A DNA stretch of 64,000 nucleotides from positions 18,389-82,388 of the forward strand of contig JAZKYO010000045.1 in assembly GCA_045612185.1 (NCBI GenBank), read 5' to 3'. Of the stretch, positions 1 to 64,000 are shown one piece after another. Position 1 is the first letter of the stretch, and every line of letters starts with the position of its first letter. Position numbers and translations under genes: made by a program. Source of the DNA: Eubacteriales bacterium. GTDB taxonomy: Bacteria > Bacillota > Clostridia > Oscillospirales > CAG-272. The notes under the pieces were generated by a model. That model was not told the DNA's origin. It worked only from the letters and a program-made list of their open reading frames with translations, and did not search any database.

Positions 1-1066
1 CGATATAAACGTTCCGGTCGGCAGGTATACCGTTAATGGGAAGTGCCGAAAAATACTTTACGCCGTAGTCCGATGCCTTGACTGTAGACAGGCTTCCGTC
101 TGCGGCTGTCTGCTGTATGCTTTCGTATACTGATTTTGACGTAACCACGTCTTCGGACGAAACTACGGTTTTGCCGTTGTCTGTCAGGCGGTAGACAGTA
201 TATCCAACCTTGTGGTAATCCTTTTCAGACAGAGTGGAAACAAATCTTACGTTGAATTTTCCGTTTTCTATTTTGCTTGTCTGATATCCAAGATAGTCTG
301 CGCTTGCCTCCTTGGTAAGACCAATGCGGTAGTCGGAGTCATTGGTTACCGAAATGTTTTTGAAATATACCGAATATTTGTAGCGTGTGTCAAAGAAACG
401 CACTCGTGACTTTGAAATAGAGTTGCGCTGTGCCATTTCCAAAGCATAGCTTCCGACAGATTCGTGGTTTACAAACACCTCACAGCGTCTTTTGTCGGGG
501 CTTACCACAAAACGGATGTTGAACCATTCATTCAAGGGAAGCTTTGCCGAATCGCTAAGACGTGAGCCCTCGGTGGGCTTTGTGCAAAGGTAGCCCTCAT
601 CATCAATTCGGATAGAGCCATAGCTGGGGCTTTGCGATGCGTTGTGAGTTATCCACGTCATAAATGACATCGGATAGTTGTGAGGCGTCTTTCCGCTGGT
701 TTCACCCGACGGATAGCTTTCGAAAAACATATCGGCCTCAATATAGTAAGCCTCGTAGTCTTTTAATACGTTGTTGGTGTCCTCGATGAAATAAGCATCG
801 GCAGACTCCTTGATGCCCAGACATTTCTGCCCGTCAATTTCGTAAAGAGCCGTGCTGTTTCCTTTTGTCAAGGTGTATTCTGTGCTTCCGAGGTTGTCAG
901 TAACGTCCACCATTTTGTCAAACTTAAGCTCCCACAGAATATCATCGATTTTTTTGGTGTCTTCGTCAAGAGATACCGCCGCCGTGGGGATAGCCACAAA
1001 GCTTCCGCCAAGCATCAACAGTGCCAAAAGCAGCGATAACATAGAAGTCATGCGATTTGTTTTCAT
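1..1066 (-). CDS. Secreted LamG/concanavalin-like domain protein; C-terminal part cut off by the window edge
   Basis: Absent from the ORF track because it runs off the left edge. Reverse-strand ATG at 1066-1064 follows a GGAGAC RBS (rc of 1071-1076). Translation starts MKTNRMTSMLSLLLALLMLGGSFVAIPTAAVSLDED (signal peptide). By my reading the frame stays open to position 2. It contains LNEWFNIRFVVSPDKRRCEVFVNHESVG, the LamG-type strand pattern also repeated in the 2065-aa protein at 45874. Confidence 0.6.
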   Translation of the reverse strand, partial: MKTNRMTSMLSLLLALLMLGGSFVAIPTAAVSLDEDTKKIDDILWELKFDKMVDVTDNLGSTEYTLTKGNSTALYEIDGQKCLGIKESADAYFIEDTNNVLKDYEAYYIEADMFFESYPSGETSGKTPHNYPMSFMTWITHNASQSPSYGSIRIDDEGYLCTKPTEGSRLSDSAKLPLNEWFNIRFVVSPDKRRCEVFVNHESVGSYALEMAQRNSISKSRVRFFDTRYKYSVYFKNISVTNDSDYRIGLTKEASADYLGYQTSKIENGKFNVRFVSTLSEKDYHKVGYTVYRLTDNGKTVVSSEDVVTSKSVYESIQQTAADGSLSTVKASDYGVKYFSALPINGIPADRNVYI

Positions 1067-1105
1067 ATCCGTCTCCTTTTCGGTGAAATTAATATTATTT
1101 GTTAC

Positions 1106-1134
1106 ATTATAACATATCACAGATGCAAAATCAA
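1106..1134 (-). promoter_or_regulatory. Sigma-70/SigA-type promoter for the 1..1066 gene
   Basis: On the minus strand: TTGATT (rc of 1129-1134), 17-nt spacer, TGtTATAAT (TATAAT is rc of 1106-1111). It lies about 40 nt upstream of the ATG. Confidence 0.45.
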
Positions 1135-1199
1135 GACTTTTGTATGAAATCTGCTAAAAGGCTTTCCGTGCCGTGCTTTTCTTTTTGAATTTCTTTTAA

Positions 1200-1310
1200 T
1201 TACTTGACTTGGCCGTCAGTTTGTGTCACAACGCCCTCTCTATCTTTGTAGTGGGGTTCACCTTCCATATGAAGAATCTTGATTCTATCTCCTATATGTA
1301 CATTGTTCAT
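1200..1310 (-). pseudogene. DUF4314-like small ORF, truncated (36 aa)
   Basis: Below the track threshold. Minus-strand ATG at 1310 overlaps the stop of the upstream ORF. The peptide MNNVHIGDRIKILHMEGEPHYKDREGVVTQTDGQVK resembles the G-x-R-[IV]-x-L-x-x-M ... G-x-V-x-x-x-D core of DUF4314 proteins from Firmicutes conjugative elements, but it stops about halfway. Confidence 0.3.
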
Positions 1311-1783
1311 ATGGCCACCTCACCAAACTTAAGCTCTTTTTTGTATTTGTAGTAGCTGTTCCTTGAACAACCACAAAGTTTGATAACATCAGGATCTTCA
1401 AGGCTGCCACCGAAGTCTTTGGAATGTTTTAGGATGATAGCCTTGCAATGGAGAGATTTCTTAGTGGTAAGGGAAGTGCCTTTAGGAATACCAATCTTAA
1501 CACCGTTCTTTTTAGCTTCTCTCATGCCTTGGCTAATACGGCTATGTAGGTCGGTAACTTCTTTTTCGGCTTGGTCGAAGGCGGCTTTGATTTGTTCCTC
1601 GGCCAGAGCCATCATAAAGTTATTGATGAGCTCTATATTGCCTTTGAAGAAGTCATCGACCGCAGTATTACCGGTTTCTATATTGATATTGAGAATATTG
1701 TTCTTAGTGGAGTCAAAGACTGATGGCTGCCTCACGAGCTTTTGAAGCTGCCCTCTCTGTCTTGAATGGATTTCCATTCTCAT
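1307..1783 (-). pseudogene. Serine recombinase (resolvase/invertase) C-terminal fragment with HTH; catalytic N-terminus missing
   Basis: The 158-aa ORF ends in ...SRISQGMREAKKNGVKIGIPKGTSLTTKKSLHCKAIILKHSKDFGGSLEDPDVIKLCGCSRNSYYKYKKEL. This matches the end of a resolvase catalytic domain plus a Hin-like HTH. No N-terminal Y-x-R-V-S-T catalytic serine segment is present. Confidence 0.5.
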
Positions 1784-1889
1784 CCTTTGTCCTCTTCAAA
1801 TCTTTCTGCTTTCCATTAAGCATGTAGGCGTACCTATAGCCCCACATGCCATTTGGAAGCTGATACACGCCCGACGATGTTTTTGTCAT
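1713..1889 (-). pseudogene. Tyrosine integrase N-terminal Arm DNA-binding domain fragment
   Basis: MTKTSSGVYQLPNGMWGYRYAYMLNGKQKDLKRTKDENGNPFKTERAASKAREAAI is typical of the Arm-type N-terminal domain of Tn916-like integrases. The ORF stops after about 58 aa with no SAM-like or catalytic domain and overlaps the next ORF in another frame. The likely start is M14 of the tracked ORF (1889). Confidence 0.5.
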
Positions 1890-1928
1890 AAAATACCCCT
1901 TTAATAAAAATTTTATAGAAGCTTCCAT

Positions 1929-2345
1929 TTTTCCAAGGTTATCACAAAAGCCGCAAAAGCTCCAAAAGCCTTATACGCCAAGCCTTTTGACGCAAATCCC
2001 ACATAAAGTAACCGCGACGAAGCTCGTCACGGCAAGGCTCTTGAGGGTCTCCTTAACAGATACTTCAAGGCGTAAAAGGTTTTATATGGGGGGACTGCGG
2101 AGCCAGTTCGCCTAAGGTTGATAGGCTGGTGGTGCAATTCCACCGCCCCCACTCATATAAAACCCAAGTAACATAAGTCTTTATAGCACCGAAGAGCGAC
2201 CGCAAGGTCGCTCTTCTTTTATGCCTTTTTAAGCCTCAAATTCGGCTTTTTATGGAAAAAGTATGGAACTTTCCACATCCCAAAATGAGCAAAATAGAAG
2301 TCAAAATGGAAGTCAAAATGGAAGTCAAAATGGAAGTCAAACCGG
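1929..2345 (+). repeat. Modular intergenic repeat, copy A (modules X, tRNA-like stretch, terminator form 2, M, 12-nt tract x4)
   Basis: Shares AAGCCTTATACGCCAAGCCTTTTGACGCAAATCCCACATAAAG with copies E, J and B. The hairpin GAAGAGCGACC/GGTCGCTCTTC (2191-2216, then TTTT) is shared with copies F and G. TATGGAACTTTCCACATCCCAAAATGAGCAAAAT is shared with B. Confidence 0.7.
2291..2338 (+). repeat. Tandem 12-nt repeat, AAAATGGAAGTC x4 (first unit AAAATAGAAGTC)
   Basis: Read directly: four contiguous 12-nt units. The same tract has 2 units in copy B (5074-5097) and about 1.5 in copy E. Confidence 0.9.
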
Positions 2346-2365
2346 AATCTTTAAAATATCTCCGT

Positions 2366-2557
2366 TCAGTCCCCTTGAGCGGGGAAATGCTCTTCTATAG
2401 CAAGCCTTACGCCAAGCTTGAAAGCATACGCCAAAAGCTCCCTCTCGCTGATTCCTATAAGCTCATTGTAGCAGTTATCGAACTTCTCAAGGATCTCCTT
2501 CTGCTTGTCACGTAGCGTCTCTCTAAGCTTATCATGATGCTCTGCTACGTAGCCCAT
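2366..2557 (-). CDS. Small helical hypothetical protein (63 aa), mobile-element associated
   Basis: ORF with a GAGG RBS about 8 nt upstream. MGYVAEHHDKLRETLRDKQKEILEKFDNCYNELIGISERELLAYAFKLGVRLAIEE resembles small helical proteins seen in Clostridia conjugative elements. Function unknown. Confidence 0.4.
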   Translation of the reverse strand: MGYVAEHHDKLRETLRDKQKEILEKFDNCYNELIGISERELLAYAFKLGVRLAIEEHFPAQGD

Positions 2558-2700
2558 AAGCAGCCTCGGCTGATTTTCCTTTCTTCCTCTATCTTTTATC
2601 GGACATATGTTGCCGTAGTTAAACTACTCAATATCTATCGCAGATTCCGGTGTTTGCGAATAAGGGGAGAAAAGTGTTGCCCCCAAAAACGCATAGCTTT

Positions 2701-3522
2701 TTATTCGTTCTCTCGGGCGATCCGTCGGTATTCGCTGGGGGAGATTCCCTCGTTTTCGGTGAAGAAGTGGCTGAAGGCATAGATGTCGTAAAAGCCAAGC
2801 ATCTCGGCCACCTCGCCCACGCGGAACTCGCCCACACGCAAAAGACTTCTTGCGGCGGTGTGAAGCAGATGTTTTTTGTAGGACATAGGTGGCATACCCA
2901 CGGCGGCTTTGAATACGCGCCGAAGCTGGGATTGGCTGAGATGGCAAAGATCTGCCAACTCCGCCGCAGTTATCGGCTCTGTGTAATGCTCTTCCAAGTA
3001 TCGGAGCGCAATCGATGCCGCACGCTCGGTGTTTTTGTATGGCTCGTCGTGGCCGCCCTCGGAGCATAGCGCGAAAATGCGGAGCAGCTCGGATGCCGCT
3101 AAAAAGTGGGCGCTTGGCTTGTTGGTTGAATGGGCGGCAATCACGGATTTCATTGCGTATTTTACCGAGCTTTTGTCGATGGTTGACACCAAGAGCGGGT
3201 GGTCGGAAAAGGATAGGGGTGAGCCGCTTCGGGCGTCGGTCAGCGCGAATTCGATTTGTAAGGTTTGCACAGATCCATTGCCCGCATCGGAGATGAAATA
3301 GGAATAGGGAACGCTCCCCGCAGGCAGGTAGATCAGTTCTCCCGCGTGGGCGGTAAAGCTTTCGCCCCGTGACAAATAGGTATAAGCCCCCCGAACCACG
3401 AATAAAAAGCCATTGTAAGGACGATGGGTGATGCGGTTTTCGAGAATGCGAGGTGTGTATGACATGGCAAGCTGTATGTTGAAAAGCACTTTCGAAGGAT
3501 CAAAAGAAAAGAAAGAATTCAT
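2701..3522 (-). CDS. AraC/XylS family transcriptional regulator (cupin sensor + HTH)
   Basis: The C-terminus has the AraC HTH signature (...ITAAELADLCHLSQSQLRRVFKAAVGMPPMSYKKHLLHTAARSLL...FYDIYAFSHFFTENEGISPSEYRR). I prefer the start at MNSFFSF (3522), which has an AGGAGG RBS, over the tracked 3621. Confidence 0.85.
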   Translation of the reverse strand: MNSFFSFDPSKVLFNIQLAMSYTPRILENRITHRPYNGFLFVVRGAYTYLSRGESFTAHAGELIYLPAGSVPYSYFISDAGNGSVQTLQIEFALTDARSGSPLSFSDHPLLVSTIDKSSVKYAMKSVIAAHSTNKPSAHFLAASELLRIFALCSEGGHDEPYKNTERAASIALRYLEEHYTEPITAAELADLCHLSQSQLRRVFKAAVGMPPMSYKKHLLHTAARSLLRVGEFRVGEVAEMLGFYDIYAFSHFFTENEGISPSEYRRIARENE

Positions 3523-3696
3523 TTCAGCCTCCTGTAGATTTAATACTGCCATTATAACACGTGCCCTTGTTTGTGTCAACAAAAATGCGCACTTTTTGCA
3601 AAAAAAGGCTGCTTTTTGCATTTGATTTTCTCGTTTTGTATGGTATAATGCAATAAAGAAAACATTAAAAGTTCAAAACGGAACGGAGAAAATCAA

Positions 3697-4800
3697 ATGA
3701 ATCCTATGTATGGAACCTCGGTGTATTGCGGTATCGGCATTGAGCTTGCGCAGATCAAGGCGCATCTTGAAATGGCAGCAAGCCTCGGCATTAACACCGT
3801 TTTTACATCTTTGCAGTTACCCGAGGCGGATAAGGCTACCGTCTTGCGTGATTTTTACAAAATGTCAGAGATCGCTCACAGCCTTGGAATGAAGGTGGAG
3901 GCGGACGTCGCCACGCGCACAGCGGTGCAGTTTGGCATTGATCTTCACGACCTTTCCGCCATTAAAGAGATGGGCGTGGATTTTGCAAGACTTGACGGTG
4001 GCTATACGATGGAGCAGACCGTGGAGGCTACCCACAATGATCTTGGTATGCAAATCGTTCTTAACGCCGGAGAGGTCACGAGAAAAAAGCTGGAGCAATA
4101 CGAGTTTCTCGGCATTAACAAGGAGCAAGCACATTTCTGCCATAATTTTTATCCTATGCGCTATACAGGTCTGCAGCCCGAACGGGCGCAGGAGATCAAC
4201 GCACTGATCCATGAATACGGCTACCGCGTGACGGGCTTTATCCCTTCGCACAACCACAAGCGCATTGGCGTGAGCTTGGGACTTCCCACAGTAGAACGCC
4301 ACCGCATCATGGACACCTTTACCGCCATCGAGGAGTGTAAAATTCTTGGATTTGACGATATTTTCTTTGGTGACGATCTGGCATCAGAGAAGGAGCTCCG
4401 TATGCTTGTGGAGCGCGATCCCGCCGTCATTACCCTTCGTATGATCCCCGAGGTGGAAGGGGAAGCTATGGACTGGCTCCTCGGACGTGAGCTTCGCCAG
4501 TTCCAGGAAGACCTTCCCGAGATCATTCGGACAAAGTCTCTCAGTTCCGATAATCATTCCGATTCTTCTTTCCATGGTGATTGTGAGGAAGGCATCGTGG
4601 AAGAGCGGCGTCGCGGTGACGTTTCTATGTGCAAAGCCGCGCTTCTTCGCTATGCGGGAGAGGTGCAGATCGCGCGAATGGATCTTCCCGCCGATCCCGA
4701 TATTGGGCGCCTCGGTCGCATTGTCGACGAGGATCTGCCGCTTCTTGAAACCTTCCGCAACAGGGCACACTTCCGATTGATCCGCGCAGAGGAAAAGTAA
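3697..4800 (+). CDS. DUF871 / MupG-like (6-phospho-N-acetylmuramidase family) protein
   Basis: 367 aa. The N-terminus YGTSVYCGIGIELAQIKAHLEMAASLGINTVFTSLQLPE matches the DUF871 TIM-barrel start (S-V-Y ... FTSLH-I-PE). It is divergent from the AraC gene. Confidence 0.55.
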   Translation: MNPMYGTSVYCGIGIELAQIKAHLEMAASLGINTVFTSLQLPEADKATVLRDFYKMSEIAHSLGMKVEADVATRTAVQFGIDLHDLSAIKEMGVDFARLDGGYTMEQTVEATHNDLGMQIVLNAGEVTRKKLEQYEFLGINKEQAHFCHNFYPMRYTGLQPERAQEINALIHEYGYRVTGFIPSHNHKRIGVSLGLPTVERHRIMDTFTAIEECKILGFDDIFFGDDLASEKELRMLVERDPAVITLRMIPEVEGEAMDWLLGRELRQFQEDLPEIIRTKSLSSDNHSDSSFHGDCEEGIVEERRRGDVSMCKAALLRYAGEVQIARMDLPADPDIGRLGRIVDEDLPLLETFRNRAHFRLIRAEEK

Positions 4801-4802
4801 AA

Positions 4803-5185
4803 ACAAGAAGTCTTACATTACAAGCCTTTTGATGCCAGATATTTCAGGTAATCCCCTGTCGGTGCGGCTGGTCGCTTGCGACCTTGTGAGCGAAGCGGGC
4901 AAGAGGCTTCGCCCCTTACGCACCAAGGCTTGTGCGAACATAACTTAACGCAATACGACAGACGGTGTCTAAACAACACCGCCTGTCTTTTTTCTGTCCT
5001 CAAGCCGCATTTTAGGCTCAAAATCTCCAAATTTGTGGAACTTTTATGGAACTTTCCACATCCCAAAATGAGCAAAATGGAAGCTGAAATGGAAGCCGAA
5101 CCGAAAACTTTCCATTGTAGCTTTATTATATCAAAAAAGCCCATTCTCGCGAATAGGCTTTTTTCGTTGTTTGCGGAATTGTATA
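4803..5185 (+). repeat. Modular intergenic repeat, copy B (X partial, S double hairpin 4861-4924, terminator form 1, M, 12-nt tract x2, Z)
   Basis: Terminator stem 4957-4968/4976-4987 plus T6 lies right after the 3697..4800 gene. A second A6-hairpin-T6 structure is at 5133-5164. Long identical runs are shared with copies C, D and E. Confidence 0.8.
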
Positions 5186-5340
5186 GTTCTTGAAAACGAG
5201 GATTTTGTCTATCCTCTTTTTGTCATCCTCATTTTCGCCTCATTTTGAGGCTTTTTTATTTTTTTACATATCTTTTCTTCACTGCATAGAAAAAGAGCTG
5301 CCTCAGATGCTCTTAAATTTGCATTTGAGACAGCCCCTTT

Positions 5341-6234
5341 TTAAATATTCATAAGCACCACCGCCGCAAGAGCAAGGGTCATTCCCACAATGCTTTTTGC
5401 GGTTATTTTTTCTCCAAAAAGTATGCTTGCGCAGATTGCCGAGGCAACCAGATTTGCGCCTTGAAGCGTTGGATACATCTGTGTAGAAGGAATAAACGCC
5501 ACCGCCATTGTTTTGGTTATAACGTTGACGTAAAGTGCGGCAGATATGATAAAGAATATCAAAATATGCCTTCTGTCGCAAAGGATGGGATTTTTCACCG
5601 CATTTTTGCTCTTTTTGAACAGAAGCAAAACGAAAAGCTGTGGCACGATCATCAAAAAGTAGGTATAAAAGGTAAACACGCAGGGCTCGCCAAGCGCCTC
5701 CTTGGTATAGACCTTTTGCATAAAGTCTGCAAGTGCAGTACCAACACCGCCAAGAAGCAGGGTGATTGCGCCCCGTTTGGTGATTTTTCCCGATATGCTT
5801 TTATTATAAAGCGACATAACGTACACCGCCGCAAAAAGCAGAATAAAGCCCATTATACGGGTTGGCTTAATAGCGTCGCCATACACCGCCCATCCAAGCA
5901 CCGCCGTTGCCACCGATGCAAGCATTGTAAAGATGTTTAAGAAAACGTACGCCTCGCTTTTATAGGCGTAAAGCCAGCTTATACAGAAGGTTGCCATAAA
6001 CACCGACGACAAAAGGCAAACTGCAAAAGCCTTTGGGGTAAGCGCAAGACCCGAAAAGCCCACCTGCGCCACCGCCACCGCAAAGCCGATACCCGCACAA
6101 AAAAGCGTGCGAATGGTATTTACGGTAAAACCGTCGTTAAGCGAGACCACGTCGCGGCTTATCTTTTTGCCCGAAAAGCCTTTTACAAGCCCTGCGACAA
6201 GTGCGGCAAGCAAATAAAGATAACCGACTATCAT
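5341..6234 (-). CDS. DMT/EamA-type membrane permease (about 10 TM)
   Basis: 297 aa and hydrophobic throughout, with two similar halves. The start overlaps the stop of the upstream gene (ATGA, 6231-6234). Confidence 0.7.
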   Translation of the reverse strand: MIVGYLYLLAALVAGLVKGFSGKKISRDVVSLNDGFTVNTIRTLFCAGIGFAVAVAQVGFSGLALTPKAFAVCLLSSVFMATFCISWLYAYKSEAYVFLNIFTMLASVATAVLGWAVYGDAIKPTRIMGFILLFAAVYVMSLYNKSISGKITKRGAITLLLGGVGTALADFMQKVYTKEALGEPCVFTFYTYFLMIVPQLFVLLLFKKSKNAVKNPILCDRRHILIFFIISAALYVNVITKTMAVAFIPSTQMYPTLQGANLVASAICASILFGEKITAKSIVGMTLALAAVVLMNI

Positions 6235-7439
6235 CCCTCGTACTCTCCAAAATCGGGCACGTCAAGGGGAATTCCACCCTGCTTTGCCGACTCAATGGCA
6301 ACAAGCCCGGGCACGGTATAACGAGCGGCAAGCCAAGCGTTAAGAATCGGTTGCTCGTTGTTATACACCGCCGTAACAAAGTCATTCATAAGGATCTGGT
6401 GGCTTCCCATATGTCCGTTGGGAAGTCCTTCGTATTCCTTGGGAAGTCTTGCAACGTCCTTTGCCTGCACGGCAGAATTACTGCTCCATTGCCACATTCC
6501 GTTTGCCACCTGATTTTTGAAATCGGTGTCGTTTTTGTGCGAAACCATTTCCGCGGAGTTAACGTAATCGCTTACGTCGGTAAGCTTTACTCTTTCCTTT
6601 TCGCTTGAATAGTCTCTTTCAACGAGGATGTGTTGGGCGTTACTGAATTCGTAGCCGCCCTTTGTGCCGTATACTGCGGAAATATAGGAGCTTGGGCTCT
6701 TCCAACCGATTCTTCTTGCCTCGGTAACCCTTGCCACGCCTCCGTTGGCAAGCTCCATAAAGACGTACTGATTTGAAAATTCGTTATCCCAAAGGTTATT
6801 GCCAACGCCAAAGCGGCCGTCGTTTTCGGTATCGGCATAGCCCACGCAGGTGACCCTCTTTACGTAGGAATCCACGGCAGAAAGGATCATTGCCGTTGAG
6901 TGTGTGGGATAGAGCAAGGGGGGCATTCCTCCCTCCATGGGGTCTTTGCCGTAGCCTATAGAGTCGATATCGTGATAATATTGGGATGCGCCGTAGGTAA
7001 ACTTACCGAATTTGCCCTCCGCATAGGCTTCGCGGCAGAACATTGCGCAGGGGTAATAGTAGCAGGTCTCGCCCATCATATAGATAAGTCCGCTCTTCTT
7101 GACAAGCTCGATTATTTCCTCGCAATGCTCAACGCTTGACGCCATGGGCACGGCAGAATAAACGTGCTTCCCCGCCTTAAGGGCGCGGATGACTATTTCT
7201 CCGTGGAGATGGCGTTGGGTGAAGTTCATCACGCAATCGATATCCTCACGCGCAAGAATCTCCTCGTAGGTATCTATTATTTCCACGCCGAATTTTTCCG
7301 AAAAGTCCTCGGCTTTTGAGCGAATCAAGTCGCAAACGTATACTTTTTCTACGTACGGATGTGCTTTGCAAAGCGGAACGAAGAATTTTGAAAATCTTCC
7401 GCAACCAACGAAAGCAACTGTCATTTTTTTGTTTTTCAC
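6231..7439 (-). CDS. Gfo/Idh/MocA family NAD(P)-dependent oxidoreductase
   Basis: The N-terminal Rossmann segment is MTVAFVGCGRFSKFFVPLC...VYVCDL...DCVMNFTQRHLHGEIVIRALKAGKHVYSAVPMA. 402 aa. Confidence 0.8.
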   Translation of the reverse strand: MKNKKMTVAFVGCGRFSKFFVPLCKAHPYVEKVYVCDLIRSKAEDFSEKFGVEIIDTYEEILAREDIDCVMNFTQRHLHGEIVIRALKAGKHVYSAVPMASSVEHCEEIIELVKKSGLIYMMGETCYYYPCAMFCREAYAEGKFGKFTYGASQYYHDIDSIGYGKDPMEGGMPPLLYPTHSTAMILSAVDSYVKRVTCVGYADTENDGRFGVGNNLWDNEFSNQYVFMELANGGVARVTEARRIGWKSPSSYISAVYGTKGGYEFSNAQHILVERDYSSEKERVKLTDVSDYVNSAEMVSHKNDTDFKNQVANGMWQWSSNSAVQAKDVARLPKEYEGLPNGHMGSHQILMNDFVTAVYNNEQPILNAWLAARYTVPGLVAIESAKQGGIPLDVPDFGEYEG

Positions 7440-7441
7440 GT

Positions 7442-8845
7442 CTACTCCTTTTCTGCCTCGCCACCTGCGAAGCCATTGAAATCATCAAAGAAGAACTGCG
7501 CGTTCTTAATTGCCTTTACTCCTATTTTTCCGTCGTCTCTGAAGGCGAGGCATATGGACGCATTGCCAACGTAGATATCCTCTGCCCAGACCTTGACGTA
7601 AAGCTTACTTGGTGTCAGCCATTCTCCAACGATGCTGCACTTGTAATTCATATAGCTATCCTTGTCAAACAAGGGTGCGCCCGTGTATTTTTGCGGGAAG
7701 ATTATCTCGGTCTCCCCTTGTGTGGAAAAGGGCAAACAATACTCTTTTCCGCCTATCTTGTAGTAAAGCTCATATGAGCAACCGTCGCCTTCAAGGCGCA
7801 GAGACTCGATTTTAAGCGTACCGTCAGAGATAATGAAATTTTTGTTTTTTATACTCTCGAAGATATTTTCGGTAATCGCCTTGGGTTGCGCTTCGTTGTA
7901 TTTTTCGCAGTCGATTACGGGAAATTCGGGCAAAATAATATCCTCCACGGCATTGAAAATTGCCTCGTAGTGGTTGATATTACCCGCGGTGTCGGAATTG
8001 CAGGCAAACACAAGGTCGCGCCCTGGGAAGGCAATTGCCACCTGACCCCCAAGCCCTCTGAAGGAAAACGCTCCCTCGGGATAGCTCCATATCTGATAGC
8101 CATAGCCGCAGAGAAAGCGGTCGCTGTCGCCGCCGTCGTCGTTGCGCTCAAGAGGTGACACGGCATCCTTGGCGTAGTCTTTAGGGATAAGACTCTTCCC
8201 ATTCCACTCGCCATTTTCCAAAAGCAGATAGGCAATTTTGGCTATGTCGGCCGTGGTTGCCATAAATGCCGAGGGTGCCCAAGCCTCGCCGTCGGGCCCT
8301 GCAAAGCAATAAACGCCGTCGCTAACGCCAATTTCGTCAAACACGGGGCGAAGATATTCCACAAAATCCTTTCCCGTTCTGTGCTTGACGATCGCACCTA
8401 AAACATAGCTTCCCGAGCTATCGTAATTCCACACCGTACCGCAAGGGTGGGTAGGTTGTATTGCGCCAAAGTAGCTTTCAAGCCAATTTGACTCCTTGGG
8501 AGTATACGTGCCCCTTGAATAAACGGTTGTCATTCTTAGCATATGGCGCACGGTCTGCTCTTTGAGCCAAGGGTGAACGCCTGACATATCGAATCTGTCG
8601 GCAAAAATATCGACTATTCTTTCGTCAAGCGACAGTTTCCCCTCTCCCACAAGCCTTCCGATAGCCACGGCTACCACCGATTTGGACACCGAATACATTC
8701 TCGTCTTAGTTTCGGCGGTATAGGGGCGGTTGTATATTTCACCTACTACCTCTTTGCCACTCATAAGCACTGCGCCGTGCAAGCGCACACGATATTTTTT
8801 CATTCTTTCGTTAAATTTTTCAAGCAAGGCGTCAAAATTTGCCAT
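7442..8845 (-). CDS. Beta-lactamase-fold serine hydrolase (class C / esterase-like) with C-terminal extension
   Basis: The S-x-x-K motif is in RMYSVSKSVVAVAIG. Preferred start is MANFDALLEKF (8845), which has an AAGGAGG RBS. Confidence 0.7.
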   Translation of the reverse strand: MANFDALLEKFNERMKKYRVRLHGAVLMSGKEVVGEIYNRPYTAETKTRMYSVSKSVVAVAIGRLVGEGKLSLDERIVDIFADRFDMSGVHPWLKEQTVRHMLRMTTVYSRGTYTPKESNWLESYFGAIQPTHPCGTVWNYDSSGSYVLGAIVKHRTGKDFVEYLRPVFDEIGVSDGVYCFAGPDGEAWAPSAFMATTADIAKIAYLLLENGEWNGKSLIPKDYAKDAVSPLERNDDGGDSDRFLCGYGYQIWSYPEGAFSFRGLGGQVAIAFPGRDLVFACNSDTAGNINHYEAIFNAVEDIILPEFPVIDCEKYNEAQPKAITENIFESIKNKNFIISDGTLKIESLRLEGDGCSYELYYKIGGKEYCLPFSTQGETEIIFPQKYTGAPLFDKDSYMNYKCSIVGEWLTPSKLYVKVWAEDIYVGNASICLAFRDDGKIGVKAIKNAQFFFDDFNGFAGGEAEKE

Positions 8846-9007
8846 AATAGCCTCCTTAACGTCGGTTTGCAATTTTATTGTACCATAGGACTCGGATTTT
8901 TTCTATGTCTAAAACCAACCTCAAATTGTGTTTTTTGTACTTTTTTGAAAATTTTCTATTGAAATTTATCGGGGTATGATATATACTTATATAAAAGAGG
9001 TGAGAGA

Positions 9008-9868
9008 ATGAAGCTTAACGACATCAATCCGTTTATAAGGCAAGCGATCATAAGCAAGCTTCCGTCAAGCATTTATACGGGCAAGAAAATAAAAACGAGA
9101 GATTGCCGTCTTTTTTACATCCTTCACGGAAGCGGCGAGATACTTATTGAAGGTAGGAATTACAACATAAAAGCGGGCTCGGTAATTCTTTTTCAGACGG
9201 GAACAGAATACGTGTGGCAGATAAGCGACATGCGCTACGTTGCGATAAATTTTGATTACACTCAAGAGCATTGTCACATAAAGACCTCGTTTTCGCCTAT
9301 CAGCGCGGACAAGTTTCCAAGCCAAAACTTTTCAAGCAAAATCGACTTTACCGACGCCACCGAATTGAATCGGGAAATTGTGATTTTTGACGGTGCCGCC
9401 TTTGAGTCGAGAATAGTAAATCTTGCGGTTGAGATAAACACCGCCATTGATTTTAAGGACGAGCTTTTGGCCTCGCTTCTCAAATCGGTGATAATAAGCA
9501 TAGTGCGCCAAAAGCGCGAGCAGGAAGCCGTGGGAAACGCCAAGGGTGCAATCGTTGCAAGGCGCATTATAGGCTACATCCAAAAAAATTACAACAAGCC
9601 GTTAAAAAACGAGGATATAGCCGAGTATTTTCACTTTAACGCCTCATACTTAAACAGAATATTCAAGGCGCACACGGGCTTCAGCGTTAAGACCTTTATT
9701 GTGGATTACCGAATAAATCAGGCGATGGAGATGTTAAGAACGCAAAACATCAGCGTAAGTGAGTTGGCGCTTTCCGTGGGATTTCCCGATATTCCCCACT
9801 TTATAAAGACCTTCAAGGCGCACACGGGGCAAACGCCCACCGAATACCGCGCCTCTAACTCGCTTTGA
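9008..9868 (+). CDS. AraC/XylS family transcriptional regulator
   Basis: 286 aa. C-terminal HTH: ...NEDIAEYFHFNASYLNRIFKAHTGFSVKTFIVDYRINQAMEMLRTQNISVSELALSVGFPDIPHFIKTFKAHTGQTPTEYR. Divergent from the 8845..5341 operon. Confidence 0.85.
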   Translation: MKLNDINPFIRQAIISKLPSSIYTGKKIKTRDCRLFYILHGSGEILIEGRNYNIKAGSVILFQTGTEYVWQISDMRYVAINFDYTQEHCHIKTSFSPISADKFPSQNFSSKIDFTDATELNREIVIFDGAAFESRIVNLAVEINTAIDFKDELLASLLKSVIISIVRQKREQEAVGNAKGAIVARRIIGYIQKNYNKPLKNEDIAEYFHFNASYLNRIFKAHTGFSVKTFIVDYRINQAMEMLRTQNISVSELALSVGFPDIPHFIKTFKAHTGQTPTEYRASNSL

Positions 9869-10012
9869 AAAAGGAGCTGTCTCAATAAGATAGCCTAAAA
9901 AAGGAAAAAGCGGATGTTCTTTACCGAAAGGTATTGAGCATCCGCTTGCTTTGTTGTATAATTTAATTACCACAAAAAACCACACACAAAGCAACGAGGT
10001 AATTATACAACA

Positions 10013-10402
10013 ATGAGAGAGAAAAATCAAGTAGTTTTGCCGTTAGATTTAGGGATTTGTATCCCAGAAGGAGATTTTGTATTCAAAGTAGCGGAAATTT
10101 GTGAGAGCTTGGACTACACGGAGCTGTTCAACACGTATTTGCGAGTTTGGAGAAAAGTGAATCCCATCACAATGTTCGAGGTCATTGTTTATGGGTATAT
10201 GAAGCATCTGTATTCAGGGAGAGAAATAGCCGAAGCTTGCAAAACGGATATACGCTTTATGTGGCTCTTAAACGGAGAACCTGCGCCAAGTCACGCAACG
10301 ATCTCAAGATTTGAGGATGAGAGATTAGTTTACGCTTTAAGGTATCTGTCAAGCGGTTTCTGCAAACCTTGCCGCAACGAGTTTTGTCGCGTTTTATATT
10401 GA
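10013..10402 (+). pseudogene. IS1182/IS5-type transposase N-terminal fragment (IS remnant)
   Basis: VLPLDLGICIPEGDFVFKVAEICESLDYTELFNTYLRVWRKVNPITMFEVIVYGYMKHLYSGREIAEACKTDIRFMWLLNGEPAPSHATISRF matches the conserved N-terminal domain of IS1182-family transposases. The ORF then decays and stops at 129 aa, with no DDE domain. Confidence 0.6.
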
Positions 10403-10476
10403 CTTTTTGTCGGACATATGATACTATGATATACTGAACATAAAATTATGTTAAATGATGTGCAAAGGAGAAATTT

Positions 10477-12486
10477 ATGGAAACTTGTTACGCACATTTT
10501 GATAATTCCCGCGGTTTCCTTCTCGTGGGCAATCGAAAAATAGAAAAGAAAATTTGTATTAGCGGCAACCTTTACCGCACTGAATCTGTGAAAGATAAAA
10601 TTCACAACGTGGAATGGTCAGGAGAGGGCTTATGGCAACAAATTCCCGTTTTACGGAATGAGGAATCCGCTGTCATAGAGTTTGACACTCGGGAACGGTA
10701 TGATCGCATAGGAATCAAGCCTCATCTTGAAGCTGTATTGAAATTTGAGGGTGCGCAAGGAAACTTTTGCATGGAGTTTAAGATATTCCCCGAAATATCT
10801 TTTATATACAGTCGTTCTTTGATTATGGCTCGCGCACTTGACAGTCAGACCGACGGCTCCGCGAATAAGGTGGATTGCAGTGGAATCGAAAAGGCTTCGC
10901 CCACAAAAGGCGCGATTTTCTGCAACCTTGATACGTTGGAGTGTATTCCTCTTGGGCGCCGACCCCTTGAGGTGGAAAGCGTTTTGCTTGCCGACAAGAC
11001 CGACGTTAACGACGTTCTGGTTGAAAGGCAGACAACTCCCGTTTATTCGCGTGGAGTTATGGAGAAAAAGGGAAATATTTTTTGCGTTAATGATTATTAC
11101 GGCGGAGATTCTCTTATGCTTGTCAAGCATTCTCCCACACCAAGCTCGGCGTTGAACCGCGTTCATTCCGATCTTATTTTCCGCGGAGACCAATGTGTTC
11201 AGCTGATGGGTAGCGGCGTGGATTACAGCGCGTTGCCCGAGACCGAGGTGCCCTGTTATGCATCAGCTGTAGGAGTGGGGCGCACCGAGGAAATTTGGGA
11301 TGCCTACATGCAATACAGTGACGTATTCGAGGGTACAAATTCGCGTAAATCTCTGTTTATTATGTCCAACACCTGGGGCGACCGCAGTCAGGACGTTCGC
11401 GTATGCGAGGAGTTCATCATGGGCGAGCTTGAGCGCGCGCGTGAGCTTGGGGTCGATATTATGCAAATAGATGACGGTTGGCAAAGCGGTGTCACCGCCA
11501 ATTCGAAGCGCGCCAAGGGCGGAGTCTGGGAAGGGTATTATGCCTACAACGACAATTTCTGGCAATTTGACCCGTCACGTTTCCCACACGGTCTTACCCC
11601 CATTGTTGAAAAGGCTGCCGAATATGGGGTGGAGGTCGGTCTCTGGTTCAGCCCCGATTCTTCCCGCGATTTTGCCAACGTTGAGAGAGATGTGGAAACG
11701 CTGATGAATCTCTACAGACAGTATGGAGTGCGCCATTTCAAGCTTGACGGAATCAAGGTGCGTAACAAGATTTGCGAAACACGCCTCATTTATCTTCTTG
11801 AGCGTGTCAGCGAACTCAGCGGAGGTGAGATTCAGTTTAATCTTGATGTAACCGCCGAGGATCGCTTCGGTTATCTCTACCAACAGCAATACGGTACGCT
11901 GTTTGTGGAAAACCGATATACCGACTGGGGCAACTATTATCCCCACCGCACCTTCAAAAACCTGTGGGATTTGGCAGGCGTTATTCCTGCCCGCCGTCTC
12001 CAAATGGAGCTTCTCAACGTTCGCCGCAATCGGGATAAATATGAGGGAATGCCTTTTGCTCCCGACACATACAGTATGGACTATCTTTTTGCTTCGGTTA
12101 TGGTAGCCAATCCGCTTGTGTGGGCAGAGCTGTCGGGGCTTTCGGACGAAGATGCCGCCCTTCTTGGCCGCATTATTGCAATTTATAATCCCTATCAGTC
12201 GGAGCTGTATTCATGCCGTGTGTTCCCTGTGGGAGAACGCCCAAATGGAATGCGTTTCAGCGGATTTCAGTGCGTTTCACGTGATGGACAAAGCGGGCAT
12301 ATCCTCCTGTTCAGGGAGACAACTGCCGCGGATTCGTATACCTTTGAGCTTCCTCGCACTATTTCCTATGACTCAATTGAAACAGTCTATCAAAGCGCTG
12401 AGGTAGATGTTGAGGTCGGCGAAAAAGAGGTAAAGGCTATATTCTCTAAGCCAAGATCTTTTGTCTGGTTGAAGTATTCTATGTAA
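10477..12486 (+). CDS. Clan GH-D alpha-galactosidase-like glycoside hydrolase (GH36/GH27-like)
   Basis: 669 aa. IMSNTWGDRSQDV...LGVDIMQIDDGWQSG...HFKLDGIKV resembles the N-[ST]-W ... DDGW ... K-x-D catalytic-barrel motifs of GH36/GH27. AAAGGAG RBS. Confidence 0.55.
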   Translation: METCYAHFDNSRGFLLVGNRKIEKKICISGNLYRTESVKDKIHNVEWSGEGLWQQIPVLRNEESAVIEFDTRERYDRIGIKPHLEAVLKFEGAQGNFCMEFKIFPEISFIYSRSLIMARALDSQTDGSANKVDCSGIEKASPTKGAIFCNLDTLECIPLGRRPLEVESVLLADKTDVNDVLVERQTTPVYSRGVMEKKGNIFCVNDYYGGDSLMLVKHSPTPSSALNRVHSDLIFRGDQCVQLMGSGVDYSALPETEVPCYASAVGVGRTEEIWDAYMQYSDVFEGTNSRKSLFIMSNTWGDRSQDVRVCEEFIMGELERARELGVDIMQIDDGWQSGVTANSKRAKGGVWEGYYAYNDNFWQFDPSRFPHGLTPIVEKAAEYGVEVGLWFSPDSSRDFANVERDVETLMNLYRQYGVRHFKLDGIKVRNKICETRLIYLLERVSELSGGEIQFNLDVTAEDRFGYLYQQQYGTLFVENRYTDWGNYYPHRTFKNLWDLAGVIPARRLQMELLNVRRNRDKYEGMPFAPDTYSMDYLFASVMVANPLVWAELSGLSDEDAALLGRIIAIYNPYQSELYSCRVFPVGERPNGMRFSGFQCVSRDGQSGHILLFRETTAADSYTFELPRTISYDSIETVYQSAEVDVEVGEKEVKAIFSKPRSFVWLKYSM

Positions 12487-12489
12487 TCA

Positions 12490-12740
12490 CGGCTTGTCAG
12501 AAAACAGATACTTCAAGGTGTAAGCAGCTGCCGGTGCGGCTGGTCGCTTGCGACCTTGTGAGCGAAGCGGGCATAAGGCTTCGCCCCTTACGCACCAAGG
12601 CTTGTGCGAACATAGCAGGACGCAATACGACAGACGGTGTCTAAACAACACCGCCTGTCTTTTTTATGCCTTATTTTACTCAAAATAGCCCAATTTATGG
12701 AACTTTTATGGTGATTTCCATTTCTTAAAAACGTGAAGCG
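12490..12740 (+). repeat. Modular intergenic repeat, copy C (S double hairpin 12533-12596, terminator form 1, M)
   Basis: Terminator stem 12629-12640/12648-12659 plus T-run. Module S is identical to copy B except for two loop bases. Confidence 0.8.
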
Positions 12741-12770
12741 GAAGTGTTTAAGGGAATATAGTTTGGGAGT

Positions 12771-13514
12771 CTACCTCCATTTTGAAGGTGAGATGCCGCA
12801 AATTTGCTTGAATATTTTGCTGAAATAATACACATCTGAAAAGCCGCAGCGTGCAGCTACCTCGGTTACTGTAAGACTGCGGGTTTCCAACAGGGATTTG
12901 GCATGCTCAATTCGTCTCAGAATAATATATCGGTTGGGTGGGGTTCCGAATTTGCCCTTGAAAAGATCGTTGAAGCGCCGTGCGGAAATACCGCTTTGCG
13001 CGACCGCCTCTGCGAGGCAGTCAGCATTATTGAAATTTGTATCTATATAGCTTTTGGCGGTTGATATCCTCGCGTCCCTTGGAAAGTAGGCTTTGTGCCT
13101 CGCTTGTGAAATAGTGTCTAAAAGCTTGTATAGCGTTGATAAAAGAGCAAGCTCACCTTTTTCGGAATCGTTTTTTTGAAGCTCTGCCTTCTTTAGCAAT
13201 GTTACAAATTCCTCGGGATTTTCTATTGAGACGCAAAAGCTTTCGGTTTCGATGTCCTCGTACGTTGTAAAATGAACGGAGAAGGAATCTCCCGCTTCAT
13301 ATGCCTCTACCTCGTAGTCATCCTTTTGATTGAAAAAATAGACTTTGTTTCTTGATAATACAAAATCCTGATATCCGAAGTTGTGGTACGCAGAGCCGTC
13401 CAGCATAATTCCGACAAAGTGATTGCTTCTGTTTTTGGCACTCCATTTTTTGACGTTGGGCTTGTAACGGATAATTGAGTTGACTTCCTTAATTCGTATG
13501 TTTTCAAAGGTCAT
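12771..13514 (-). CDS. AraC/XylS family transcriptional regulator
   Basis: 247 aa. C-terminus: ...CLAEAVAQSGISARRFNDLFKGKFGTPPNRYIILRRIEHAKSLLETRSLTVTEVAARCGFSDVYYFSKIFKQICGISPSKW. Confidence 0.85.
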   Translation of the reverse strand: MTFENIRIKEVNSIIRYKPNVKKWSAKNRSNHFVGIMLDGSAYHNFGYQDFVLSRNKVYFFNQKDDYEVEAYEAGDSFSVHFTTYEDIETESFCVSIENPEEFVTLLKKAELQKNDSEKGELALLSTLYKLLDTISQARHKAYFPRDARISTAKSYIDTNFNNADCLAEAVAQSGISARRFNDLFKGKFGTPPNRYIILRRIEHAKSLLETRSLTVTEVAARCGFSDVYYFSKIFKQICGISPSKWR

Positions 13515-13656
13515 AATTTTTACCTCCCGAAGCTTTTTTTAGTGTATCACATTTTTTAAAATTTGTAAATATAAATTTCCGTATTTTACAAATTTCTTTA
13601 TTCTGCATTGTAAAGTAACGCGATGAATGATATACTGAAAAAAACAGGAGGTGCCT

Positions 13657-15900
13657 ATGTTTGAAATTTTAAGAGATGAATTGCATGATTTTTATTTTCA
13701 CGGTGATGCGGAGAGAGCCAAGGGTTTTTCGGATAAATGCTTTGCTATTATGAATGAGCGAGTATCCGACGGTATGAGCGTGACCGAGCAAAAGTTACTT
13801 CAATACGACGTAATAGTTGAACAATTTGAGCCTACGCTATTCCGCCACACTCCGTATTTTTACGAAACAGGGGTTTTGACCTCTCTTTCTGACGGCGCGC
13901 GGTGGGCGAAGGGACATTCATTTACGCAGGCAAACGGATGGGTCTATAAAAGAAATCAGCATTTGTTTTCCAAGCAGGATGAGGAACTTTATAAGCTGAA
14001 AACGGCACAGGTGTCGGAAAAGCTCTATCTCGTTTGCGGGCCTTATAATGACACGTCTCAGCATTTCAACTTTAATAACCGTCCGTTTTTACAGATGGGT
14101 GCTGTCGGTATATATGAGCGGGCAAAGTCAGAACTTGCAAACGCAAAAAATGATGATGAGAGGGAATTCCTTAATGCGGTTTGCCACGGTATGATCGCTC
14201 TTCGCCGAATGGCTGAGCGATTTGCACAAAAGGCTACTCAAATGCTTTCGGCAGAGAAGGAAGAAGCAGTACGAAAAAATCTTGAGCTGATTGCAAAGAC
14301 CGCCGCACGCGTGCCGTGGAATGCCCCTGAGACTTTTTATGAGGCATTGGCGACTCTCGCGTTTCTCCGTACAGCAATAGGAACACTTGAGGGAGTCGGT
14401 CCCAATACATTCGGTAGGATAGACAAGGATCTGATATCCTTTTACCGCTCAGATATTGAAAAAAACATTATCACCCCCGATGAGGCATATGCGTTGATCT
14501 GTCAATTTTTGCTTATTTGGGACTGTCATTATGACCACGATATGCTGATGGAGGGTTATGCCGATCACGAGCTGGAAAACACCTACACTTTGGGCGGCTG
14601 TGACGACGAAGGCGCTCCGCTTTGCAATGAGCTTACTCTGATGTTTCTGCGTGCCACACGTGAAGAGAATATCATTTTCCCAAAAATAAAATGTCGATTC
14701 TCAAAAAATTCTCCAAAGGAATATTTTGATGAGATGAATATTGCTATCACCGGCGGAACAAGCACGGTGCTACTTCAAAATGACGATGCAACCATTCCTG
14801 CCTTGGTGCGTGCGGGCAGACCTATCGAAGAAGCTCGTGATTATTACGTATCGGGATGTTGGGGCATCGTTACAGCGCAGGAAAAATACGACCACGGAAG
14901 CTATACCAATCTGTTAAAGCCCTTTGAGTTTTCTTTGCACCGTCTTGACGACAAAATGAAGAATGTGGGGATTCGGTTCGAATGTTTTGACGGTTGCGAA
15001 AGCTTTGAAGAGCTTTACAAAAAGACGCTTTCCAATTGCGATAAGCTGTTGTCCGCTAAGCTTGACGTTCTTCGGCGCGGCGGTCAAATTTTTCACAAGG
15101 TAGACCGTTTTCCCATATTTTCCTCTACTCTCGAAGATTGTCTTGAAAACCGTAAGGATTTTACTATGGGCGGCGCAAGGTACAATGACGATTACCACCT
15201 GATGTTCGGACTTCCCAATATTGTGGATTCTTTGCTCGCAATCAGGGAATTGGTCTGGGAACAGAAGAAATATACGCTTGACGAGATATTGACCGCCGTG
15301 CGTACCAACTGGGTAGGATATGAGAATATACGCCTTGATGCGGTGCGCTGTCACGGTTGGGGGGATGGAAGCGAAGCCTCAACAGCGCTCGCCAACCGCT
15401 TTAATAACGACCTGTTTGCAATATGCCAAAAGTATAAGGGGACATATGGCGGCAAGGTACATATGGGACACTTGACTTATACGGAAATTCGTTTTTGGGG
15501 TGAGAAAACGCTGTCAACACCCGACGGACGAAAAAACGGTGAATACTTTGCGCAAGGGCTTACCCCCTCCCGACTTAAACGAATTCCTTGCGTTACCGAC
15601 GTAATAAACAGTATGGCGGCTTTGGATCCGTCTGCAATGGCGGCAGGCTCGGTGGTGAATGTTATTTTACCAAGCCGTATTCCGCTAGAGCAATGCGGTG
15701 CGTTTCTTCGCGCGGTCGCAAGGAGTGCGGTGCAATCGCATCAGCTCAACTGCACCAGCCGCGAGGAGCTTCTTGATGCGCAAAAGCACCCCGAAAAATA
15801 TCCCAATCTTATTGTACGTGTAACGGGTTTCTCGGCAAAATTCACCAGCCTGTCAAAGGAGTGGCAGGATGAGGTGATTTCGAGAAACTTTTATGTGTAA
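13657..15900 (+). CDS. Glycyl radical enzyme, PFL2/dehydratase-like family (GRE-1)
   Basis: The C-terminal glycyl-radical motif is NLIVRVTGFSAKFTSL, with TPDGRKNG upstream and a candidate Cys loop YYVSGCWGIV. Preferred start is ATG 13657 (AGGAGG 5 nt upstream) rather than the tracked GTG 13651. Confidence 0.8.
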   Translation: MFEILRDELHDFYFHGDAERAKGFSDKCFAIMNERVSDGMSVTEQKLLQYDVIVEQFEPTLFRHTPYFYETGVLTSLSDGARWAKGHSFTQANGWVYKRNQHLFSKQDEELYKLKTAQVSEKLYLVCGPYNDTSQHFNFNNRPFLQMGAVGIYERAKSELANAKNDDEREFLNAVCHGMIALRRMAERFAQKATQMLSAEKEEAVRKNLELIAKTAARVPWNAPETFYEALATLAFLRTAIGTLEGVGPNTFGRIDKDLISFYRSDIEKNIITPDEAYALICQFLLIWDCHYDHDMLMEGYADHELENTYTLGGCDDEGAPLCNELTLMFLRATREENIIFPKIKCRFSKNSPKEYFDEMNIAITGGTSTVLLQNDDATIPALVRAGRPIEEARDYYVSGCWGIVTAQEKYDHGSYTNLLKPFEFSLHRLDDKMKNVGIRFECFDGCESFEELYKKTLSNCDKLLSAKLDVLRRGGQIFHKVDRFPIFSSTLEDCLENRKDFTMGGARYNDDYHLMFGLPNIVDSLLAIRELVWEQKKYTLDEILTAVRTNWVGYENIRLDAVRCHGWGDGSEASTALANRFNNDLFAICQKYKGTYGGKVHMGHLTYTEIRFWGEKTLSTPDGRKNGEYFAQGLTPSRLKRIPCVTDVINSMAALDPSAMAAGSVVNVILPSRIPLEQCGAFLRAVARSAVQSHQLNCTSREELLDAQKHPEKYPNLIVRVTGFSAKFTSLSKEWQDEVISRNFYV

Positions 15901-15912
15901 AGAAATTCAAGG

Positions 15913-16180
15913 AGAATACCGTATGAAGCAACTTAGAGAACTTAAATTTGAGGAGCTTACGGTAAAACAGAAGCTGGGCTTAGTAAACACTGTGGTTTTG
16001 AGTGCTGATTACAGTGATGAAACCGAGGAATACGCTGTGAAGAAAATTCGCGACCATGCCGTTGGCGCGGTGTGGATACAATGGTCTCCTTTCAAAAAAG
16101 ATGCTGGATATCGCGAGAAATTTGGGATTTGAGGGATTTTTCATCACCGACGATCTGGGGATGATGGGAATTTGGTTTAA
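15913..16180 (+). pseudogene. GH3 (NagZ/beta-glucosidase-like) gene remnant
   Basis: The 70-aa ORF MKQLRELKFEELTVKQKLGLVNTVVL...GAVWIQW resembles a GH3 N-terminus. After a stop, another frame reads GFFITDDLGMMG (the GH3 S/T-D-D-L-x-M nucleophile region). The roughly 150 aa normally between these segments are missing. Confidence 0.4.
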
Positions 16181-16445
16181 TTTGTTTTTATCCACATTTT
16201 TAACAAAAAAGTCTTGATATTTAAAACGGTTTATTATAAGGAAATATCATTTTTCCTTGAAGGTGACGCCGATTCTGTACGCAGACTTAATTTCACATCA
16301 AGAGAAGACGGTACCTCTACACCCGCGCTCGTTCTTGGTACAGATGGGGCAACCTTTTCCACGTATCTTAATTATACCGATGTAAACCCCTGGGAAGTTG
16401 CTATGGAGTACGTTTCCACATGGCTTCACAGATGGGAGATCATCA

Positions 16446-16585
16446 AGCAGGGCGCAATACGACAGACGGTGTCTAAACAACACCGCCTGTCTTTTTTCTG
16501 TCCTCAAGCCGCATTTCAGGCTCAAAATTTCCAAATTTGTGGAACTTTTATGGAACTTTCCACACCCCTATTATATCAAAAAAGA
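16446..16585 (+). repeat. Modular intergenic repeat, copy D (terminator form 1, M, start of Z)
   Basis: Terminator stem starts at 16461, T-run at 16492-16497. GTGGAACTTTTATGGAACTTTCCAC is identical to copy B. Confidence 0.8.
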
Positions 16586-16668
16586 ATATTCTAACGAAGG
16601 GGGCGGATCTCTTTATGCTTTCGCTGAAAACGCGTGTTCTGATGACATGTGATGATGAATCCAATGTC

Positions 16669-17457
16669 TCACCGTGAAAGCGGCGGTTCATAGCCAAGCC
16701 GTCGTTTGATTTCTCTCGTGCCGATTTTCAGCGTGGTGATCAACGTGGACTCAATTTCCTCAGGGAGCGGTTCGTTTTTTGCGGATACTTTCCATGCAAT
16801 ACCGAGGGCTCCCACACAGCTCTTTCCGCGAAACAAAGGGCTGGCAAAAGCGACGGTTTGATGGATGACAAGGCCATCCTTGATTCCTGTTGACACAATG
16901 GGTTGTCTGCGAATGAAAGCGAGTTGCTTGAGCAGAGAGTCAAAATCGGTGACTTGAGACCAGTGTTCAGGATTGGGGGGACCGTGTCTTTCGTATATTT
17001 CTTTGATTTCATTTTGTGGCATATGCGAAAGGAGTACGCGACCGGTGGCGGTGCGGTAGATATCATCGAGGAGGATTCGGGAATGTTCGGACAGGAGCTG
17101 TTGCTCAGTGTCCGCATAGTCGATGATAAATTTTTGTCCGCTTTGAATTACCGAAAGAATTACCGTGGCGTGGCTGTTCTGTTCCATCCAGCGTATGACG
17201 GGTCGGCAAAGAGCGATCAGCTCTTCTTCATAGCGTTTGAGGCGGGTCAGACAGTAGATTGCGGGTCCGAGAAGGTAACCTTTGGTTTGTGAGACACGAA
17301 TCACATAGCCGTCATGGCAGAGTGTCTCCAGAATATGGGAGCAGGTGGGCTTCGGATACCCGGTTTTTTGCGCTATCTCCATTAGTGGCATAGGTTGTGA
17401 GGGGGTGTCGGACAGCAGAGAAAGAATTTGCATGGCTTTTTGGACGGAATGGATCAT
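16669..17457 (-). CDS. IclR family transcriptional regulator
   Basis: 262 aa. N-terminal winged HTH (SVQKAMQILSLLSD...MPLMEIAQKTGYPKPTCSHILETL) plus a C-terminal IclR effector domain. AAAGGAGG RBS. Confidence 0.8.
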   Translation of the reverse strand: MIHSVQKAMQILSLLSDTPSQPMPLMEIAQKTGYPKPTCSHILETLCHDGYVIRVSQTKGYLLGPAIYCLTRLKRYEEELIALCRPVIRWMEQNSHATVILSVIQSGQKFIIDYADTEQQLLSEHSRILLDDIYRTATGRVLLSHMPQNEIKEIYERHGPPNPEHWSQVTDFDSLLKQLAFIRRQPIVSTGIKDGLVIHQTVAFASPLFRGKSCVGALGIAWKVSAKNEPLPEEIESTLITTLKIGTREIKRRLGYEPPLSR

Positions 17458-17500
17458 GAAAGCCTCCTTTAAAAGATAAATGTTAAATTGGAATTTGGCG

Positions 17501-17783
17501 GTTAGCCTAAGTAGACTTGAACCGATAAGCCCGACGTCTATAAATTTTCGTGTCTTTGGGCGTCACTCGCCTTGAAAAGTCCGCACTTGTCTGCGGCTCA
17601 CGTCACCCAAATCCATCAAAAATTTATTAGACGGTGGGTGCACGCAGTTTATATCGAGCAAATATTTAGGATAGGCGAGATAAATTTTCGTAGCAATATG
17701 GGGATATTGCAAGGAAATTTACCGAAGCATATACAAATATTTGCCGATATAAACCTTATTGGTTCAAGTCCACTTAGGCTAGC
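17501..17783. mobile_element. MITE-like element with 29-bp terminal inverted repeats
   Basis: GTTAGCCTAAGTAGACTTGAACCGATAAG (17501-17529) matches the reverse complement of 17755-17783 (GCTAGCCTAAGTGGACTTGAACCAATAAG) at 26 of 29 positions. The 225-bp interior has no credible gene. It sits in the IclR-GH divergent intergenic region. Confidence 0.5.
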
Positions 17784-17903
17784 TTGCACTTGAAAATGTC
17801 GAGCGAAAGCTTCCCGTCTGAGGGAGCCTTAATTGCGAGTTTGCAAGTGGTTAGATAAAGCTCGATCTTCCTTATTATACCACTTTTATTCTTCCGGGTC
17901 AAT

Positions 17904-17920
17904 ATTTCACAATGTGAAAT
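17904..17920. promoter_or_regulatory. Perfect 17-bp palindrome, candidate operator (IclR or CRP/FNR-type)
   Basis: ATTTCACA-A-TGTGAAAT (8+1+8, perfect) lies immediately upstream of the -35 of the 17985 operon promoter. Confidence 0.4.
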
Positions 17921-17923
17921 TTG

Positions 17924-17952
17924 TAGACAAATTGATTTGGGGATGATATAAT
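17924..17952 (+). promoter_or_regulatory. Promoter of the GH113-like/UxuA-like/GH2 operon
   Basis: TAGACA (17924-17929), 17-nt spacer, TGaTATAAT (TATAAT 17947-17952). Confidence 0.45.
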
Positions 17953-17984
17953 GGTGAAGAACGAGCAGAATAGAGGAGGAACAA

Positions 17985-19034
17985 ATGGACAAAAACGTAT
18001 TTTCGGAGCGACACATGGGCGTGACCTTTGGTTTCTATGCCCAAAATGGATATTTTTCATCTCAAGAGGCGCGGGACGAGGTGGATGCCATTGCGGCGGC
18101 TGGCGCCAATTGGGTGGTTCTGGTGGTAACTGTCATGCAAGAGGATGCCCACGGCACGAGACAGTTCCGTGATTTTGTCAATACCCCCAATGATCTGGAG
18201 CTGAAGGAGATTATTGATTATATACACAGCAAGGGGATTCATGTTCAGCTTCGTCCTATGCTGGAGTGTTTTGACGGTGAGGGGCGTCTCAGTATCAATT
18301 TTCTTCGTGACCGCGAGCGTATACCGGGGCACAAGTATGACCGCTGTTCCCGCTGGTTTGAGAGTATGACGGCTCGCTCGGTCTATTACGCGCGCATTGC
18401 CGAGATGACGGGCTGTGAGATGTATTGCCTTGATAGCGAGCTGGACCGTATTATCCGTTTCAATGATCAATGGAAAGATGTCATTCGACACGTGCGTCAG
18501 GTGTATTCAGGTGCGGTTACCTCTTGCCATACCATCCACACGGGTGTAATTGATTTTGAGAAAGAACTGGAGAACAAGGATCATTGGTTTTACCATCTGG
18601 ATGCGCTTTCCATCAGTGATTATATTAAGGCGGCAGATGTCGGCGGTTGTTCTGTCGAAGAAATGTCCGAATATATGAAGGGCGAGCGGGACAGGCTTCG
18701 TCGTATTGCTGAGATGTATGGCAAGCCCATACTCTTTGGTGAGATTGGATGCACCGCAGTACAGGGTGCGGCGTGCAATCCTTCCTCCTGGAGCATTGTA
18801 AGAGCTATCGACGAGGATGAGCAGGCCAACTATTTGGAAGCGGTCATGCGAACCTTTGCCGATGAGCCTTGGTGGTACGGTATGTATTGGTGGAAATGGG
18901 AGGAGCATGTTGACCGCCCGTGGAAGATCGATCCTGCCGTGGGCGATTGTGGCTTTACGGTGCGCGGCAAGAAGGCCGAGGGCGTGATGAGAAAATGGTA
19001 CAAGGCACTTGGCGCAGGCGAAAAAATCAATTGA
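17985..19034 (+). CDS. Clan GH-A TIM-barrel glycoside hydrolase, GH113-like (putative beta-mannanase-type)
   Basis: 349 aa. GVTFGFYAQNGYFSSQEARDEVDAIAAAGANWVVLVV...NDLELKEIIDYIHSKGIHVQLRPM; candidate acid/base in CLDSELD and nucleophile in ILFGEIGC. Confidence 0.5.
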   Translation: MDKNVFSERHMGVTFGFYAQNGYFSSQEARDEVDAIAAAGANWVVLVVTVMQEDAHGTRQFRDFVNTPNDLELKEIIDYIHSKGIHVQLRPMLECFDGEGRLSINFLRDRERIPGHKYDRCSRWFESMTARSVYYARIAEMTGCEMYCLDSELDRIIRFNDQWKDVIRHVRQVYSGAVTSCHTIHTGVIDFEKELENKDHWFYHLDALSISDYIKAADVGGCSVEEMSEYMKGERDRLRRIAEMYGKPILFGEIGCTAVQGAACNPSSWSIVRAIDEDEQANYLEAVMRTFADEPWWYGMYWWKWEEHVDRPWKIDPAVGDCGFTVRGKKAEGVMRKWYKALGAGEKIN

Positions 19035-19071
19035 TTTTTTCGGATAATGATATAAATCCAAGGAGAATAAT

Positions 19072-20019
19072 ATGATATTAACTGACTATTTACGTTCTGC
19101 CCCCGATATTACTTGGGATATTGCTCTTCAATCCGGAGTAAATCATGGCGTTATACGTCTGCCCGAGGACGATGCTTTTGATCCTACTGATCTTTCTCAG
19201 GTAAAAGCTGTCACCGACAGATTTTTGGCATGCGGCATTACTCCGCTTGTTGTTGAACCGCTTCCAAACGCTTTGCACGATCACATAAAAACGGGTGATG
19301 TGCTACGCGACGAGAGCATAGAGAAATTCATAAAGCTTATGGAAAATCTCAAAGAGACGACCGTCCACACGGTTTGCTTCAATTTTATGGCACACTACGG
19401 CTGGACAAGGACGGCTGCTGAGCTTCCCGAACGCGGCGGTGCAAAGGTTACGGGCTTTAAGCTTGAAAATTTTGAGGCTGACCCAACCGTAATTTCCGCC
19501 GAAAGTATGTGGAACAACTACGAATATTTCATCAAAGCCGTTATTCCGTACGCCGAAAAATACGGAATAAAGCTTGCGCTTCATCCCGATGATCCGCCGC
19601 TTCCAAAACTCGGAGGCGTCGCACGAATATTTACCTCTCTTGACGCAATAAAAAAAGGAATAAATACAGTCGAATCGCAAAATTTGGGCGTAACGTTTTG
19701 CCAAGCCTGCTACTATCTCATGGGCGAAGATCTCGAGCAAGCCGTAAAAGAGCTGGCAGACAAAATATTCTTTATTCATTTCAGAAACGTTCGCGGAAAT
19801 AAGCTTGATTTTTCAGAAACATTCCACGACAACGGCGAGCTTAATATGGCAAGACTTATGAAAATATATATGGAAAACGGAATCAACGTTCCTATCCGTG
19901 TTGACCATGTGCCGACCCTTGCGGGCGAAACTGTCGGACAGGCAGGATATGACGCGCTCGGACGTTTGTTTGCAATAGGGTATCTCAAGGGTATTATTGA
20001 GTCACTAGAGATCCGCTAA
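19072..20019 (+). CDS. uxuA: Mannonate dehydratase (UxuA) family protein, short form
   Basis: 315 aa. VVEPLPNALHDHIKTGD.LRDESIEKFIKLMENL...VCFNFMAHYGWTRT...LALHPDDPP are UxuA family hallmarks. Confidence 0.65.
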   Translation: MILTDYLRSAPDITWDIALQSGVNHGVIRLPEDDAFDPTDLSQVKAVTDRFLACGITPLVVEPLPNALHDHIKTGDVLRDESIEKFIKLMENLKETTVHTVCFNFMAHYGWTRTAAELPERGGAKVTGFKLENFEADPTVISAESMWNNYEYFIKAVIPYAEKYGIKLALHPDDPPLPKLGGVARIFTSLDAIKKGINTVESQNLGVTFCQACYYLMGEDLEQAVKELADKIFFIHFRNVRGNKLDFSETFHDNGELNMARLMKIYMENGINVPIRVDHVPTLAGETVGQAGYDALGRLFAIGYLKGIIESLEIR

Positions 20020-20032
20020 AGGAGAATTTATA

Positions 20033-22756
20033 ATGCAGCTTAATCAGCCTTACTACATTGAGAAAAGAAAAAATAACGCCCACCTTTCACTTGACGGCGA
20101 ATGGGAGTTTTGCTACACCGACACCGCGCAAGAGGAAATCGGAGCGCTTGACTTTAAGCACATCTCGAAAATTCCGTCAAGCGTATATTATTCGCTTTAT
20201 CACGCAGGAATACTTCCCGACCCGTATTACGGCACAAACAGCAAGCTATACCACTGGGTGGACGAAAAGGTTTGGTATTACAGAAAGCGCTTTAAGCTTA
20301 AACGCCCCGATTTTTTTGGAAACGCCTTTCTTTGCTTTGATGGAGTGGCGTATTATTCGAGAGTTTGGATAAACGGCACTTTGCTTGGCGACCACGAGGG
20401 AATGTTTGGCGGTCCTGCGTGCGATGTGCTTGAACATCTCAATCTTAACGGAGAAAACGAGATAACCGTTGAGGTTAAGGCGTGTAATTTTGGGAAAAAG
20501 AGCGAGCGTTACGCTTGGAACGTAAAAGGCGAAAACCGAGAGATAGTGCCTTGGAATATCGCCCGCGACCACTTTACAAGTAACAACGATTTTATCGTTG
20601 TGGGGCTTTGGAACAGCGTCCGTCTTGAGCTTGTGGAGAAGGTGCATATTTGCCGTCCGTATCTGTATACAGAGAGCATTGAAGGAGACGTTGCTCAGCT
20701 TAACTTTGAGGTTGAGATAGCCGATGGACAGGTTAAGGAGCTTTCGCCTTTTTCGGCGGCTACCGCCCCAAACGCCGATTACTGCCGAGCATTTGACACG
20801 GGGCTTACGGGGAGCGTCAAGAAATCCGCGGTGCGGATAGAAATAAAAATCTCCGACGGGGACGAGGTTGTCTACGATGAAGCCGAGGACGTACCGCTTT
20901 GCGACTTTGAAAAGCTTGGAATGGACGGCAGATTTTACGAGCTTCAGTTTTACCGCCGCAAAATAGAAATAAAAAATCCCAAGCTATGGTATCCCAACGG
21001 GCTTGGAGAACAGAATCTCTACGACGTTTCATTAAAGCTTGTGTGCGACGGAACCGTTTGCGACGAACACAGCTTCAAATTCGGTGTTCGCACTTTTACC
21101 GCTGACTATACCAAGGGTAACAAGTATCGCACGAGATGGGAAAAATTTCTTTTTTCGATAAACGGACGGGAGATATTCCTCAAAGGAATGAACTGGACTC
21201 CCATTGACTTTCTTTACGATATCACCCCCGACAGATACGAATGGTGTCTCACCATGGCTAAAAATGCGGGTATACAGCTAATACGTGTCTGGAATGGCGG
21301 TGGGATGCCCGAAACCGACAGATTTTACGAGCTTTGCGACAAGCTTGGACTGATGGTTTGGCAAGATTTGTTTGTAGCAAATATGAAAACGCCCAACTAT
21401 CCCCAAGACGTTTTGGAATCTCAGACCTCTTATAATCTCTACCGAATACGTAACCACTGCTCACTTGTGATTTTGTGCGGAGGAAACGAGTTTAACCCTT
21501 ACTCTCAAGGAAACGCGGCAAGTATGTTCGTAATGGACAGAACTGTCCGCACCCTTGCCCCCGACAGAATTTTTCACTATACTACGGCGGACAAGGGCAG
21601 TGCCCACGTTTATTTTGACATGGAGCCCGTGTGGTACAGACACAGATACAAGGAGCTTCCGTTTTTGGCTGAGTCGGGTATACACAGCTTCCCGAATTAC
21701 AAAAGCATTAAAAAGCTTATAAGCAAAAGCGAAGCAGAAGGCTTCCTTCCCGACCTTTCAAGCGAGGAGTTTGGAAAGAACTATCCCGAGCTTCTTAATC
21801 ATTTTTCGGAATACAAGCCCGACAGAGTACCCAGAATGACCGCGAGAATCTCGCAGATTACCGACATGAGAAACATAACCCTCGCTGAGCTTTGCGAAGC
21901 GTCTCACGTTCAGGTATACGAGTTTTACCAGACTATGATACAGGCAATGCGTGAGAACTATCCGCGTTGCGGCGGCGTTATGCCGTGGGTGTTCAAGCGT
22001 CCGTGGACCACGACTGCGATACAAACGGTTGACGGCAACGACCTGCCCACATACGCTTACTATGCGGTGCAAAACGCCTACCGCCCAATAAACGTATGTC
22101 TTTGCCAGGAATGGTCTGTTCTTGCACCGAACGAGGAAATTTCGTTACAGGTCAGGGTCTTTAATCAAAACGGTGCGGATTTGTCCGACACCGAAGTTGT
22201 TTTAACAGTTTACCGCCCCGATTTTGAGGTGTTTGCCGAATATACCGACTCATACAAAGAATCAATTAATTTCGGTAAAATCAAGCTTGACGGCAGTTTT
22301 ACAAATACTTGCTTTTTGATATGCGCCGACTTAAGAAAAAGCGGCAAATCGCTTGCGCGGTCGGTATATTTTAACAAATGCACGTCGCTCTTGCTTGACC
22401 CCAAGCTTTACCAAAGGTACAGAAGTCAGCCTACAGAAAACCTGCGGCTTGATGACGGTCCTTGGTTAAAGCCCTCAATAGCTTCGGCTAAAAAAGCCCT
22501 ACTCAAGGCAGAGCGCATCAACGTCGGAAATGACGGAACGTACGATTTTGCGGAAATTTCCATAACAAATCTTTCAGACATTCCCGCGTATCCCGTGACT
22601 GTTGACCTTGAAGACGATGAAAAGCGATTTTTCCTTGACGACAATTTCATTTTGCTTAAAGGCGGAGAGGAAAAGACCGTGCGTCTTACCTGTTACGAAA
22701 AAGGCATTGGAAATATACGAATCTCCCATTGGAACGGAAGTAACATAGTTATTTAA
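20033..22756 (+). CDS. GH2 family glycoside hydrolase, beta-mannosidase-like
   Basis: 907 aa. LCFDGVAYYSRVWINGTLLGDHEGMFGG (GH2 sugar-binding domain), LCGGNEF (acid/base N-E), FLAESGIHSFP (nucleophile region). Confidence 0.75.
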   Translation: MQLNQPYYIEKRKNNAHLSLDGEWEFCYTDTAQEEIGALDFKHISKIPSSVYYSLYHAGILPDPYYGTNSKLYHWVDEKVWYYRKRFKLKRPDFFGNAFLCFDGVAYYSRVWINGTLLGDHEGMFGGPACDVLEHLNLNGENEITVEVKACNFGKKSERYAWNVKGENREIVPWNIARDHFTSNNDFIVVGLWNSVRLELVEKVHICRPYLYTESIEGDVAQLNFEVEIADGQVKELSPFSAATAPNADYCRAFDTGLTGSVKKSAVRIEIKISDGDEVVYDEAEDVPLCDFEKLGMDGRFYELQFYRRKIEIKNPKLWYPNGLGEQNLYDVSLKLVCDGTVCDEHSFKFGVRTFTADYTKGNKYRTRWEKFLFSINGREIFLKGMNWTPIDFLYDITPDRYEWCLTMAKNAGIQLIRVWNGGGMPETDRFYELCDKLGLMVWQDLFVANMKTPNYPQDVLESQTSYNLYRIRNHCSLVILCGGNEFNPYSQGNAASMFVMDRTVRTLAPDRIFHYTTADKGSAHVYFDMEPVWYRHRYKELPFLAESGIHSFPNYKSIKKLISKSEAEGFLPDLSSEEFGKNYPELLNHFSEYKPDRVPRMTARISQITDMRNITLAELCEASHVQVYEFYQTMIQAMRENYPRCGGVMPWVFKRPWTTTAIQTVDGNDLPTYAYYAVQNAYRPINVCLCQEWSVLAPNEEISLQVRVFNQNGADLSDTEVVLTVYRPDFEVFAEYTDSYKESINFGKIKLDGSFTNTCFLICADLRKSGKSLARSVYFNKCTSLLLDPKLYQRYRSQPTENLRLDDGPWLKPSIASAKKALLKAERINVGNDGTYDFAEISITNLSDIPAYPVTVDLEDDEKRFFLDDNFILLKGGEEKTVRLTCYEKGIGNIRISHWNGSNIVI

Positions 22757-22759
22757 TGT

Positions 22760-22897
22760 TTTAATACTTCCAAAAGAAGAGCGACCTTGAGGTCGCTCTT
22801 CTCTTATGCCTTTTGGGACTCAAAATAGCCTCAAGTTATAGAACTTTCCACACCTTATTATATTAAAAAAGCCCATTCATGCGAATAGGCTTTTTTG
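22760..22897 (+). repeat. Modular intergenic repeat, copy F (terminator form 2, M, Z)
   Basis: Hairpin GAAGAGCGACC-TTGA-GGTCGCTCTTC (22776-22801); CTCAAAATAGCC; GAACTTTCCAC; A6-GCCCATTCATGCGAATAGGC-T6 (22865-22896). Confidence 0.75.
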
Positions 22898-23146
22898 TCA
22901 ATGAGTAACGGCCATAAGTTCGTTTTTGTCGTACGGTCTGTGCGATTCTAACAAGATTTTATATAGCAAAATAGACTTAAAAAGCATTCATAAGCGCTAT
23001 TGCGTAGCAGGGCGCGTAGCAAATGGAGCGAGGTTGCGTAGCAGAAATAACATTTTGGATTAATTGAAGATATGCGGTATGTGTGTGCATAACGCACAAT
23101 ACCAATAGGAGAAATTTGGATATTGCGCTAAAAAAACCCTTTTCTA

Positions 23147-23548
23147 TTGACTTTTATAGTGAATAGTGCTTTTGATACAGCAGAATCCGAATCTGACGAT
23201 ATTGAGCAAGCTATTCTCCGTTTGTACTGCAACTGGCTGAACACCGATCAAAAAGAAGTTAACAGCAGAGATATAAACATTTATGCTTGCGACGCAAGCT
23301 GGACTGATTCAGAATCATTTACTAAAGCGAACGCCCCAATGCTTTGTGGTAAGATTCTCGATGTCGAGACTACGGCTTTTAAATCTGCTTCTTGGATAGA
23401 GTTTGATGTTACCGAATACGTTAAGGCTCACAAAGGAGAGAAAATCTCATTTGCCATTTTAAATGAAGGTACTGTAACAGACGAAAATCATATTGAATTC
23501 TACTCAATGGAAAAAGCGGGCTATGTGCCTCAGCTTGTAATTTCTTAA
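23147..23548 (+). pseudogene. DNRLRE-type carbohydrate-binding domain fragment (no signal peptide, TTG start)
   Basis: INIYACDASWTDSESFTKANAP...WIEFDVTEYVKAHKGEKISFAIL parallels the second half of the DNRLRE domains in 23820..26075 and 55392..58706 (FDIYWVDENWDPDTVTWNTKPD...). The N-terminal half and export signal are missing. Confidence 0.4.
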
Positions 23549-23565
23549 TTTATAATAACTATTTA

Positions 23566-23598
23566 GGAGCCGAAGCTTTATTGCTTCGGCTCCTTTTT
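23566..23598 (+). terminator. Rho-independent terminator
   Basis: Perfect 11-bp stem GGAGCCGAAGC / GCTTCGGCTCC with loop TTTATT, followed by TTTTT. Confidence 0.75.
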
Positions 23599-23819
23599 GG
23601 GTAACCACATGCTTAATATATATTCCCGCAACGAGATGATATTGTATCTTTTGAATAGCCGACAAAGTTGGAGTGCTTTTTGCAAATGTCACATTTTTTC
23701 CTCTTGCGTTTAATTTCTCTCTTGACTGAAACACGTATCGGAGTTATAATATAATTGTATAAACAGTACATGTATAAATCTCATTTAAAATGTGTATTAC
23801 GAATATAAAGGAGAACATT

Positions 23820-26075
23820 ATGAAAAAAAGAATTGTTGCGTTTATACTGTTGACAGTTACGCTTGTTTCCTGTGCTTGTTCGGCGAATCCTGTGGACACC
23901 GATGGAAAAATTATTTCAAGCAATGACGTTAAGCTTGTAGCGACGGAAGAAGAAAATATAGTAACGCAAAATATTATTTGTACAGAAAAAATATCTCTTC
24001 GTGACGGTGAATGGGGAGATATGACGTGGCGCGAGATAATGGATAAGCGCACGGCGCTGGGACAAATAAAGTACGATTATATCGTGATAAAGAACGGACT
24101 TAACACCGAGCCTCGCGGCTTTAACCGTGTAGGACTCTTCAAATATGATATTTCGGGTCTATCCCTTGAAGATATAGGAACGGCGACCTTTAACGTCACT
24201 TTGTCTGATATAGATAAGTCGAAGGATATTCCGTTTGATATTTATTGGGTAGACGAAAACTGGGATCCCGATACGGTTACGTGGAACACCAAACCCGATT
24301 TTCTAATGGAAGAGCCTATAATCGATAATATGCTGACGGGCGACCTTAATAAGACGGATGCTACCGAGGCTCTTAAATTGTTTGTTGCCAGTGGCAAAAA
24401 GGAAGTATCGCTTATGATGGTTCAAACTGTTATGAGCGATGCCGAGTCGAGAATATGTTTTTTTAGATCTAACGAGCTTTCGTTTCCGTATTTTGCGGTA
24501 TACAAAGACCTTGTCGTGGGAGAAGGTGGATACGTTGAAAGACTTGTGAGCGATCCTCAAAAGAATCAGGCTATTTGGGACCACGCCAAAAAGATGTTTG
24601 ACGAGTGGTACGAAAGGTATACGGTTCTCAAAGCTGAGCCACTTAACGAAGCGTCGCTTATAGTTTCTGATGAGAGTCAATACAACAAGACGAGCTATTC
24701 ACCCGGTTACAATCCAAACGCCAAGGAGTGGAAAGCATATAAGACGAGAACCTTTGGTGATCTTACCGATATGTCCGAGTACGTGGACGTAAATTCCGAG
24801 CCGAAATTTGACAAGTACGGCGGTATTATGGACGATGCTTTGAGGCAGGAGGCTACAGGCTTTTATTACACCAAGAAGATCGGGGAGCGCTGGTGGATAA
24901 TCGACCCTCTCGGATATCCTTGTTACATAAGAGCCTTAAGCGGAATAACTTATTCTTATCAGGGGTCTCCCAAGCAGAGAGCCGCGGCAGAAAAGCTTTA
25001 CGGCAACAATGATAATTATGAAAAATGGGCAATAGCAACCACCAGAAGACTTAAGGACGACCTTTACTTTAATGCGGGCGCTACCCCTGCGGGGCAGATA
25101 AAAACCGTTGTTGACGGGCTTGCCTGGCAAGGCGGGTGGAGCTATATGAGCCAGTACGGCGTGACTAAAGGAATTAACAATTCAAAGGGCGGTGCAACTA
25201 CGTTTTCGGAAAAGAATACTATGCCCGTATTTGACCCCGAATTTGAAGTCTACTGCGACGAGATGGCGGCAACCAGAACGCTTGAGTGCTTAAACGACAG
25301 CAACTTTTTGGGTTATACTACCGATAACGAGCTTCCTACACAAGAGGATTTGATATACGACTATCTTACCGTTTCTCCGGCCAAAGAGGTAAATCTCTAT
25401 TCCTACGCCTGCGCGTGGTACTGGCTTGTGCAGATGACCGGTAAGGAAAATCCCACATTTGATGACATTGACGAGGAACTTGAACAGCTTTTCAAAGGAT
25501 TTGTTTGGGATAGATACTATAATGTAGTTTGCGGTGCCATAAGAAAATACGATCCCAATCATATGATACTTGGTACGCGTTTTATTACCGAAGCAAAGGA
25601 TGCGCCTTGGGCACTCAGGTTTGCCGGTGAATATCTTGATTGTATTACTATCAACTGGTATAACGCGTGGGAGCCAAGTGCCGAAAATATCTACAATTTT
25701 GCAATCTATGCCGATATTCCGTTTATGGTTACCGAATTTTACGCTAAAGCAGAGGAAAACGAGGACAACCTTGCCAACACATCGGGGGGCGGATTCTTTG
25801 TAAAAACACAGCAGGACAGAGCCGACCACTATCAATCGTTTACCTTAAGACTTCTTGAGGCAAAGAACTGCGTGGGTTGGCACTGGTTCCAATACAGCGA
25901 CAACGATCCTACGGGAAATCCCGCCGACCTTACCAGCTTAGACGCAAATAAGGGCGTTTATTCAAACACCCTTAAGGAATATACTGATTTGACCGACGAT
26001 ATGGCGGTTATAAATAAAAACGTTTACAGTATTATAAAATATTTCGACGCAAAGTATGATCAACAGAGCAATTGA
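23820..26075 (+). CDS. Lipoprotein: DNRLRE domain + clan GH-A glycoside hydrolase-like catalytic domain (GH50-like)
   Basis: Start MKKRIVAFILLTVTLVSCACSANP (lipobox LVSC) has an AAGGAGA RBS. The DNRLRE-type domain reads LFKYDISGL...FDIYWVDENWDPDTVTWNTKP. The C-terminal barrel has TDNELP (acid/base N-E), PFMVTEFY (nucleophile E) and GWHWFQYSDNDP. Paralog of 55392..58706. Confidence 0.6.
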   Translation: MKKRIVAFILLTVTLVSCACSANPVDTDGKIISSNDVKLVATEEENIVTQNIICTEKISLRDGEWGDMTWREIMDKRTALGQIKYDYIVIKNGLNTEPRGFNRVGLFKYDISGLSLEDIGTATFNVTLSDIDKSKDIPFDIYWVDENWDPDTVTWNTKPDFLMEEPIIDNMLTGDLNKTDATEALKLFVASGKKEVSLMMVQTVMSDAESRICFFRSNELSFPYFAVYKDLVVGEGGYVERLVSDPQKNQAIWDHAKKMFDEWYERYTVLKAEPLNEASLIVSDESQYNKTSYSPGYNPNAKEWKAYKTRTFGDLTDMSEYVDVNSEPKFDKYGGIMDDALRQEATGFYYTKKIGERWWIIDPLGYPCYIRALSGITYSYQGSPKQRAAAEKLYGNNDNYEKWAIATTRRLKDDLYFNAGATPAGQIKTVVDGLAWQGGWSYMSQYGVTKGINNSKGGATTFSEKNTMPVFDPEFEVYCDEMAATRTLECLNDSNFLGYTTDNELPTQEDLIYDYLTVSPAKEVNLYSYACAWYWLVQMTGKENPTFDDIDEELEQLFKGFVWDRYYNVVCGAIRKYDPNHMILGTRFITEAKDAPWALRFAGEYLDCITINWYNAWEPSAENIYNFAIYADIPFMVTEFYAKAEENEDNLANTSGGGFFVKTQQDRADHYQSFTLRLLEAKNCVGWHWFQYSDNDPTGNPADLTSLDANKGVYSNTLKEYTDLTDDMAVINKNVYSIIKYFDAKYDQQSN

Positions 26076-26084
26076 GGTTAGTTT

Positions 26085-27623
26085 ATGAAATTTGAAATTA
26101 AAAGTAAGTATCTGATTTTTCCTGTAAATAACTTTGCTACGAGCAAAACGATGTGCTTTTATAAAGACGGAAAAGAGGTTTATAAGCTTAATATAAGGCT
26201 TGATAATGTAGCCCCCGATTATTACGCTTATATTGACCTTTCGCGCTTTTACGGAAGTGTTCTCGATATTTCCGTTTCTCCTGATATGGAGATAAAATTC
26301 ACCGAAGCTGATGAAATAAATATCGAAGGCTTGTATAACGAGGTATACAGACCTCAGATACATTTCACAACTAAAAACGGTTGGATAAACGATCCCAATG
26401 GGCTTATTTACTTTAACGGTGAATACCACATGTTCTATCAGCATAATCCTTGTGAAAACAACTGGGGTAATATGCATTGGGGACACGCGGTAAGCAAGGA
26501 TATGATACATTGGGAAGAACGTGATATAGCGCTTTTCCCCGATATGACCGGGGCTATGTTTTCCGGATGTGCAATAGTAGATGAAAAAAACTTACTGGGA
26601 CTTCAAAGCGGTGACGTCAAAACGGTTTTGCTGTATTATACAGCTACCGAGCCATATATGCAGTACGTGGCATACTCTGCCGATGGGCTTAAAAGTATAA
26701 AAAAGCTTGGCAAGGCGGTTGTTCCTACAATCGCAAAGTTCAACCGAGACCCTAAAGTGGTGTTCTGTGACGAATGGGGTGCGTACGTAATGGTTCTTTA
26801 TCTTGAGAAAGATATTTACGGGCTTTTGCGTTCGGATAATCTTGTAAATTGGAAGCTTATGCAAAAAATAGCTATGTCGGGTGATAGAGAATGTCCCGAT
26901 CTGTTTTCCATCACCGCCGACAACGGCGAAAAAATGTGGGTGCTTATAGGGGCAAACAACAGATATATAGTTGGTAAAATGCAAAAGAACAGCTTTGTTC
27001 CCGTTCAGGATGCCGCATCTCTTAATTACGGGGGAACAGCTTATGCGGGACAGAGCTTCAGCAATCTTAATGATGGCAGATGCGTAAGAATAGATTGGGA
27101 CAGATGGAATATTTCAACACCGAGGATAAGCGGGCAGTTGAGCATACCCATGGAGTTTGGTTTAAGTAAGTGTGACGATCAATATTACCTTTGCGCCAAT
27201 CCCGTCAAGGAGCTTGATTGCCTTGTAAAAACGAAAGATCATATTGATAATTTTGAATTAAAGGCTAATGTTAAAAAACGCATTGAACTCGAAGGCGCAC
27301 CTTATGAATTCAAAATGAAATGCAAGCTTGGAAACGGTGTTATAAAAATGACTCTGTTTGGCTGTCGGTATACGATAGACCTCGGGGCGAACCAATTAAA
27401 ATACGGTGCTGACAGATCGTTGCCTATTGCGCTGACATCCGGTTATCTTGAACTGACTTTGATAGTTGACCGATGTAGCGCCGAGCTATATTTGGACGGA
27501 GGTAAGATATATAGCGGATCGGTGGACGAAAAAACGGTATGCGATTATAATCTACCGTATTTGGAACTGTCATCAAGCAATGATATGACCCTTGAATATC
27601 TTGAAATATATAAGCTTGGATAG
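26085..27623 (+). CDS. GH32 beta-fructofuranosidase / fructan hydrolase, cytoplasmic
   Basis: Has WINDPNGLIYFNGEYHMFYQHNP, FNRDPKVVF (RDP) and ECPDLF (EC). No signal peptide. An extra N-terminal domain of about 85 aa precedes these. Confidence 0.85.
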   Translation: MKFEIKSKYLIFPVNNFATSKTMCFYKDGKEVYKLNIRLDNVAPDYYAYIDLSRFYGSVLDISVSPDMEIKFTEADEINIEGLYNEVYRPQIHFTTKNGWINDPNGLIYFNGEYHMFYQHNPCENNWGNMHWGHAVSKDMIHWEERDIALFPDMTGAMFSGCAIVDEKNLLGLQSGDVKTVLLYYTATEPYMQYVAYSADGLKSIKKLGKAVVPTIAKFNRDPKVVFCDEWGAYVMVLYLEKDIYGLLRSDNLVNWKLMQKIAMSGDRECPDLFSITADNGEKMWVLIGANNRYIVGKMQKNSFVPVQDAASLNYGGTAYAGQSFSNLNDGRCVRIDWDRWNISTPRISGQLSIPMEFGLSKCDDQYYLCANPVKELDCLVKTKDHIDNFELKANVKKRIELEGAPYEFKMKCKLGNGVIKMTLFGCRYTIDLGANQLKYGADRSLPIALTSGYLELTLIVDRCSAELYLDGGKIYSGSVDEKTVCDYNLPYLELSSSNDMTLEYLEIYKLG

Positions 27624-27639
27624 GTCTGGGGGTGAAATT

Positions 27640-28491
27640 ATGAAAATTTTATCTTTTGGCGAGATAATATGGGACGTTTATCCCGAGGAAAAGCATATAG
27701 GCGGAGCACCGTTCAACTTTGCCGCCCATGCGAAGCGTGCGGGAGCAGAGGCGTTCTTGATGTCTGCGGTTGGCAACGACACTTTGGGCCAAGAAGCGAT
27801 TGAAAAGGCAGAGAGCTATGGGGTAAATTGCGAGTACGTGAGCGTCCTTAATAATATTTCCACAGGCGTTTGTAAAGTTGAGCTTGATGAAAACGGGATT
27901 CCCTCGTACATGATTGCCGATAACTCCGCATACGATTTTATAGACTTGTCGAGCAAAATGAGGCGGGAATTTGACGCCCTTGTGTTTGGCACGCTTGCCT
28001 TGCGAAAATCGCATAATCGGGCAGTTGTGGACGAGCTTTTAAGGGGATATTGCTTTAGGCAGGTTTTTGTGGATATTAACGTGAGAAAGCCGTTTGATCT
28101 TTCGGAAAGCATACTTTTTGCGCTTGAGAGAGCGACGTTTCTGAAGGTCAGCGACGAGGAACTTCCCACTGTAATGGAGCGAATTGGAGAAGCCTATTTG
28201 GGTATAGACAAAAGCGTGAAAATTATAGAGAAGCGTTTCGAAAATATTGAAAAGGTTTTGGCGACGAGAGGTGCGGAGCCTGCGGTTTTGTATGATTTGA
28301 AAACCAAAGATAAATATGAGTGTCAATCAAAAAAGACCGAGGTGGTTTCCACCGTCGGTGCGGGTGATTGCTATGGGGCAGTATTTTTGGTCAATTATCT
28401 GTCGGACAAGCCTATAGATGATTGTATGAGTAAAGCCGCCGAAGCCGCCGCGTTTGTGGTTTCTCATACCGAGGCTATTCCGGATTGTTAA
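27640..28491 (+). CDS. PfkB family sugar kinase (fructokinase-like)
   Basis: MKILSFGEIIWDVYPEEKHIGGAPFNFAAHAKRAG...; C-terminal VSTVGAGDCYGAVFL (GAGD). Preferred start is 27640 rather than the tracked 27592. Confidence 0.8.
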   Translation: MKILSFGEIIWDVYPEEKHIGGAPFNFAAHAKRAGAEAFLMSAVGNDTLGQEAIEKAESYGVNCEYVSVLNNISTGVCKVELDENGIPSYMIADNSAYDFIDLSSKMRREFDALVFGTLALRKSHNRAVVDELLRGYCFRQVFVDINVRKPFDLSESILFALERATFLKVSDEELPTVMERIGEAYLGIDKSVKIIEKRFENIEKVLATRGAEPAVLYDLKTKDKYECQSKKTEVVSTVGAGDCYGAVFLVNYLSDKPIDDCMSKAAEAAAFVVSHTEAIPDC

Positions 28492-28668
28492 TATGAGAAC
28501 ATAAAATATGTCACTTGACGGAGGACTTGTAGGAAGCATTCAACCACACGAAGATAACTTCCAATATCATTTAACGCTAAGAATTACGCTGACCGGAGAG
28601 TAAGAATATATACGTCCGAGAGCGGAGCATTTACCTGTGATCTTATTTGCGCTTCGGTTGAATATTTG

Positions 28669-28975
28669 TGGAAGCTTCCATTTTTCATAAGCTTATAGGC
28701 AAATTCATAAAGCTCACAAAGCCTTACACGACAAGCCTTTTAATGCCAAGCTTACATAAAGCAACTGCAACGAAGCTCCACGCACCAAGGCTTGTGCGAA
28801 CATAGCAGGGCGCAATACGACAGACGGTGTCTAAACAACACCGCCTGTCTTTTTTCTGTCCTCAAGCCGCATTTTAGGCTCAAAATCTCCAAATTTGTTG
28901 AACTTTTATGGAACTTTCCACTTCTCAAATAGAGCAAAATGGAAGCTAAAATGGATTTTTTCCATAGGCTATTAT
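28669..28975 (+). repeat. Modular intergenic repeat, copy E (X, 3' part of S, terminator form 1, M, 12-nt tract about 1.5 units)
   Basis: GGAAGCTTCCATTTTT and AAGCCTTTTAATGCC (module X, as next to the integrase fragment in copy A). Terminator stem 28819-28830/28838-28849 plus T-run. AAAATGGAAGCTAAAATGGA. Confidence 0.75.
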
Positions 28976-29185
28976 ACCGCGTATATTGGTTTTGTAAGTA
29001 GATATTGGTGATCGTTTATAGAAATGTCACAAACGGCTGTATAAGGACATCATATTAAAAAGGCTTGTTATTGATAACCTCTTGATTTCTTAATAAAAAA
29101 ATGATATACTTTAGACAAGATAGATAAATTTGATATTTTCACTCAAAACGTAAAGCCTAAAATGGAATTTCATGAGCTATGCTGA

Positions 29186-29410
29186 AAAGAAAATGAAATA
29201 TTCATTGCACCCAAGAAGCTTTTTGGTGCCTATATGGAGAATTTCGGCTATGGTGACTGGCTCGCAAATAACAAAGACGCATGCTATCCGACTCCCAAAG
29301 CCGCGCATATTATGGCAGAAAAAATTTGGATGAATTTATTAAAATTGTTAACGGCACAGATGCGTAACGAAGAAAATGTGTTTAACGGTAAAACGAAAGC
29401 AGTAGTATGA
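29186..29410 (+). pseudogene. C-terminal fragment of an SGNH/GDSL-type hydrolase
   Basis: The open frame without a credible start reads ...FGYGDWLANNKDACYPTPKAAHIMAEKIWMNLL. This resembles SGNH block V (D-x-x-H-P-[TN]..G...A..i) with H replaced by Y. No blocks I-III lie upstream. Confidence 0.3.
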
Positions 29411-29451
29411 CTGTACTGTATTTTATATCAGATTAGGAAAGAGAGAAAAGA

Positions 29452-30363
29452 ATGGATAGATTTGCAGATTGTCATTTGCATATTCATGACGGCGACACGG
29501 AGGGGGCAATGCGCTGCCTTGATAATATTGCCGAGTGCGGAGTTACTCACGCCGCTGTTTTGTCGATTGGCGCTTGGTCTAAGTATTCCGAGAACGAAAA
29601 CGACCGCGCATTGTGGCTAAAAGAAAATTACAAGAGGATCAAGCTTAAAGTTTTCGGTTCCTTTTACGAGCACGGCGAAAAAGGCAAAATCCCCTATAAA
29701 AAGCAAGCTGAGGAGCTTCTTTCTTCAGGCTGTGACGGAATAAAGTTTATACATATGAAGCCACAGGTGCGCGTTGAGCTTGGAAAGGGAATAGACCACC
29801 AAAGCTATGATGAGGTGTTTGATTATCTTGAGGAGAGGGGAACACCGATACTTATCCATTCGGGAGATCCAGAGGAAATGTGGGAAGAGGGCGGAGCATA
29901 TTATGAAAGCGACTATCCCTCAAGCGAGCAGATATATCAAGAGGTTTTTGCAAGGCTTGATAAGAATCCGAGGCTCAATATGGTGATAGCTCATTTCTTT
30001 TTCCTTTCAAATTTTCCCGAGCGTGCCGAAACGGTAATGGAGAAATATCCTACCGTGAAGTTCGACCTGACGCCGGGATGGGAGATGTTTTTGAATTTTT
30101 CAAAGGATATCGAAAGATGGCATTGTTTCTTTGAAAAATATTCGGACAGAATACTTTTCGGTACCGATTCAAACGACCGAAAAAAAGAGCGCGTAAACAA
30201 GGAGCTTAACGCCTTGGTGCTTGCGGCTATTTCGCGAGAAACGGAGGAGTTTGAGGTCCCCTGCTATGGAAAAATACTGAAAATAAAAGGTCTTGGCTTG
30301 TGCCAAAAGACGATTCAAAAAATATGTGTCTGCAATTATTTCAGATTTGTGGGAGACGAGTAA
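29452..30363 (+). CDS. Metal-dependent TIM-barrel hydrolase (amidohydrolase superfamily)
   Basis: 303 aa. N-terminal H-x-H (FADCHLHIHDG), then LIHSGDP and GTDSND near the C-terminus. Confidence 0.55.
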   Translation: MDRFADCHLHIHDGDTEGAMRCLDNIAECGVTHAAVLSIGAWSKYSENENDRALWLKENYKRIKLKVFGSFYEHGEKGKIPYKKQAEELLSSGCDGIKFIHMKPQVRVELGKGIDHQSYDEVFDYLEERGTPILIHSGDPEEMWEEGGAYYESDYPSSEQIYQEVFARLDKNPRLNMVIAHFFFLSNFPERAETVMEKYPTVKFDLTPGWEMFLNFSKDIERWHCFFEKYSDRILFGTDSNDRKKERVNKELNALVLAAISRETEEFEVPCYGKILKIKGLGLCQKTIQKICVCNYFRFVGDE

Positions 30364-30366
30364 AAG

Positions 30367-33300
30367 ATGGAGGGAAGTATGCTATACTCAAAAAATAAAC
30401 GAGACGAAAAACTTGATACCGAGCTTTTTAAAAATCCTACATCAGACTATAGAGCTGCGCCTTTCTGGGCGTGGAATTGCGAGCTTGACCGTGACGAGCT
30501 GTTGCGCCAAATTGATATTTTTAAAGAGATGGGCTTTGGGGGCTATCATATGCACGTGAGAACGGGTCTCGCTACCCCGTATATGAACGAGGAATTTATG
30601 GCTCATATCAAGGCGTGCGTAGAGTACGGCAAAGAGATCGGTATGCTGTCGTGGCTATATGACGAGGATAGATACTCATCGGGATGCGCAGGCGGCAAGG
30701 TGACAAAGGATCATCCGGAATACCGAAGACAAATAATGATACTGTCCTGCAATCCCGACTACAAGCCATCGGAGCTCTCACGTGTGATCGCCCGATTTGA
30801 CGTGGTTTTAAATGAGGAGAGCAGACTTGTAAGCTATTGCCGTCTTGCCGATGGTGAGGTTGCCAAGCACAAGCAGATGACCGCATATCATGAATACGCC
30901 GGAAACAGAAATTGGCGAAACGGTCAGGCAGATGCGGATACGCTTAATCCCGACGTGACACGACGCTTTATTGATCTTACCCATGAGGCGTATGCCCGTG
31001 AGGTTGGCGACGATTTCGGCGACGCGGTTCCCGCTATTTTTACAGACGAGCCTTATTTCAGCCGTGTGGTGAGCCTTAGATTTGCCGATTGTAGTCAGGG
31101 AAAGATAGATATAGATATGCCGTATACCGCCGATCTTGATGAAACATACCGCGCTGTGTACGGTGAGTCGTTGATAGACCGCTTACCCGAGCTTCTTTGG
31201 GATCGTGCGGACGGACTTCCGCAAGTGACAAGATACCGTTATTTCGACCATGTGTCAGAGCGTTTCTCCCGTTCCTATTCGTATGTGGTCGGTGAATGGT
31301 GCCGTGCTCACGGCTTGGCGTATACCGGACATATGTTAGACGAAGAGGGGCTTTATTCTCAGGCTACTTGCAGCGGTGACGTTATGCGATCCTATCAGTA
31401 TTTTGATATCCCCGGTATTGATATGCTTTGCAATAAAATAGAGTTGACAACCGCAAAGCAATGTCAGTCGGTGGTGCGTCAGGCAGGCAAGGCCGCTATG
31501 GTGTGTGAACTTGACGGAGTGACCGGATGGGATTTTGATTTTCGTGGTCATAAGCTTCACGGTGATTGGCAGGCGGCGCTTGGCGTGACTGTGCGTGTCC
31601 CTCACCTTTCGTGGTTGTCTATGAAGGGCGAGGCAAAGCGTGACTATCCCGCATCCATTTCTTATCAATCCCCGTGGTACGAGGAATATCGTTGCGTGGA
31701 GGATCATTTTGCACGTGTTGCCACAGCTCTCACAAGGGGAAAGCCCGTGGTTCGCGTCGGTGTGATCCATCCCATTGAAAGCTATTGGTTGCGCTACGGA
31801 CCTGTTGATCAAACCACTCTTGAACGTGAGAAGCTGGAGAGTAATTTTGAAAAGATCACAGAGTGGTTGGTTCGCGGCAATATTGATTTTGATTTTATTT
31901 GTGAGTCTACTTTGCCCAATTTTTGCGCTAAGGGTGACAATCCGCTTCACGTAGGAGAAATGGCGTATGAGGCAGTGATTGTTCCCGCGTGTGAAACCTT
32001 GCGCTCGACCACGCTTGAACGCTTGGAGGCCTTTGCGGATGCGGGCGGCAAGCTGATTTTTATGGGAGATGCTCCCACATTTGAGGATGCTGCCCCAAGC
32101 AACCGCGGTAAGAATCTTTTTGAAAGAGCAACTCGCGTTCCTTTTGACAGAGGCTCTATTTTAGCTGCCCTTGGTGAACAGAGGGACGTTGAGATTCGAA
32201 CCCCCGACGGACATTTTACTTGGAAGCAGATCCATCAGCTTCGCAGAGATACAGACGGACTTTGGCTGTTTATAGCGCAATGCGGTGAGCCGTATAATAA
32301 GGATATTGCAAGCAAAGAAACCGTAACCGTTTCGGTGCGCGGTGAGTATACGCCCGAACTTTGGGATACGCAAAGCGGCAATATCAGCCGAGTGGCGTTT
32401 AACCATAAGAGCGGAAAGACCGTGTTCACCTTATCGCTTTACGATTACGATTCAGCATTGATTTTCTTGAAGGACGGTATATGTGAGTCACTTCCTGTTT
32501 CCGTGGTACCCCAAAAGACTCTTGTGGGCGAAGTGCCGAGCGAGGTGAAATATTCTCTTACTGAGTCCAACGTAATGCTTTTGGACGTTGCGCAGTTTTC
32601 GTTGGACGGAGGCGAATGGCAGGAAAGAGAAGAGCTGCTTCGAATTACCAAACGACTTCGCAAGCAATTCGGTGTTGCCGATGATATTTATATGCTTCAG
32701 CCGTGGGCGTGGAAGAAAAAGTCTGCGGAGCATATGCTTTCTCTTAGGTTCGAGATTACAAGTGATATTGAGGTGACCGCCCCCATTCTTGCAATTGAGG
32801 ATGGTGACAAAATCTCAATTGCCTTCAACGGAGAGCCGATTGCTTTTCGGGATCAAGGCTATTATACTGATTCTGCTATCCGCAAGACCGCGCTTCCTCC
32901 AATCTGTAAGGGAACCAACGAGCTGATTCTTACAATGCCGTTTGGCGACCGTACCGACGTTGAGAATTGCTATCTTTTGGGAGATTTTGGAGTGGAGGTC
33001 ATGGGGCGAAAAAAAACGGTTACCAATCTTCCTAAAACTCTTGTGTTTGACGATATTTGTAAACAAGGGCTTCCGTTCTACGGCGGCTCGGTGAAATATC
33101 ATTTTCCAATAGTGTGCGAGGATGACGGCGAGGCTTGGATTGAAATTTCGCACTTCCGCTCGGCTGTCCTTGCTGTTTATGTAGACGGTGAGCGAAAAGA
33201 TACGGTTGCGTATCCTCCGTATTTTGCAAGTCTCGGACGGCTTACGGAGGGCGTGCATCAGGTGACGGTGGAAGCCTTTGTTTCCCGTCAAAATTGCTTT

Positions 33301-33441
33301 GGCAACGTACATTGCGCCGATGAAAAGCTGATCCGTTGCGGAAATGCCGCATGGCGTACAGAAGGGGATAGTTGGACGTACGAGTACCGACTGTCACCGC
33401 AGGGAATTATCAGTACCCCGATATTATTCAAGGAAGGATAA
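30367..33441 (+). CDS. Large glycoside hydrolase-like protein (GH106-like / jelly-roll GH superfamily; family uncertain)
   Basis: 1024 aa. The N-terminus YRAAPFWAWNCELDRDELLRQIDIFKEMGFGGYHMHVRTGL is the P-F-W-x-W-N ... G-x-G-G-[FY]-x-x-H-x-R start shared by a family of large bacterial glycosidases. The start could instead be ATG 30379. Confidence 0.5.
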   Translation: MEGSMLYSKNKRDEKLDTELFKNPTSDYRAAPFWAWNCELDRDELLRQIDIFKEMGFGGYHMHVRTGLATPYMNEEFMAHIKACVEYGKEIGMLSWLYDEDRYSSGCAGGKVTKDHPEYRRQIMILSCNPDYKPSELSRVIARFDVVLNEESRLVSYCRLADGEVAKHKQMTAYHEYAGNRNWRNGQADADTLNPDVTRRFIDLTHEAYAREVGDDFGDAVPAIFTDEPYFSRVVSLRFADCSQGKIDIDMPYTADLDETYRAVYGESLIDRLPELLWDRADGLPQVTRYRYFDHVSERFSRSYSYVVGEWCRAHGLAYTGHMLDEEGLYSQATCSGDVMRSYQYFDIPGIDMLCNKIELTTAKQCQSVVRQAGKAAMVCELDGVTGWDFDFRGHKLHGDWQAALGVTVRVPHLSWLSMKGEAKRDYPASISYQSPWYEEYRCVEDHFARVATALTRGKPVVRVGVIHPIESYWLRYGPVDQTTLEREKLESNFEKITEWLVRGNIDFDFICESTLPNFCAKGDNPLHVGEMAYEAVIVPACETLRSTTLERLEAFADAGGKLIFMGDAPTFEDAAPSNRGKNLFERATRVPFDRGSILAALGEQRDVEIRTPDGHFTWKQIHQLRRDTDGLWLFIAQCGEPYNKDIASKETVTVSVRGEYTPELWDTQSGNISRVAFNHKSGKTVFTLSLYDYDSALIFLKDGICESLPVSVVPQKTLVGEVPSEVKYSLTESNVMLLDVAQFSLDGGEWQEREELLRITKRLRKQFGVADDIYMLQPWAWKKKSAEHMLSLRFEITSDIEVTAPILAIEDGDKISIAFNGEPIAFRDQGYYTDSAIRKTALPPICKGTNELILTMPFGDRTDVENCYLLGDFGVEVMGRKKTVTNLPKTLVFDDICKQGLPFYGGSVKYHFPIVCEDDGEAWIEISHFRSAVLAVYVDGERKDTVAYPPYFASLGRLTEGVHQVTVEAFVSRQNCFGNVHCADEKLIRCGNAAWRTEGDSWTYEYRLSPQGIISTPILFKEG

Positions 33442-33527
33442 CAATGAGCTTGTTATGTTTGTTATGAATCCCGTTGCGGAAGTCTACCTCGTCGCTGTGG
33501 CTATCTCATTTGTTTACGGTTGATACA

Positions 33528-33560
33528 AAAGGCAACGGCTAAATACCGTTGCCTTTCCTT
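33528..33560 (+). terminator. Rho-independent terminator of 30367..33441
   Basis: AAAGGCAACGG-CTAAATA-CCGTTGCCTTT, followed by CCTTTTT. Confidence 0.7.
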
Positions 33561-33680
33561 TTTGTTTTAAGCCGCGAAACTCGGAACTTGAATCGGAATT
33601 CTTTCCCATACCTTATTATATCAAAAAAGCCCATTCTCGCGAATAGGCGTTTTTTCGTTGTTTGCGAAATTGTTGTGATT
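33561..33680 (+). repeat. Modular intergenic repeat, copy H (partial M, Z)
   Basis: CTTATTATATCAAAAAAGCCCATTCTCGCGAATAGGCGTTTTTTCGTTGTTTGCGAAATTGT is almost identical to the Z module of copies B and I. Confidence 0.75.
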
Positions 33681-33878
33681 GACGTTCGAATAGGGAAGTG
33701 TGAAATCATCCAAAGCACGGTATAATATAAAAAACATACTATTTGACCCAGCCTTTTTATGCGGAAGAGCTCCACCGATTCGATTTCCAATACACGGTTG
33801 AAGAGTATTGAAATCCGTAGTTATTGTGTACGCTCTACCGCTCTGCCTCAAAGTATGCGTTCCGTATCGTGGATGAGG

Positions 33879-35051
33879 TCATTTGAGATATTTTCGAAGC
33901 GTGCAATCGCTGTCACGAAGCAGATCCGCGATCATGGAAGCTACCCAACGGGCCCCCGCCTCTCTTTGGTGGGTTGTGTCGGGAACTTGCACACCGTTTT
34001 CTTTTGTCGATTCGGAATAATAGGTGCTTACCAGATATTCATAGCCCTCGGTTGCCTCAATGGCGCGGATGGCGGCAAGCATATGGGAATTAAGGTCAAG
34101 ACAAGGCACCCTTTTTTCCTCGGCAACGCGCATCATCGCCTCAGGAAAGGCGCGGCGGAAGTTGACCACAGGGCTTTTCTCCACCGTTACGGTAGAGGTC
34201 ACGAACAACAGCGTCACGCCGCGGCGGCTTGCCTCATCGGCAAAGGCACGGAGATTTTCCATATACTGTGCCTCGTCGACTTTTCGTTCGGGCGCGGACG
34301 AGGAAAAATCGTTGATGCCAAGTGATACGATCAGATAATCCCCCTCGCGCATCTCGCGGCGAACGCGAGACCAGAGGGCAAGGCCGTCAGTATTGATAAA
34401 GCTTTGTGTGCTGAAGCCCTGCCGAGCCATATTACACACCTTGATACGGGTGTCGTCCAGCCATTCGCCGATGAACATCCCCCACCCCTTAGTCACAGAG
34501 GTGGCGCTATAGTTGCAGGTAATTGAGTCGCCGATCAGCCAAAGCGTTGTTCGGTTATCGGGGACTTGCTCGACTCTCTCTGCGCGATAGACAAGCTCCG
34601 TCTTGATATCCGCAACAAGAATATTCTCGGCAAGCGGGGTGTTTTTTCCACTTTGTTCCACCGAAATGATAGAGTGCGAATCATCTGCAAGCGTATGGGT
34701 GAATTCAATCGTTGTCCACTCTTTTTTGGTAACCGTCTTGGGCTCGTGTATAAATGCGGGATATAGGGCAAAAAGTTCAATGATGCCAACCGTCACTTCC
34801 GTCTCGTCTACCGAGCATTCCTCGCCCAATCTGACCTGCACCGATATGCGGTATCGGTTGCCCTTCGCGGCATCCTCAAGTGCCTCTACAAACTTCACTC
34901 TGTGCCCCACGTTCTTGCGATTAGCCATCGCCAAGACCATTTTGCCGTCTATTTGTGTCATTTTCATATCGCGGTAATTGTAACCGCCGCCCGTTAAGGT
35001 ATTCTCCGCAAGATCGCGCATTGACCATGTGGAAAAATTAAATTGTTTCAT
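33879..35051 (-). CDS. CBM-like N-terminal domain + SGNH esterase (CE12 rhamnogalacturonan acetylesterase-like)
   Basis: 390 aa. SGNH blocks: LWLIGDSIT (I), LGINDF (III), DTTHQREAG (V). About 165 aa of beta-rich N-terminal domain precede them. Confidence 0.65.
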   Translation of the reverse strand: MKQFNFSTWSMRDLAENTLTGGGYNYRDMKMTQIDGKMVLAMANRKNVGHRVKFVEALEDAAKGNRYRISVQVRLGEECSVDETEVTVGIIELFALYPAFIHEPKTVTKKEWTTIEFTHTLADDSHSIISVEQSGKNTPLAENILVADIKTELVYRAERVEQVPDNRTTLWLIGDSITCNYSATSVTKGWGMFIGEWLDDTRIKVCNMARQGFSTQSFINTDGLALWSRVRREMREGDYLIVSLGINDFSSSAPERKVDEAQYMENLRAFADEASRRGVTLLFVTSTVTVEKSPVVNFRRAFPEAMMRVAEEKRVPCLDLNSHMLAAIRAIEATEGYEYLVSTYYSESTKENGVQVPDTTHQREAGARWVASMIADLLRDSDCTLRKYLK

Positions 35052-35235
35052 TATTCAGACTCCTATGTATAGATTTCCTATATTTTACCATTTTTTAAAA
35101 GTCAATATTCTTTTGCTTTTTTTGTATCTGTTTCTGCGGCAAACCAAAAATTAGTATTGCAAAAATGAGTTCGAATCATATGCCCAAATTACAAAGTATC
35201 GCATTGCCAAAAATCTTCCGGTTTGCACTCGCCGC

Positions 35236-36009
35236 TTACGTTGCTTTATAGTCCTTAGGCGCACACCCTACGCGGCAGGTGAATTCTCTTGAAAAATGCG
35301 AGGGATCCATGTATCCGCACGCCTCCGCCACCTGTCCCACCGAGAGGGCCTCATACGCCAAAAGCTGCTTGGCATATCTGATGCGCAGGGAAATGATATA
35401 ATCCTTCGGTGAGGTACCGAATCTCATAAAAAACAGCTTGCGGAAATATACCTCGCTGATGCCGCAAAGAGCGGCCAACGACGCCACCGTAAGTTCAGGA
35501 TCGGTAAATGACGCGGAAATACGTTCTACCGCGGGCTCGATCAATTGATATTGGGCGTTGGTCTGATATTTCCGCCTTCCTTCTTCAACAAGTTGAAGCA
35601 AGATGTCATATACCGCTTTTTTGGCGGTCAGACAGCGGCAGTCGCTTTGCGTGCGCCATTCCTTTTCAGCAGTTTTGAAGATCTTGACCAGCTTTTCGCT
35701 GTTTCGAAAATGCAATGAAAACGGCTCGCACCAAAAGTCCTCCTCCACCTCAAAATTGATGGCGTAGCATCCACCTCTCGTTTTGGTTTTTACATAATAA
35801 GACGAGCCTTTGGGCAGATAAAACAGGTCACCGCCCGCGGTTTTCATTTCTCTTCCGTCGGAAAAAACGTAGGTCTTTTCGGAGTCTTCGTCGTTCAGCA
35901 CGAAGCCGTGGGACGGACGGTCCTTATGCACAATCCTCCCCGTGTCTGCCTTTACGTATACCACCACGTCGATCTTCTTTACCGTAAGTGAATCCCACTT
36001 GTCAAACAT
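35236..36009 (-). CDS. AraC/XylS family transcriptional regulator
   Basis: 257 aa. ...LTVASLAALCGISEVYFRKLFFMRFGTSPKDYIISLRIRYAKQLLAYEALSVGQVAEACGYMDPSHFSREFTCRVGCAPKDY. Confidence 0.85.
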   Translation of the reverse strand: MFDKWDSLTVKKIDVVVYVKADTGRIVHKDRPSHGFVLNDEDSEKTYVFSDGREMKTAGGDLFYLPKGSSYYVKTKTRGGCYAINFEVEEDFWCEPFSLHFRNSEKLVKIFKTAEKEWRTQSDCRCLTAKKAVYDILLQLVEEGRRKYQTNAQYQLIEPAVERISASFTDPELTVASLAALCGISEVYFRKLFFMRFGTSPKDYIISLRIRYAKQLLAYEALSVGQVAEACGYMDPSHFSREFTCRVGCAPKDYKAT

Positions 36010-36035
36010 AGCATCACCTCAAATTTATTATAAGG

Positions 36036-36096
36036 TGCTGTTTCGATTTTGTCAAGTGTTTATTATAGAATGTTGTTTCGATTTCGTCAAGTGTTT
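36036..36096 (+). promoter_or_regulatory. Two 26-bp direct repeats, candidate AraC-family activator site
   Basis: TGCTGTTTCGATTTTGTCAAGTGTTT (36036-36061) and TGTTGTTTCGATTTCGTCAAGTGTTT (36071-36096) have a 35-bp period and end 11 nt before the -35 of the 36210 promoter. Direct-repeat half-sites abutting the -35 are the classical AraC/XylS layout. Confidence 0.5.
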
Positions 36097-36107
36097 TGCT
36101 TTTTCTA

Positions 36108-36135
36108 TTTACATTTCAGGGGAACGTGTTATAAT
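36108..36135 (+). promoter_or_regulatory. Promoter of 36210..37634
   Basis: TTTACA (36108-36113), 16-nt spacer, TGtTATAAT (TATAAT 36130-36135). Confidence 0.5.
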
Positions 36136-36209
36136 AGGAACAATGGCGATGATGCGTAACGTGTCGGCGCTTACGATTACGAATGTGCAATTATTGCGGA
36201 GGGTATAGC

Positions 36210-37634
36210 ATGGAACATTCACTGAATTTCTTTGGAAATGAGTTGGCTGAAAAATTTTCGAAAATCGTCAATACAAGCTTCAACGATATGGAAGGGCTTT
36301 TGCTTGTGCGCAACCGAGAGGATCCGCTTTACGGATATTGCTACCAAGCATTGCCCGGCTTTGGCGGCCGCAATTCCATGTGGTGTCGCGATATGGGAAC
36401 GCTCATTCGCGAGTTGGCGCTTTACGGTCGTCTTGACAGTGCGTGTGCTCTTTCTTCCTGTTTGATTGACCGTGTGGGACTGAATGTGGACGGCTATTAC
36501 ACCTTCCCCCGATTTTTTACTCAGGTCGAGTACGGAAAAAGCGGCGATGAGCTTGACGGCACGGGTGCGATTGTAATCGGGCTGATCCTGCTTTGGGAGC
36601 GTCTTTCGGACGATTGCCCCACGAAAAAGAAAATAAGAGATTTTTTGGAATGCAAAGCCTCCCCCATCCGTTGGATTCTGTCCAAACTCAAAGACAAAAA
36701 ATTGATTGAGGGAACGGGTGAATTTGGCTCGGGATATACCATTGAGTCGCCAAGCTGCAATGCGGTACAGAATAATCTTGTCAGGCTGTCTCTGATCGGC
36801 GGTGCTGATTTCTTCGCCGCTATCGGTGAGAAAGGGCTTTCGGGCGAGTGCCTTAAGGCTTCACGGATCATAGAGGAAAACATTTGCCGCTATCTGATCA
36901 AGGACGGCAAACTTGTCTGGTGCGTTGACCCCGAAACCCTTGAACCCAACCCCGAAATCATAGGAGCGGAGATCAACAGAGGCACGACATTTATTAACGG
37001 TGTCTACGTTATGTCCGCGGATATATTGGGTCTTGGTTTTACCAAAGAGGATGCGCCCCTTTACCGCGCGGGTGAGAATACCTTTGACGATCTGATGGAA
37101 CGTCCCCTGCGCAAGGCGCTTTTTGAAAAATACGGAATGTATCAGCAATTCGACGATTTCTGGAAGGGCTTTACGGGTCCTGCCTACGGACACGGCTACG
37201 CTATGCAGTTTGCCGCATTGACGGGACGTCGCGCTCTTTTGAACCGGTTGCTCGGTTATTTTGTTGACTACACCATCAACCCCGATCCCCTGCCCAACAA
37301 GTTGGTGCGAGAGTCTCCGTACTGGATCTACGAGCGGTATTACGTTCCCGAAGCCTTGGATTTCGGAACGATCCCAGAGGCCTCCTGCGGACCGCTTACC
37401 ATCGTTTGTGTGACCGAGATCCTCAAGGTGGCGCGACTGATTGCGGGCATCGACCACGTAACGGGCGAGATCAAGCCCACACTTCCCGAAGGTTGGAGCG
37501 GCTTTTCTGCCAAGGGATTCCCTATGCTGAAGGACGGTAAGACGGTGATGTGCGACATTGAGTACCGTATTGACGGCGACGGTAAGGTGTCGCTTGAGGT
37601 GAAGCATCAAACGTCTGACGCAACATCACAATAA
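36210..37634 (+). CDS. Hypothetical protein, possibly a helical (alpha/alpha)-barrel glycosidase-like protein
   Basis: 474 aa from ATG 36210 (GGAGGG RBS). I recognise no diagnostic motif. The position between an AraC gene and GH genes suggests a carbohydrate-active role. Confidence 0.35.
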   Translation: MEHSLNFFGNELAEKFSKIVNTSFNDMEGLLLVRNREDPLYGYCYQALPGFGGRNSMWCRDMGTLIRELALYGRLDSACALSSCLIDRVGLNVDGYYTFPRFFTQVEYGKSGDELDGTGAIVIGLILLWERLSDDCPTKKKIRDFLECKASPIRWILSKLKDKKLIEGTGEFGSGYTIESPSCNAVQNNLVRLSLIGGADFFAAIGEKGLSGECLKASRIIEENICRYLIKDGKLVWCVDPETLEPNPEIIGAEINRGTTFINGVYVMSADILGLGFTKEDAPLYRAGENTFDDLMERPLRKALFEKYGMYQQFDDFWKGFTGPAYGHGYAMQFAALTGRRALLNRLLGYFVDYTINPDPLPNKLVRESPYWIYERYYVPEALDFGTIPEASCGPLTIVCVTEILKVARLIAGIDHVTGEIKPTLPEGWSGFSAKGFPMLKDGKTVMCDIEYRIDGDGKVSLEVKHQTSDATSQ

Positions 37635-37645
37635 GAGGTGATTTT

Positions 37646-37933
37646 ATGGAATTCATTTTGGGATGTAACTATTGGGCGTCCAATGCGGGCGCGGATATGT
37701 GGCGTGATTTTGATATCGAGTGCATTGACAAGGATATAAGGATTCTCAGCGAGTACGGCGTGAAGCATATGCGAGTGTTTCCCAACTGGCGGGATTTTCA
37801 ACCGGTAGAGCCGATTCTCGGTGGCAGTGGCGTTTTGCTGGGATACACCGTCAAAGAGCAACCGATTTCGTCAAGTGGTTTTGCTTTTATCATTTACAAA
37901 AGCCTAAAAAATGATATAATGTATGTGAGGTGA
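37646..37933 (+). pseudogene. 5' fragment (first about 74 codons) of a paralog of the clan GH-A gene at 43713
   Basis: MEFILGCNYWASNAGADMWRDFDIECIDKDIRILSEYGVKHMRVFPNWRDFQPVEPILGGSGVLLGYTVKEQPI matches 43713.. at 67 of 74 residues, with many synonymous DNA differences. Similarity ends at about 37866 and the frame runs into promoter-like DNA. Confidence 0.75.
37893..37920 (+). promoter_or_regulatory. Promoter of the GRE-2 operon (duplicated copy of the 36108 promoter region)
   Basis: TTTACA (37893-37898), 16-nt spacer, TGaTATAAT (TATAAT 37915-37920). The segment 37863-37898 is about 90% identical by eye to 36079-36113. Confidence 0.55.
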
Positions 37934-37937
37934 TAAT

Positions 37938-40157
37938 ATGGAATACATCAAGAACTGCGATTACGATTATATTATAAACAAATATCACGACACAAATAAG
38001 CCCTATAACAGCCTTAGCCGTTTTGTCCGCAATGACGAAATATTCGACGAGGACAGCGGAACCGAATACTTTACCCTTAAGGCGCAGGTTATGGAGAACG
38101 ACGAAAAGATAGCTCATCTTTCGCACAACGTTCGCAAGGCAACCGCCTTTGCAAAAATTCTTGAGGGTACAAGAATTTCCTGCGACAGCCGAGACCGATT
38201 TCCTGCCATAAATGCGATTTCACGCCCTCTTTCCGACCTGCAGGGCAAGTGGCGCAAGGAGCTTTTCAACGAAATTCTACCCGAAATCGGCAAGAAAATG
38301 ATTGAACTTGAAAAGGCGGGCACGGTAACTATCTGGCCCGACTTCGACCACGCCGTTCCCGATTGGGTGGTTATTTTAAACCGCGGCTTCAGCGGTATTC
38401 TTGAGGACAGCGAAAAATCCTGCGCTTCTAAGAAGTGGGACGAGGAAAAGGACAGCTTTTTCGAGGGTGTAAAAATAACCTACGAGGCAATAATCGCCTT
38501 TATCGACCGTCTTGCCGACCGTGCCGAAAACACAGATGGCTCGCAAAGAATGGCAAAGGCATTGAGAAACATTGCTCACAATCCCCCCTCTACTTTCTAC
38601 GAGGCACTTCTTACCAACTATCTTTTCTTTATGATTTGCGAGCACGTTGACAATATGCAGGTGCGCTCCCTCGGAAACTTTGACAGAGAGTTTTATCCTT
38701 TCTACAAAAACGACCTGGCAAACGGTATCAGCGAGGAGGAAATACGCACAGACCTTGCATATTTCTTTATGCAGTTCACCGCCATTGACAACTACTGGAA
38801 TCAGCCTGTTTATCTCGGCGGGTGCGACGAAAACGATATTGCAATCACCAACGAGCTTTCCTATCTCTTCCTTGAAGTTTATGACAAGATGGGAATATTC
38901 AATCCCAAAATTCAGCTTAAAATTTCAAAATCCACACCCAAGGAATTTACTCTTAAGGCACTTGACATGGTGCGCAGAGGTCACAGCTCTATTGTTTTTG
39001 TCTGCGACGAGACCATGAGAGCCGCACTTCGCAAGATTGGCGCCAGCGAGGAAGAAGCAAGGCTTTGCGATGTTAAGGGTTGCTATGAATACTCGGTTCG
39101 AGGGGCATACGACGTGGGTATGAACTACCTTAATCTCTTAAAGCCTCTTGAGTATGCGCTTCACTGCGGAAAAGACGGAGTTACCGGTGTTATGGGCGGT
39201 CTTGAGTGCCCCGCACCCGACCAATACAAGAGCTTTGACGAAATCCTTGCGGAATACAAGCGTCAGCTTAAATACATCATCGACGTAACCATTGAGACGG
39301 TAAACACCTTTGAAGATTATCTTGACTACGTAAACCCCGCATTTGTATTTTCGGCAACATTCCCATCCTCATTAAACAGCGGTATGTCGGCCACCTGCGG
39401 AGGTGCGCTTGACAACAACTCTGGGCTTGCAGTCGGCTTTACCGCAGATATAGCCGACTCCCTTGCAATGATAAAGAAGTACGTCTTTGACAAAAAAGAG
39501 ATTACCCTTTCGGAGCTTACCGAAATTCTCGACAAGAACTTCGAGGGTAACGAGCTGTTAAGACGAAAGCTGTTTAACGACCCCGACAAATTCGGAAACA
39601 ACAAAGATCTCCCCGACGGCATCGCCAAGGAGATTGTAGGCTACATCACAAGCCTTGTAAGCCACCGCAAAAACGCCAAAAAGCGCGGCGGCATCTGGGA
39701 CGTGGGCTACCACACGGCAAGAATGTGCTATGTTCAGGGCGAAATCACGGCGGCTTCTCCCAACGGCAGACACCTTGGTGACGAGCTTGCAAAGAATCAC
39801 TCGGCATCTATGGGACAAAACAGAGCGGGCGCAACGGCGGCAATTCTTTCAACCACCAAGCTTGACGCCCCCACGTACAGAGGCGACAGCTCACTTGACC
39901 TTGGGCTTCTTCCCTCCGCTGTAAAGGGAGACGACGGTCTTGAGGCAATGTACGGACTTTTGCGCACCTTTATGGACAAAGACGGGCATGCGCTTCAAAT
40001 AAACGTTCTCAACGCCGACACACTTCGTGACGCTCAAGTACATCCCGAAAAATATCAAGACCTGCAAATCCGCGTTTGCGGCTGGAACGTGCTGTGGAAT
40101 AATATAAACAAGGAAGAACAGGACGGATTTATCAAACAGGCTGAGGGACTTATATGA
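37938..40157 (+). CDS. Glycyl radical enzyme, PFL2/dehydratase-like family (GRE-2)
   Basis: 739 aa. The C-terminal motif is DLQIRVCGWNVLWNNI. The candidate thiyl loop is DVKGCYEYSV (Cys-x-Glu). SPNGRHLG stands at the position of the TPDGR motif. GAGGTG RBS. Confidence 0.8.
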   Translation: MEYIKNCDYDYIINKYHDTNKPYNSLSRFVRNDEIFDEDSGTEYFTLKAQVMENDEKIAHLSHNVRKATAFAKILEGTRISCDSRDRFPAINAISRPLSDLQGKWRKELFNEILPEIGKKMIELEKAGTVTIWPDFDHAVPDWVVILNRGFSGILEDSEKSCASKKWDEEKDSFFEGVKITYEAIIAFIDRLADRAENTDGSQRMAKALRNIAHNPPSTFYEALLTNYLFFMICEHVDNMQVRSLGNFDREFYPFYKNDLANGISEEEIRTDLAYFFMQFTAIDNYWNQPVYLGGCDENDIAITNELSYLFLEVYDKMGIFNPKIQLKISKSTPKEFTLKALDMVRRGHSSIVFVCDETMRAALRKIGASEEEARLCDVKGCYEYSVRGAYDVGMNYLNLLKPLEYALHCGKDGVTGVMGGLECPAPDQYKSFDEILAEYKRQLKYIIDVTIETVNTFEDYLDYVNPAFVFSATFPSSLNSGMSATCGGALDNNSGLAVGFTADIADSLAMIKKYVFDKKEITLSELTEILDKNFEGNELLRRKLFNDPDKFGNNKDLPDGIAKEIVGYITSLVSHRKNAKKRGGIWDVGYHTARMCYVQGEITAASPNGRHLGDELAKNHSASMGQNRAGATAAILSTTKLDAPTYRGDSSLDLGLLPSAVKGDDGLEAMYGLLRTFMDKDGHALQINVLNADTLRDAQVHPEKYQDLQIRVCGWNVLWNNINKEEQDGFIKQAEGLI

Positions 40158-41020
40158 CAAGCTCACCCATTACGGTAATAAGGCAAAACAGATGTGTTAT
40201 CGGCGAGGGACCCGTATGGAATGCGGCTGACGAAAAACTTTATTTCGTCAACGCCAGGGGGCAAAACGAAATATGTACATACGCACCCGAAACAGGGATT
40301 ATTTCGGCGCGTGCTTATGACGAGGGCACATCTGCGATCGCCTTTTCAAAAGACGGCAGAATGCTGGTGTCACGCAGAAGCGGGGCGTTCTACTTGAACG
40401 AGGACGGCTCGACCTCACCGCTTTATGACTGTGAAAAATACGATTTGCGATACTGCAACGACGCCAAAGTGGGACCCGACGGAAGATTTTACGTTGGAAC
40501 GCAAAGCGAAAAACGTGTTAAGGTGTCGGACAAAATAAACGGCAGGCTCTACAGTATTGACAAAGACGGCAACGTGCGCATTTTGCTTGAGGGTCTTATC
40601 CTTTCCAACGGCATGGAGTGGTCAATTGACGAAAAATTCTTTTACCATACCGACAGCGACACGTGGACTGTAAAAGAATACTCCTTTGACAAGCAAAGCG
40701 GAGATATTGAATTTACAGGCAGACAGATAAAAGTTCCCTATGTTGACGGGTTTACAATAAACCAAAACGGTTACTTGCTTGCCGCTTGCTGGGGGTGCGG
40801 TCACATTGCCGTGATAGACACCGCCGACATGAGTATACACGAGCACATTCCGATTCCCGCATCAATCCCCGCAAGCTGCGGATTTTTCGGCGATAACATG
40901 GATATGCTGGCAATAACCACCGCAAGCTACAACGCCGACCTTACAAAAGATGAAAACACAGGTTACCTGTGCACGGCACAAATGAAAACAGGAGGAAGAA
41001 AACCCTACCTTTTCGGTTGA
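40154..41020 (+). CDS. SMP-30/gluconolactonase/LRE family beta-propeller (lactonase-like)
   Basis: 288 aa. RCVIGEGPVWNAADEKLYFVNARGQNEICTY...CNDAKVGPDGRFYVGT...SNGMEWS...YHTDS... ATGA overlap with the GRE-2 stop (40154-40157). Confidence 0.7.
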   Translation: MTSSPITVIRQNRCVIGEGPVWNAADEKLYFVNARGQNEICTYAPETGIISARAYDEGTSAIAFSKDGRMLVSRRSGAFYLNEDGSTSPLYDCEKYDLRYCNDAKVGPDGRFYVGTQSEKRVKVSDKINGRLYSIDKDGNVRILLEGLILSNGMEWSIDEKFFYHTDSDTWTVKEYSFDKQSGDIEFTGRQIKVPYVDGFTINQNGYLLAACWGCGHIAVIDTADMSIHEHIPIPASIPASCGFFGDNMDMLAITTASYNADLTKDENTGYLCTAQMKTGGRKPYLFG

Positions 41021-41026
41021 AAAACA

Positions 41027-41956
41027 ATGATAAATTCAAAAAACAGTTTAAAAACTCTCATGCTCGCCCTTTTGGTAATGGCGCTTTGGGGCTCGCTTTT
41101 CCCCATGATAAAAATAGGATACGCATCATTCAGCATTGCGTCATCAGACATTCCCACAATTATACTTTTTGCGGGAATGAGATTTACATTCAGCGGAATT
41201 ATTCTCATCGCTATTTTCTCTGCCAAATCTAAAAGCTTTGCCGTGCCAAAGCGGTGCGAGATATTGCCGATACTCCTTGGCGCGCTTGTAACAATAATCC
41301 TGCACTACATCTTTACCTATCTTGCACTTTCAATCGGAGAGGGCTCAAAGACCGCAATAGTAAAGCAGATATGCTTTCTTTTCCTCAGCTGCTTTGCCTT
41401 TCTGTTTGACAAGAGCGACAAGTTTACGGTCAATAAAGTTATAGCCGCAATTTTTGGATTTGCGGGAATAATTGCCACGGCATACGACGGAACGGCAATT
41501 GTATTTATGCTTGGCGACATTTTGCTTCTTTTAGCTTCAGCTTGCTCGGCGGCGGGAACTGTAATTTCAAAAAAAGCAACGCAAATTGTAGCACCTATGA
41601 AATTTGTAGCTTACTCCCAGTTCTTTGGCGGTGTATTTCTTCTTGCCATAGGATTGATACTTGGCGGAAGAATAACACACGTTGACGCAAAATCAATCGG
41701 AGTATTTCTCTACATATGCGCGGCATCAATAACGGCATACACGCTTTGGAATATGCTCCTTAAGAGCGAAAGTGTGTCAAAGCTTTCGATAATAAAATTC
41801 ACAGAACCGCTGTTTGCCGTCATATTCTCGGGTATGATCTTGGGCGAGGATATTTTCAAGCTCTCCTACCTCGTTGCCCTCGTTCTGCTGCTTTTGGCGT
41901 TACTCACGGAAAACGGCGTTTGGAAGCCCATTCGAAAAAAGGAGAACAAGAAATGA
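41027..41956 (+). CDS. EamA/DMT family permease
   Basis: 309 aa, about 10 TM segments, two EamA-like halves. Confidence 0.7.
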   Translation: MINSKNSLKTLMLALLVMALWGSLFPMIKIGYASFSIASSDIPTIILFAGMRFTFSGIILIAIFSAKSKSFAVPKRCEILPILLGALVTIILHYIFTYLALSIGEGSKTAIVKQICFLFLSCFAFLFDKSDKFTVNKVIAAIFGFAGIIATAYDGTAIVFMLGDILLLLASACSAAGTVISKKATQIVAPMKFVAYSQFFGGVFLLAIGLILGGRITHVDAKSIGVFLYICAASITAYTLWNMLLKSESVSKLSIIKFTEPLFAVIFSGMILGEDIFKLSYLVALVLLLLALLTENGVWKPIRKKENKK

Positions 41957-42594
41957 AAAAGGTTTTATTGATAGGAGATTCCATTCGTCAAGGCTACGAC
42001 AAATACGTGAAGCAGGTGCTTGCCGATTCCTGCGAGGTGTATTATCCCAAAGAAAATTGTCGATTTGCTCAGTTTGTCCTCCGTCATTTATCCGATTGGA
42101 AGAGGGAACTGAATCTCGGTGACGACGTGGATGCGGTTCACTGGAACACGGGACTTTGGGACACTCTCGTTCAATACGGGGACGGATGTCTAACACCCCC
42201 TGAGGTGTATGAAGCTTTCATCGATAGGATCTGCCGCAGAATCCGCGTGCTTTTTCCAAACGCTAAGGTCATCTTCGCCACCTCTACTCCCGTTGTGGAA
42301 AGCCGCTTCCCCAACCCCGCTGTTTCCCACAGAAAAAACAGAGACATCGAAAAATATAACGAGATCGCCGCGAATATTGCAAAGAAATACGGCTTTTTCG
42401 TCAACGACCTGTACGCCGCCGTCAAAGATGTGCCCGAGGATTATTATTCCGATATGACGCACTTATACACCCCCGAGGGCACCCGCATTCTTACAAGCGC
42501 GGTACTGCGCTCCATTTGCTCTGCCCTTGAGCTTGACACCGTCGAATTTACCATCTCGGATTATCAGGCGATCAAAGACGTTTTGGGTCTTTGA
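41953..42594 (+). CDS. SGNH/GDSL hydrolase (esterase)
   Basis: MKKVLLIGDSIRQGY (block I), HWNTGLWD (block III-like), YSDMTHLY (block V D-x-x-H). The start overlaps the permease stop (ATGA, 41953-41956). Confidence 0.7.
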   Translation: MKKVLLIGDSIRQGYDKYVKQVLADSCEVYYPKENCRFAQFVLRHLSDWKRELNLGDDVDAVHWNTGLWDTLVQYGDGCLTPPEVYEAFIDRICRRIRVLFPNAKVIFATSTPVVESRFPNPAVSHRKNRDIEKYNEIAANIAKKYGFFVNDLYAAVKDVPEDYYSDMTHLYTPEGTRILTSAVLRSICSALELDTVEFTISDYQAIKDVLGL

Positions 42595-42669
42595 GAGCTT
42601 TTGCCAAACCAACCCGGAAGCCTACAAGTTGATTCTTGCAAAACAACCGGCACAAACTGACTTAAAAAA

Positions 42670-42692
42670 AGCAAAAAGGCTCTCTTTTTGCT
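42670..42692 (+). terminator. Weak hairpin terminator/attenuator after the SGNH gene
   Basis: AGCAAAAAG-GCTCT-CTTTTTGCT (9-bp A/T-rich stem) directly abuts the next -35. No separate U-tract. Confidence 0.3.
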
Positions 42693-42720
42693 TGACAAGC
42701 ATTCAATATAAGTGTATAAT
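42692..42720 (+). promoter_or_regulatory. Consensus SigA-type promoter for 42806..45560
   Basis: TTGACA (42692-42697), exactly 17 nt, TATAAT (42715-42720). Confidence 0.6.
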
Positions 42721-42805
42721 AGTTGACACAGTCGGGCACATAGTAACCGCATATATTTTACGATACCCGATACCGATTGGTCAACAATGGTAAGGAGCTT
42801 AAATT

Positions 42806-43690
42806 ATGACTTTTGAAAAATACGGAACCTCGCCCGTTTTCGGAAACGCCGATACAGGCACCGTGTTCGACGGCTACGTCTGGGTGGATGGCGGAAGATA
42901 CAGAATGGACTTCTCCTGGCGCGGAAAAAAGGCGTGCGCCGTAACCTTCAGCGACGACGGGATCCATTGGAGCGAGCCTGTCATCACCCTTGCCAACGAT
43001 CTCGCAACGGGTTGGGAGGACGATCTGAACAGAAACTGCGTACTGAAGGTAGGAGACGTATACAAAATGTGGTACACCGGGCAGGCGCGCGGTTACAGTT
43101 ACATCGGTTATGCGGAGAGCAGTGACGGAATACACTTTGAGCGCCGGTCCACCGAGCCGATCATAATTCCCGAACTGCCCTGGGAGCGTGAGTCTGTAAT
43201 GAACCCCTGCGTTTTATTTGAGAACGGCGTATACCGTATGTGGTATTCTGCGGGCGAAACTTACGAGCCTAACGTAAACGCATACGCTGAGAGCGTCGAC
43301 GGTATCCATTGGATAAAGAGCCGTATAAACCCCATTTTCACAAAAAACAAACATAACGTATACGAGCAGAACCGTGTTGGAGGTTGCCACGTCATTCACA
43401 CGGAGGATATGGGATATCTTATGTTCTATATAGGCTATGAGGACATTAACACGGCTCGCATCTGCGTGGCGAGAAGCAAGGATGGTATTCGGGGCTGGGA
43501 GCGTTCCTCTCTCAATCCCCTTATCGAGCCTACCGCGGGAAGTTGGGACAGTGAAGCGACCTACAAGCCTACGGTGGTGTGGAACGAAAAGGACGGAAAA
43601 TGGATGCTTTGGTATAACGGCAGGACGGAAAACAGAGAATATATGGGCTATGCCTACCGAAACGGTAGAGATCTTTTTCCCGAAACGTAG
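42806..43690 (+). CDS. Five-bladed beta-propeller glycosidase-like protein (GH43/GH117/GH130/GH32 superfamily)
   Basis: 294 aa with five repeats of the pattern [YF]-x-[MF]-W-Y ... S-x-DG-I-x-[WF] (FSDDGIHWSEP, AESSDGIHFER, AESVDGIHWIK, RSKDGIRGWER, KWMLWYNG). No signal peptide. Confidence 0.5.
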   Translation: MTFEKYGTSPVFGNADTGTVFDGYVWVDGGRYRMDFSWRGKKACAVTFSDDGIHWSEPVITLANDLATGWEDDLNRNCVLKVGDVYKMWYTGQARGYSYIGYAESSDGIHFERRSTEPIIIPELPWERESVMNPCVLFENGVYRMWYSAGETYEPNVNAYAESVDGIHWIKSRINPIFTKNKHNVYEQNRVGGCHVIHTEDMGYLMFYIGYEDINTARICVARSKDGIRGWERSSLNPLIEPTAGSWDSEATYKPTVVWNEKDGKWMLWYNGRTENREYMGYAYRNGRDLFPET

Positions 43691-43712
43691 GTTTAAAAAG
43701 AAAGGAACAGAC

Positions 43713-45560
43713 ATGGAATTTATTTTAGGATGCAATTATTGGGCATCAAACGCCGGTGCCGATATGTGGCGTGATTTTGATATTGAGTGCATTGACAAGG
43801 ACGTCCAGATCCTCAGTGACTACGGCGTAAAGTATATGAGAGTGTTTCCCAACTGGCGGGATTTTCAACCCGTAGAGCCTGTTTTGGGTGGCGGCGGTGT
43901 TCTTTTGGGATATACAATAAAGGAACAGCCTATACCCGATAATCCGTATTATCTTGACACCGAGATGCTTGATAAATTTTCCTTGTTTCTCGACGTTTGT
44001 AAAAAGTACAACATCAAGATTATTGTGGGGCTTATTACAGGCTGGATGAGCGGAAGGCTTTTTGTTCCTCCCGCTTTGTACGGAAAAAACGTGATCTCAT
44101 CGCTTACGGCGCAGTACTTTGAACAGCTTTTTATAAAGGGCTTTATCGAGCGCTTCATTGACAGAGAGGAAATTTATGCGTGGGATCTCGGAAACGAGTG
44201 CAACTGTACGGGCGGTGCCGAAAACCGCTGGGAAATCGCAAGCTGGGTTGCAATGATGACAAACGCCATAAAAGCCGCCGACAGCAGCCGCCCCGTGATT
44301 TCGGGTATGCACGAGCTTTATGTGGCGCAGAAAAAATGGACGATTGCCGACCAAGGGCTTTACGTGGATATGCTTACTACCCACCCATATCCGTTCTGGT
44401 GTCAGCATACAGGCATTGACGAAACTCTGTCTTTAAGAACAACCATGCACGCCACCGCGCAAACAAAGCTTTATGCCGAAATCGGCGGAAAGCCCTGCCT
44501 TGCCGAGGAGATAGGAACTATGGGACCTTCGATTTGCAGTGAAGAAAAGGCGGCAGACTTTTTGAGAGTGAATATGTTTTCTTTGTGGGCTAACGGCGCC
44601 GGCGGAGTAATGTGGTGGTGCGCCCACGACCAGAATGAGCTTGAAAGCAACCCCTACAGCTATCAGATGGTTGAAAGGGAACTTGGTATGCTTTACAATG
44701 ACCGCACACCCAAGCCCGTGCTAGGGGAAATGAAGAAATTCTCCTCTTGGATTGACAAACTTGATTTCAAGCTGCCTGCGGCACAGACCGATGCGGTTTG
44801 CCTGCTGACACGAGACCAAAACCACTGGGGCGTGGCTTACATGACCCACATACTTTGCAAAAAGGTGGGGCTTAACTGCAGATTTGCTTATGCCGATAAT
44901 CGACTTCCCGACTCAAAGCTTTACATAATGCCCTCAATAAGCGGTATTCAGATCATGCCCAAGAGCAGATACGACGAGCTGAAAAAGAGGGTTCGCGAGG
45001 GCGCTGATCTGTACATATCCTGCGGCAATGCGGTGTTAAGCGAATTTGAGGAGCTTACGGGGCTTAAGGTGATGGATTCCTATACGTGTAACGAATCCTT
45101 TAATGCGCAGATAGGTGACGAAAGTATCGCCTTTTCCCGTCCGAGAACTGTGACTGTCAAGCCTGTTTCTGCTGAGGTACTTGCATACGACAGCAATAAT
45201 AATCCTTTTGTTTCGGTAAACAAATACGGTAAGGGCAGAGTGTTTTTTGTAAACGCACCGATTGAAGGTAATCTCATTGAAAAGCACAACGCATTTGACG
45301 GCAATACGCATGTTGTGTACCGCAAAATTTTTGCGGATCACATAAATAATTACCCCGTAGAGCTTTCAAACAAGGATATTGTATTTACCTATCATCCCGT
45401 AAAGGACGGCGGATACGTTGTGGCGCTTAACCACTATGACGAGGAAAAGGAATTTGCCCTTAAGCTTAGTGACGGCTATTCGGTAGATAAGATCTATCAC
45501 GGCGATACGCGGAAAATCAATCCCTTTGACGCTTGCGTGTTCAAAATAGTAAGAAAGTAA
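43713..45560 (+). CDS. Clan GH-A TIM-barrel glycoside hydrolase with GH42-like C-terminal domain
   Basis: 615 aa from MEFILGCNYWASNAG. The tracked ORF start at 43437 would overlap the upstream gene. WDLGNECN (acid/base) and CLAEEIGT (nucleophile). Confidence 0.65.
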   Translation: MEFILGCNYWASNAGADMWRDFDIECIDKDVQILSDYGVKYMRVFPNWRDFQPVEPVLGGGGVLLGYTIKEQPIPDNPYYLDTEMLDKFSLFLDVCKKYNIKIIVGLITGWMSGRLFVPPALYGKNVISSLTAQYFEQLFIKGFIERFIDREEIYAWDLGNECNCTGGAENRWEIASWVAMMTNAIKAADSSRPVISGMHELYVAQKKWTIADQGLYVDMLTTHPYPFWCQHTGIDETLSLRTTMHATAQTKLYAEIGGKPCLAEEIGTMGPSICSEEKAADFLRVNMFSLWANGAGGVMWWCAHDQNELESNPYSYQMVERELGMLYNDRTPKPVLGEMKKFSSWIDKLDFKLPAAQTDAVCLLTRDQNHWGVAYMTHILCKKVGLNCRFAYADNRLPDSKLYIMPSISGIQIMPKSRYDELKKRVREGADLYISCGNAVLSEFEELTGLKVMDSYTCNESFNAQIGDESIAFSRPRTVTVKPVSAEVLAYDSNNNPFVSVNKYGKGRVFFVNAPIEGNLIEKHNAFDGNTHVVYRKIFADHINNYPVELSNKDIVFTYHPVKDGGYVVALNHYDEEKEFALKLSDGYSVDKIYHGDTRKINPFDACVFKIVRK

Positions 45561-45660
45561 TTATAGCACCGAAGAGCGGTCACGTGACCGCTCTTCTTTT
45601 ATGCTTTGTTTTCTTAAAATAGCCTCAATCTATTGAACTTTCCACTTCTTCTGAGGCTAA
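45561..45660 (+). repeat. Modular intergenic repeat, copy G (terminator form 2, M)
   Basis: TTATAGCACCGAAGAGCGGTCACGTGACCGCTCTTCTTTTATGC (hairpin 45571-45596 then TTTT) parallels copy A at 2181-2224. Then AAAATAGCCTCAA and TTGAACTTTCCAC. Confidence 0.75.
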
Positions 45661-45677
45661 TCGGAGCTTCAGTTAAA

Positions 45678-45717
45678 TTATGCAAAATTGTGCAAAATTG
45701 TGCGGAATTGTGCAAAA
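45678..45717 (+). repeat. Four tandem 10-bp repeats (TTGTGCAAAA-like) upstream of the promoter
   Basis: TTATGCAAAA TTGTGCAAAA TTGTGCGGAA TTGTGCAAAA has one helical turn per unit and ends 14 nt before the -35. It is related to the GTTTGCGGAATTGT end of module Z. Confidence 0.85.
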
Positions 45718-45731
45718 TGGCAATTTTGGTA

Positions 45732-45760
45732 TTGACAAAGTATTTCTTATATGGTATAAT
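45732..45760 (+). promoter_or_regulatory. Consensus extended -10 promoter of the 2065-aa protein gene
   Basis: TTGACA (45732-45737), 17 nt, TGgTATAAT (TATAAT 45755-45760). Confidence 0.65.
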
Positions 45761-45873
45761 TTACTATAATTGGGGCGGTTTGCAGTTGCGTAAAACAACC
45801 GAAATTTTATACTGCTTTTTGTGTCTTGTTTCAATTAATTTATAACGATCCATGAAAGGAAGAGAGGAAAGAA

Positions 45874-48800
45874 ATGAAAAGCTTGAAGAAACCATTAGCT
45901 CTACTCTTGACGATGCTTATGCTCGTCTCAGCGCTTCCGCTTGGCGTGTTTGCGGCGGAAGCCACCGCTTTGGCTACAGCAACAACCGCTGTGACTGCCG
46001 AAGACAACAAAATTTACTACAAGTATACCTTTGAGGAGGCTACGCCAAGCGATACTGTCGAAAGCAGAGCTATATCTGCTGTTGGTGAGAAGGATTCAAA
46101 TCCTATGAAGCTCAGTCAAGACGGTTCGGTTCCGGGGCACGTAGTTAAGGAGAACGGAAATCAGTTCTACAGAGTTGAATATCCCAAGACCTACACCTCG
46201 TGGCACGGTATGCGCTTTTCGCTTTACGACGGTGTGACCAACCATATAATCACAAACGGTGTTGCTATTGACTTTGATTTCAGATGGCTGGGTACAGGTA
46301 GCGTAACGACGAATGCAGGAATCAATTTCGTTAAGCTCCGCAGAAGCAAAGGCGGCAATATTGAGGCCTATCTTATTGAAGGCTCGGTAGATGCCAACGG
46401 CTCGTTGACTTTGAAGACCGGCAGTAGCGTTATCGCAACCTTCCCCAAGCAGGGGGCTGAAGGACATAACCCCAACTTTACCAATATCCGCGTTGAGTAC
46501 TATGACACTACCTATACCTATAATATCTATATAGGCGGTCAGTGTGTTGTGGAAGGCATGTCGGTCGATCTTGTGGCCAGTGAAGATATGCGTACGGGAC
46601 AGTTTATTGATTCCAAGTTTGACAGTGATTACTTTACTACCTCAAGAGACAACATCTCTATTGCAGGAGACCGTTGGAGCTTTGAGATTGCACGTATCAA
46701 TGCAACAAAAGATAAAGAGTTCAACTACGTTATGGACTTTGACAACGTGTACATAAACGGTATCGGTCCCAAAGAGGGAAGAAGCTACTATTATAACAAC
46801 AGTTTCGATAACACTACCCTTAACGGTATTACGGCACGTACCACCGATATGACTTACTATTTCAGAGGGACTGCGCCTACTATTACGAAGACAGGCGACA
46901 ACGGATATATTTCATTCGGTGCAAAATCAAGAATGGATTTGCGCGATACGTATCAGATAATACAGGACGGTAACTGGACTGTTTCCTTCAAGCTTCAGGG
47001 TACGGTCGCGAGTACAGACACCGGTAAGAAATGCATACTTCGTATACACAACCGAATAGATACTCTTCAGTTCCTTCAGCTTGACAAGGACGGTAATCTT
47101 TATCTTGGAAACAATTCGGATCCGGGTACAACCCGTCAGCAAATTCCCGGGGTTAAAGTTCCCGCGGTAGGCTCGGACGATTGGGTTGAGATAACTGTTT
47201 CATGTCTTGTAAATAACCAGAATCATACCGGTGTTTACTCGGATTTTGTAGCGCCATCGTCTCCTGCAAGAAGATATACCTTTATTCTTTGGGTTGACGG
47301 CAAGCTTTGCGGTGCAATGACCCACAGCGACGCACAGTTCTTAAGAAGTGAACTTAATGCGAGCGGTAAATACACGGTAAACGATATGTCGTTTACGCAG
47401 AACATCCTTGACAAGGAGCTTACCCACGAGGAAATGACGGCAAAGGGATATACTCTTGTTGAGGAAACATCTACGCGAAAAACCTATTACAACGAAAAGA
47501 CCTACGATTACTATCAGTTCCAGTATGCGGATGGCGCCTTTAAGACAGGAGTGTTCTTTGATTTCAAGACCGCATTTTCAGCTTCTTCTAAGGCCATGAG
47601 CACGGCAGAAGGTAAAGCCGTTCTTGCAGGAGGAAACTGGACTTTGAGCCAAACAGGAACCGCCAGCACAAAGGATAACGTTGAAAGCCGCAACGATACC
47701 TACCTTAACTCGGTTACCGGCGAAAAGGCAATAGTTACTATGACACGCACCGCGGGATCGACAGCCGACTTTGCTTTCAAATCCGCTGTTCGCCACGTGG
47801 CTATTCCCAGCTATACAAACAACGACGTTCTTGGTTTCTTTGACCAGAATGCTTCTACGATTACCGCTAATATAGATGACCTTAAGCTTTATTCCGGTAT
47901 CGGTTATCCAACTTACGCGGATGGCGCTGATGATAAAGAAGGGGTTATCAACGAGGTTGAGTTTGCAAATCTTGCTACCAACATAACTGTTTCGGGTGTT
48001 GGAAACGTTGTTAATAACCGCGGCGGACGTCACGGTATCATATATTCCGAAAATTTTGTTTCTTCCAAGGTTGAATCTAAGTCCGAGACAGCGAACGGAA
48101 AAAAAGTTAATTACGTAACCCTTACCTCGGGTACAGACGACGTTTTCCTTCATCTCAATGCCGACTATTCGGGCGGTAAGGTGTTTGCGGCAGAGCTGAC
48201 CGTGAGAAAGCTCTCGGGTCTGACCGAGGCGTTCCATCTTATCAGACTTTTCCGTGAGGGCGAAAATGACGCCTCAATCACTACTACAGATCTACTTAAG
48301 TATTCATATACTAAGAAGACACCGTTCTTCACTATGAACGGCGTTTCGGCTTACATAGTGGACGGTGCGGGCAAGCCCATTTCCTTGGCGGGTAATGAGT
48401 GGACTACATTCAGAGTGGTTATTGATGAAAGCGGCAAGAAGCCTTTGGTGACATTCTACGTAAATGGAAAGGTTGCCAACTACTATACCGACGATATGCT
48501 AGTTCCTCTCAAGGCTATAAATCTTGAAGGCGTTATCTCGGATGATTTCAGCGCGCACAAGTACGATATAGACCAAAGAGTTACGTTTATTAAGACTATA
48601 GGTTCTTCGGCTATCATCGATCTTCTTGATGCCAAGATAGAGTATGCAGAAGCTCCCAAGAATTTCGTATGGGCTGACTCGGTTGCTCTTGACTTCTCCA
48701 AGATAAGTGACGTTTCACAGCTTGGTGACCAGTTCCTTATAAGTGACGGCGTTTATATTGAAAACGGCGAGCTTGTAATTCCCAATGGCGAGACCTTCGG

Positions 48801-51800
48801 TTGGCTTGACTACAACGGAACCTTTGCCGAGTTTGCGAGAACAAACGGTGCCGATCCTACCTACAAGTACAGATTTAACGACGGATATGCCTTTGAAATG
48901 AAGGTTAAGGCAGCTTCAAGCGGTAGCTCGCAGAAGGGGCTGCTGAAATGCACCAGTGACGCAAAGACAGGAAATAACATGATGTATATGCAACGTGGCA
49001 AGATATATATGTCAGGTGCTATTTCCGGTTACACTTTGAATACTCTTGAATCGGGTCAATATTCCGACATTTCACTTCTGTATACGAATAACGAGACCAG
49101 AGGTACTGTTTTTGCGGACGGTAAGATGATCGGTATGGTGGGCTTTGCAGATGGAACGGCGATAACCAATCTTGTCAACGATGAGATTGCGTTTATGTTT
49201 GCCGATGGCATCAAGCTTGCCGAGCTCTACATCCACAGAGACCAGAAGAGAGTTCTCGCAACCAACTCGGGTGATATCTTCGAGCTTGACCCCGATGCAT
49301 GGCTTCCCAAGGATCCCAAGGATGCGAAATATTATCCTTTTAATCCCAAATCAGCTTCCGGTGTTATGGACAGTGATACCAACGCCTTCAGATTGTATGC
49401 CGCATTCCTTAACGATGACGAAGTAGGAAACTATTATCGCTTCAACATGGTTAAGAATGAGGATGAGATTATAGCCGACGATGCCAATACAGCTGACGTT
49501 AATGAGGCAAATTACGGTGTTGTGGTTAAGAGCCAGACATGGAATGATATCGTTGTTACCGACTATCTTGAGGATAGAACAACGGTGTTTGAGTACGATA
49601 TAAGATTTAAGCCCCATGTGGACGCCAGAGAAGGTTATACCATTCAGCTTCTCGGTATCAGACGTACCGAGGAGGGCTCGTCATCAAATAAAATGGAAGA
49701 CATTTTACTTCTCGGCGAAGACGGAACGCTTAAATTCCTTGGCTATACTCTTTGTAATACAAAAGGAATTCCCTATAAGCTTGACGGAAGCAAGTGGGTC
49801 AATATTTCCGTAATCTATGATGCAAACGCGGGTAAAGCAAGCTGTATCGTAGACGGACAGATTCTCCATTATAAGAACTCCAAAAACGTTGTTCTCGGTC
49901 TTGCCGATAAGGTACAGCTTGCTACAGTGCGCTACTATCGCATGGATGCGGCTGATACCAAGATCAGGTTCTTTAACACCTCGTCTGTCAGTGCTGATGC
50001 GACTGTTAAATTGAGCGCGCTCGGTATGCTTGATATCGCGGGATTGAAGATTTATAATATTGACGATACTGCCAACGTAGGCTACATTGGCGTTCAGAAG
50101 GATACCTCAAACAATAATATCAGACTTGTTGCCGGTTCAGATATGCTTTACTACGGAAACGTTGGATTTGACGTAGTGGCATTCGATGCCAACGGTAATT
50201 TGCTTTCCAAAGATACTAAGAGTTATTCTACAAATGCCGTTTACTCATCGATAATCGAAACTGTGGAAGGTGTAAAGAATATCGAATATCCCGAAAATTT
50301 CGGATACAGATATTTCTATACCGCAAACATTATGGATGTTGATCAGGAAAAAGCGGTTAAGCTTAACGTAACCCCCTTCAGTATTGTTAACGGAGAAAAG
50401 TACCCCGCATCTACAGTTACTCTTGAAATCGACTTTACGAGACCTATGGATCAATGGGTGCTTTCGGATGTCGATTCCGTGGAGATCAAACCTCAGGGCG
50501 ACAATATGAACGCTAACTTCAGCACTACCGATATTGTAAAATATACAAACGGCGGTTCGCTTGAGCTTAACGGACTTGGAGCTAAGTTTGGCTTTGCGGC
50601 AGACCTTAAGGGCGGTGTGGTAAGCGTAAACCTTACTAACGCAAAGGGTGAGGACGTTACAGAAAGCGTATTTGATATCTACGTTGACGGTGTCCTTACA
50701 CAAAAAGATCTTACACTTGAGTTTGGTCATCATACAATAGTTCTTGCTGAGAATAAGACAGGTGAGCACGAATTTGTAATTGTTAAGAAAAGCGGCGGCG
50801 ATTACGTGTGCATCAACAATATGAGCCTATACGGAACACTTATCGATGCTCCCGAGCTTGCCGAGGAGAATGCGGTTATAGTTACAGTTGCCGCGCCCGG
50901 GAACAATGTTCCTTACGGCACTGTAAACGTGTATGCCAGAACGTCGGATTCCACCGAAAATTATTACATAAAGTATCAGTTCAGCTATCTTAACTACCCG
51001 CTTAACAATTACAATTATATAACGGGTCCTGCCAATTCACACAATAATGCTAAGATGTACAGAATAAACACCGCAACTATTGTCAACAGAGCAAGCGGCA
51101 GTGACGTAACTGTATATCAGATACTCCAGGGCGGTGAGATATCGCTTGCTATAAAAGAGGGCGGACACGTGGTTACCAAAGCCGAATACCAGGCTGCGAA
51201 ATCCGATGTTGAGAAATGCTTAGATACAGCTACTGACAACGGCTACATAAAGAGAATGAACGCGGCAATCGCCGCGGCAGCTGATGGCGCGGCTAATACT
51301 ACCGCGAGAGCAGCGGGTGACTTTGTTGGCGGATGGCACGGTGACGAGAACATCGAGGACGGACAGATAGCCATGTATCTTGACGGTAAAAAGCTTGACC
51401 TCACAAAGGCAGGTTCCTATACGGGTACACACTTTATCTTCGATCAGACATGTATTATCGACAGATGCGATGAGCCCGAAACTCAGGTCATGAGACACCG
51501 CCAGTATATGCTTATTGATACCAACGGTTTCCGCAATGACCAAACTGTTGAGTTCCTTACAGCTGACTTCGTTCCGGATGAAACACAGTCGTATCTCCAG
51601 ATGTGCACATTCAACAGACAGAACTTCTCACTTTCTTCTTCAGAAAAAACTAAACCCGAGAACTATATTTGTGCTGTATTTAACCTTCTTGACGCCAACG
51701 GAACGGTTCTTTCCGAGCATGATTTCAGCAATCATAAGGCAGGAAACAAAGATGACGGTGGCGACGGAACAATAAGCGACGTTGGTTCGGCAAACAAGGC

Positions 51801-52071
51801 AGATAACAGATACGTTGAGTATATCGGTAACGAGAACAGTGAAGGAAAAGGCTTGTACGGAAGAGTTGGATTTGTTATCAGCGATGCCAGCGTACAGCCT
51901 TCCACGGCAACTATTATGATAAGAGAGACTCAGGGAGACAATAAGTGGTATGCATCCTTTAAGTCTTACAACGGTACTACTGTTCCGCTTGGTGAGGTTT
52001 GGAACGTAAGCGATTACTACTATATTGATTACGCTCCCAACAACGTGGTTGCAGAAATCACGGCAGAATAA
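45874..52071 (+). CDS. Giant secreted protein with multiple LamG/concanavalin-like jelly-roll domains; function unknown
   Basis: 2065 aa. Signal peptide MKSLKKPLALLLTMLMLVSALPLGVFAAEA. Recurrent LamG-type segments: WVEITVSCLV...ILWVDGKLCG; WTTFRVVIDESGKKPLVTFYVNGKVANYY; YSDISLLYTNNETRGTVFADGKMIG; WVNISVIYDANAGKASCIVDGQILHY. GGAAAG/GAGAGG RBS. I saw no LPXTG, SLH or dockerin motif. Confidence 0.8.
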   Translation: MKSLKKPLALLLTMLMLVSALPLGVFAAEATALATATTAVTAEDNKIYYKYTFEEATPSDTVESRAISAVGEKDSNPMKLSQDGSVPGHVVKENGNQFYRVEYPKTYTSWHGMRFSLYDGVTNHIITNGVAIDFDFRWLGTGSVTTNAGINFVKLRRSKGGNIEAYLIEGSVDANGSLTLKTGSSVIATFPKQGAEGHNPNFTNIRVEYYDTTYTYNIYIGGQCVVEGMSVDLVASEDMRTGQFIDSKFDSDYFTTSRDNISIAGDRWSFEIARINATKDKEFNYVMDFDNVYINGIGPKEGRSYYYNNSFDNTTLNGITARTTDMTYYFRGTAPTITKTGDNGYISFGAKSRMDLRDTYQIIQDGNWTVSFKLQGTVASTDTGKKCILRIHNRIDTLQFLQLDKDGNLYLGNNSDPGTTRQQIPGVKVPAVGSDDWVEITVSCLVNNQNHTGVYSDFVAPSSPARRYTFILWVDGKLCGAMTHSDAQFLRSELNASGKYTVNDMSFTQNILDKELTHEEMTAKGYTLVEETSTRKTYYNEKTYDYYQFQYADGAFKTGVFFDFKTAFSASSKAMSTAEGKAVLAGGNWTLSQTGTASTKDNVESRNDTYLNSVTGEKAIVTMTRTAGSTADFAFKSAVRHVAIPSYTNNDVLGFFDQNASTITANIDDLKLYSGIGYPTYADGADDKEGVINEVEFANLATNITVSGVGNVVNNRGGRHGIIYSENFVSSKVESKSETANGKKVNYVTLTSGTDDVFLHLNADYSGGKVFAAELTVRKLSGLTEAFHLIRLFREGENDASITTTDLLKYSYTKKTPFFTMNGVSAYIVDGAGKPISLAGNEWTTFRVVIDESGKKPLVTFYVNGKVANYYTDDMLVPLKAINLEGVISDDFSAHKYDIDQRVTFIKTIGSSAIIDLLDAKIEYAEAPKNFVWADSVALDFSKISDVSQLGDQFLISDGVYIENGELVIPNGETFGWLDYNGTFAEFARTNGADPTYKYRFNDGYAFEMKVKAASSGSSQKGLLKCTSDAKTGNNMMYMQRGKIYMSGAISGYTLNTLESGQYSDISLLYTNNETRGTVFADGKMIGMVGFADGTAITNLVNDEIAFMFADGIKLAELYIHRDQKRVLATNSGDIFELDPDAWLPKDPKDAKYYPFNPKSASGVMDSDTNAFRLYAAFLNDDEVGNYYRFNMVKNEDEIIADDANTADVNEANYGVVVKSQTWNDIVVTDYLEDRTTVFEYDIRFKPHVDAREGYTIQLLGIRRTEEGSSSNKMEDILLLGEDGTLKFLGYTLCNTKGIPYKLDGSKWVNISVIYDANAGKASCIVDGQILHYKNSKNVVLGLADKVQLATVRYYRMDAADTKIRFFNTSSVSADATVKLSALGMLDIAGLKIYNIDDTANVGYIGVQKDTSNNNIRLVAGSDMLYYGNVGFDVVAFDANGNLLSKDTKSYSTNAVYSSIIETVEGVKNIEYPENFGYRYFYTANIMDVDQEKAVKLNVTPFSIVNGEKYPASTVTLEIDFTRPMDQWVLSDVDSVEIKPQGDNMNANFSTTDIVKYTNGGSLELNGLGAKFGFAADLKGGVVSVNLTNAKGEDVTESVFDIYVDGVLTQKDLTLEFGHHTIVLAENKTGEHEFVIVKKSGGDYVCINNMSLYGTLIDAPELAEENAVIVTVAAPGNNVPYGTVNVYARTSDSTENYYIKYQFSYLNYPLNNYNYITGPANSHNNAKMYRINTATIVNRASGSDVTVYQILQGGEISLAIKEGGHVVTKAEYQAAKSDVEKCLDTATDNGYIKRMNAAIAAAADGAANTTARAAGDFVGGWHGDENIEDGQIAMYLDGKKLDLTKAGSYTGTHFIFDQTCIIDRCDEPETQVMRHRQYMLIDTNGFRNDQTVEFLTADFVPDETQSYLQMCTFNRQNFSLSSSEKTKPENYICAVFNLLDANGTVLSEHDFSNHKAGNKDDGGDGTISDVGSANKADNRYVEYIGNENSEGKGLYGRVGFVISDASVQPSTATIMIRETQGDNKWYASFKSYNGTTVPLGEVWNVSDYYYIDYAPNNVVAEITAE

Positions 52072-52128
52072 AATCAAATTGCTGATTGTTTGTGAAGTGA
52101 ATTATAAACAGTTTACAAAGAAAGCAAA

Positions 52129-52165
52129 AACCTCCTATGGCATAAAGCCATAGGAGGTTTATTTT
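52129..52165 (+). terminator. Rho-independent terminator of the giant gene
   Basis: AACCTCCTATGGC-ATAAA-GCCATAGGAGGTT (13-bp perfect stem), followed by TATTTTT. Confidence 0.8.
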
Positions 52166-52280
52166 TCATTGTTTTAAGATGAGCAAACCGGAAGCTTTCC
52201 GCTGTAGCTTTATTACATTAAAAAAGCCCATTTTTGCTAATAGGCTTTTTTCGTTGTTTGCGGAATTGTTGCGTTTTTGC
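52166..52280 (+). repeat. Modular intergenic repeat, copy I (partial M/V, Z)
   Basis: CCGGAAGCTTTCCGCTGTAGCTTTATTACATTAAAAAAGCCCATTTTTGCTAATAGGCTTTTTTCGTTGTTTGCGGAATTGT parallels 5100-5182 of copy B. Confidence 0.75.
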
Positions 52281-52284
52281 AATA

Positions 52285-53010
52285 TTAAGACGGATGTTGT
52301 TTGCGGTACTGAAGCGGCGAAAGACCGATGTGCTTTTTAAAGCAGGTGGAAAAATAAAATGAGTCGCGAAAGCCGCACTTAGTAGAAATACTCTCGATGC
52401 TTTCGTAAGGATTAATGATCAACAGCTGCTGTGCGCGGGCGATGCGAAGATCAATGAGATAATTATGCGGCGTTTTTTGTGTTTTTGCCTTGAAGCATCT
52501 TCTCATATAGTCTGTATTGTAGCCTATATTTTTAATTGCTTCGGTAAGATCAAAGTCGCAATTTTCAAGATTTTCAAGAATTGTATTTTTCAAAAGCTCT
52601 ACTATGGAATTCTGATTTTCTTTAGAGGAAAAGCGTTTTGCGTATTGAATCAATGCATCCAAAAGACTGCCGGCGATACGTTGATAATTGTCCTCTTTTT
52701 TATTCATAATTCCATGGATCATCCAAGCCAGTGACTCTGTATAGGATTCGTTGTCATGAAGTACGAGAGGTTGGGAGATATCCGTAGAATCGCAATGAAT
52801 TACCAAATCGAAAAACTGTCCTTGAGAATAATCGGAATGAAATATTTCAGGGGGAACACAATAAAGATCACCCTTGGATACCATATAAGTTCTATCACCT
52901 ATCGTGGTGTGACTGTCGCCGCAAAGGCGATAAACGATCTCGAGACAACCGTGCTTATGTTTTGATGAACGGGAAATATCAGAATTTATTAAAGAAAACA
53001 AAACCTTCAT
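52285..53010 (-). CDS. AraC/XylS family transcriptional regulator
   Basis: C-terminus: ...LTEAIKNIGYNTDYMRRCFKAKTQKTPHNYLIDLRIARAQQLLIINPYESIESISTKCGFRDSFYFSTCFKKHIGLSPLQYR. Preferred start is MKVLFSL (53010). Confidence 0.85.
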   Translation of the reverse strand: MKVLFSLINSDISRSSKHKHGCLEIVYRLCGDSHTTIGDRTYMVSKGDLYCVPPEIFHSDYSQGQFFDLVIHCDSTDISQPLVLHDNESYTESLAWMIHGIMNKKEDNYQRIAGSLLDALIQYAKRFSSKENQNSIVELLKNTILENLENCDFDLTEAIKNIGYNTDYMRRCFKAKTQKTPHNYLIDLRIARAQQLLIINPYESIESISTKCGFRDSFYFSTCFKKHIGLSPLQYRKQHPS

Positions 53011-53275
53011 ACTCTTACCTCTCAATTATAGCCCCATAATAACATAAAAGGTCGGTTTTGTCAAGATTTTGGTCTGCATATAATATTCACTTTTGGCTCA
53101 ATCGTGTTTATAATGGATATATCACCTGGGTTTTGCGAGAGACGCTGTAGTTTTAAATGGTTCACTATCTTACAGGGGCGGGTATTCTTATTCACTTCTT
53201 CACGATGTGGGCGATGCTTACGGCGGTTTCCGTTGGGCGGTTATCTGAGAGCATATACTTTACAAGGAGGTACAT

Positions 53276-55228
53276 ATGTGCGGAAAATGGATATGGAGAT
53301 ATAGAGATTTTGAGTTTTATAACGCAAAAAAATATTTACTGGCGCGTGAAGAAAGAGGAAAAAAGGTTCCGGCTTTTTATGAAATCCCCCATTATTCAAC
53401 CTCGGTAAGATTTTCTAAGACAGTCAGTCTTGCAAAAAGCGAAATTATAAGTATAACGTCAGACGGAGATGCGTGTATATCTATTGACGGAGAACGAATT
53501 AACGGATGCGATAGCTTCGTTATGCCCGAAGGAGAACACAGACTCCTGATCGCTGTAGGAAATGATGAGGGAATGTGTGCGTTGTTGGTTGAAGGAGAAA
53601 CTGTTTTTTCTGATGAAAGCTGGATTGCCGATTCTTACGACGGTATTTGGGAGCCTGTCGGTACCTCAAGGCTTTGTTTCGACAAAAACACGTTGCCTTC
53701 GAATTACTCGTTTCCCGAAAAAGAGGTTAAAATAGCCGCAGACAAAACAAACGGAAACGAACGAATTATTGATTTCGGAATAAATACCTTTGTCAGAATC
53801 GAACTTAAAAACGTAGAGACGGACATTAAAATATTCTATGGCGAAAGCATTGAGGAAACCTATAGTGACAGATGTGTTATTTTGGATTCGGTTGCAAAAT
53901 GTGATTTTGTATCGCTTCCGGAGCGAGCTTGCCAATTTGTCCGCTTTGTCGGTGCTACGTCTTTTGAGATTAAAGCATTTAATCCATATAATCCCATAAA
54001 TGATATTTCTCACTTCGAGTGTGACAGCGAACTTTTAAACAGGATATATGACGTATCAAAATATACACTGTCTCTGTGTTCAAGAATGTTTTGGCTTGAC
54101 GGAATAAAACGTGACAGATGGCCTTGGGCGGGAGACGCTTATATAACCGCAAAAATGGATATGTATTCATTCTTCGACACTGATATTGCAAGAAGAACGC
54201 TTATAGCGCTCAGAGGGAATACAGACGTAAAGATGCCGGTGAATAATATTCTTGAATATTCGTTTTATTGGTTTTTGCTTCTTAGGGATTATTATTTTAA
54301 TACAGGCGATAAAAGCTTTGTTGAAAAGAACTATATTTACGCCAAACGCCTTATTGAATACTACATCAAGAGAACAAATAAATACGGATTTATTCCTCCT
54401 GTGAGCGGTGTTTGGCTGTTTATTGACTGGCATGATATGGACAAAGCGGGCGATGTTTGCTGTGTCCAGATGTTGTACGGAAAAGCACTTGAATGTATGG
54501 CTGAATTTGCGAAAATATGCGGTAAGAATGATGAAAGCGCATATTTTGCTTCTCTTTACCGTGAGCTTGCCGATAAAATAAACGAACATTTTTGGAACGG
54601 TACGGCGTATGTTTCAGTTCTGAAAAACGGTGTTCGCTCCGAGCAGATCAGACGGCATCAGAATTATTTTGGAATTTTGTTTGGTTACGCTAACGAAGAA
54701 AAAACAAAATCTATTATAGATAACGTCTTGTTAAATGATGAGATTCCTTATATTACAACCCCATTTTTCAAATTCTTTGAGTACGACGTTCTTTTTAAAT
54801 GCGGATATTTTGATAAGGCATTTGAAGGAATAAAGGAGTATTGGGGCGGAATAGTCAATTTAGGCGCGTCAACCGTTTGGGAGGAATTTGATCCTAACAT
54901 GAACGGGACAGAACATTACGCAATGTACGGTGAGCCTTTTGACAAAAGCCTATGTCACGCGTGGGGCGCGGGTCCGATTTATTTTATAGGCAGATATCTG
55001 GTTGGGTTGCGTCCCACCGATATTGGTTATAAATCGTTTGAATTGGAACCTAAACTCAATATCGGTAACTATAAAGCTGCACTTCCGATTATGAATGGTT
55101 GTGTCAAGATAGAAGTCAAAGACGGCAATCTTACTGTGGTTTCCGATGTCGACGGCGGTATATTGAAGGCAAAAGGAAAAATTATTGAGCTGAAAAAGAA
55201 TGACAAGGTCAATGTATATTACCATTAA
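53276..55228 (+). CDS. GH78-like alpha-L-rhamnosidase family (six-hairpin) glycoside hydrolase
   Basis: 650 aa. DGIKRDRWPWAGDAY (compare D-x-P-x-R-[DE]-R-x-G-W-x-GD) and the C-terminal TVWEEFDP...SLCHAWGAGPIYFIGRYLVGLRP. AGGAGG RBS. Confidence 0.6.
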   Translation: MCGKWIWRYRDFEFYNAKKYLLAREERGKKVPAFYEIPHYSTSVRFSKTVSLAKSEIISITSDGDACISIDGERINGCDSFVMPEGEHRLLIAVGNDEGMCALLVEGETVFSDESWIADSYDGIWEPVGTSRLCFDKNTLPSNYSFPEKEVKIAADKTNGNERIIDFGINTFVRIELKNVETDIKIFYGESIEETYSDRCVILDSVAKCDFVSLPERACQFVRFVGATSFEIKAFNPYNPINDISHFECDSELLNRIYDVSKYTLSLCSRMFWLDGIKRDRWPWAGDAYITAKMDMYSFFDTDIARRTLIALRGNTDVKMPVNNILEYSFYWFLLLRDYYFNTGDKSFVEKNYIYAKRLIEYYIKRTNKYGFIPPVSGVWLFIDWHDMDKAGDVCCVQMLYGKALECMAEFAKICGKNDESAYFASLYRELADKINEHFWNGTAYVSVLKNGVRSEQIRRHQNYFGILFGYANEEKTKSIIDNVLLNDEIPYITTPFFKFFEYDVLFKCGYFDKAFEGIKEYWGGIVNLGASTVWEEFDPNMNGTEHYAMYGEPFDKSLCHAWGAGPIYFIGRYLVGLRPTDIGYKSFELEPKLNIGNYKAALPIMNGCVKIEVKDGNLTVVSDVDGGILKAKGKIIELKKNDKVNVYYH

Positions 55229-55282
55229 GCATATAGGCATACATATAGCCCCGTATGCCATTTTAAAACTGATATACACGCG

Positions 55283-55360
55283 ATTGAAGCTTCCGGTTTT
55301 TAAGGCTACCCAAAAGCTTACAAAGTCTTATACCGCAAGCCCCTTGATGCAAATCCACAA
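55283..55360 (+). repeat. Modular intergenic repeat, copy J (module X only)
   Basis: TGAAGCTTCCGGTTTTTAAGGCTACCCAAAAGCTTACAAAGTCTTATACCGCAAGCCCCTTGATGCAAATCCACAATAAAT aligns with 1918-2012 (copy A, next to the integrase fragment) and with 28669-28765. Confidence 0.6.
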
Positions 55361-55361
55361 T

Positions 55362-55390
55362 AAATATCCCCCGTTTTACGGGGGATATTT
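55362..55390. terminator. Bidirectional terminator between convergent genes
   Basis: AAATATCCCCC-GTTTTAC-GGGGGATATTT has A/T-rich flanks on both sides and lies between 53276..55228 (+) and 55392..58706 (-). Confidence 0.7.
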
Positions 55391-55391
55391 A

Positions 55392-58300
55392 TTATTTGCC
55401 ATATTTAGCGTCAAAATACTCGATAAGCTTATAAACGTTCTTGTTTATCTGTACCATGTCGTCGGTAAGGGCTGTGTATTCCTCGTGCTTGTTGTTTACA
55501 ATTCCTTTGTTTGAATCACGGCTGGTGGTATCGGTGGCATTTGCCTTGGGGTCGTTGTCGGTATATTGGAACCATTGCCAACCTACGCAGTTTTTCGCCT
55601 CAAGCATACGGAGCGTGAAGTTCTGATAGAACAGACCTCTGTCCTCTTGGGTGTTTACGTAGAAGCCCGCGCCGTCCTTGCTTGCGAGATTGTCAAAGGT
55701 ATCCGAGGATTTTGCGTAGAACTCGGTTACCATAAAGGGAATACCCGCGTATCGCGCAAAGTCGTAAATGAACTCTGCCTGCGGCTCCCATGCGGCGTAC
55801 CAGTTAATCGTAAGAATATCAAGATACTCGCCCGAAACGCGAAGCACCCATTCGGATTCCTTTACCGCGTGGAGATATTTTGTTCCTGCGTAAAGGTGGT
55901 TGGTGTCATACTTTTCTATGGCGTTCTTCACAACGTGGTAGTATCTGTCCCAAACAAATCCGCGGAAAAGGTCCATCATCTCGCTGGTAAGGTCTTGGTC
56001 TGTGATATACTCTTTACCGGTCATTTCGGTTATCCAATACCATGCGCAGGCGTATGAGTAGCGGTTGATTTTCTTGTATGGGTCGACAGTAAGAAAGTCG
56101 CGGAGCATGGTAAGGTCCATGGGAAGCTCGTTGTCGGTTATGTAAGCTATCATGTTTTTATCGTCGGGGACAACGTTCGTCTTTGCCATGTCGTCAACGT
56201 ATGTCTCAAAATCGGGATTGAATACCGGCATGGTGTTGTTTTCCGAGAATCTTGCCTGACCGCCCGTGGTGGCATTAAGCCCATTGGCTGTGCCGTAGCC
56301 TATCATTGGGCTGAAACGTTTGAAATAGGAGAGACCGCCCTCAACGCTGCGAAGCACCGAATCAGAGGTCATTTCGCAGTTGAAGAGAAGGTCGTCTTTG
56401 AGATGTCTTGTGGTGGATATTGCCCATCTTTCGGGGGTGCCGAATTTTTCAAGAATGGCGTTCTTTTGCGTTGGGGAGTTTTTGTATGCTACGGTGACTC
56501 CGCTCATGCTTCTTAACACGCACGGATATCCGAGAGGATCTATAACCCACCATCTGCCGTTGATTTTTGTTGTATAGAAAAAGCCTGTTGCCTTTTGACG
56601 AAGCGCGTTATCAACAATTCCGCCGTAAACGTCAAATTTGGCGTCGGTGGATGCCGAGAAGCCCTTGAGGGCGTCTAACGTTCTCGTGGGTTGCTCTGTA
56701 AATTCCTTTGAGGGATTGTTTCCGGGGGACATTACGGTTTTGGTAAACTCACTCATGTCGGATTGAATAAGAGAAGCGTTGCCAAGGGGCTTTGCTTTCA
56801 TTTTTTCGTAGCGAACGTACCATTCGTCGTACATTTGCTTTGCTCTGTCCCATATCGCTTTGTTTTCTGCCTCGTCATTTACAAGCTGCTTTACAAAGGT
56901 TCTACCCGCGGAAATCTGATTTTCTTTATAGACCTTAAAGTGTGGCATCGTGGATGCGGTGGGGGATGACGTGTCAATGGTGGTTACTCCCTCGGTTTCG
57001 TCTATCTGCACAAGCATAATAGAGAAGTTTGTTTTGCCGTCAAAAAGCATATCCTCCACAAACTCTGTTACGTCTACCGCGGCAAAGCTGTTAAGCACGG
57101 CGTTTGCTATTACAGGTGTTTCATTGAGCTTTTTGGGTTGGGTATCCCAGGTTACCTTTCCCGAGGTCCAGTTATCATCAACAAGATATACGTCAAAATG
57201 AACGGCGGGAGACTTTTGTATGGCTGTAAATGTCAGCGACAGCTCCGCAAATCCCACTTCAAGGACGTTGAGCCCCGAAAGATCGAATTTGAAGAGGGCG
57301 CGGCGTGCAACGTCGTTCTTCCAAAGTCCGTTCTTTATGTGGAGACCGTCCGCCAGATTTTCCTCGGCGTTAATGGTTCTCCAGTTCTTTTTGCTGTATT
57401 TGCCGCCTCTTACGTAAGCGTATTCGGTTGCATAGAAGCTTCTCATAGGTAGGTCCTCCTTTGGGGTATCGGTGGGGGTGTCGGTTGCGTTGCCGGAACC
57501 TGCGGTTATAATGAGATGAGGCATTTCTCCGTCTCCGAGCTTGGAAAATTCTATTTGCGTCTCGCTTACCGTTTCAACAGATTGAAGTATCATAAGCGTC
57601 ATTTCTTTTTCGCCCTTTTGTATCATTGTGTAAAGGGCAGACGTGACGTCGGCTGTGGTTGTATTTAAAATAACGTCGTCAGCGATAGGCGTGCTGTTTA
57701 GCTTTGCGGGCTGGGAGGAGTAGGTTATCATGCCATCGTCCCAGACGTTTGACACAAGGAATACCTTAAACGGCACTTCTGTGTCGGATTGGATTTTGGT
57801 GAATTTTATTGCAAGCTCAGCTTTACTTACGTTTTCGGTTGTAAGTCCGGATATATCGAATTTGAGATATGTATGGCGTGTGGAGCTGCTTACCTTGTGA
57901 CCGTTTTTGATGATAAGCATTTCGCCAAGACCGCGCTCCTCAAGAATATCGCGCCAATTTTTGTCTTTCCAGTCGTTGCCGCGCACGTAGGCGTACTCTG
58001 AGGCGTAAAGCCTGCCCATGCTGTCAATGCCCGATGTGCTTGGATCCGAGCCTGCCGACGTGCCCGTGCTTATAATCAGTCTCGGCATTTCCTCGGCTTT
58101 AAGCTTTGAAAATTCAATCTGCGTTTCGCTTACCGTTTCAATTGTCTGAGAAATCATAAGCGTAACGCACCTGTCGCCTTGGCGAAGGGCGGTTTTTATG
58201 GCGGAGGTAACGTCGGCTGTTTCGTTTTTGAAAATAACGTCCGACGCAATGGGAGTGCTGTCAATCTTGGCAGGTTGATTTGAGTAGGTAATTTCGTTTT

Positions 58301-58706
58301 CTTTCCAGTCGTTTGACACAAGGAACACCTTAAACGGAACGTCGGTGTCGGTTTGTATCTTGGTGAAGTTCAGCGCCAGCTCTACCTTTTTCAAGTCATC
58401 GGAAGAAATCGAAGACAGGTCAAATCTGAGGAAGGTGTGGCGTGTGGAGCTGCTTACCTTGTGACCGTTTTTGATGATGAGCATTTCACCAAGACCGCGC
58501 TCCGCAAGAATATCGCGCCAATTTTTGTCTTTCCAGTCGTTGCCGCGCACATAGGCGTATTCGGTGGCGTATATCGTGCTCGGTGAATTGCCTGTGGCGC
58601 TTGTCAGAACGACGTCATCGCTTGACAGTATATTCTGCGGCACTGCCCCGCAGGAGCACTCAAGCAACATTATCACTGTAAGTAAAAGGACAAAAATTCT
58701 TTTCAT
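55392..58706 (-). CDS. Secreted/lipoprotein with three DNRLRE-type domains + clan GH-A (GH50-like) catalytic domain
   Basis: Preferred start MKRIFVLLLTVIMLLECSCGAV (58706, AAAGGAGAG RBS). Three repeats of Y-A-[TS]-E-Y-A-Y-V-R-G...F-[LK]-[RK]-F-D-[LI]-S...W...[IV]-T-[YW]. The C-terminal domain is paralogous to 23820..26075 (ITDNELP, PFMVTEFY, GWQWFQYTDNDP). Confidence 0.7.
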   Translation of the reverse strand: MKRIFVLLLTVIMLLECSCGAVPQNILSSDDVVLTSATGNSPSTIYATEYAYVRGNDWKDKNWRDILAERGLGEMLIIKNGHKVSSSTRHTFLRFDLSSISSDDLKKVELALNFTKIQTDTDVPFKVFLVSNDWKENEITYSNQPAKIDSTPIASDVIFKNETADVTSAIKTALRQGDRCVTLMISQTIETVSETQIEFSKLKAEEMPRLIISTGTSAGSDPSTSGIDSMGRLYASEYAYVRGNDWKDKNWRDILEERGLGEMLIIKNGHKVSSSTRHTYLKFDISGLTTENVSKAELAIKFTKIQSDTEVPFKVFLVSNVWDDGMITYSSQPAKLNSTPIADDVILNTTTADVTSALYTMIQKGEKEMTLMILQSVETVSETQIEFSKLGDGEMPHLIITAGSGNATDTPTDTPKEDLPMRSFYATEYAYVRGGKYSKKNWRTINAEENLADGLHIKNGLWKNDVARRALFKFDLSGLNVLEVGFAELSLTFTAIQKSPAVHFDVYLVDDNWTSGKVTWDTQPKKLNETPVIANAVLNSFAAVDVTEFVEDMLFDGKTNFSIMLVQIDETEGVTTIDTSSPTASTMPHFKVYKENQISAGRTFVKQLVNDEAENKAIWDRAKQMYDEWYVRYEKMKAKPLGNASLIQSDMSEFTKTVMSPGNNPSKEFTEQPTRTLDALKGFSASTDAKFDVYGGIVDNALRQKATGFFYTTKINGRWWVIDPLGYPCVLRSMSGVTVAYKNSPTQKNAILEKFGTPERWAISTTRHLKDDLLFNCEMTSDSVLRSVEGGLSYFKRFSPMIGYGTANGLNATTGGQARFSENNTMPVFNPDFETYVDDMAKTNVVPDDKNMIAYITDNELPMDLTMLRDFLTVDPYKKINRYSYACAWYWITEMTGKEYITDQDLTSEMMDLFRGFVWDRYYHVVKNAIEKYDTNHLYAGTKYLHAVKESEWVLRVSGEYLDILTINWYAAWEPQAEFIYDFARYAGIPFMVTEFYAKSSDTFDNLASKDGAGFYVNTQEDRGLFYQNFTLRMLEAKNCVGWQWFQYTDNDPKANATDTTSRDSNKGIVNNKHEEYTALTDDMVQINKNVYKLIEYFDAKYGK

Positions 58707-58895
58707 AACAACTCTCCTTTTGGGTTTTATAGTTTTATTATACAATAAAAATGAACAAATGTAAATATTCTTGTGCAAAAAGAATGACATTTACAAACAA
58801 GAATTTTGTATATACAAACTTCCTTTTATTTCTGATTTGTAAAAACAGAAAAGCACTGGATCGTTAACGAACCAATGCTTTTTTATTGTGACTTG

Positions 58896-59633
58896 TTACA
58901 TTGTTTTTCTGCAACCGTCTATTTGAATATTTTGACCTGAGATGTAGGATGCTTCGTCGCTCGCAAGGAAGCAGATAAGATTGGCGTTTTCCATATCCGT
59001 GCCCGTTCTGCCCATGAAAGGGAGGGGGGACTCAACCGAGAAATTGTAATCAAGGTTTTCTCCGGGACTAACGCTTCCGGGAGACACGCTGTTTACAAGA
59101 ATACCTTTTTTGGCAACCTCTTTGGCAAGTGATTTTGTCATTGCGATCACCGCGGCCTTGGTAGCTGAGTAGGGAGCCATGCTGTTAATTCCGTATACTC
59201 CCGCTACAGACGCTACGTTAATTATTCTGCCGTATTTGTTTTCCAGCATGTTATTAAGAAAAGCTTTGGTGACGTACATTGTACCCATAACGTTAACGTC
59301 AAAGAATTTCTTCCATGTGTCTGTGGGAACGTCTATAAAGTTGCAGTGATATTTCCATAGCGCCGCGTTATTTACGAGAATATCCACCTTCCCGAATTTT
59401 TTTAATACTTCCTCAGCCGCCTCGTTTACTCTTGCCTCGTTGCTTATGTCGCATTCAAGACACAAGATGTCTTTTGTGTATTCCTCAAGCTCGCCTTTGA
59501 GTCGCAAAAGCTCGTCTGTGTTTATATCAAAAGCTACTACGTTAGCACCTTCCATAGCAAGCTTAAGCGCAACTGCTCTGCCTATTCCGCGTGCCGCGCC
59601 TGTAACTACCGCCGTTTTGCCCGTAAATCTCAT
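58896..59633 (-). CDS. Short-chain dehydrogenase/reductase (SDR)
   Basis: TGAARGIGRAVA (T-G-x3-G-x-G), NNAA, YSATKAA (Y-x3-K). 245 aa. Confidence 0.85.
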   Translation of the reverse strand: MRFTGKTAVVTGAARGIGRAVALKLAMEGANVVAFDINTDELLRLKGELEEYTKDILCLECDISNEARVNEAAEEVLKKFGKVDILVNNAALWKYHCNFIDVPTDTWKKFFDVNVMGTMYVTKAFLNNMLENKYGRIINVASVAGVYGINSMAPYSATKAAVIAMTKSLAKEVAKKGILVNSVSPGSVSPGENLDYNFSVESPLPFMGRTGTDMENANLICFLASDEASYISGQNIQIDGCRKTM

Positions 59634-59740
59634 AGTAAAACCTCCGTTTTTCTTTTATTATAACATTATCGCAATATTACGGTAAATGTCAATTGCTATA
59701 TTATATTTAGCTTAAATGATACTTATTCTTGCGTTTTATA

Positions 59741-59769
59741 TTGACTTGTTGTCGTGCCTATGATATAAT
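59741..59769 (+). promoter_or_regulatory. Promoter of the AraC gene at 59790
   Basis: TTGACT (59741-59746), 17 nt, TGaTATAAT (TATAAT 59764-59769). Confidence 0.5.
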
Positions 59770-59789
59770 GTAAACAAGAGGTGAGGATT

Positions 59790-60533
59790 GTGAATGTTGA
59801 GGATTTTGTTATAATAGAGTTTAACAATATATATACGGCAAACAATCAGAAAGGAAAGCTGATTGAACTAAAAAACAGACATTGCTCTTGTTTTATCGTA
59901 ACCCTTAGCGGCAGTATAAAATTTACGTATGAAGGCGGAAGCGTTGTGGTTGACAGTACGCACCCGGTTTTTATTCCGGAAGGGTTAAGTTATATAAACG
60001 AGTGCCTTGAGGACGCCCAAAGTTTGGTTTTCGGTTTTCATACGCTTGATAAATATCAATTTCCGTTCGTTCTTTCACATATTTCACATAGGCTGGCAGA
60101 AGAGAGGTACGAGGCGATTGAAAAAGCTCTTATGTCGGGGGCGCGTGAAAAGTCGATGCTCGTGCTTGGTGAGCTGTATTCGTTGGCGGCATTACTTTTT
60201 TCGGCATCAGAAAAGCTCTCATCGGGAGACGTTATAATAAAAAAAGCAACCGAATATATTTATTCAAATTACAGTGATCCGACGCTCACCGTGTCTGCTG
60301 TGGCAGAGCAATGCTTCGTCAGTGAGATATACCTCAGAAAGCTTTTCGGCAAGAAGCTTGGGATAGCGCCTTTTAAATTTATCACCGAAGTCAGAATGTC
60401 CCGCGCAGAGGGGTTGGCAAGAGAACGTATTCCGGTTAAAGAAATAGCTGTCTCCGTGGGCTTTTCCGATATTTATCAGTTCAGCCGCGCGTACAAAAAG
60501 TATTTTGGGTATCCGCCGTCGGAAACGATTTGA
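59790..60533 (+). CDS. AraC/XylS family transcriptional regulator
   Basis: C-terminus: ...LTVSAVAEQCFVSEIYLRKLFGKKLGIAPFKFITEVRMSRAEGLARERIPVKEIAVSVGFSDIYQFSRAYKKYFGYPPSE. I prefer GTG 59790 (GAGGTGAGG RBS) because the tracked GTG 59781 lies within about 12 nt of the -10. Confidence 0.8.
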   Translation: MNVEDFVIIEFNNIYTANNQKGKLIELKNRHCSCFIVTLSGSIKFTYEGGSVVVDSTHPVFIPEGLSYINECLEDAQSLVFGFHTLDKYQFPFVLSHISHRLAEERYEAIEKALMSGAREKSMLVLGELYSLAALLFSASEKLSSGDVIIKKATEYIYSNYSDPTLTVSAVAEQCFVSEIYLRKLFGKKLGIAPFKFITEVRMSRAEGLARERIPVKEIAVSVGFSDIYQFSRAYKKYFGYPPSETI

Positions 60534-60557
60534 GCAGCGTTTGCCTATAATTCAATC

Positions 60558-60588
60558 AAAAAGACGGAGTTTTTTCTCCGTCTTTTTT
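60558..60588. terminator. Bidirectional terminator between the two convergent AraC genes
   Basis: AAAAAGACGGAG-TTTTTT-CTCCGTCTTTTT. Confidence 0.75.
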
Positions 60589-60611
60589 ATAGCTTGTCAG
60601 CGGATACTTGC

Positions 60612-61391
60612 CTAGGCGTTACGCTTCGCATATTGTGAGGGCGCTTTTCCGGTGTGCTTTTTGAAGAATCGGCTGAAATACGCTGCGTTTTCAAATCCCA
60701 CAGCAAGCGCTACCTCTCTTACCGACACCCCTCCCGCGGCAAGCATAGCAGAGGCTCTCCTGATAATAATTCTGTCGCGGTACTCAAGCGGAGACGTGCC
60801 GAATTCTTCTCCAAACAGCTCGTAAAAGCGTGAGGTACTTAAGAAGCATAGCTCCGCAAGGTCGGCACATCTTACCTCAAGCGTAATATTTTCTTGCAAA
60901 TATCTTACCGCCGGCATCAATCGGCGGGCGTCACGACTGACGTCACGTTGCTTGAGGCAGGAAAATACCGCGCATAGCTTTTGCATTCTCGCGACAGAGT
61001 CCTCGTCTATCCCGAAATCCCTTTCAAGCGATGTAATCGCCTCCGCGCACTCTGTCGGGGCGTTATCGGTAATTTTTAACGGCCTGTCGGAAAAGAGTGC
61101 AACTTCATTGTTTACACGCACCGTAAAATCCACTCGGTAAAAGCTTATGCTTTCACTCGTAATTGTTAAGTTGTGCCGAGAACCGAAAGGAAGATAAGTG
61201 ACTCCTCCTTTTTTTAGCGAAAACTCGCCGCCCTCAAATTCAAATTTACAGCTCCCCTCCAATATATACAGAAAGCCGTTGCACAGACGGTTTTTCTGCG
61301 CAAGAAAACGGTATTGTGGACTTTGCAGCATAACCTTGATATCGGACAAGGAAAATTCATGCTTTCGTAACTCGTCAAACGGCAAAATCAT
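60612..61391 (-). CDS. AraC/XylS family transcriptional regulator
   Basis: 259 aa. ...CADLAELCFLSTSRFYELFGEEFGTSPLEYRDRIIIRRASAMLAAGGVSVREVALAVGFENAAYFSRFFKKHTGKAPSQY. Confidence 0.85.
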   Translation of the reverse strand: MILPFDELRKHEFSLSDIKVMLQSPQYRFLAQKNRLCNGFLYILEGSCKFEFEGGEFSLKKGGVTYLPFGSRHNLTITSESISFYRVDFTVRVNNEVALFSDRPLKITDNAPTECAEAITSLERDFGIDEDSVARMQKLCAVFSCLKQRDVSRDARRLMPAVRYLQENITLEVRCADLAELCFLSTSRFYELFGEEFGTSPLEYRDRIIIRRASAMLAAGGVSVREVALAVGFENAAYFSRFFKKHTGKAPSQYAKRNA

Positions 61392-61539
61392 GTTATCACT
61401 CCTTTTTTAAAAGTATACCACAACAAGACTTCCGTGTCAATCAACAATCGGAAAATTGTGCAAATAAGCCGTAATATTCTTCATTGATTTTGGGGATATT
61501 TTGTGATAAAATCAAATCAACAAACATTGGAGGTGCGTT

Positions 61540-62793
61540 GTGGACAACCAAAAGTGGATGAACACCATGCGTGTTTACTATGAATATGAAAAACGCTTTG
61601 CCGCTTCAAAGCTTCAGAAGGCTTTTTACGTTCCTACCGAGGACGGTGACAAAAGCGCGATAATTTCGGGCGTAAAAAAGATGTTGGCTTATGATGACGG
61701 CATGCTTCCCGAAATCGGAGATATGGAAGAAGTTACGCGAGACACCGTCGAAGCGTACGAAGTTATAGGACTTCGCTATACCACGTGGGAAAATTTTTAC
61801 GGAGCGGCGTCTCTTTTTATGCCGCATGGTAAAGAAAAAGTGCCGCTTGTATTCGTGTTTCCCGGTCACGGCGCGCAAGGCAGACTTACAAGGGGCTATA
61901 TTTCTATGGCTAACCGATTGGCTCGTATGGGAATTGCCGTTATGCTTGTAGAAAATATCGGGCAGGGTGACCGCAATACGCAGGGGCATTGGGATTCTAT
62001 TGCGCCGTTTTACTGCGGTCTCACGCTTCAAGGCATGATATTGATGGAATCGGTTGCGCTTATCCGCAAAATGGCAAATCACCCGCGTGTAGACAAAAGC
62101 CGCATGGGCGCTTGCGGTAATTCGGGCGGCGGAACGCTGTGCCTGTTTCTTGCGGCGCTTGCGCCGGAGCTGTCGGTGCTTTCCGCCTCGGGATACCCCT
62201 CGGACTTTTCCTATCTCTTGTCAAAAGAACGCCCGCACTGCTCTTGCAATCTGTTGAGGGGATGTGCTTACGGTCCGGAGATGTGGGAGGTTCTCTCATC
62301 ATTCGCTCCAAAGCCGCTGTTTATCGAACAGGGGCAAAACGACCACTTGATTCCTTACGATTTGTTTATGCTCACCGCGCGAAAGGTCAGTCACGTATAC
62401 AGACAAACGGGATGTGTGGAAAACTTTGAGTTTTCGACTTCACGCACGCTTCATCCGTGGGTAAACGCTGACAGAATTCTGATTGCGGACTTTCTCGCAA
62501 AGCACTTGGGAATAACGCCGATTGCCTTGGAGAATGACGAGGACGAATCACTTATTGCGCTTTTGCAAGGTCGGCAGATTTCTATACCCGAGGAGTCACT
62601 CGACACCGACGGTATCGCCCAAAAGCTTACGGGCAAAAAAATGCCGAAAGAAACTGTGCTTTCAGACATATTTACGCCTACACTGAACGGCGAACCATTG
62701 TCAGAGGATGACATTATCCCCGACATAGGTCGCGGCAACGTTATGAGAATATTGGCGCAAATGGAATGCGCTCTTACAAAACAGGAGAATTGA
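61540..62793 (+). CDS. Alpha/beta hydrolase (acetyl esterase / dienelactone hydrolase-like)
   Basis: 417 aa. Nucleophile elbow in MGACGNSGGGTLC (G-x-S-x-G). GTG start with a GGAGGTG RBS. Confidence 0.55.
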   Translation: MDNQKWMNTMRVYYEYEKRFAASKLQKAFYVPTEDGDKSAIISGVKKMLAYDDGMLPEIGDMEEVTRDTVEAYEVIGLRYTTWENFYGAASLFMPHGKEKVPLVFVFPGHGAQGRLTRGYISMANRLARMGIAVMLVENIGQGDRNTQGHWDSIAPFYCGLTLQGMILMESVALIRKMANHPRVDKSRMGACGNSGGGTLCLFLAALAPELSVLSASGYPSDFSYLLSKERPHCSCNLLRGCAYGPEMWEVLSSFAPKPLFIEQGQNDHLIPYDLFMLTARKVSHVYRQTGCVENFEFSTSRTLHPWVNADRILIADFLAKHLGITPIALENDEDESLIALLQGRQISIPEESLDTDGIAQKLTGKKMPKETVLSDIFTPTLNGEPLSEDDIIPDIGRGNVMRILAQMECALTKQEN

Positions 62794-62794
62794 T

Positions 62795-64000
62795 ATGAAA
62801 CACTTCAAACCGTTTGAATTACCCGTAGCTCCCACTTTTCCGAGTGTTGACTTTAATATTAAAGATTACGGCGCCGAAGAAGGGGGAAAAATTCCCGCCA
62901 CAGAAGCTATTCGCAGGGCTGTTGAGGATTGCTCAAGCCGTGGTGGAGGACGCGTTATTATCCCAAAAGGGAACTGGCTCACAGGTCCCATTCACCTTAA
63001 GGATAACGTAAACCTTCATGTGGAAGAGGGGGCTTTTGTCGAGTTCAGCGAAAATTTTGATGACTATCTTCCCGTAGTATACGGAATACTCGGCGGCGTG
63101 CGCGTATACAGTGTGTCGCACTTTATCTACGCGTATAAGTGCAAAAATATAGCCTTGACCGGAAAAGGCGTTTTTGACGGTCACGGTCACGTATGGATGT
63201 ACATGAAAAAGCACCAGCCGGGTATGGAAGATCTTATGAAAAAGGGAAGAGCGGGCGCGCCCATGTCGGAGCGTGTTTACGACAAGCCAGAGGATGGAGT
63301 TCGTCCCCGTATGCTTCAGTTTGTTGAGTGTGAGAACATACTCCTTGAGGGAGTGCGGATTCAGAACAGCCCGTCTTGGAACGTGCATTTTGCCTGGTGC
63401 AAAAATATAACCGTGAGAAAAGTAAGCATAGATAATCCCTTTGAAAGCCACAATACCGACGGGATTAATTTTGAATATTGCAAGCGTTGTCTTATGGAAG
63501 ACTGCACCATCGCGGGCGGTGACGATATGTGTTGCATCAAGGCAGGGCGTGAAAGAGATGCTTGGGATTACGGTTTGCCTTGCGAGGACATAGAAATAAG
63601 AAACTGTCGCGCGTTGAAATGCCGTTGCGGCGGTGTGACGATAGGAAGCGAAACAAGCGCTTCAATACGAAATATTTATATTCACGACTGTTATCTTGGG
63701 CAAGTAACCGCGGGTATTAACCTGAAAACTATGAAGGGGCGCGGCGGAGTTGTTGAAAACATCGATATAGAGAATATATACGTTGAGTATGCCGTCCGCG
63801 AGGCGATAAGACTTAGTATGAGATATTCGGGAGAGCCGCTTGACGACCAGACGCAAGAGGCTATAAATATGCCAGTGGTGCGTAATATTCACATAGAAAA
63901 CTTCCGATGTGAAAAGTCAATGAACTCGCTCAATATTTGTGGAACTAATGGCCATGAGCTGCAAAATATTTCCATTGCTAATTCCACTATTAAATCTGAA
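62795..64000 (+). CDS. GH28 family glycoside hydrolase (exo-polygalacturonase/rhamnogalacturonase-like); 3' end beyond the window
   Basis: Not in the track because it is open to the window end. MKHFKPFELPVAPTFPSVDFNIKDYGAEEGGKIPATEAIRRAVEDCSSRGGGRVIIPKGNWLTGPIHL; HNTDGINF; GGDDMCCIK; parallel beta-helix repeats. Confidence 0.75.
   Translation, partial: MKHFKPFELPVAPTFPSVDFNIKDYGAEEGGKIPATEAIRRAVEDCSSRGGGRVIIPKGNWLTGPIHLKDNVNLHVEEGAFVEFSENFDDYLPVVYGILGGVRVYSVSHFIYAYKCKNIALTGKGVFDGHGHVWMYMKKHQPGMEDLMKKGRAGAPMSERVYDKPEDGVRPRMLQFVECENILLEGVRIQNSPSWNVHFAWCKNITVRKVSIDNPFESHNTDGINFEYCKRCLMEDCTIAGGDDMCCIKAGRERDAWDYGLPCEDIEIRNCRALKCRCGGVTIGSETSASIRNIYIHDCYLGQVTAGINLKTMKGRGGVVENIDIENIYVEYAVREAIRLSMRYSGEPLDDQTQEAINMPVVRNIHIENFRCEKSMNSLNICGTNGHELQNISIANSTIKSE

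Follow-up and report, generated by a model that had tools for sequence, protein, structure and literature searches.

A family of glycyl radical enzymes linked to an SMP-30-type lactonase in gut Clostridia: a candidate radical step in sugar breakdown

The window analysed here, a 64-kb stretch of DNA, comes from a member of the gut Clostridia whose closest match is the Eubacteriales MAG JAZSPB01. Its plus strand carries four consecutive genes: GRE-2 (37938..40157; 739 aa), a PFL2-type glycyl radical enzyme (GRE) of an uncharacterised clade; SGL (40154..41020; Pfam SGL 1.9e-48), a cytoplasmic lactonase of the SMP-30/gluconolactonase/LRE type; an EamA/DMT permease (41027..41956) with 10 TMS and two EamA repeats (1.1e-28); and a cytoplasmic SGNH esterase (41953..42594; Lipase_GDSL_2 1.5e-9). 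The coordinates that an earlier sequence-only reading gave for these genes all match open reading frames, and both ATGA overlaps it described were confirmed, at EamA/SGNH and at GRE-2/SGL, where the junction reads ...ATA TGA / ATG ACA. The true unit is larger than that reading had it, however. It also takes in a divergent AraC-family regulator gene (35236..36009, minus strand; HTH_18 and HTH_AraC domains), a duplicated operator and promoter, and a gene for a 483-aa, glycoside-hydrolase-like (alpha/alpha)6-barrel protein (36183..37634, plus strand).

The putative AraC operator, TTCGATTTYGTCAAGTG, occurs in tandem at 36042 and 36077, followed by a promoter upstream of the 483-aa gene (36042..36135, plus strand), and a third time at 37861..37877, together with the promoter of the GRE operon (37861..37920, plus strand). 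Three copies in the window compare with 0.03 expected, and the same operator is present in the AraC-GRE intergenic regions of two related loci (L090 and L092). A promoter scan found TTTACA-16-TGnTATAAT both for the 483-aa gene (36108..36135) and for the GRE operon (37893..37920), which thus has the TGn promoter of its own that had been claimed. The 483-aa gene and GRE-2 share operator and promoter and are probably co-regulated. The 483-aa protein had no Pfam match and no PDB sequence match; its AF2 model (pLDDT 91.8) is a cytoplasmic (alpha/alpha)6 barrel with a beta-sandwich, for which Foldseek returned GH78, GH15, GH94 and GH63 enzymes at 9-15% identity.

The operon had been proposed to end at a hairpin. 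An AT-rich stem is indeed there (42669..42693; 10 bp, 3 G-C pairs), but the scan called a terminator on the minus strand, and on the plus strand GACAAG follows instead of a T run. Directly after it (42692..42720), the next gene has a perfect TTGACA-17-TATAAT promoter. Ahead of GRE-2, a 95-codon fragment (37646..37933, plus strand), which has no Pfam match, duplicates the 5' end of a downstream GH5-like gene. It shares 81% DNA identity with the 5' end of the GH5-like gene in a relative (L073); reciprocally, window positions 43713..43933 match that relative's copy of the fragment at 81%. It was rejected as a GRE subunit, and it is unrelated to the 95-aa ORF found behind the GRE of another locus (L001). 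The fragment is a rearrangement scar, one of several in the locus along with the duplicated promoter and a swapped cassette.

Domain searches agreed with the earlier description of the neighbourhood as glycoside hydrolases and AraC regulators, to which carbohydrate esterases can be added. A PduA-type shell protein query of the window had no match, as expected from the claimed absence of microcompartment genes, nor did choline, amino-acid or sulfonate genes show up among the window genes. UxuA-like and PfkB genes are present elsewhere in the window. The GRE-2 operon has no kinase, PTS or aldolase gene; with neither kinase nor PTS, its substrate is probably unphosphorylated.

Judged from its sequence, GRE-2 is an intact PFL2-type GRE, with PFL-like (3.9e-97) and Gly_radical (8e-21) Pfam domains and the motifs KGCYEYS, IRVCGWNVLW and SPNGR noted before. 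Among 32 aligned family members, spanning 61-98% identity, G381-C382-Y383-E384, G610-R611 and R712-V713-C714-G715-W716 are invariant, including the radical Gly715 as well as Cys382 and Glu384; P608 and N609 are near-invariant. His138, invariant too, aligns with His164 of glycerol dehydratase (GD) and His160 of HypD, and Glu384 with GD Glu435. This Cys/Glu/His set is the catalytic set of the glycerol, propanediol and hydroxyproline dehydratases. According to a 2026 review, the CXE motif is kept by all C-O eliminases and isomerases, its Glu being hydrogen bonded to a substrate hydroxyl. Alignment with YbiW, PflD and GRE-1 bore out that SPNGR for TPDGR and RVCGW for RVAGY are atypical. A Cys right before the radical Gly (RVCG) is also found in the RVCGYLG loop of class III anaerobic ribonucleotide reductase, but the rest of GRE-2 is PFL2-like and not NrdD-like, and its loop has Trp, not Tyr. 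The AF2 model shows the GRE barrel (pTM 0.88; TM around 0.8 to eliminases), with low confidence at the Gly loop (residues 711-718, pLDDT <50). Arg243 and Arg595 are invariant, and in the sequence alignment their segments coincide with active-site strands of GD, HypD and IslA-type enzymes; these arginines could point to an anionic substrate, such as a sugar acid, over a neutral aldose.

GRE-2 groups with no characterised GRE, and its identity to any that has been characterised or structurally solved is only 20-26%. Its best NCBIfam match is the broad PFL2-3 subfamily (328 bits, cut-off 678), followed here by HypD (296 bits, cut-off 1100); CutC, HpsG, HpfG and PFL profiles also scored far under cut-off, and GRE-2 stays 3- to 10-fold below the cut-off of every curated equivalog. 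All PDB GREs matched by sequence at E 1e-14 to 1e-67, and fold comparison with known GREs gave TM around 0.8 at 18-25% identity, with GD as top match and PflD and YbiW among the neighbours. With GD (1R8W), propanediol dehydratase (5I2G) and HypD (6VXC) the enzyme shares the 10-stranded barrel at TM around 0.8, the Gly loop, the C-x-E Cys loop, the aligned His and, in most operons of its family, a dedicated radical-SAM activase. It differs from them in its low identity (24-25%), in being some 50-100 residues shorter through N-terminal and finger-loop deletions, and in its RVCGW and SPNGR motifs. GD Asp447 corresponds in the alignment to the invariant Gly394, and HypD Asp278 to Gln241. In its operon it is accompanied by a lactonase, a DMT permease and carbohydrate esterases, whereas GD-type eliminases go with microcompartment, aldehyde-handling or proline genes.

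The family of GRE-2, whose members are oxygen-sensitive like radical enzymes of this kind, is widespread, uncharacterised and from animal-gut Clostridia. Its loci typically start with a divergent AraC gene and the GRE, continue with SGL, EamA and SGNH/SASA esterase genes, these being optional, and end in an activase, and the recurrence of this gene set in many other genomes places it beyond chance. AraC is a conserved partner, carried by 73 of 83 loci and in most of them located about 110-160 bp upstream of the GRE. Over 63 species-level loci, SGL recurs in 17, EamA in 15, an SGNH or SASA esterase in 12 and an activase in 48; no dehydrogenase able to make a lactone was among the recurring genes. 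GH43 is co-operonic with AraC in three loci (L005, L088, L090), and the GH families near the family's loci vary so widely (GH43, GH30, GH28, GH10, GH20, GH2) that no single glycan is indicated.

The adjacency of GRE and lactonase is conserved in other genomes. SGL is scattered across the GRE tree in several gene orders among the 63 operons, and the closest metagenomic relatives (84-88% identity) carry it as well. When SGL homologues were sampled independently, 3 of 3 lay directly after a GRE of this family, and the GRE-SGL junctions measured -4 to +10 nt in all cases but one. The SGL subfamily of the operon is GRE-linked. SGL matches regucalcin at 8e-29, and its E18, N102, N152 and D198 align with the metal-site residues of SMP30, which we take to be E18, N103, N154 and D204; the metal-binding residues appear intact. 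Roughly 60% of the operons in the family lack SGL, EamA and esterase genes altogether, which means that the lactone step is not obligatory, and the patchy lactonase presence fits a step that can also run spontaneously. Our literature search found no paper in which an SMP-30 lactonase is connected with a glycyl radical enzyme. In the Weimberg, Dahms and De Ley-Doudoroff pathways an aldose dehydrogenase precedes an SMP-30 lactonase, for instance the xylonolactonase XylC (7PLB). The GRE-2 operon resembles them in having the lactonase, with its SMP30-type metal-site residues, right after the expected lactone maker, but a glycyl radical enzyme replaces the NAD(P) dehydrogenase in that position.

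The lack of an activase, noted in the sequence-only reading, holds for the window but not for the system, since most family operons end in one. Across the full 64 kb, the CX3CX2C motif is absent from all stop-to-stop segments of 60 aa or more, and tblastn of the window with four family or neighbouring activases gave chance-level matches only (one of 55 aa at E=0.007, the others at E>0.6). The activase at the end of the family operons is a bona fide GRE activase (341 bits against TIGR02494). As it is present in 48 of the 63 loci, its absence is a trait of the subclade of GRE-2 (L005, L007/8, L073, L088-92), whose members keep intact GREs without an in-operon activase. In a related MAG, a family-type activase and an SGL gene are neighbours on another contig, and 3.9 kb away from the activase is a GRE paralogue whose Gly loop is identical. 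Activases appear to be specific for the loop, and GRE-2 would have to be activated by an enzyme encoded outside the window, probably of the family type recognising the RVCGWNVL loop.

The separation from characterised GREs, the intact radical residues and the conserved lactonase pairing support the earlier suggestion of radical chemistry on a substrate that we infer to be sugar-derived. GRE-2 is likely a C-O-cleaving GRE of new function, acting on such a substrate and functionally tied to a lactone. Our best explanation overall, held tentatively, is an AraC-controlled cytoplasmic operon for the catabolism of an unphosphorylated sugar that comes from a glycan and probably bears O-acetyl groups. 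Release of the sugar from imported glycosides would fall to the (alpha/alpha)6 glycosidase-like protein, or to GH43 in relatives. The esterase, which starts MKKVLLIGDS and has no signal peptide, is probably a sugar O-deacetylase and would strip acetyl groups. The permease may either import the substrate or export the acid product; the EamA family is best known for exporters. All other accessory genes act on glycosides or acetylated sugars (SASA CE-type/SGNH, GH43, (alpha/alpha)6 GH-like).

With no recurring dehydrogenase in the operons, the GRE is the only candidate lactone source. Carrying its radical on Gly715, GRE-2 would carry out a 1,2-elimination-type C-O cleavage with a thiyl radical on Cys382, Glu384 being the base and His138 the acid. 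The thiyl radical would take the anomeric C1-H of a free aldose, Glu384 would deprotonate O1-H, water would leave from the C2-OH, and return of hydrogen to C2 would yield a 2-deoxy-aldonolactone, which the coupled SGL would hydrolyse to the 2-deoxy-aldonate. In carbohydrate radiation chemistry, C1 sugar radicals are known to lose water and form 2-deoxy-aldonolactones. This specific conversion of aldose to 2-deoxy-lactone by GRE-2 is possible, though we would sooner bet against it; the family loci showed no conserved genes that would act downstream on a 2-deoxy-aldonate.

The synteny is equally compatible with the GRE acting before or after the lactonase. SGL might open an imported or otherwise formed sugar lactone, leaving GRE-2 to dehydrate or cleave the aldonate or uronate; in a variant, GRE-2 would dehydrate the lactone to a 2-keto-3-deoxy product that SGL opens. 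In either case the product would feed a KDG-type pathway. The two invariant arginines, in predicted active-site segments, would suit a carboxylate, the best curated match of the permease is a carboxylate/amino acid/amine transporter family (TIGR00950, 87 bits, under cut-off), and the UxuA-like and PfkB genes of the window would fit too. We nevertheless judge this order unlikely: the recurring genes supply neither a dehydrogenase nor another lactone source, the partner enzymes, glycosidase and acetylesterase, have glycosides and not aldonates as substrates, and next to the non-radical, UxuA-like aldonate dehydratases of this genome a GRE would be a costly duplicate. Less probable still is a ring-opening isomerase like YbiW or PflD (8ID7, 8ID0), the only sugar-acting GREs according to the 2026 review, which work on sugar phosphates. 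Abstraction of hydrogen beside a hydroxyl would then cleave the ring or glycosidic C-O bond of an unphosphorylated anhydro-sugar or glycoside, and the lactonase would handle a side product or later intermediate. Ring opening of 1,5-anhydroglucitol-6-P and 1,5-anhydromannitol-6-P by these two enzymes proves pyranose rings to be within reach of GREs; both enzymes have CXE and the conserved His in common with GRE-2 and are among its structural neighbours. Yet the identity of 25-26% is no closer than that to dehydratases, and the PTS components, sugar phosphatase and aldolase that accompany ybiW and pflD besides an adjacent activase have no counterpart in this operon. The lactonase is an addition relative to those systems and would have no role on a deoxy-ketose product.

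It is also conceivable that GRE-2 is never activated in this genome and is a silent or decaying leftover of the rearrangements that removed its activase, as the lack of an activase in the 64 kb, the scars and the apparent loop specificity of activases might suggest. We consider this very unlikely in view of the full-length ORF with every family-invariant residue, a 98%-identical copy elsewhere, the intact promoter, operator and translational coupling, the whole subclade of intact GREs and the activase of the related MAG. Hardly credible, finally, is a divergent copy of PFL, of glycerol, propanediol or hydroxyproline dehydratase, or of a choline or sulfonate lyase. Although the best profiles are PFL2-3 and HypD and the top fold match is GD, the scores and identities lie as low as described above, GRE-2 has a single Cys in place of the Cys-Cys pair of PFL, the GD and HypD aspartates are replaced, and the window holds no microcompartment, choline, proline or sulfonate genes.

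In conclusion, the GRE-2 operon suggests that the anaerobic breakdown of sugars includes a radical step not described before. If the GRE makes the lactone, lactone formation in these gut Clostridia would be redox-neutral, by dehydration, and not oxidative.

The GRE-2 gene, which codes for a PFL2-type glycyl radical enzyme (GRE), heads an operon of four plus-strand ORFs, located where the sequence-only reading had placed them. GRE-2 itself (37938..40157, 739 aa) carries both domains of the superfamily, PFL-like (3.9e-97; PF02901, 326.9 bits, cut-off 24.3) and Gly_radical (8e-21; PF01228, 75 bits, cut-off 22.2). It is followed by SGL, an SMP-30/gluconolactonase/LRE-type gene (40154..41020, 288 aa; Pfam SGL, 1.9e-48), by an EamA permease with two EamA repeats in Pfam (41027..41956, 309 aa) and by an SGNH esterase (ATG at 41953, end at 42594, 213 aa; Pfam Lipase_GDSL_2). 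The ATGA stop/start overlaps claimed for GRE-2/SGL and EamA/SGNH are both genuine, and the operon indeed has its own promoter, TTTACA-16-TGnTATAAT at 37893..37920. The claimed terminator was only partly confirmed because an AT-rich hairpin is present at 42669..42693 but the plus-strand T-run is absent; a perfect sigma-70 promoter of the next gene lies directly after this hairpin. There is no kinase or PTS gene in the operon, and within the window we found neither a riboswitch or other RNA control element (no Rfam match) nor a tRNA.

The neighbourhood is one of glycan degradation, as read earlier, with glycoside hydrolases (GH113, GH2, GH32, GH5-like, GH130/32-like and GH78-like), carbohydrate esterases and seven AraC-type regulators. 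The reported absence of microcompartment genes also held: a PduA-type shell query gave a best tblastn E-value of 2.9, and the scanned neighbours contained no BMC domain. The regulators (2701, 9008, 12771, 35236, 52285, 59781 and 60612) are unusually dense for 64 kb, each adjoining a carbohydrate-active or redox gene, one regulator per module. An SDR and AraC pair (58896..60533) is also found near the GRE in L005, the locus of a GRE-2 relative. Three very large ORFs probably encode uncharacterised carbohydrate-active proteins: one of 1024 aa (30367..33441) without a Pfam match, one of 2065 aa (45874..52071) with a weak CE2_N trace only, and one of 1132 aa (55392..58790) with three CBM96 repeats. 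Directly upstream of the first lies an Amidohydro_2 protein (29452..30363). This family takes in fucono- and rhamnono-lactonases and LigI-type lactonases, so that the protein, which has no relation to SGL, could be a second lactonase of the window.

Among 5.8 billion proteins, about 1000 relatives of GRE-2 were found, counted as database clusters; a look-up of the exact GRE-2 sequence gave no record. The best 120 of them were full-length, about 740 aa with 60-98% identity, and came from Clostridia, Oscillospiraceae and Eubacteriales MAGs and from metagenome assemblies; all were unnamed or 'hypothetical'. Alignment of 32 relatives bore out the catalytic loops that had been proposed. The radical glycine loop R712-V713-C714-G715-W716 was invariant and aligned with YbiW and PflD, and so was the Cys-x-Glu loop G381-C382-Y383-E384. 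Invariant as well were H138, inside the motif WPD-x-DH-x-VP, and G610-R611 of the SPNGR motif, where P608 and N609 were at least 90% conserved. The RVCGWNVL loop was present in 73 of 82 family members; its RVCG start is of the type seen in class III RNR (RVCGYLG). A 2026 review defined the C-x-E motif on the Cys loop for GRE eliminases and isomerases. In the HMMER and MAFFT alignments on which all our residue correspondences rest, H138 matched His164 of the B12-independent glycerol dehydratase (GD), His160 of HypD and the His of YbiW and PflD, whereas E384 matched Glu435 of GD. Since Cys382, Glu384 and His138 are invariant and aligned with the known residues, the Cys/Glu/His set of GRE dehydratases and isomerases is complete in GRE-2, and we liken its mode of action to that of the 1,2-eliminases and isomerases. 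Elsewhere the sequence-based mapping placed Gln241 at GD His281 and HypD Asp278, Gly394 at GD Asp447 and His592 at GD Tyr640. An invariant polar and aromatic set is peculiar to the family (Arg243, Ser244, Asn285, Tyr286, Trp287, Gln289, Asn396, Tyr397 and Arg595).

GRE-2 did not cluster with any characterised GRE, again in agreement with the initial reading: every curated model scored far below its cut-off. The PFL2-3 subfamily model reached 328 bits against a cut-off of 678, the HypD model 296 against 1100, and the equivalog models (HypD, CutC, HpsG, HpfG, PflD-type, HPAD, IAD and PFL) ranged from 85 to 296 bits for cut-offs of 994-1150. PDB sequence matches ran from E=1e-14 (PFL) to E=4e-67 (HypD). 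The AlphaFold2 model (pLDDT 84.9, pTM 0.88, with the Gly loop at low confidence) predicts the ten-stranded beta/alpha barrel fold; in Foldseek it matched 50 GRE chains with probability 1.00, TM 0.73-0.83 and 18-25% identity, and solved eliminases, isomerases, decarboxylases and succinate synthases were matched about equally. With the catalytic set complete and no curated model claiming the protein, GRE-2 is an intact member of the CXE class that belongs to none of its characterised families. That it is a divergent copy of a known GRE seems hardly credible in view of these scores. The window holds a second GRE without activase, GRE-1 (13651..15900, 749 aa, 27% identical to GRE-2), with a divergent AraC gene of its own (12771..13514) and a Gly loop RVTGF. 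It fell below every NCBIfam cut-off and is not a CXE eliminase, because its Cys loop, SGCWG, has no Glu.

SGL scored 165.7 bits with PF08450 (cut-off 26.3). In the alignment, its E18, N102, N152 and D198 occupy the metal-site positions of SMP30, which we take to be E18, N103, N154 and D204. The SMP30-type metal-site residues are retained, and SGL is a predicted lactonase. To see how it travels with the GRE, we surveyed one genome per GTDB species, which gave 260 relatives, and kept the best 80 (50-74% identity) with 10-kb flanks for tblastn, ORF clustering and gene maps. Most of these genomes were from the gut of goats, sheep, deer, yaks and buffaloes. Of 83 loci analysed, 73 had an AraC gene, which as a rule diverges from the GRE and lies 110-160 bp upstream of it. 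In the 63 loci with 2.5 kb or more of downstream sequence, the operon included a GRE activase (the radical-SAM activating enzyme, AE) in 48, SGL in 17, EamA in 15, a SASA-type carbohydrate esterase (PF03629) in eight, the SGNH esterase in seven and any accessory gene in 26. The proposed GRE and SMP-30 pairing is therefore conserved elsewhere, in these 17 loci as well as in the closest metagenomic relatives: L092 (88% identity) has AraC and then GRE-SGL-EamA, L090 (84% identity) AraC-GH43 and then GRE-SGL. SGL-bearing operons are dispersed over the GRE tree in several gene orders (GRE-SGL-EamA-AE, GRE-EamA-SGL-AE, GRE-SASA-SGL-SGNH-AE), and GRE-SGL junctions measure -4, -1, +1, +5, +6 or +10 nt, with one exception. 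Searching with the SGL protein gave relatives from 97% to about 55%, an identity ladder resembling that of the GRE. Three SGL homologues on long contigs not examined before all lay directly after a GRE of 738-745 aa. In each case a divergent AraC gene precedes the GRE, and the operon continues downstream of SGL with EamA and an activase. SGL proteins of this subfamily are dedicated partners of the GRE.

In some genomes, two or three GRE paralogues follow one another in 'super-operons' (L095, 3084..12855; L075/L076; L047/L051; L001, 10001..19523), the order in L095 being GRE738-SASA-SGL-GRE719-667aa-SGNH-EamA-activase. Next to members of the GRE-2 family there are repeatedly GREs of a sister clade, which have 719-733 aa and the loop RVCGWNAY/VY. 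Together, these observations suggest sequential radical steps, or a radiation of the family over related substrates. In L001-L003 and L024 a 95-aa ORF (L001, 12225..12512) sits between GRE and activase. It shares 41-71% identity with EamA regions at other loci, its homology being to the N-terminal part of the permease, and looks like a decayed permease gene, which would mean that accessory genes are being lost.

The sequence-only reading saw no activase around GRE-2, and this absence extends to the whole 64-kb window, where no stop-to-stop segment of at least 60 aa contains a CX3CX2C motif. Four activases from related or neighbouring loci, used as tblastn queries, matched the window in chance-level fragments only (best 55 aa, E=0.007). 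Activases found in the operons of the family pass TIGR02494 (341 bits). In the GRE tree, the GRE of the window belongs to a subclade in which no operon includes an activase (L005, L006, L007/8, L073 and the closest metagenomic relatives, L088-L092). This includes the closest syntenic genome, the MAG JAZSPB01 ('Eubacteriales bacterium SGB_153'; locus L073). On another contig of this MAG, a family-type activase adjoins an SGL gene, 3.9 kb from an RVCGW-loop paralogue, which makes activation of GRE-2 in trans plausible. Activase specificity tracks the Gly-loop sequence, according to the 2026 review. As a shared activase, that of a neighbouring GRE module in L090 is doubtful, the GRE loop of this module being RVSGF. 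A 250-aa radical-SAM gene near L088 (an 86% relative) was rejected as the activase of this relative, since the N-terminal motif of activases is missing from it and no activase of the family resembles it. Some loci seemed at first to have their activase 3 kb downstream, but this was an artefact of the distance calculation, the activases being adjacent. The lack of an activase at its own locus would fit GRE-2 as a relic that is never activated, but its catalytic residues are invariant, and we consider this reading very improbable.

The window contains three copies of the 17-mer TTCGATTTYGTCAAGTG, where 0.03 would be expected. Two copies and a TTTACA-16-TGnTATAAT promoter lie between AraC and a 483-aa gene (36042..36135); the third (37861..37920, with the promoter) is 16 bp upstream of the -35 element of the GRE-2 promoter. 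L090 and L092 have kept the element, with the same promoter, between AraC and GRE, and we read it as a putative AraC operator, TCGATTTCGTCAAGTGGTTTTG being the putative AraC operator sequence of the GRE-2 locus. Since operator and promoter are duplicated in the window and in L073, one AraC protein would act on two units, one being the GRE operon and the other the 483-aa gene. The 483-aa protein (36183..37634) had no Pfam or PDB sequence match. Its confident model (pLDDT 91.8) shows an (alpha/alpha)6 barrel and a C-terminal beta-sandwich, only remotely like GH78, GH15, GH94 and GH63, and the protein may stand for a glycoside hydrolase family not yet described. About 50 homologues were found, some of them outside Clostridia, e.g. 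in Hydrogenedentes.

Between the two units, a 95-codon ORF (37646..37933) shares about 81% DNA identity with the 5' end of the downstream GH5-like gene (43713..43933) and ends inside the duplicated promoter. It is a scar, left when the locus was put together by insertion or rearrangement. We ruled it out as a small GRE subunit, as it is a duplicated 5' fragment, and as a split-off N-terminus of GRE-2, since the family has about 740 aa and its own conserved N-terminus; nor is it related to the EamA-derived ORF of L001. Comparison of 35221..45561 with L073 (JAZSPB010000101.1) at the DNA level revealed a mosaic: the flanks are 93-97% identical, EamA and SGNH 80% and the 95-codon fragment with the GRE 72.6%, SGL is absent from L073, and L073 has extra YgjV-like and MGH1-like GH genes. 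The GRE-SGL-EamA block thus appears to behave as an exchangeable cassette, and the pattern suggests replacement by recombination between paralogous GRE modules.

What might this enzyme do? The esterases of the GRE operons are cytoplasmic and of two carbohydrate-esterase types, GH43 is co-operonic with AraC in three close relatives of the locus, and no dehydrogenase is among the genes recurring in the family operons. The substrate would be an unphosphorylated sugar, liberated and deacetylated in the cytoplasm, on which GRE-2 would perform a C-O elimination. The Cys382 thiyl radical would abstract the anomeric C1-H, Glu384 would deprotonate O1-H, the C2-OH would leave with assistance from His138 and a hydrogen atom would go back to C2. 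The product, a 2-deoxy-aldonolactone, would then be opened by SGL; this would be diol-dehydratase chemistry on the C1-C2 diol of a hemiacetal. The underlying reaction has a precedent in carbohydrate radiation chemistry, where a C1 sugar radical loses water and a 2-deoxy-aldonolactone results. We consider it likely that GRE-2 is a sugar-directed, C-O-cleaving GRE of new function tied to a lactone. The specific conversion of an aldose to a 2-deoxy-aldonolactone is a tentative proposal. With still more reserve we suggest that radical C1-C2 dehydration of a free, unphosphorylated aldose to a lactone opened by SGL is a reaction class new to any enzyme. The lactone model has weak points: most family operons consist of GRE and activase only, there is no conserved set of downstream genes for a 2-deoxy acid, the GH families nearby differ widely among loci, and the active-site mapping is purely sequence-based.

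The order of the two enzymes could also be reversed, the lactonase acting first and GRE-2 then working on the aldonate, uronate or lactone. Two invariant arginines, Arg243 and Arg595, would suit this order, as would the carboxylate-type family of the EamA transporter. We nevertheless regard it as unlikely and favour the GRE as the lactone source, because no other operon gene makes a lactone and the other partners act on glycosides and acetyl-sugars. More improbable is a YbiW-like isomerase that opens the ring of an unphosphorylated anhydro-sugar or glycoside. The 2026 review names no sugar-acting GREs other than YbiW and PflD, whose substrates are sugar phosphates; the E. coli proteins are 25-26% identical to GRE-2, and their loci, unlike that of GRE-2, contain PTS, phosphatase and aldolase genes (frwBCD/ptsA, ybiV and fsaA) and adjacent activases. 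No paper coupling a GRE with an SMP-30 lactonase was found in the literature covered, which omits most subscription-journal papers, and combinations of GRE with lactonase, gluconolactonase or deoxy-lactone matched unrelated sulfoquinovose work only. Within this literature the earlier statement stands that no characterised GRE pathway has the GRE-2 gene set. We are dealing with a known enzyme class in a new pathway context, with a probably new substrate or reaction.

In conclusion, the GRE-2 family offers a concrete lead that is widespread and open to experiment, its chemistry still being inferred. The clade is abundant in animal-gut and environmental metagenomes and sits amid glycan-degradation genes, and its dedicated lactonase partner is without parallel in known GRE pathways. 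To our knowledge, each new GRE function so far has uncovered an unsuspected anaerobic pathway (choline to TMA, hydroxyproline, sulfonates, anhydro-sugars); the 2026 review sees the main gap of the field in unannotated GRE clades. Our comparative data supply operons with a cognate activase for reconstitution, among them those of the 57-64% identical relatives in L012 (activase at 15420-16298) and L096, and the conserved putative AraC operator offers a handle for finding the inducer. If GRE-2 does perform radical chemistry on free sugars, this would be a new GRE reaction and a new route of fibre fermentation in ruminants and hindgut fermenters; in the case of the C1-C2 dehydration suggested above, it would provide a redox-neutral, phosphorylation-independent entry to anaerobic sugar catabolism, widespread in herbivore-gut Clostridia.
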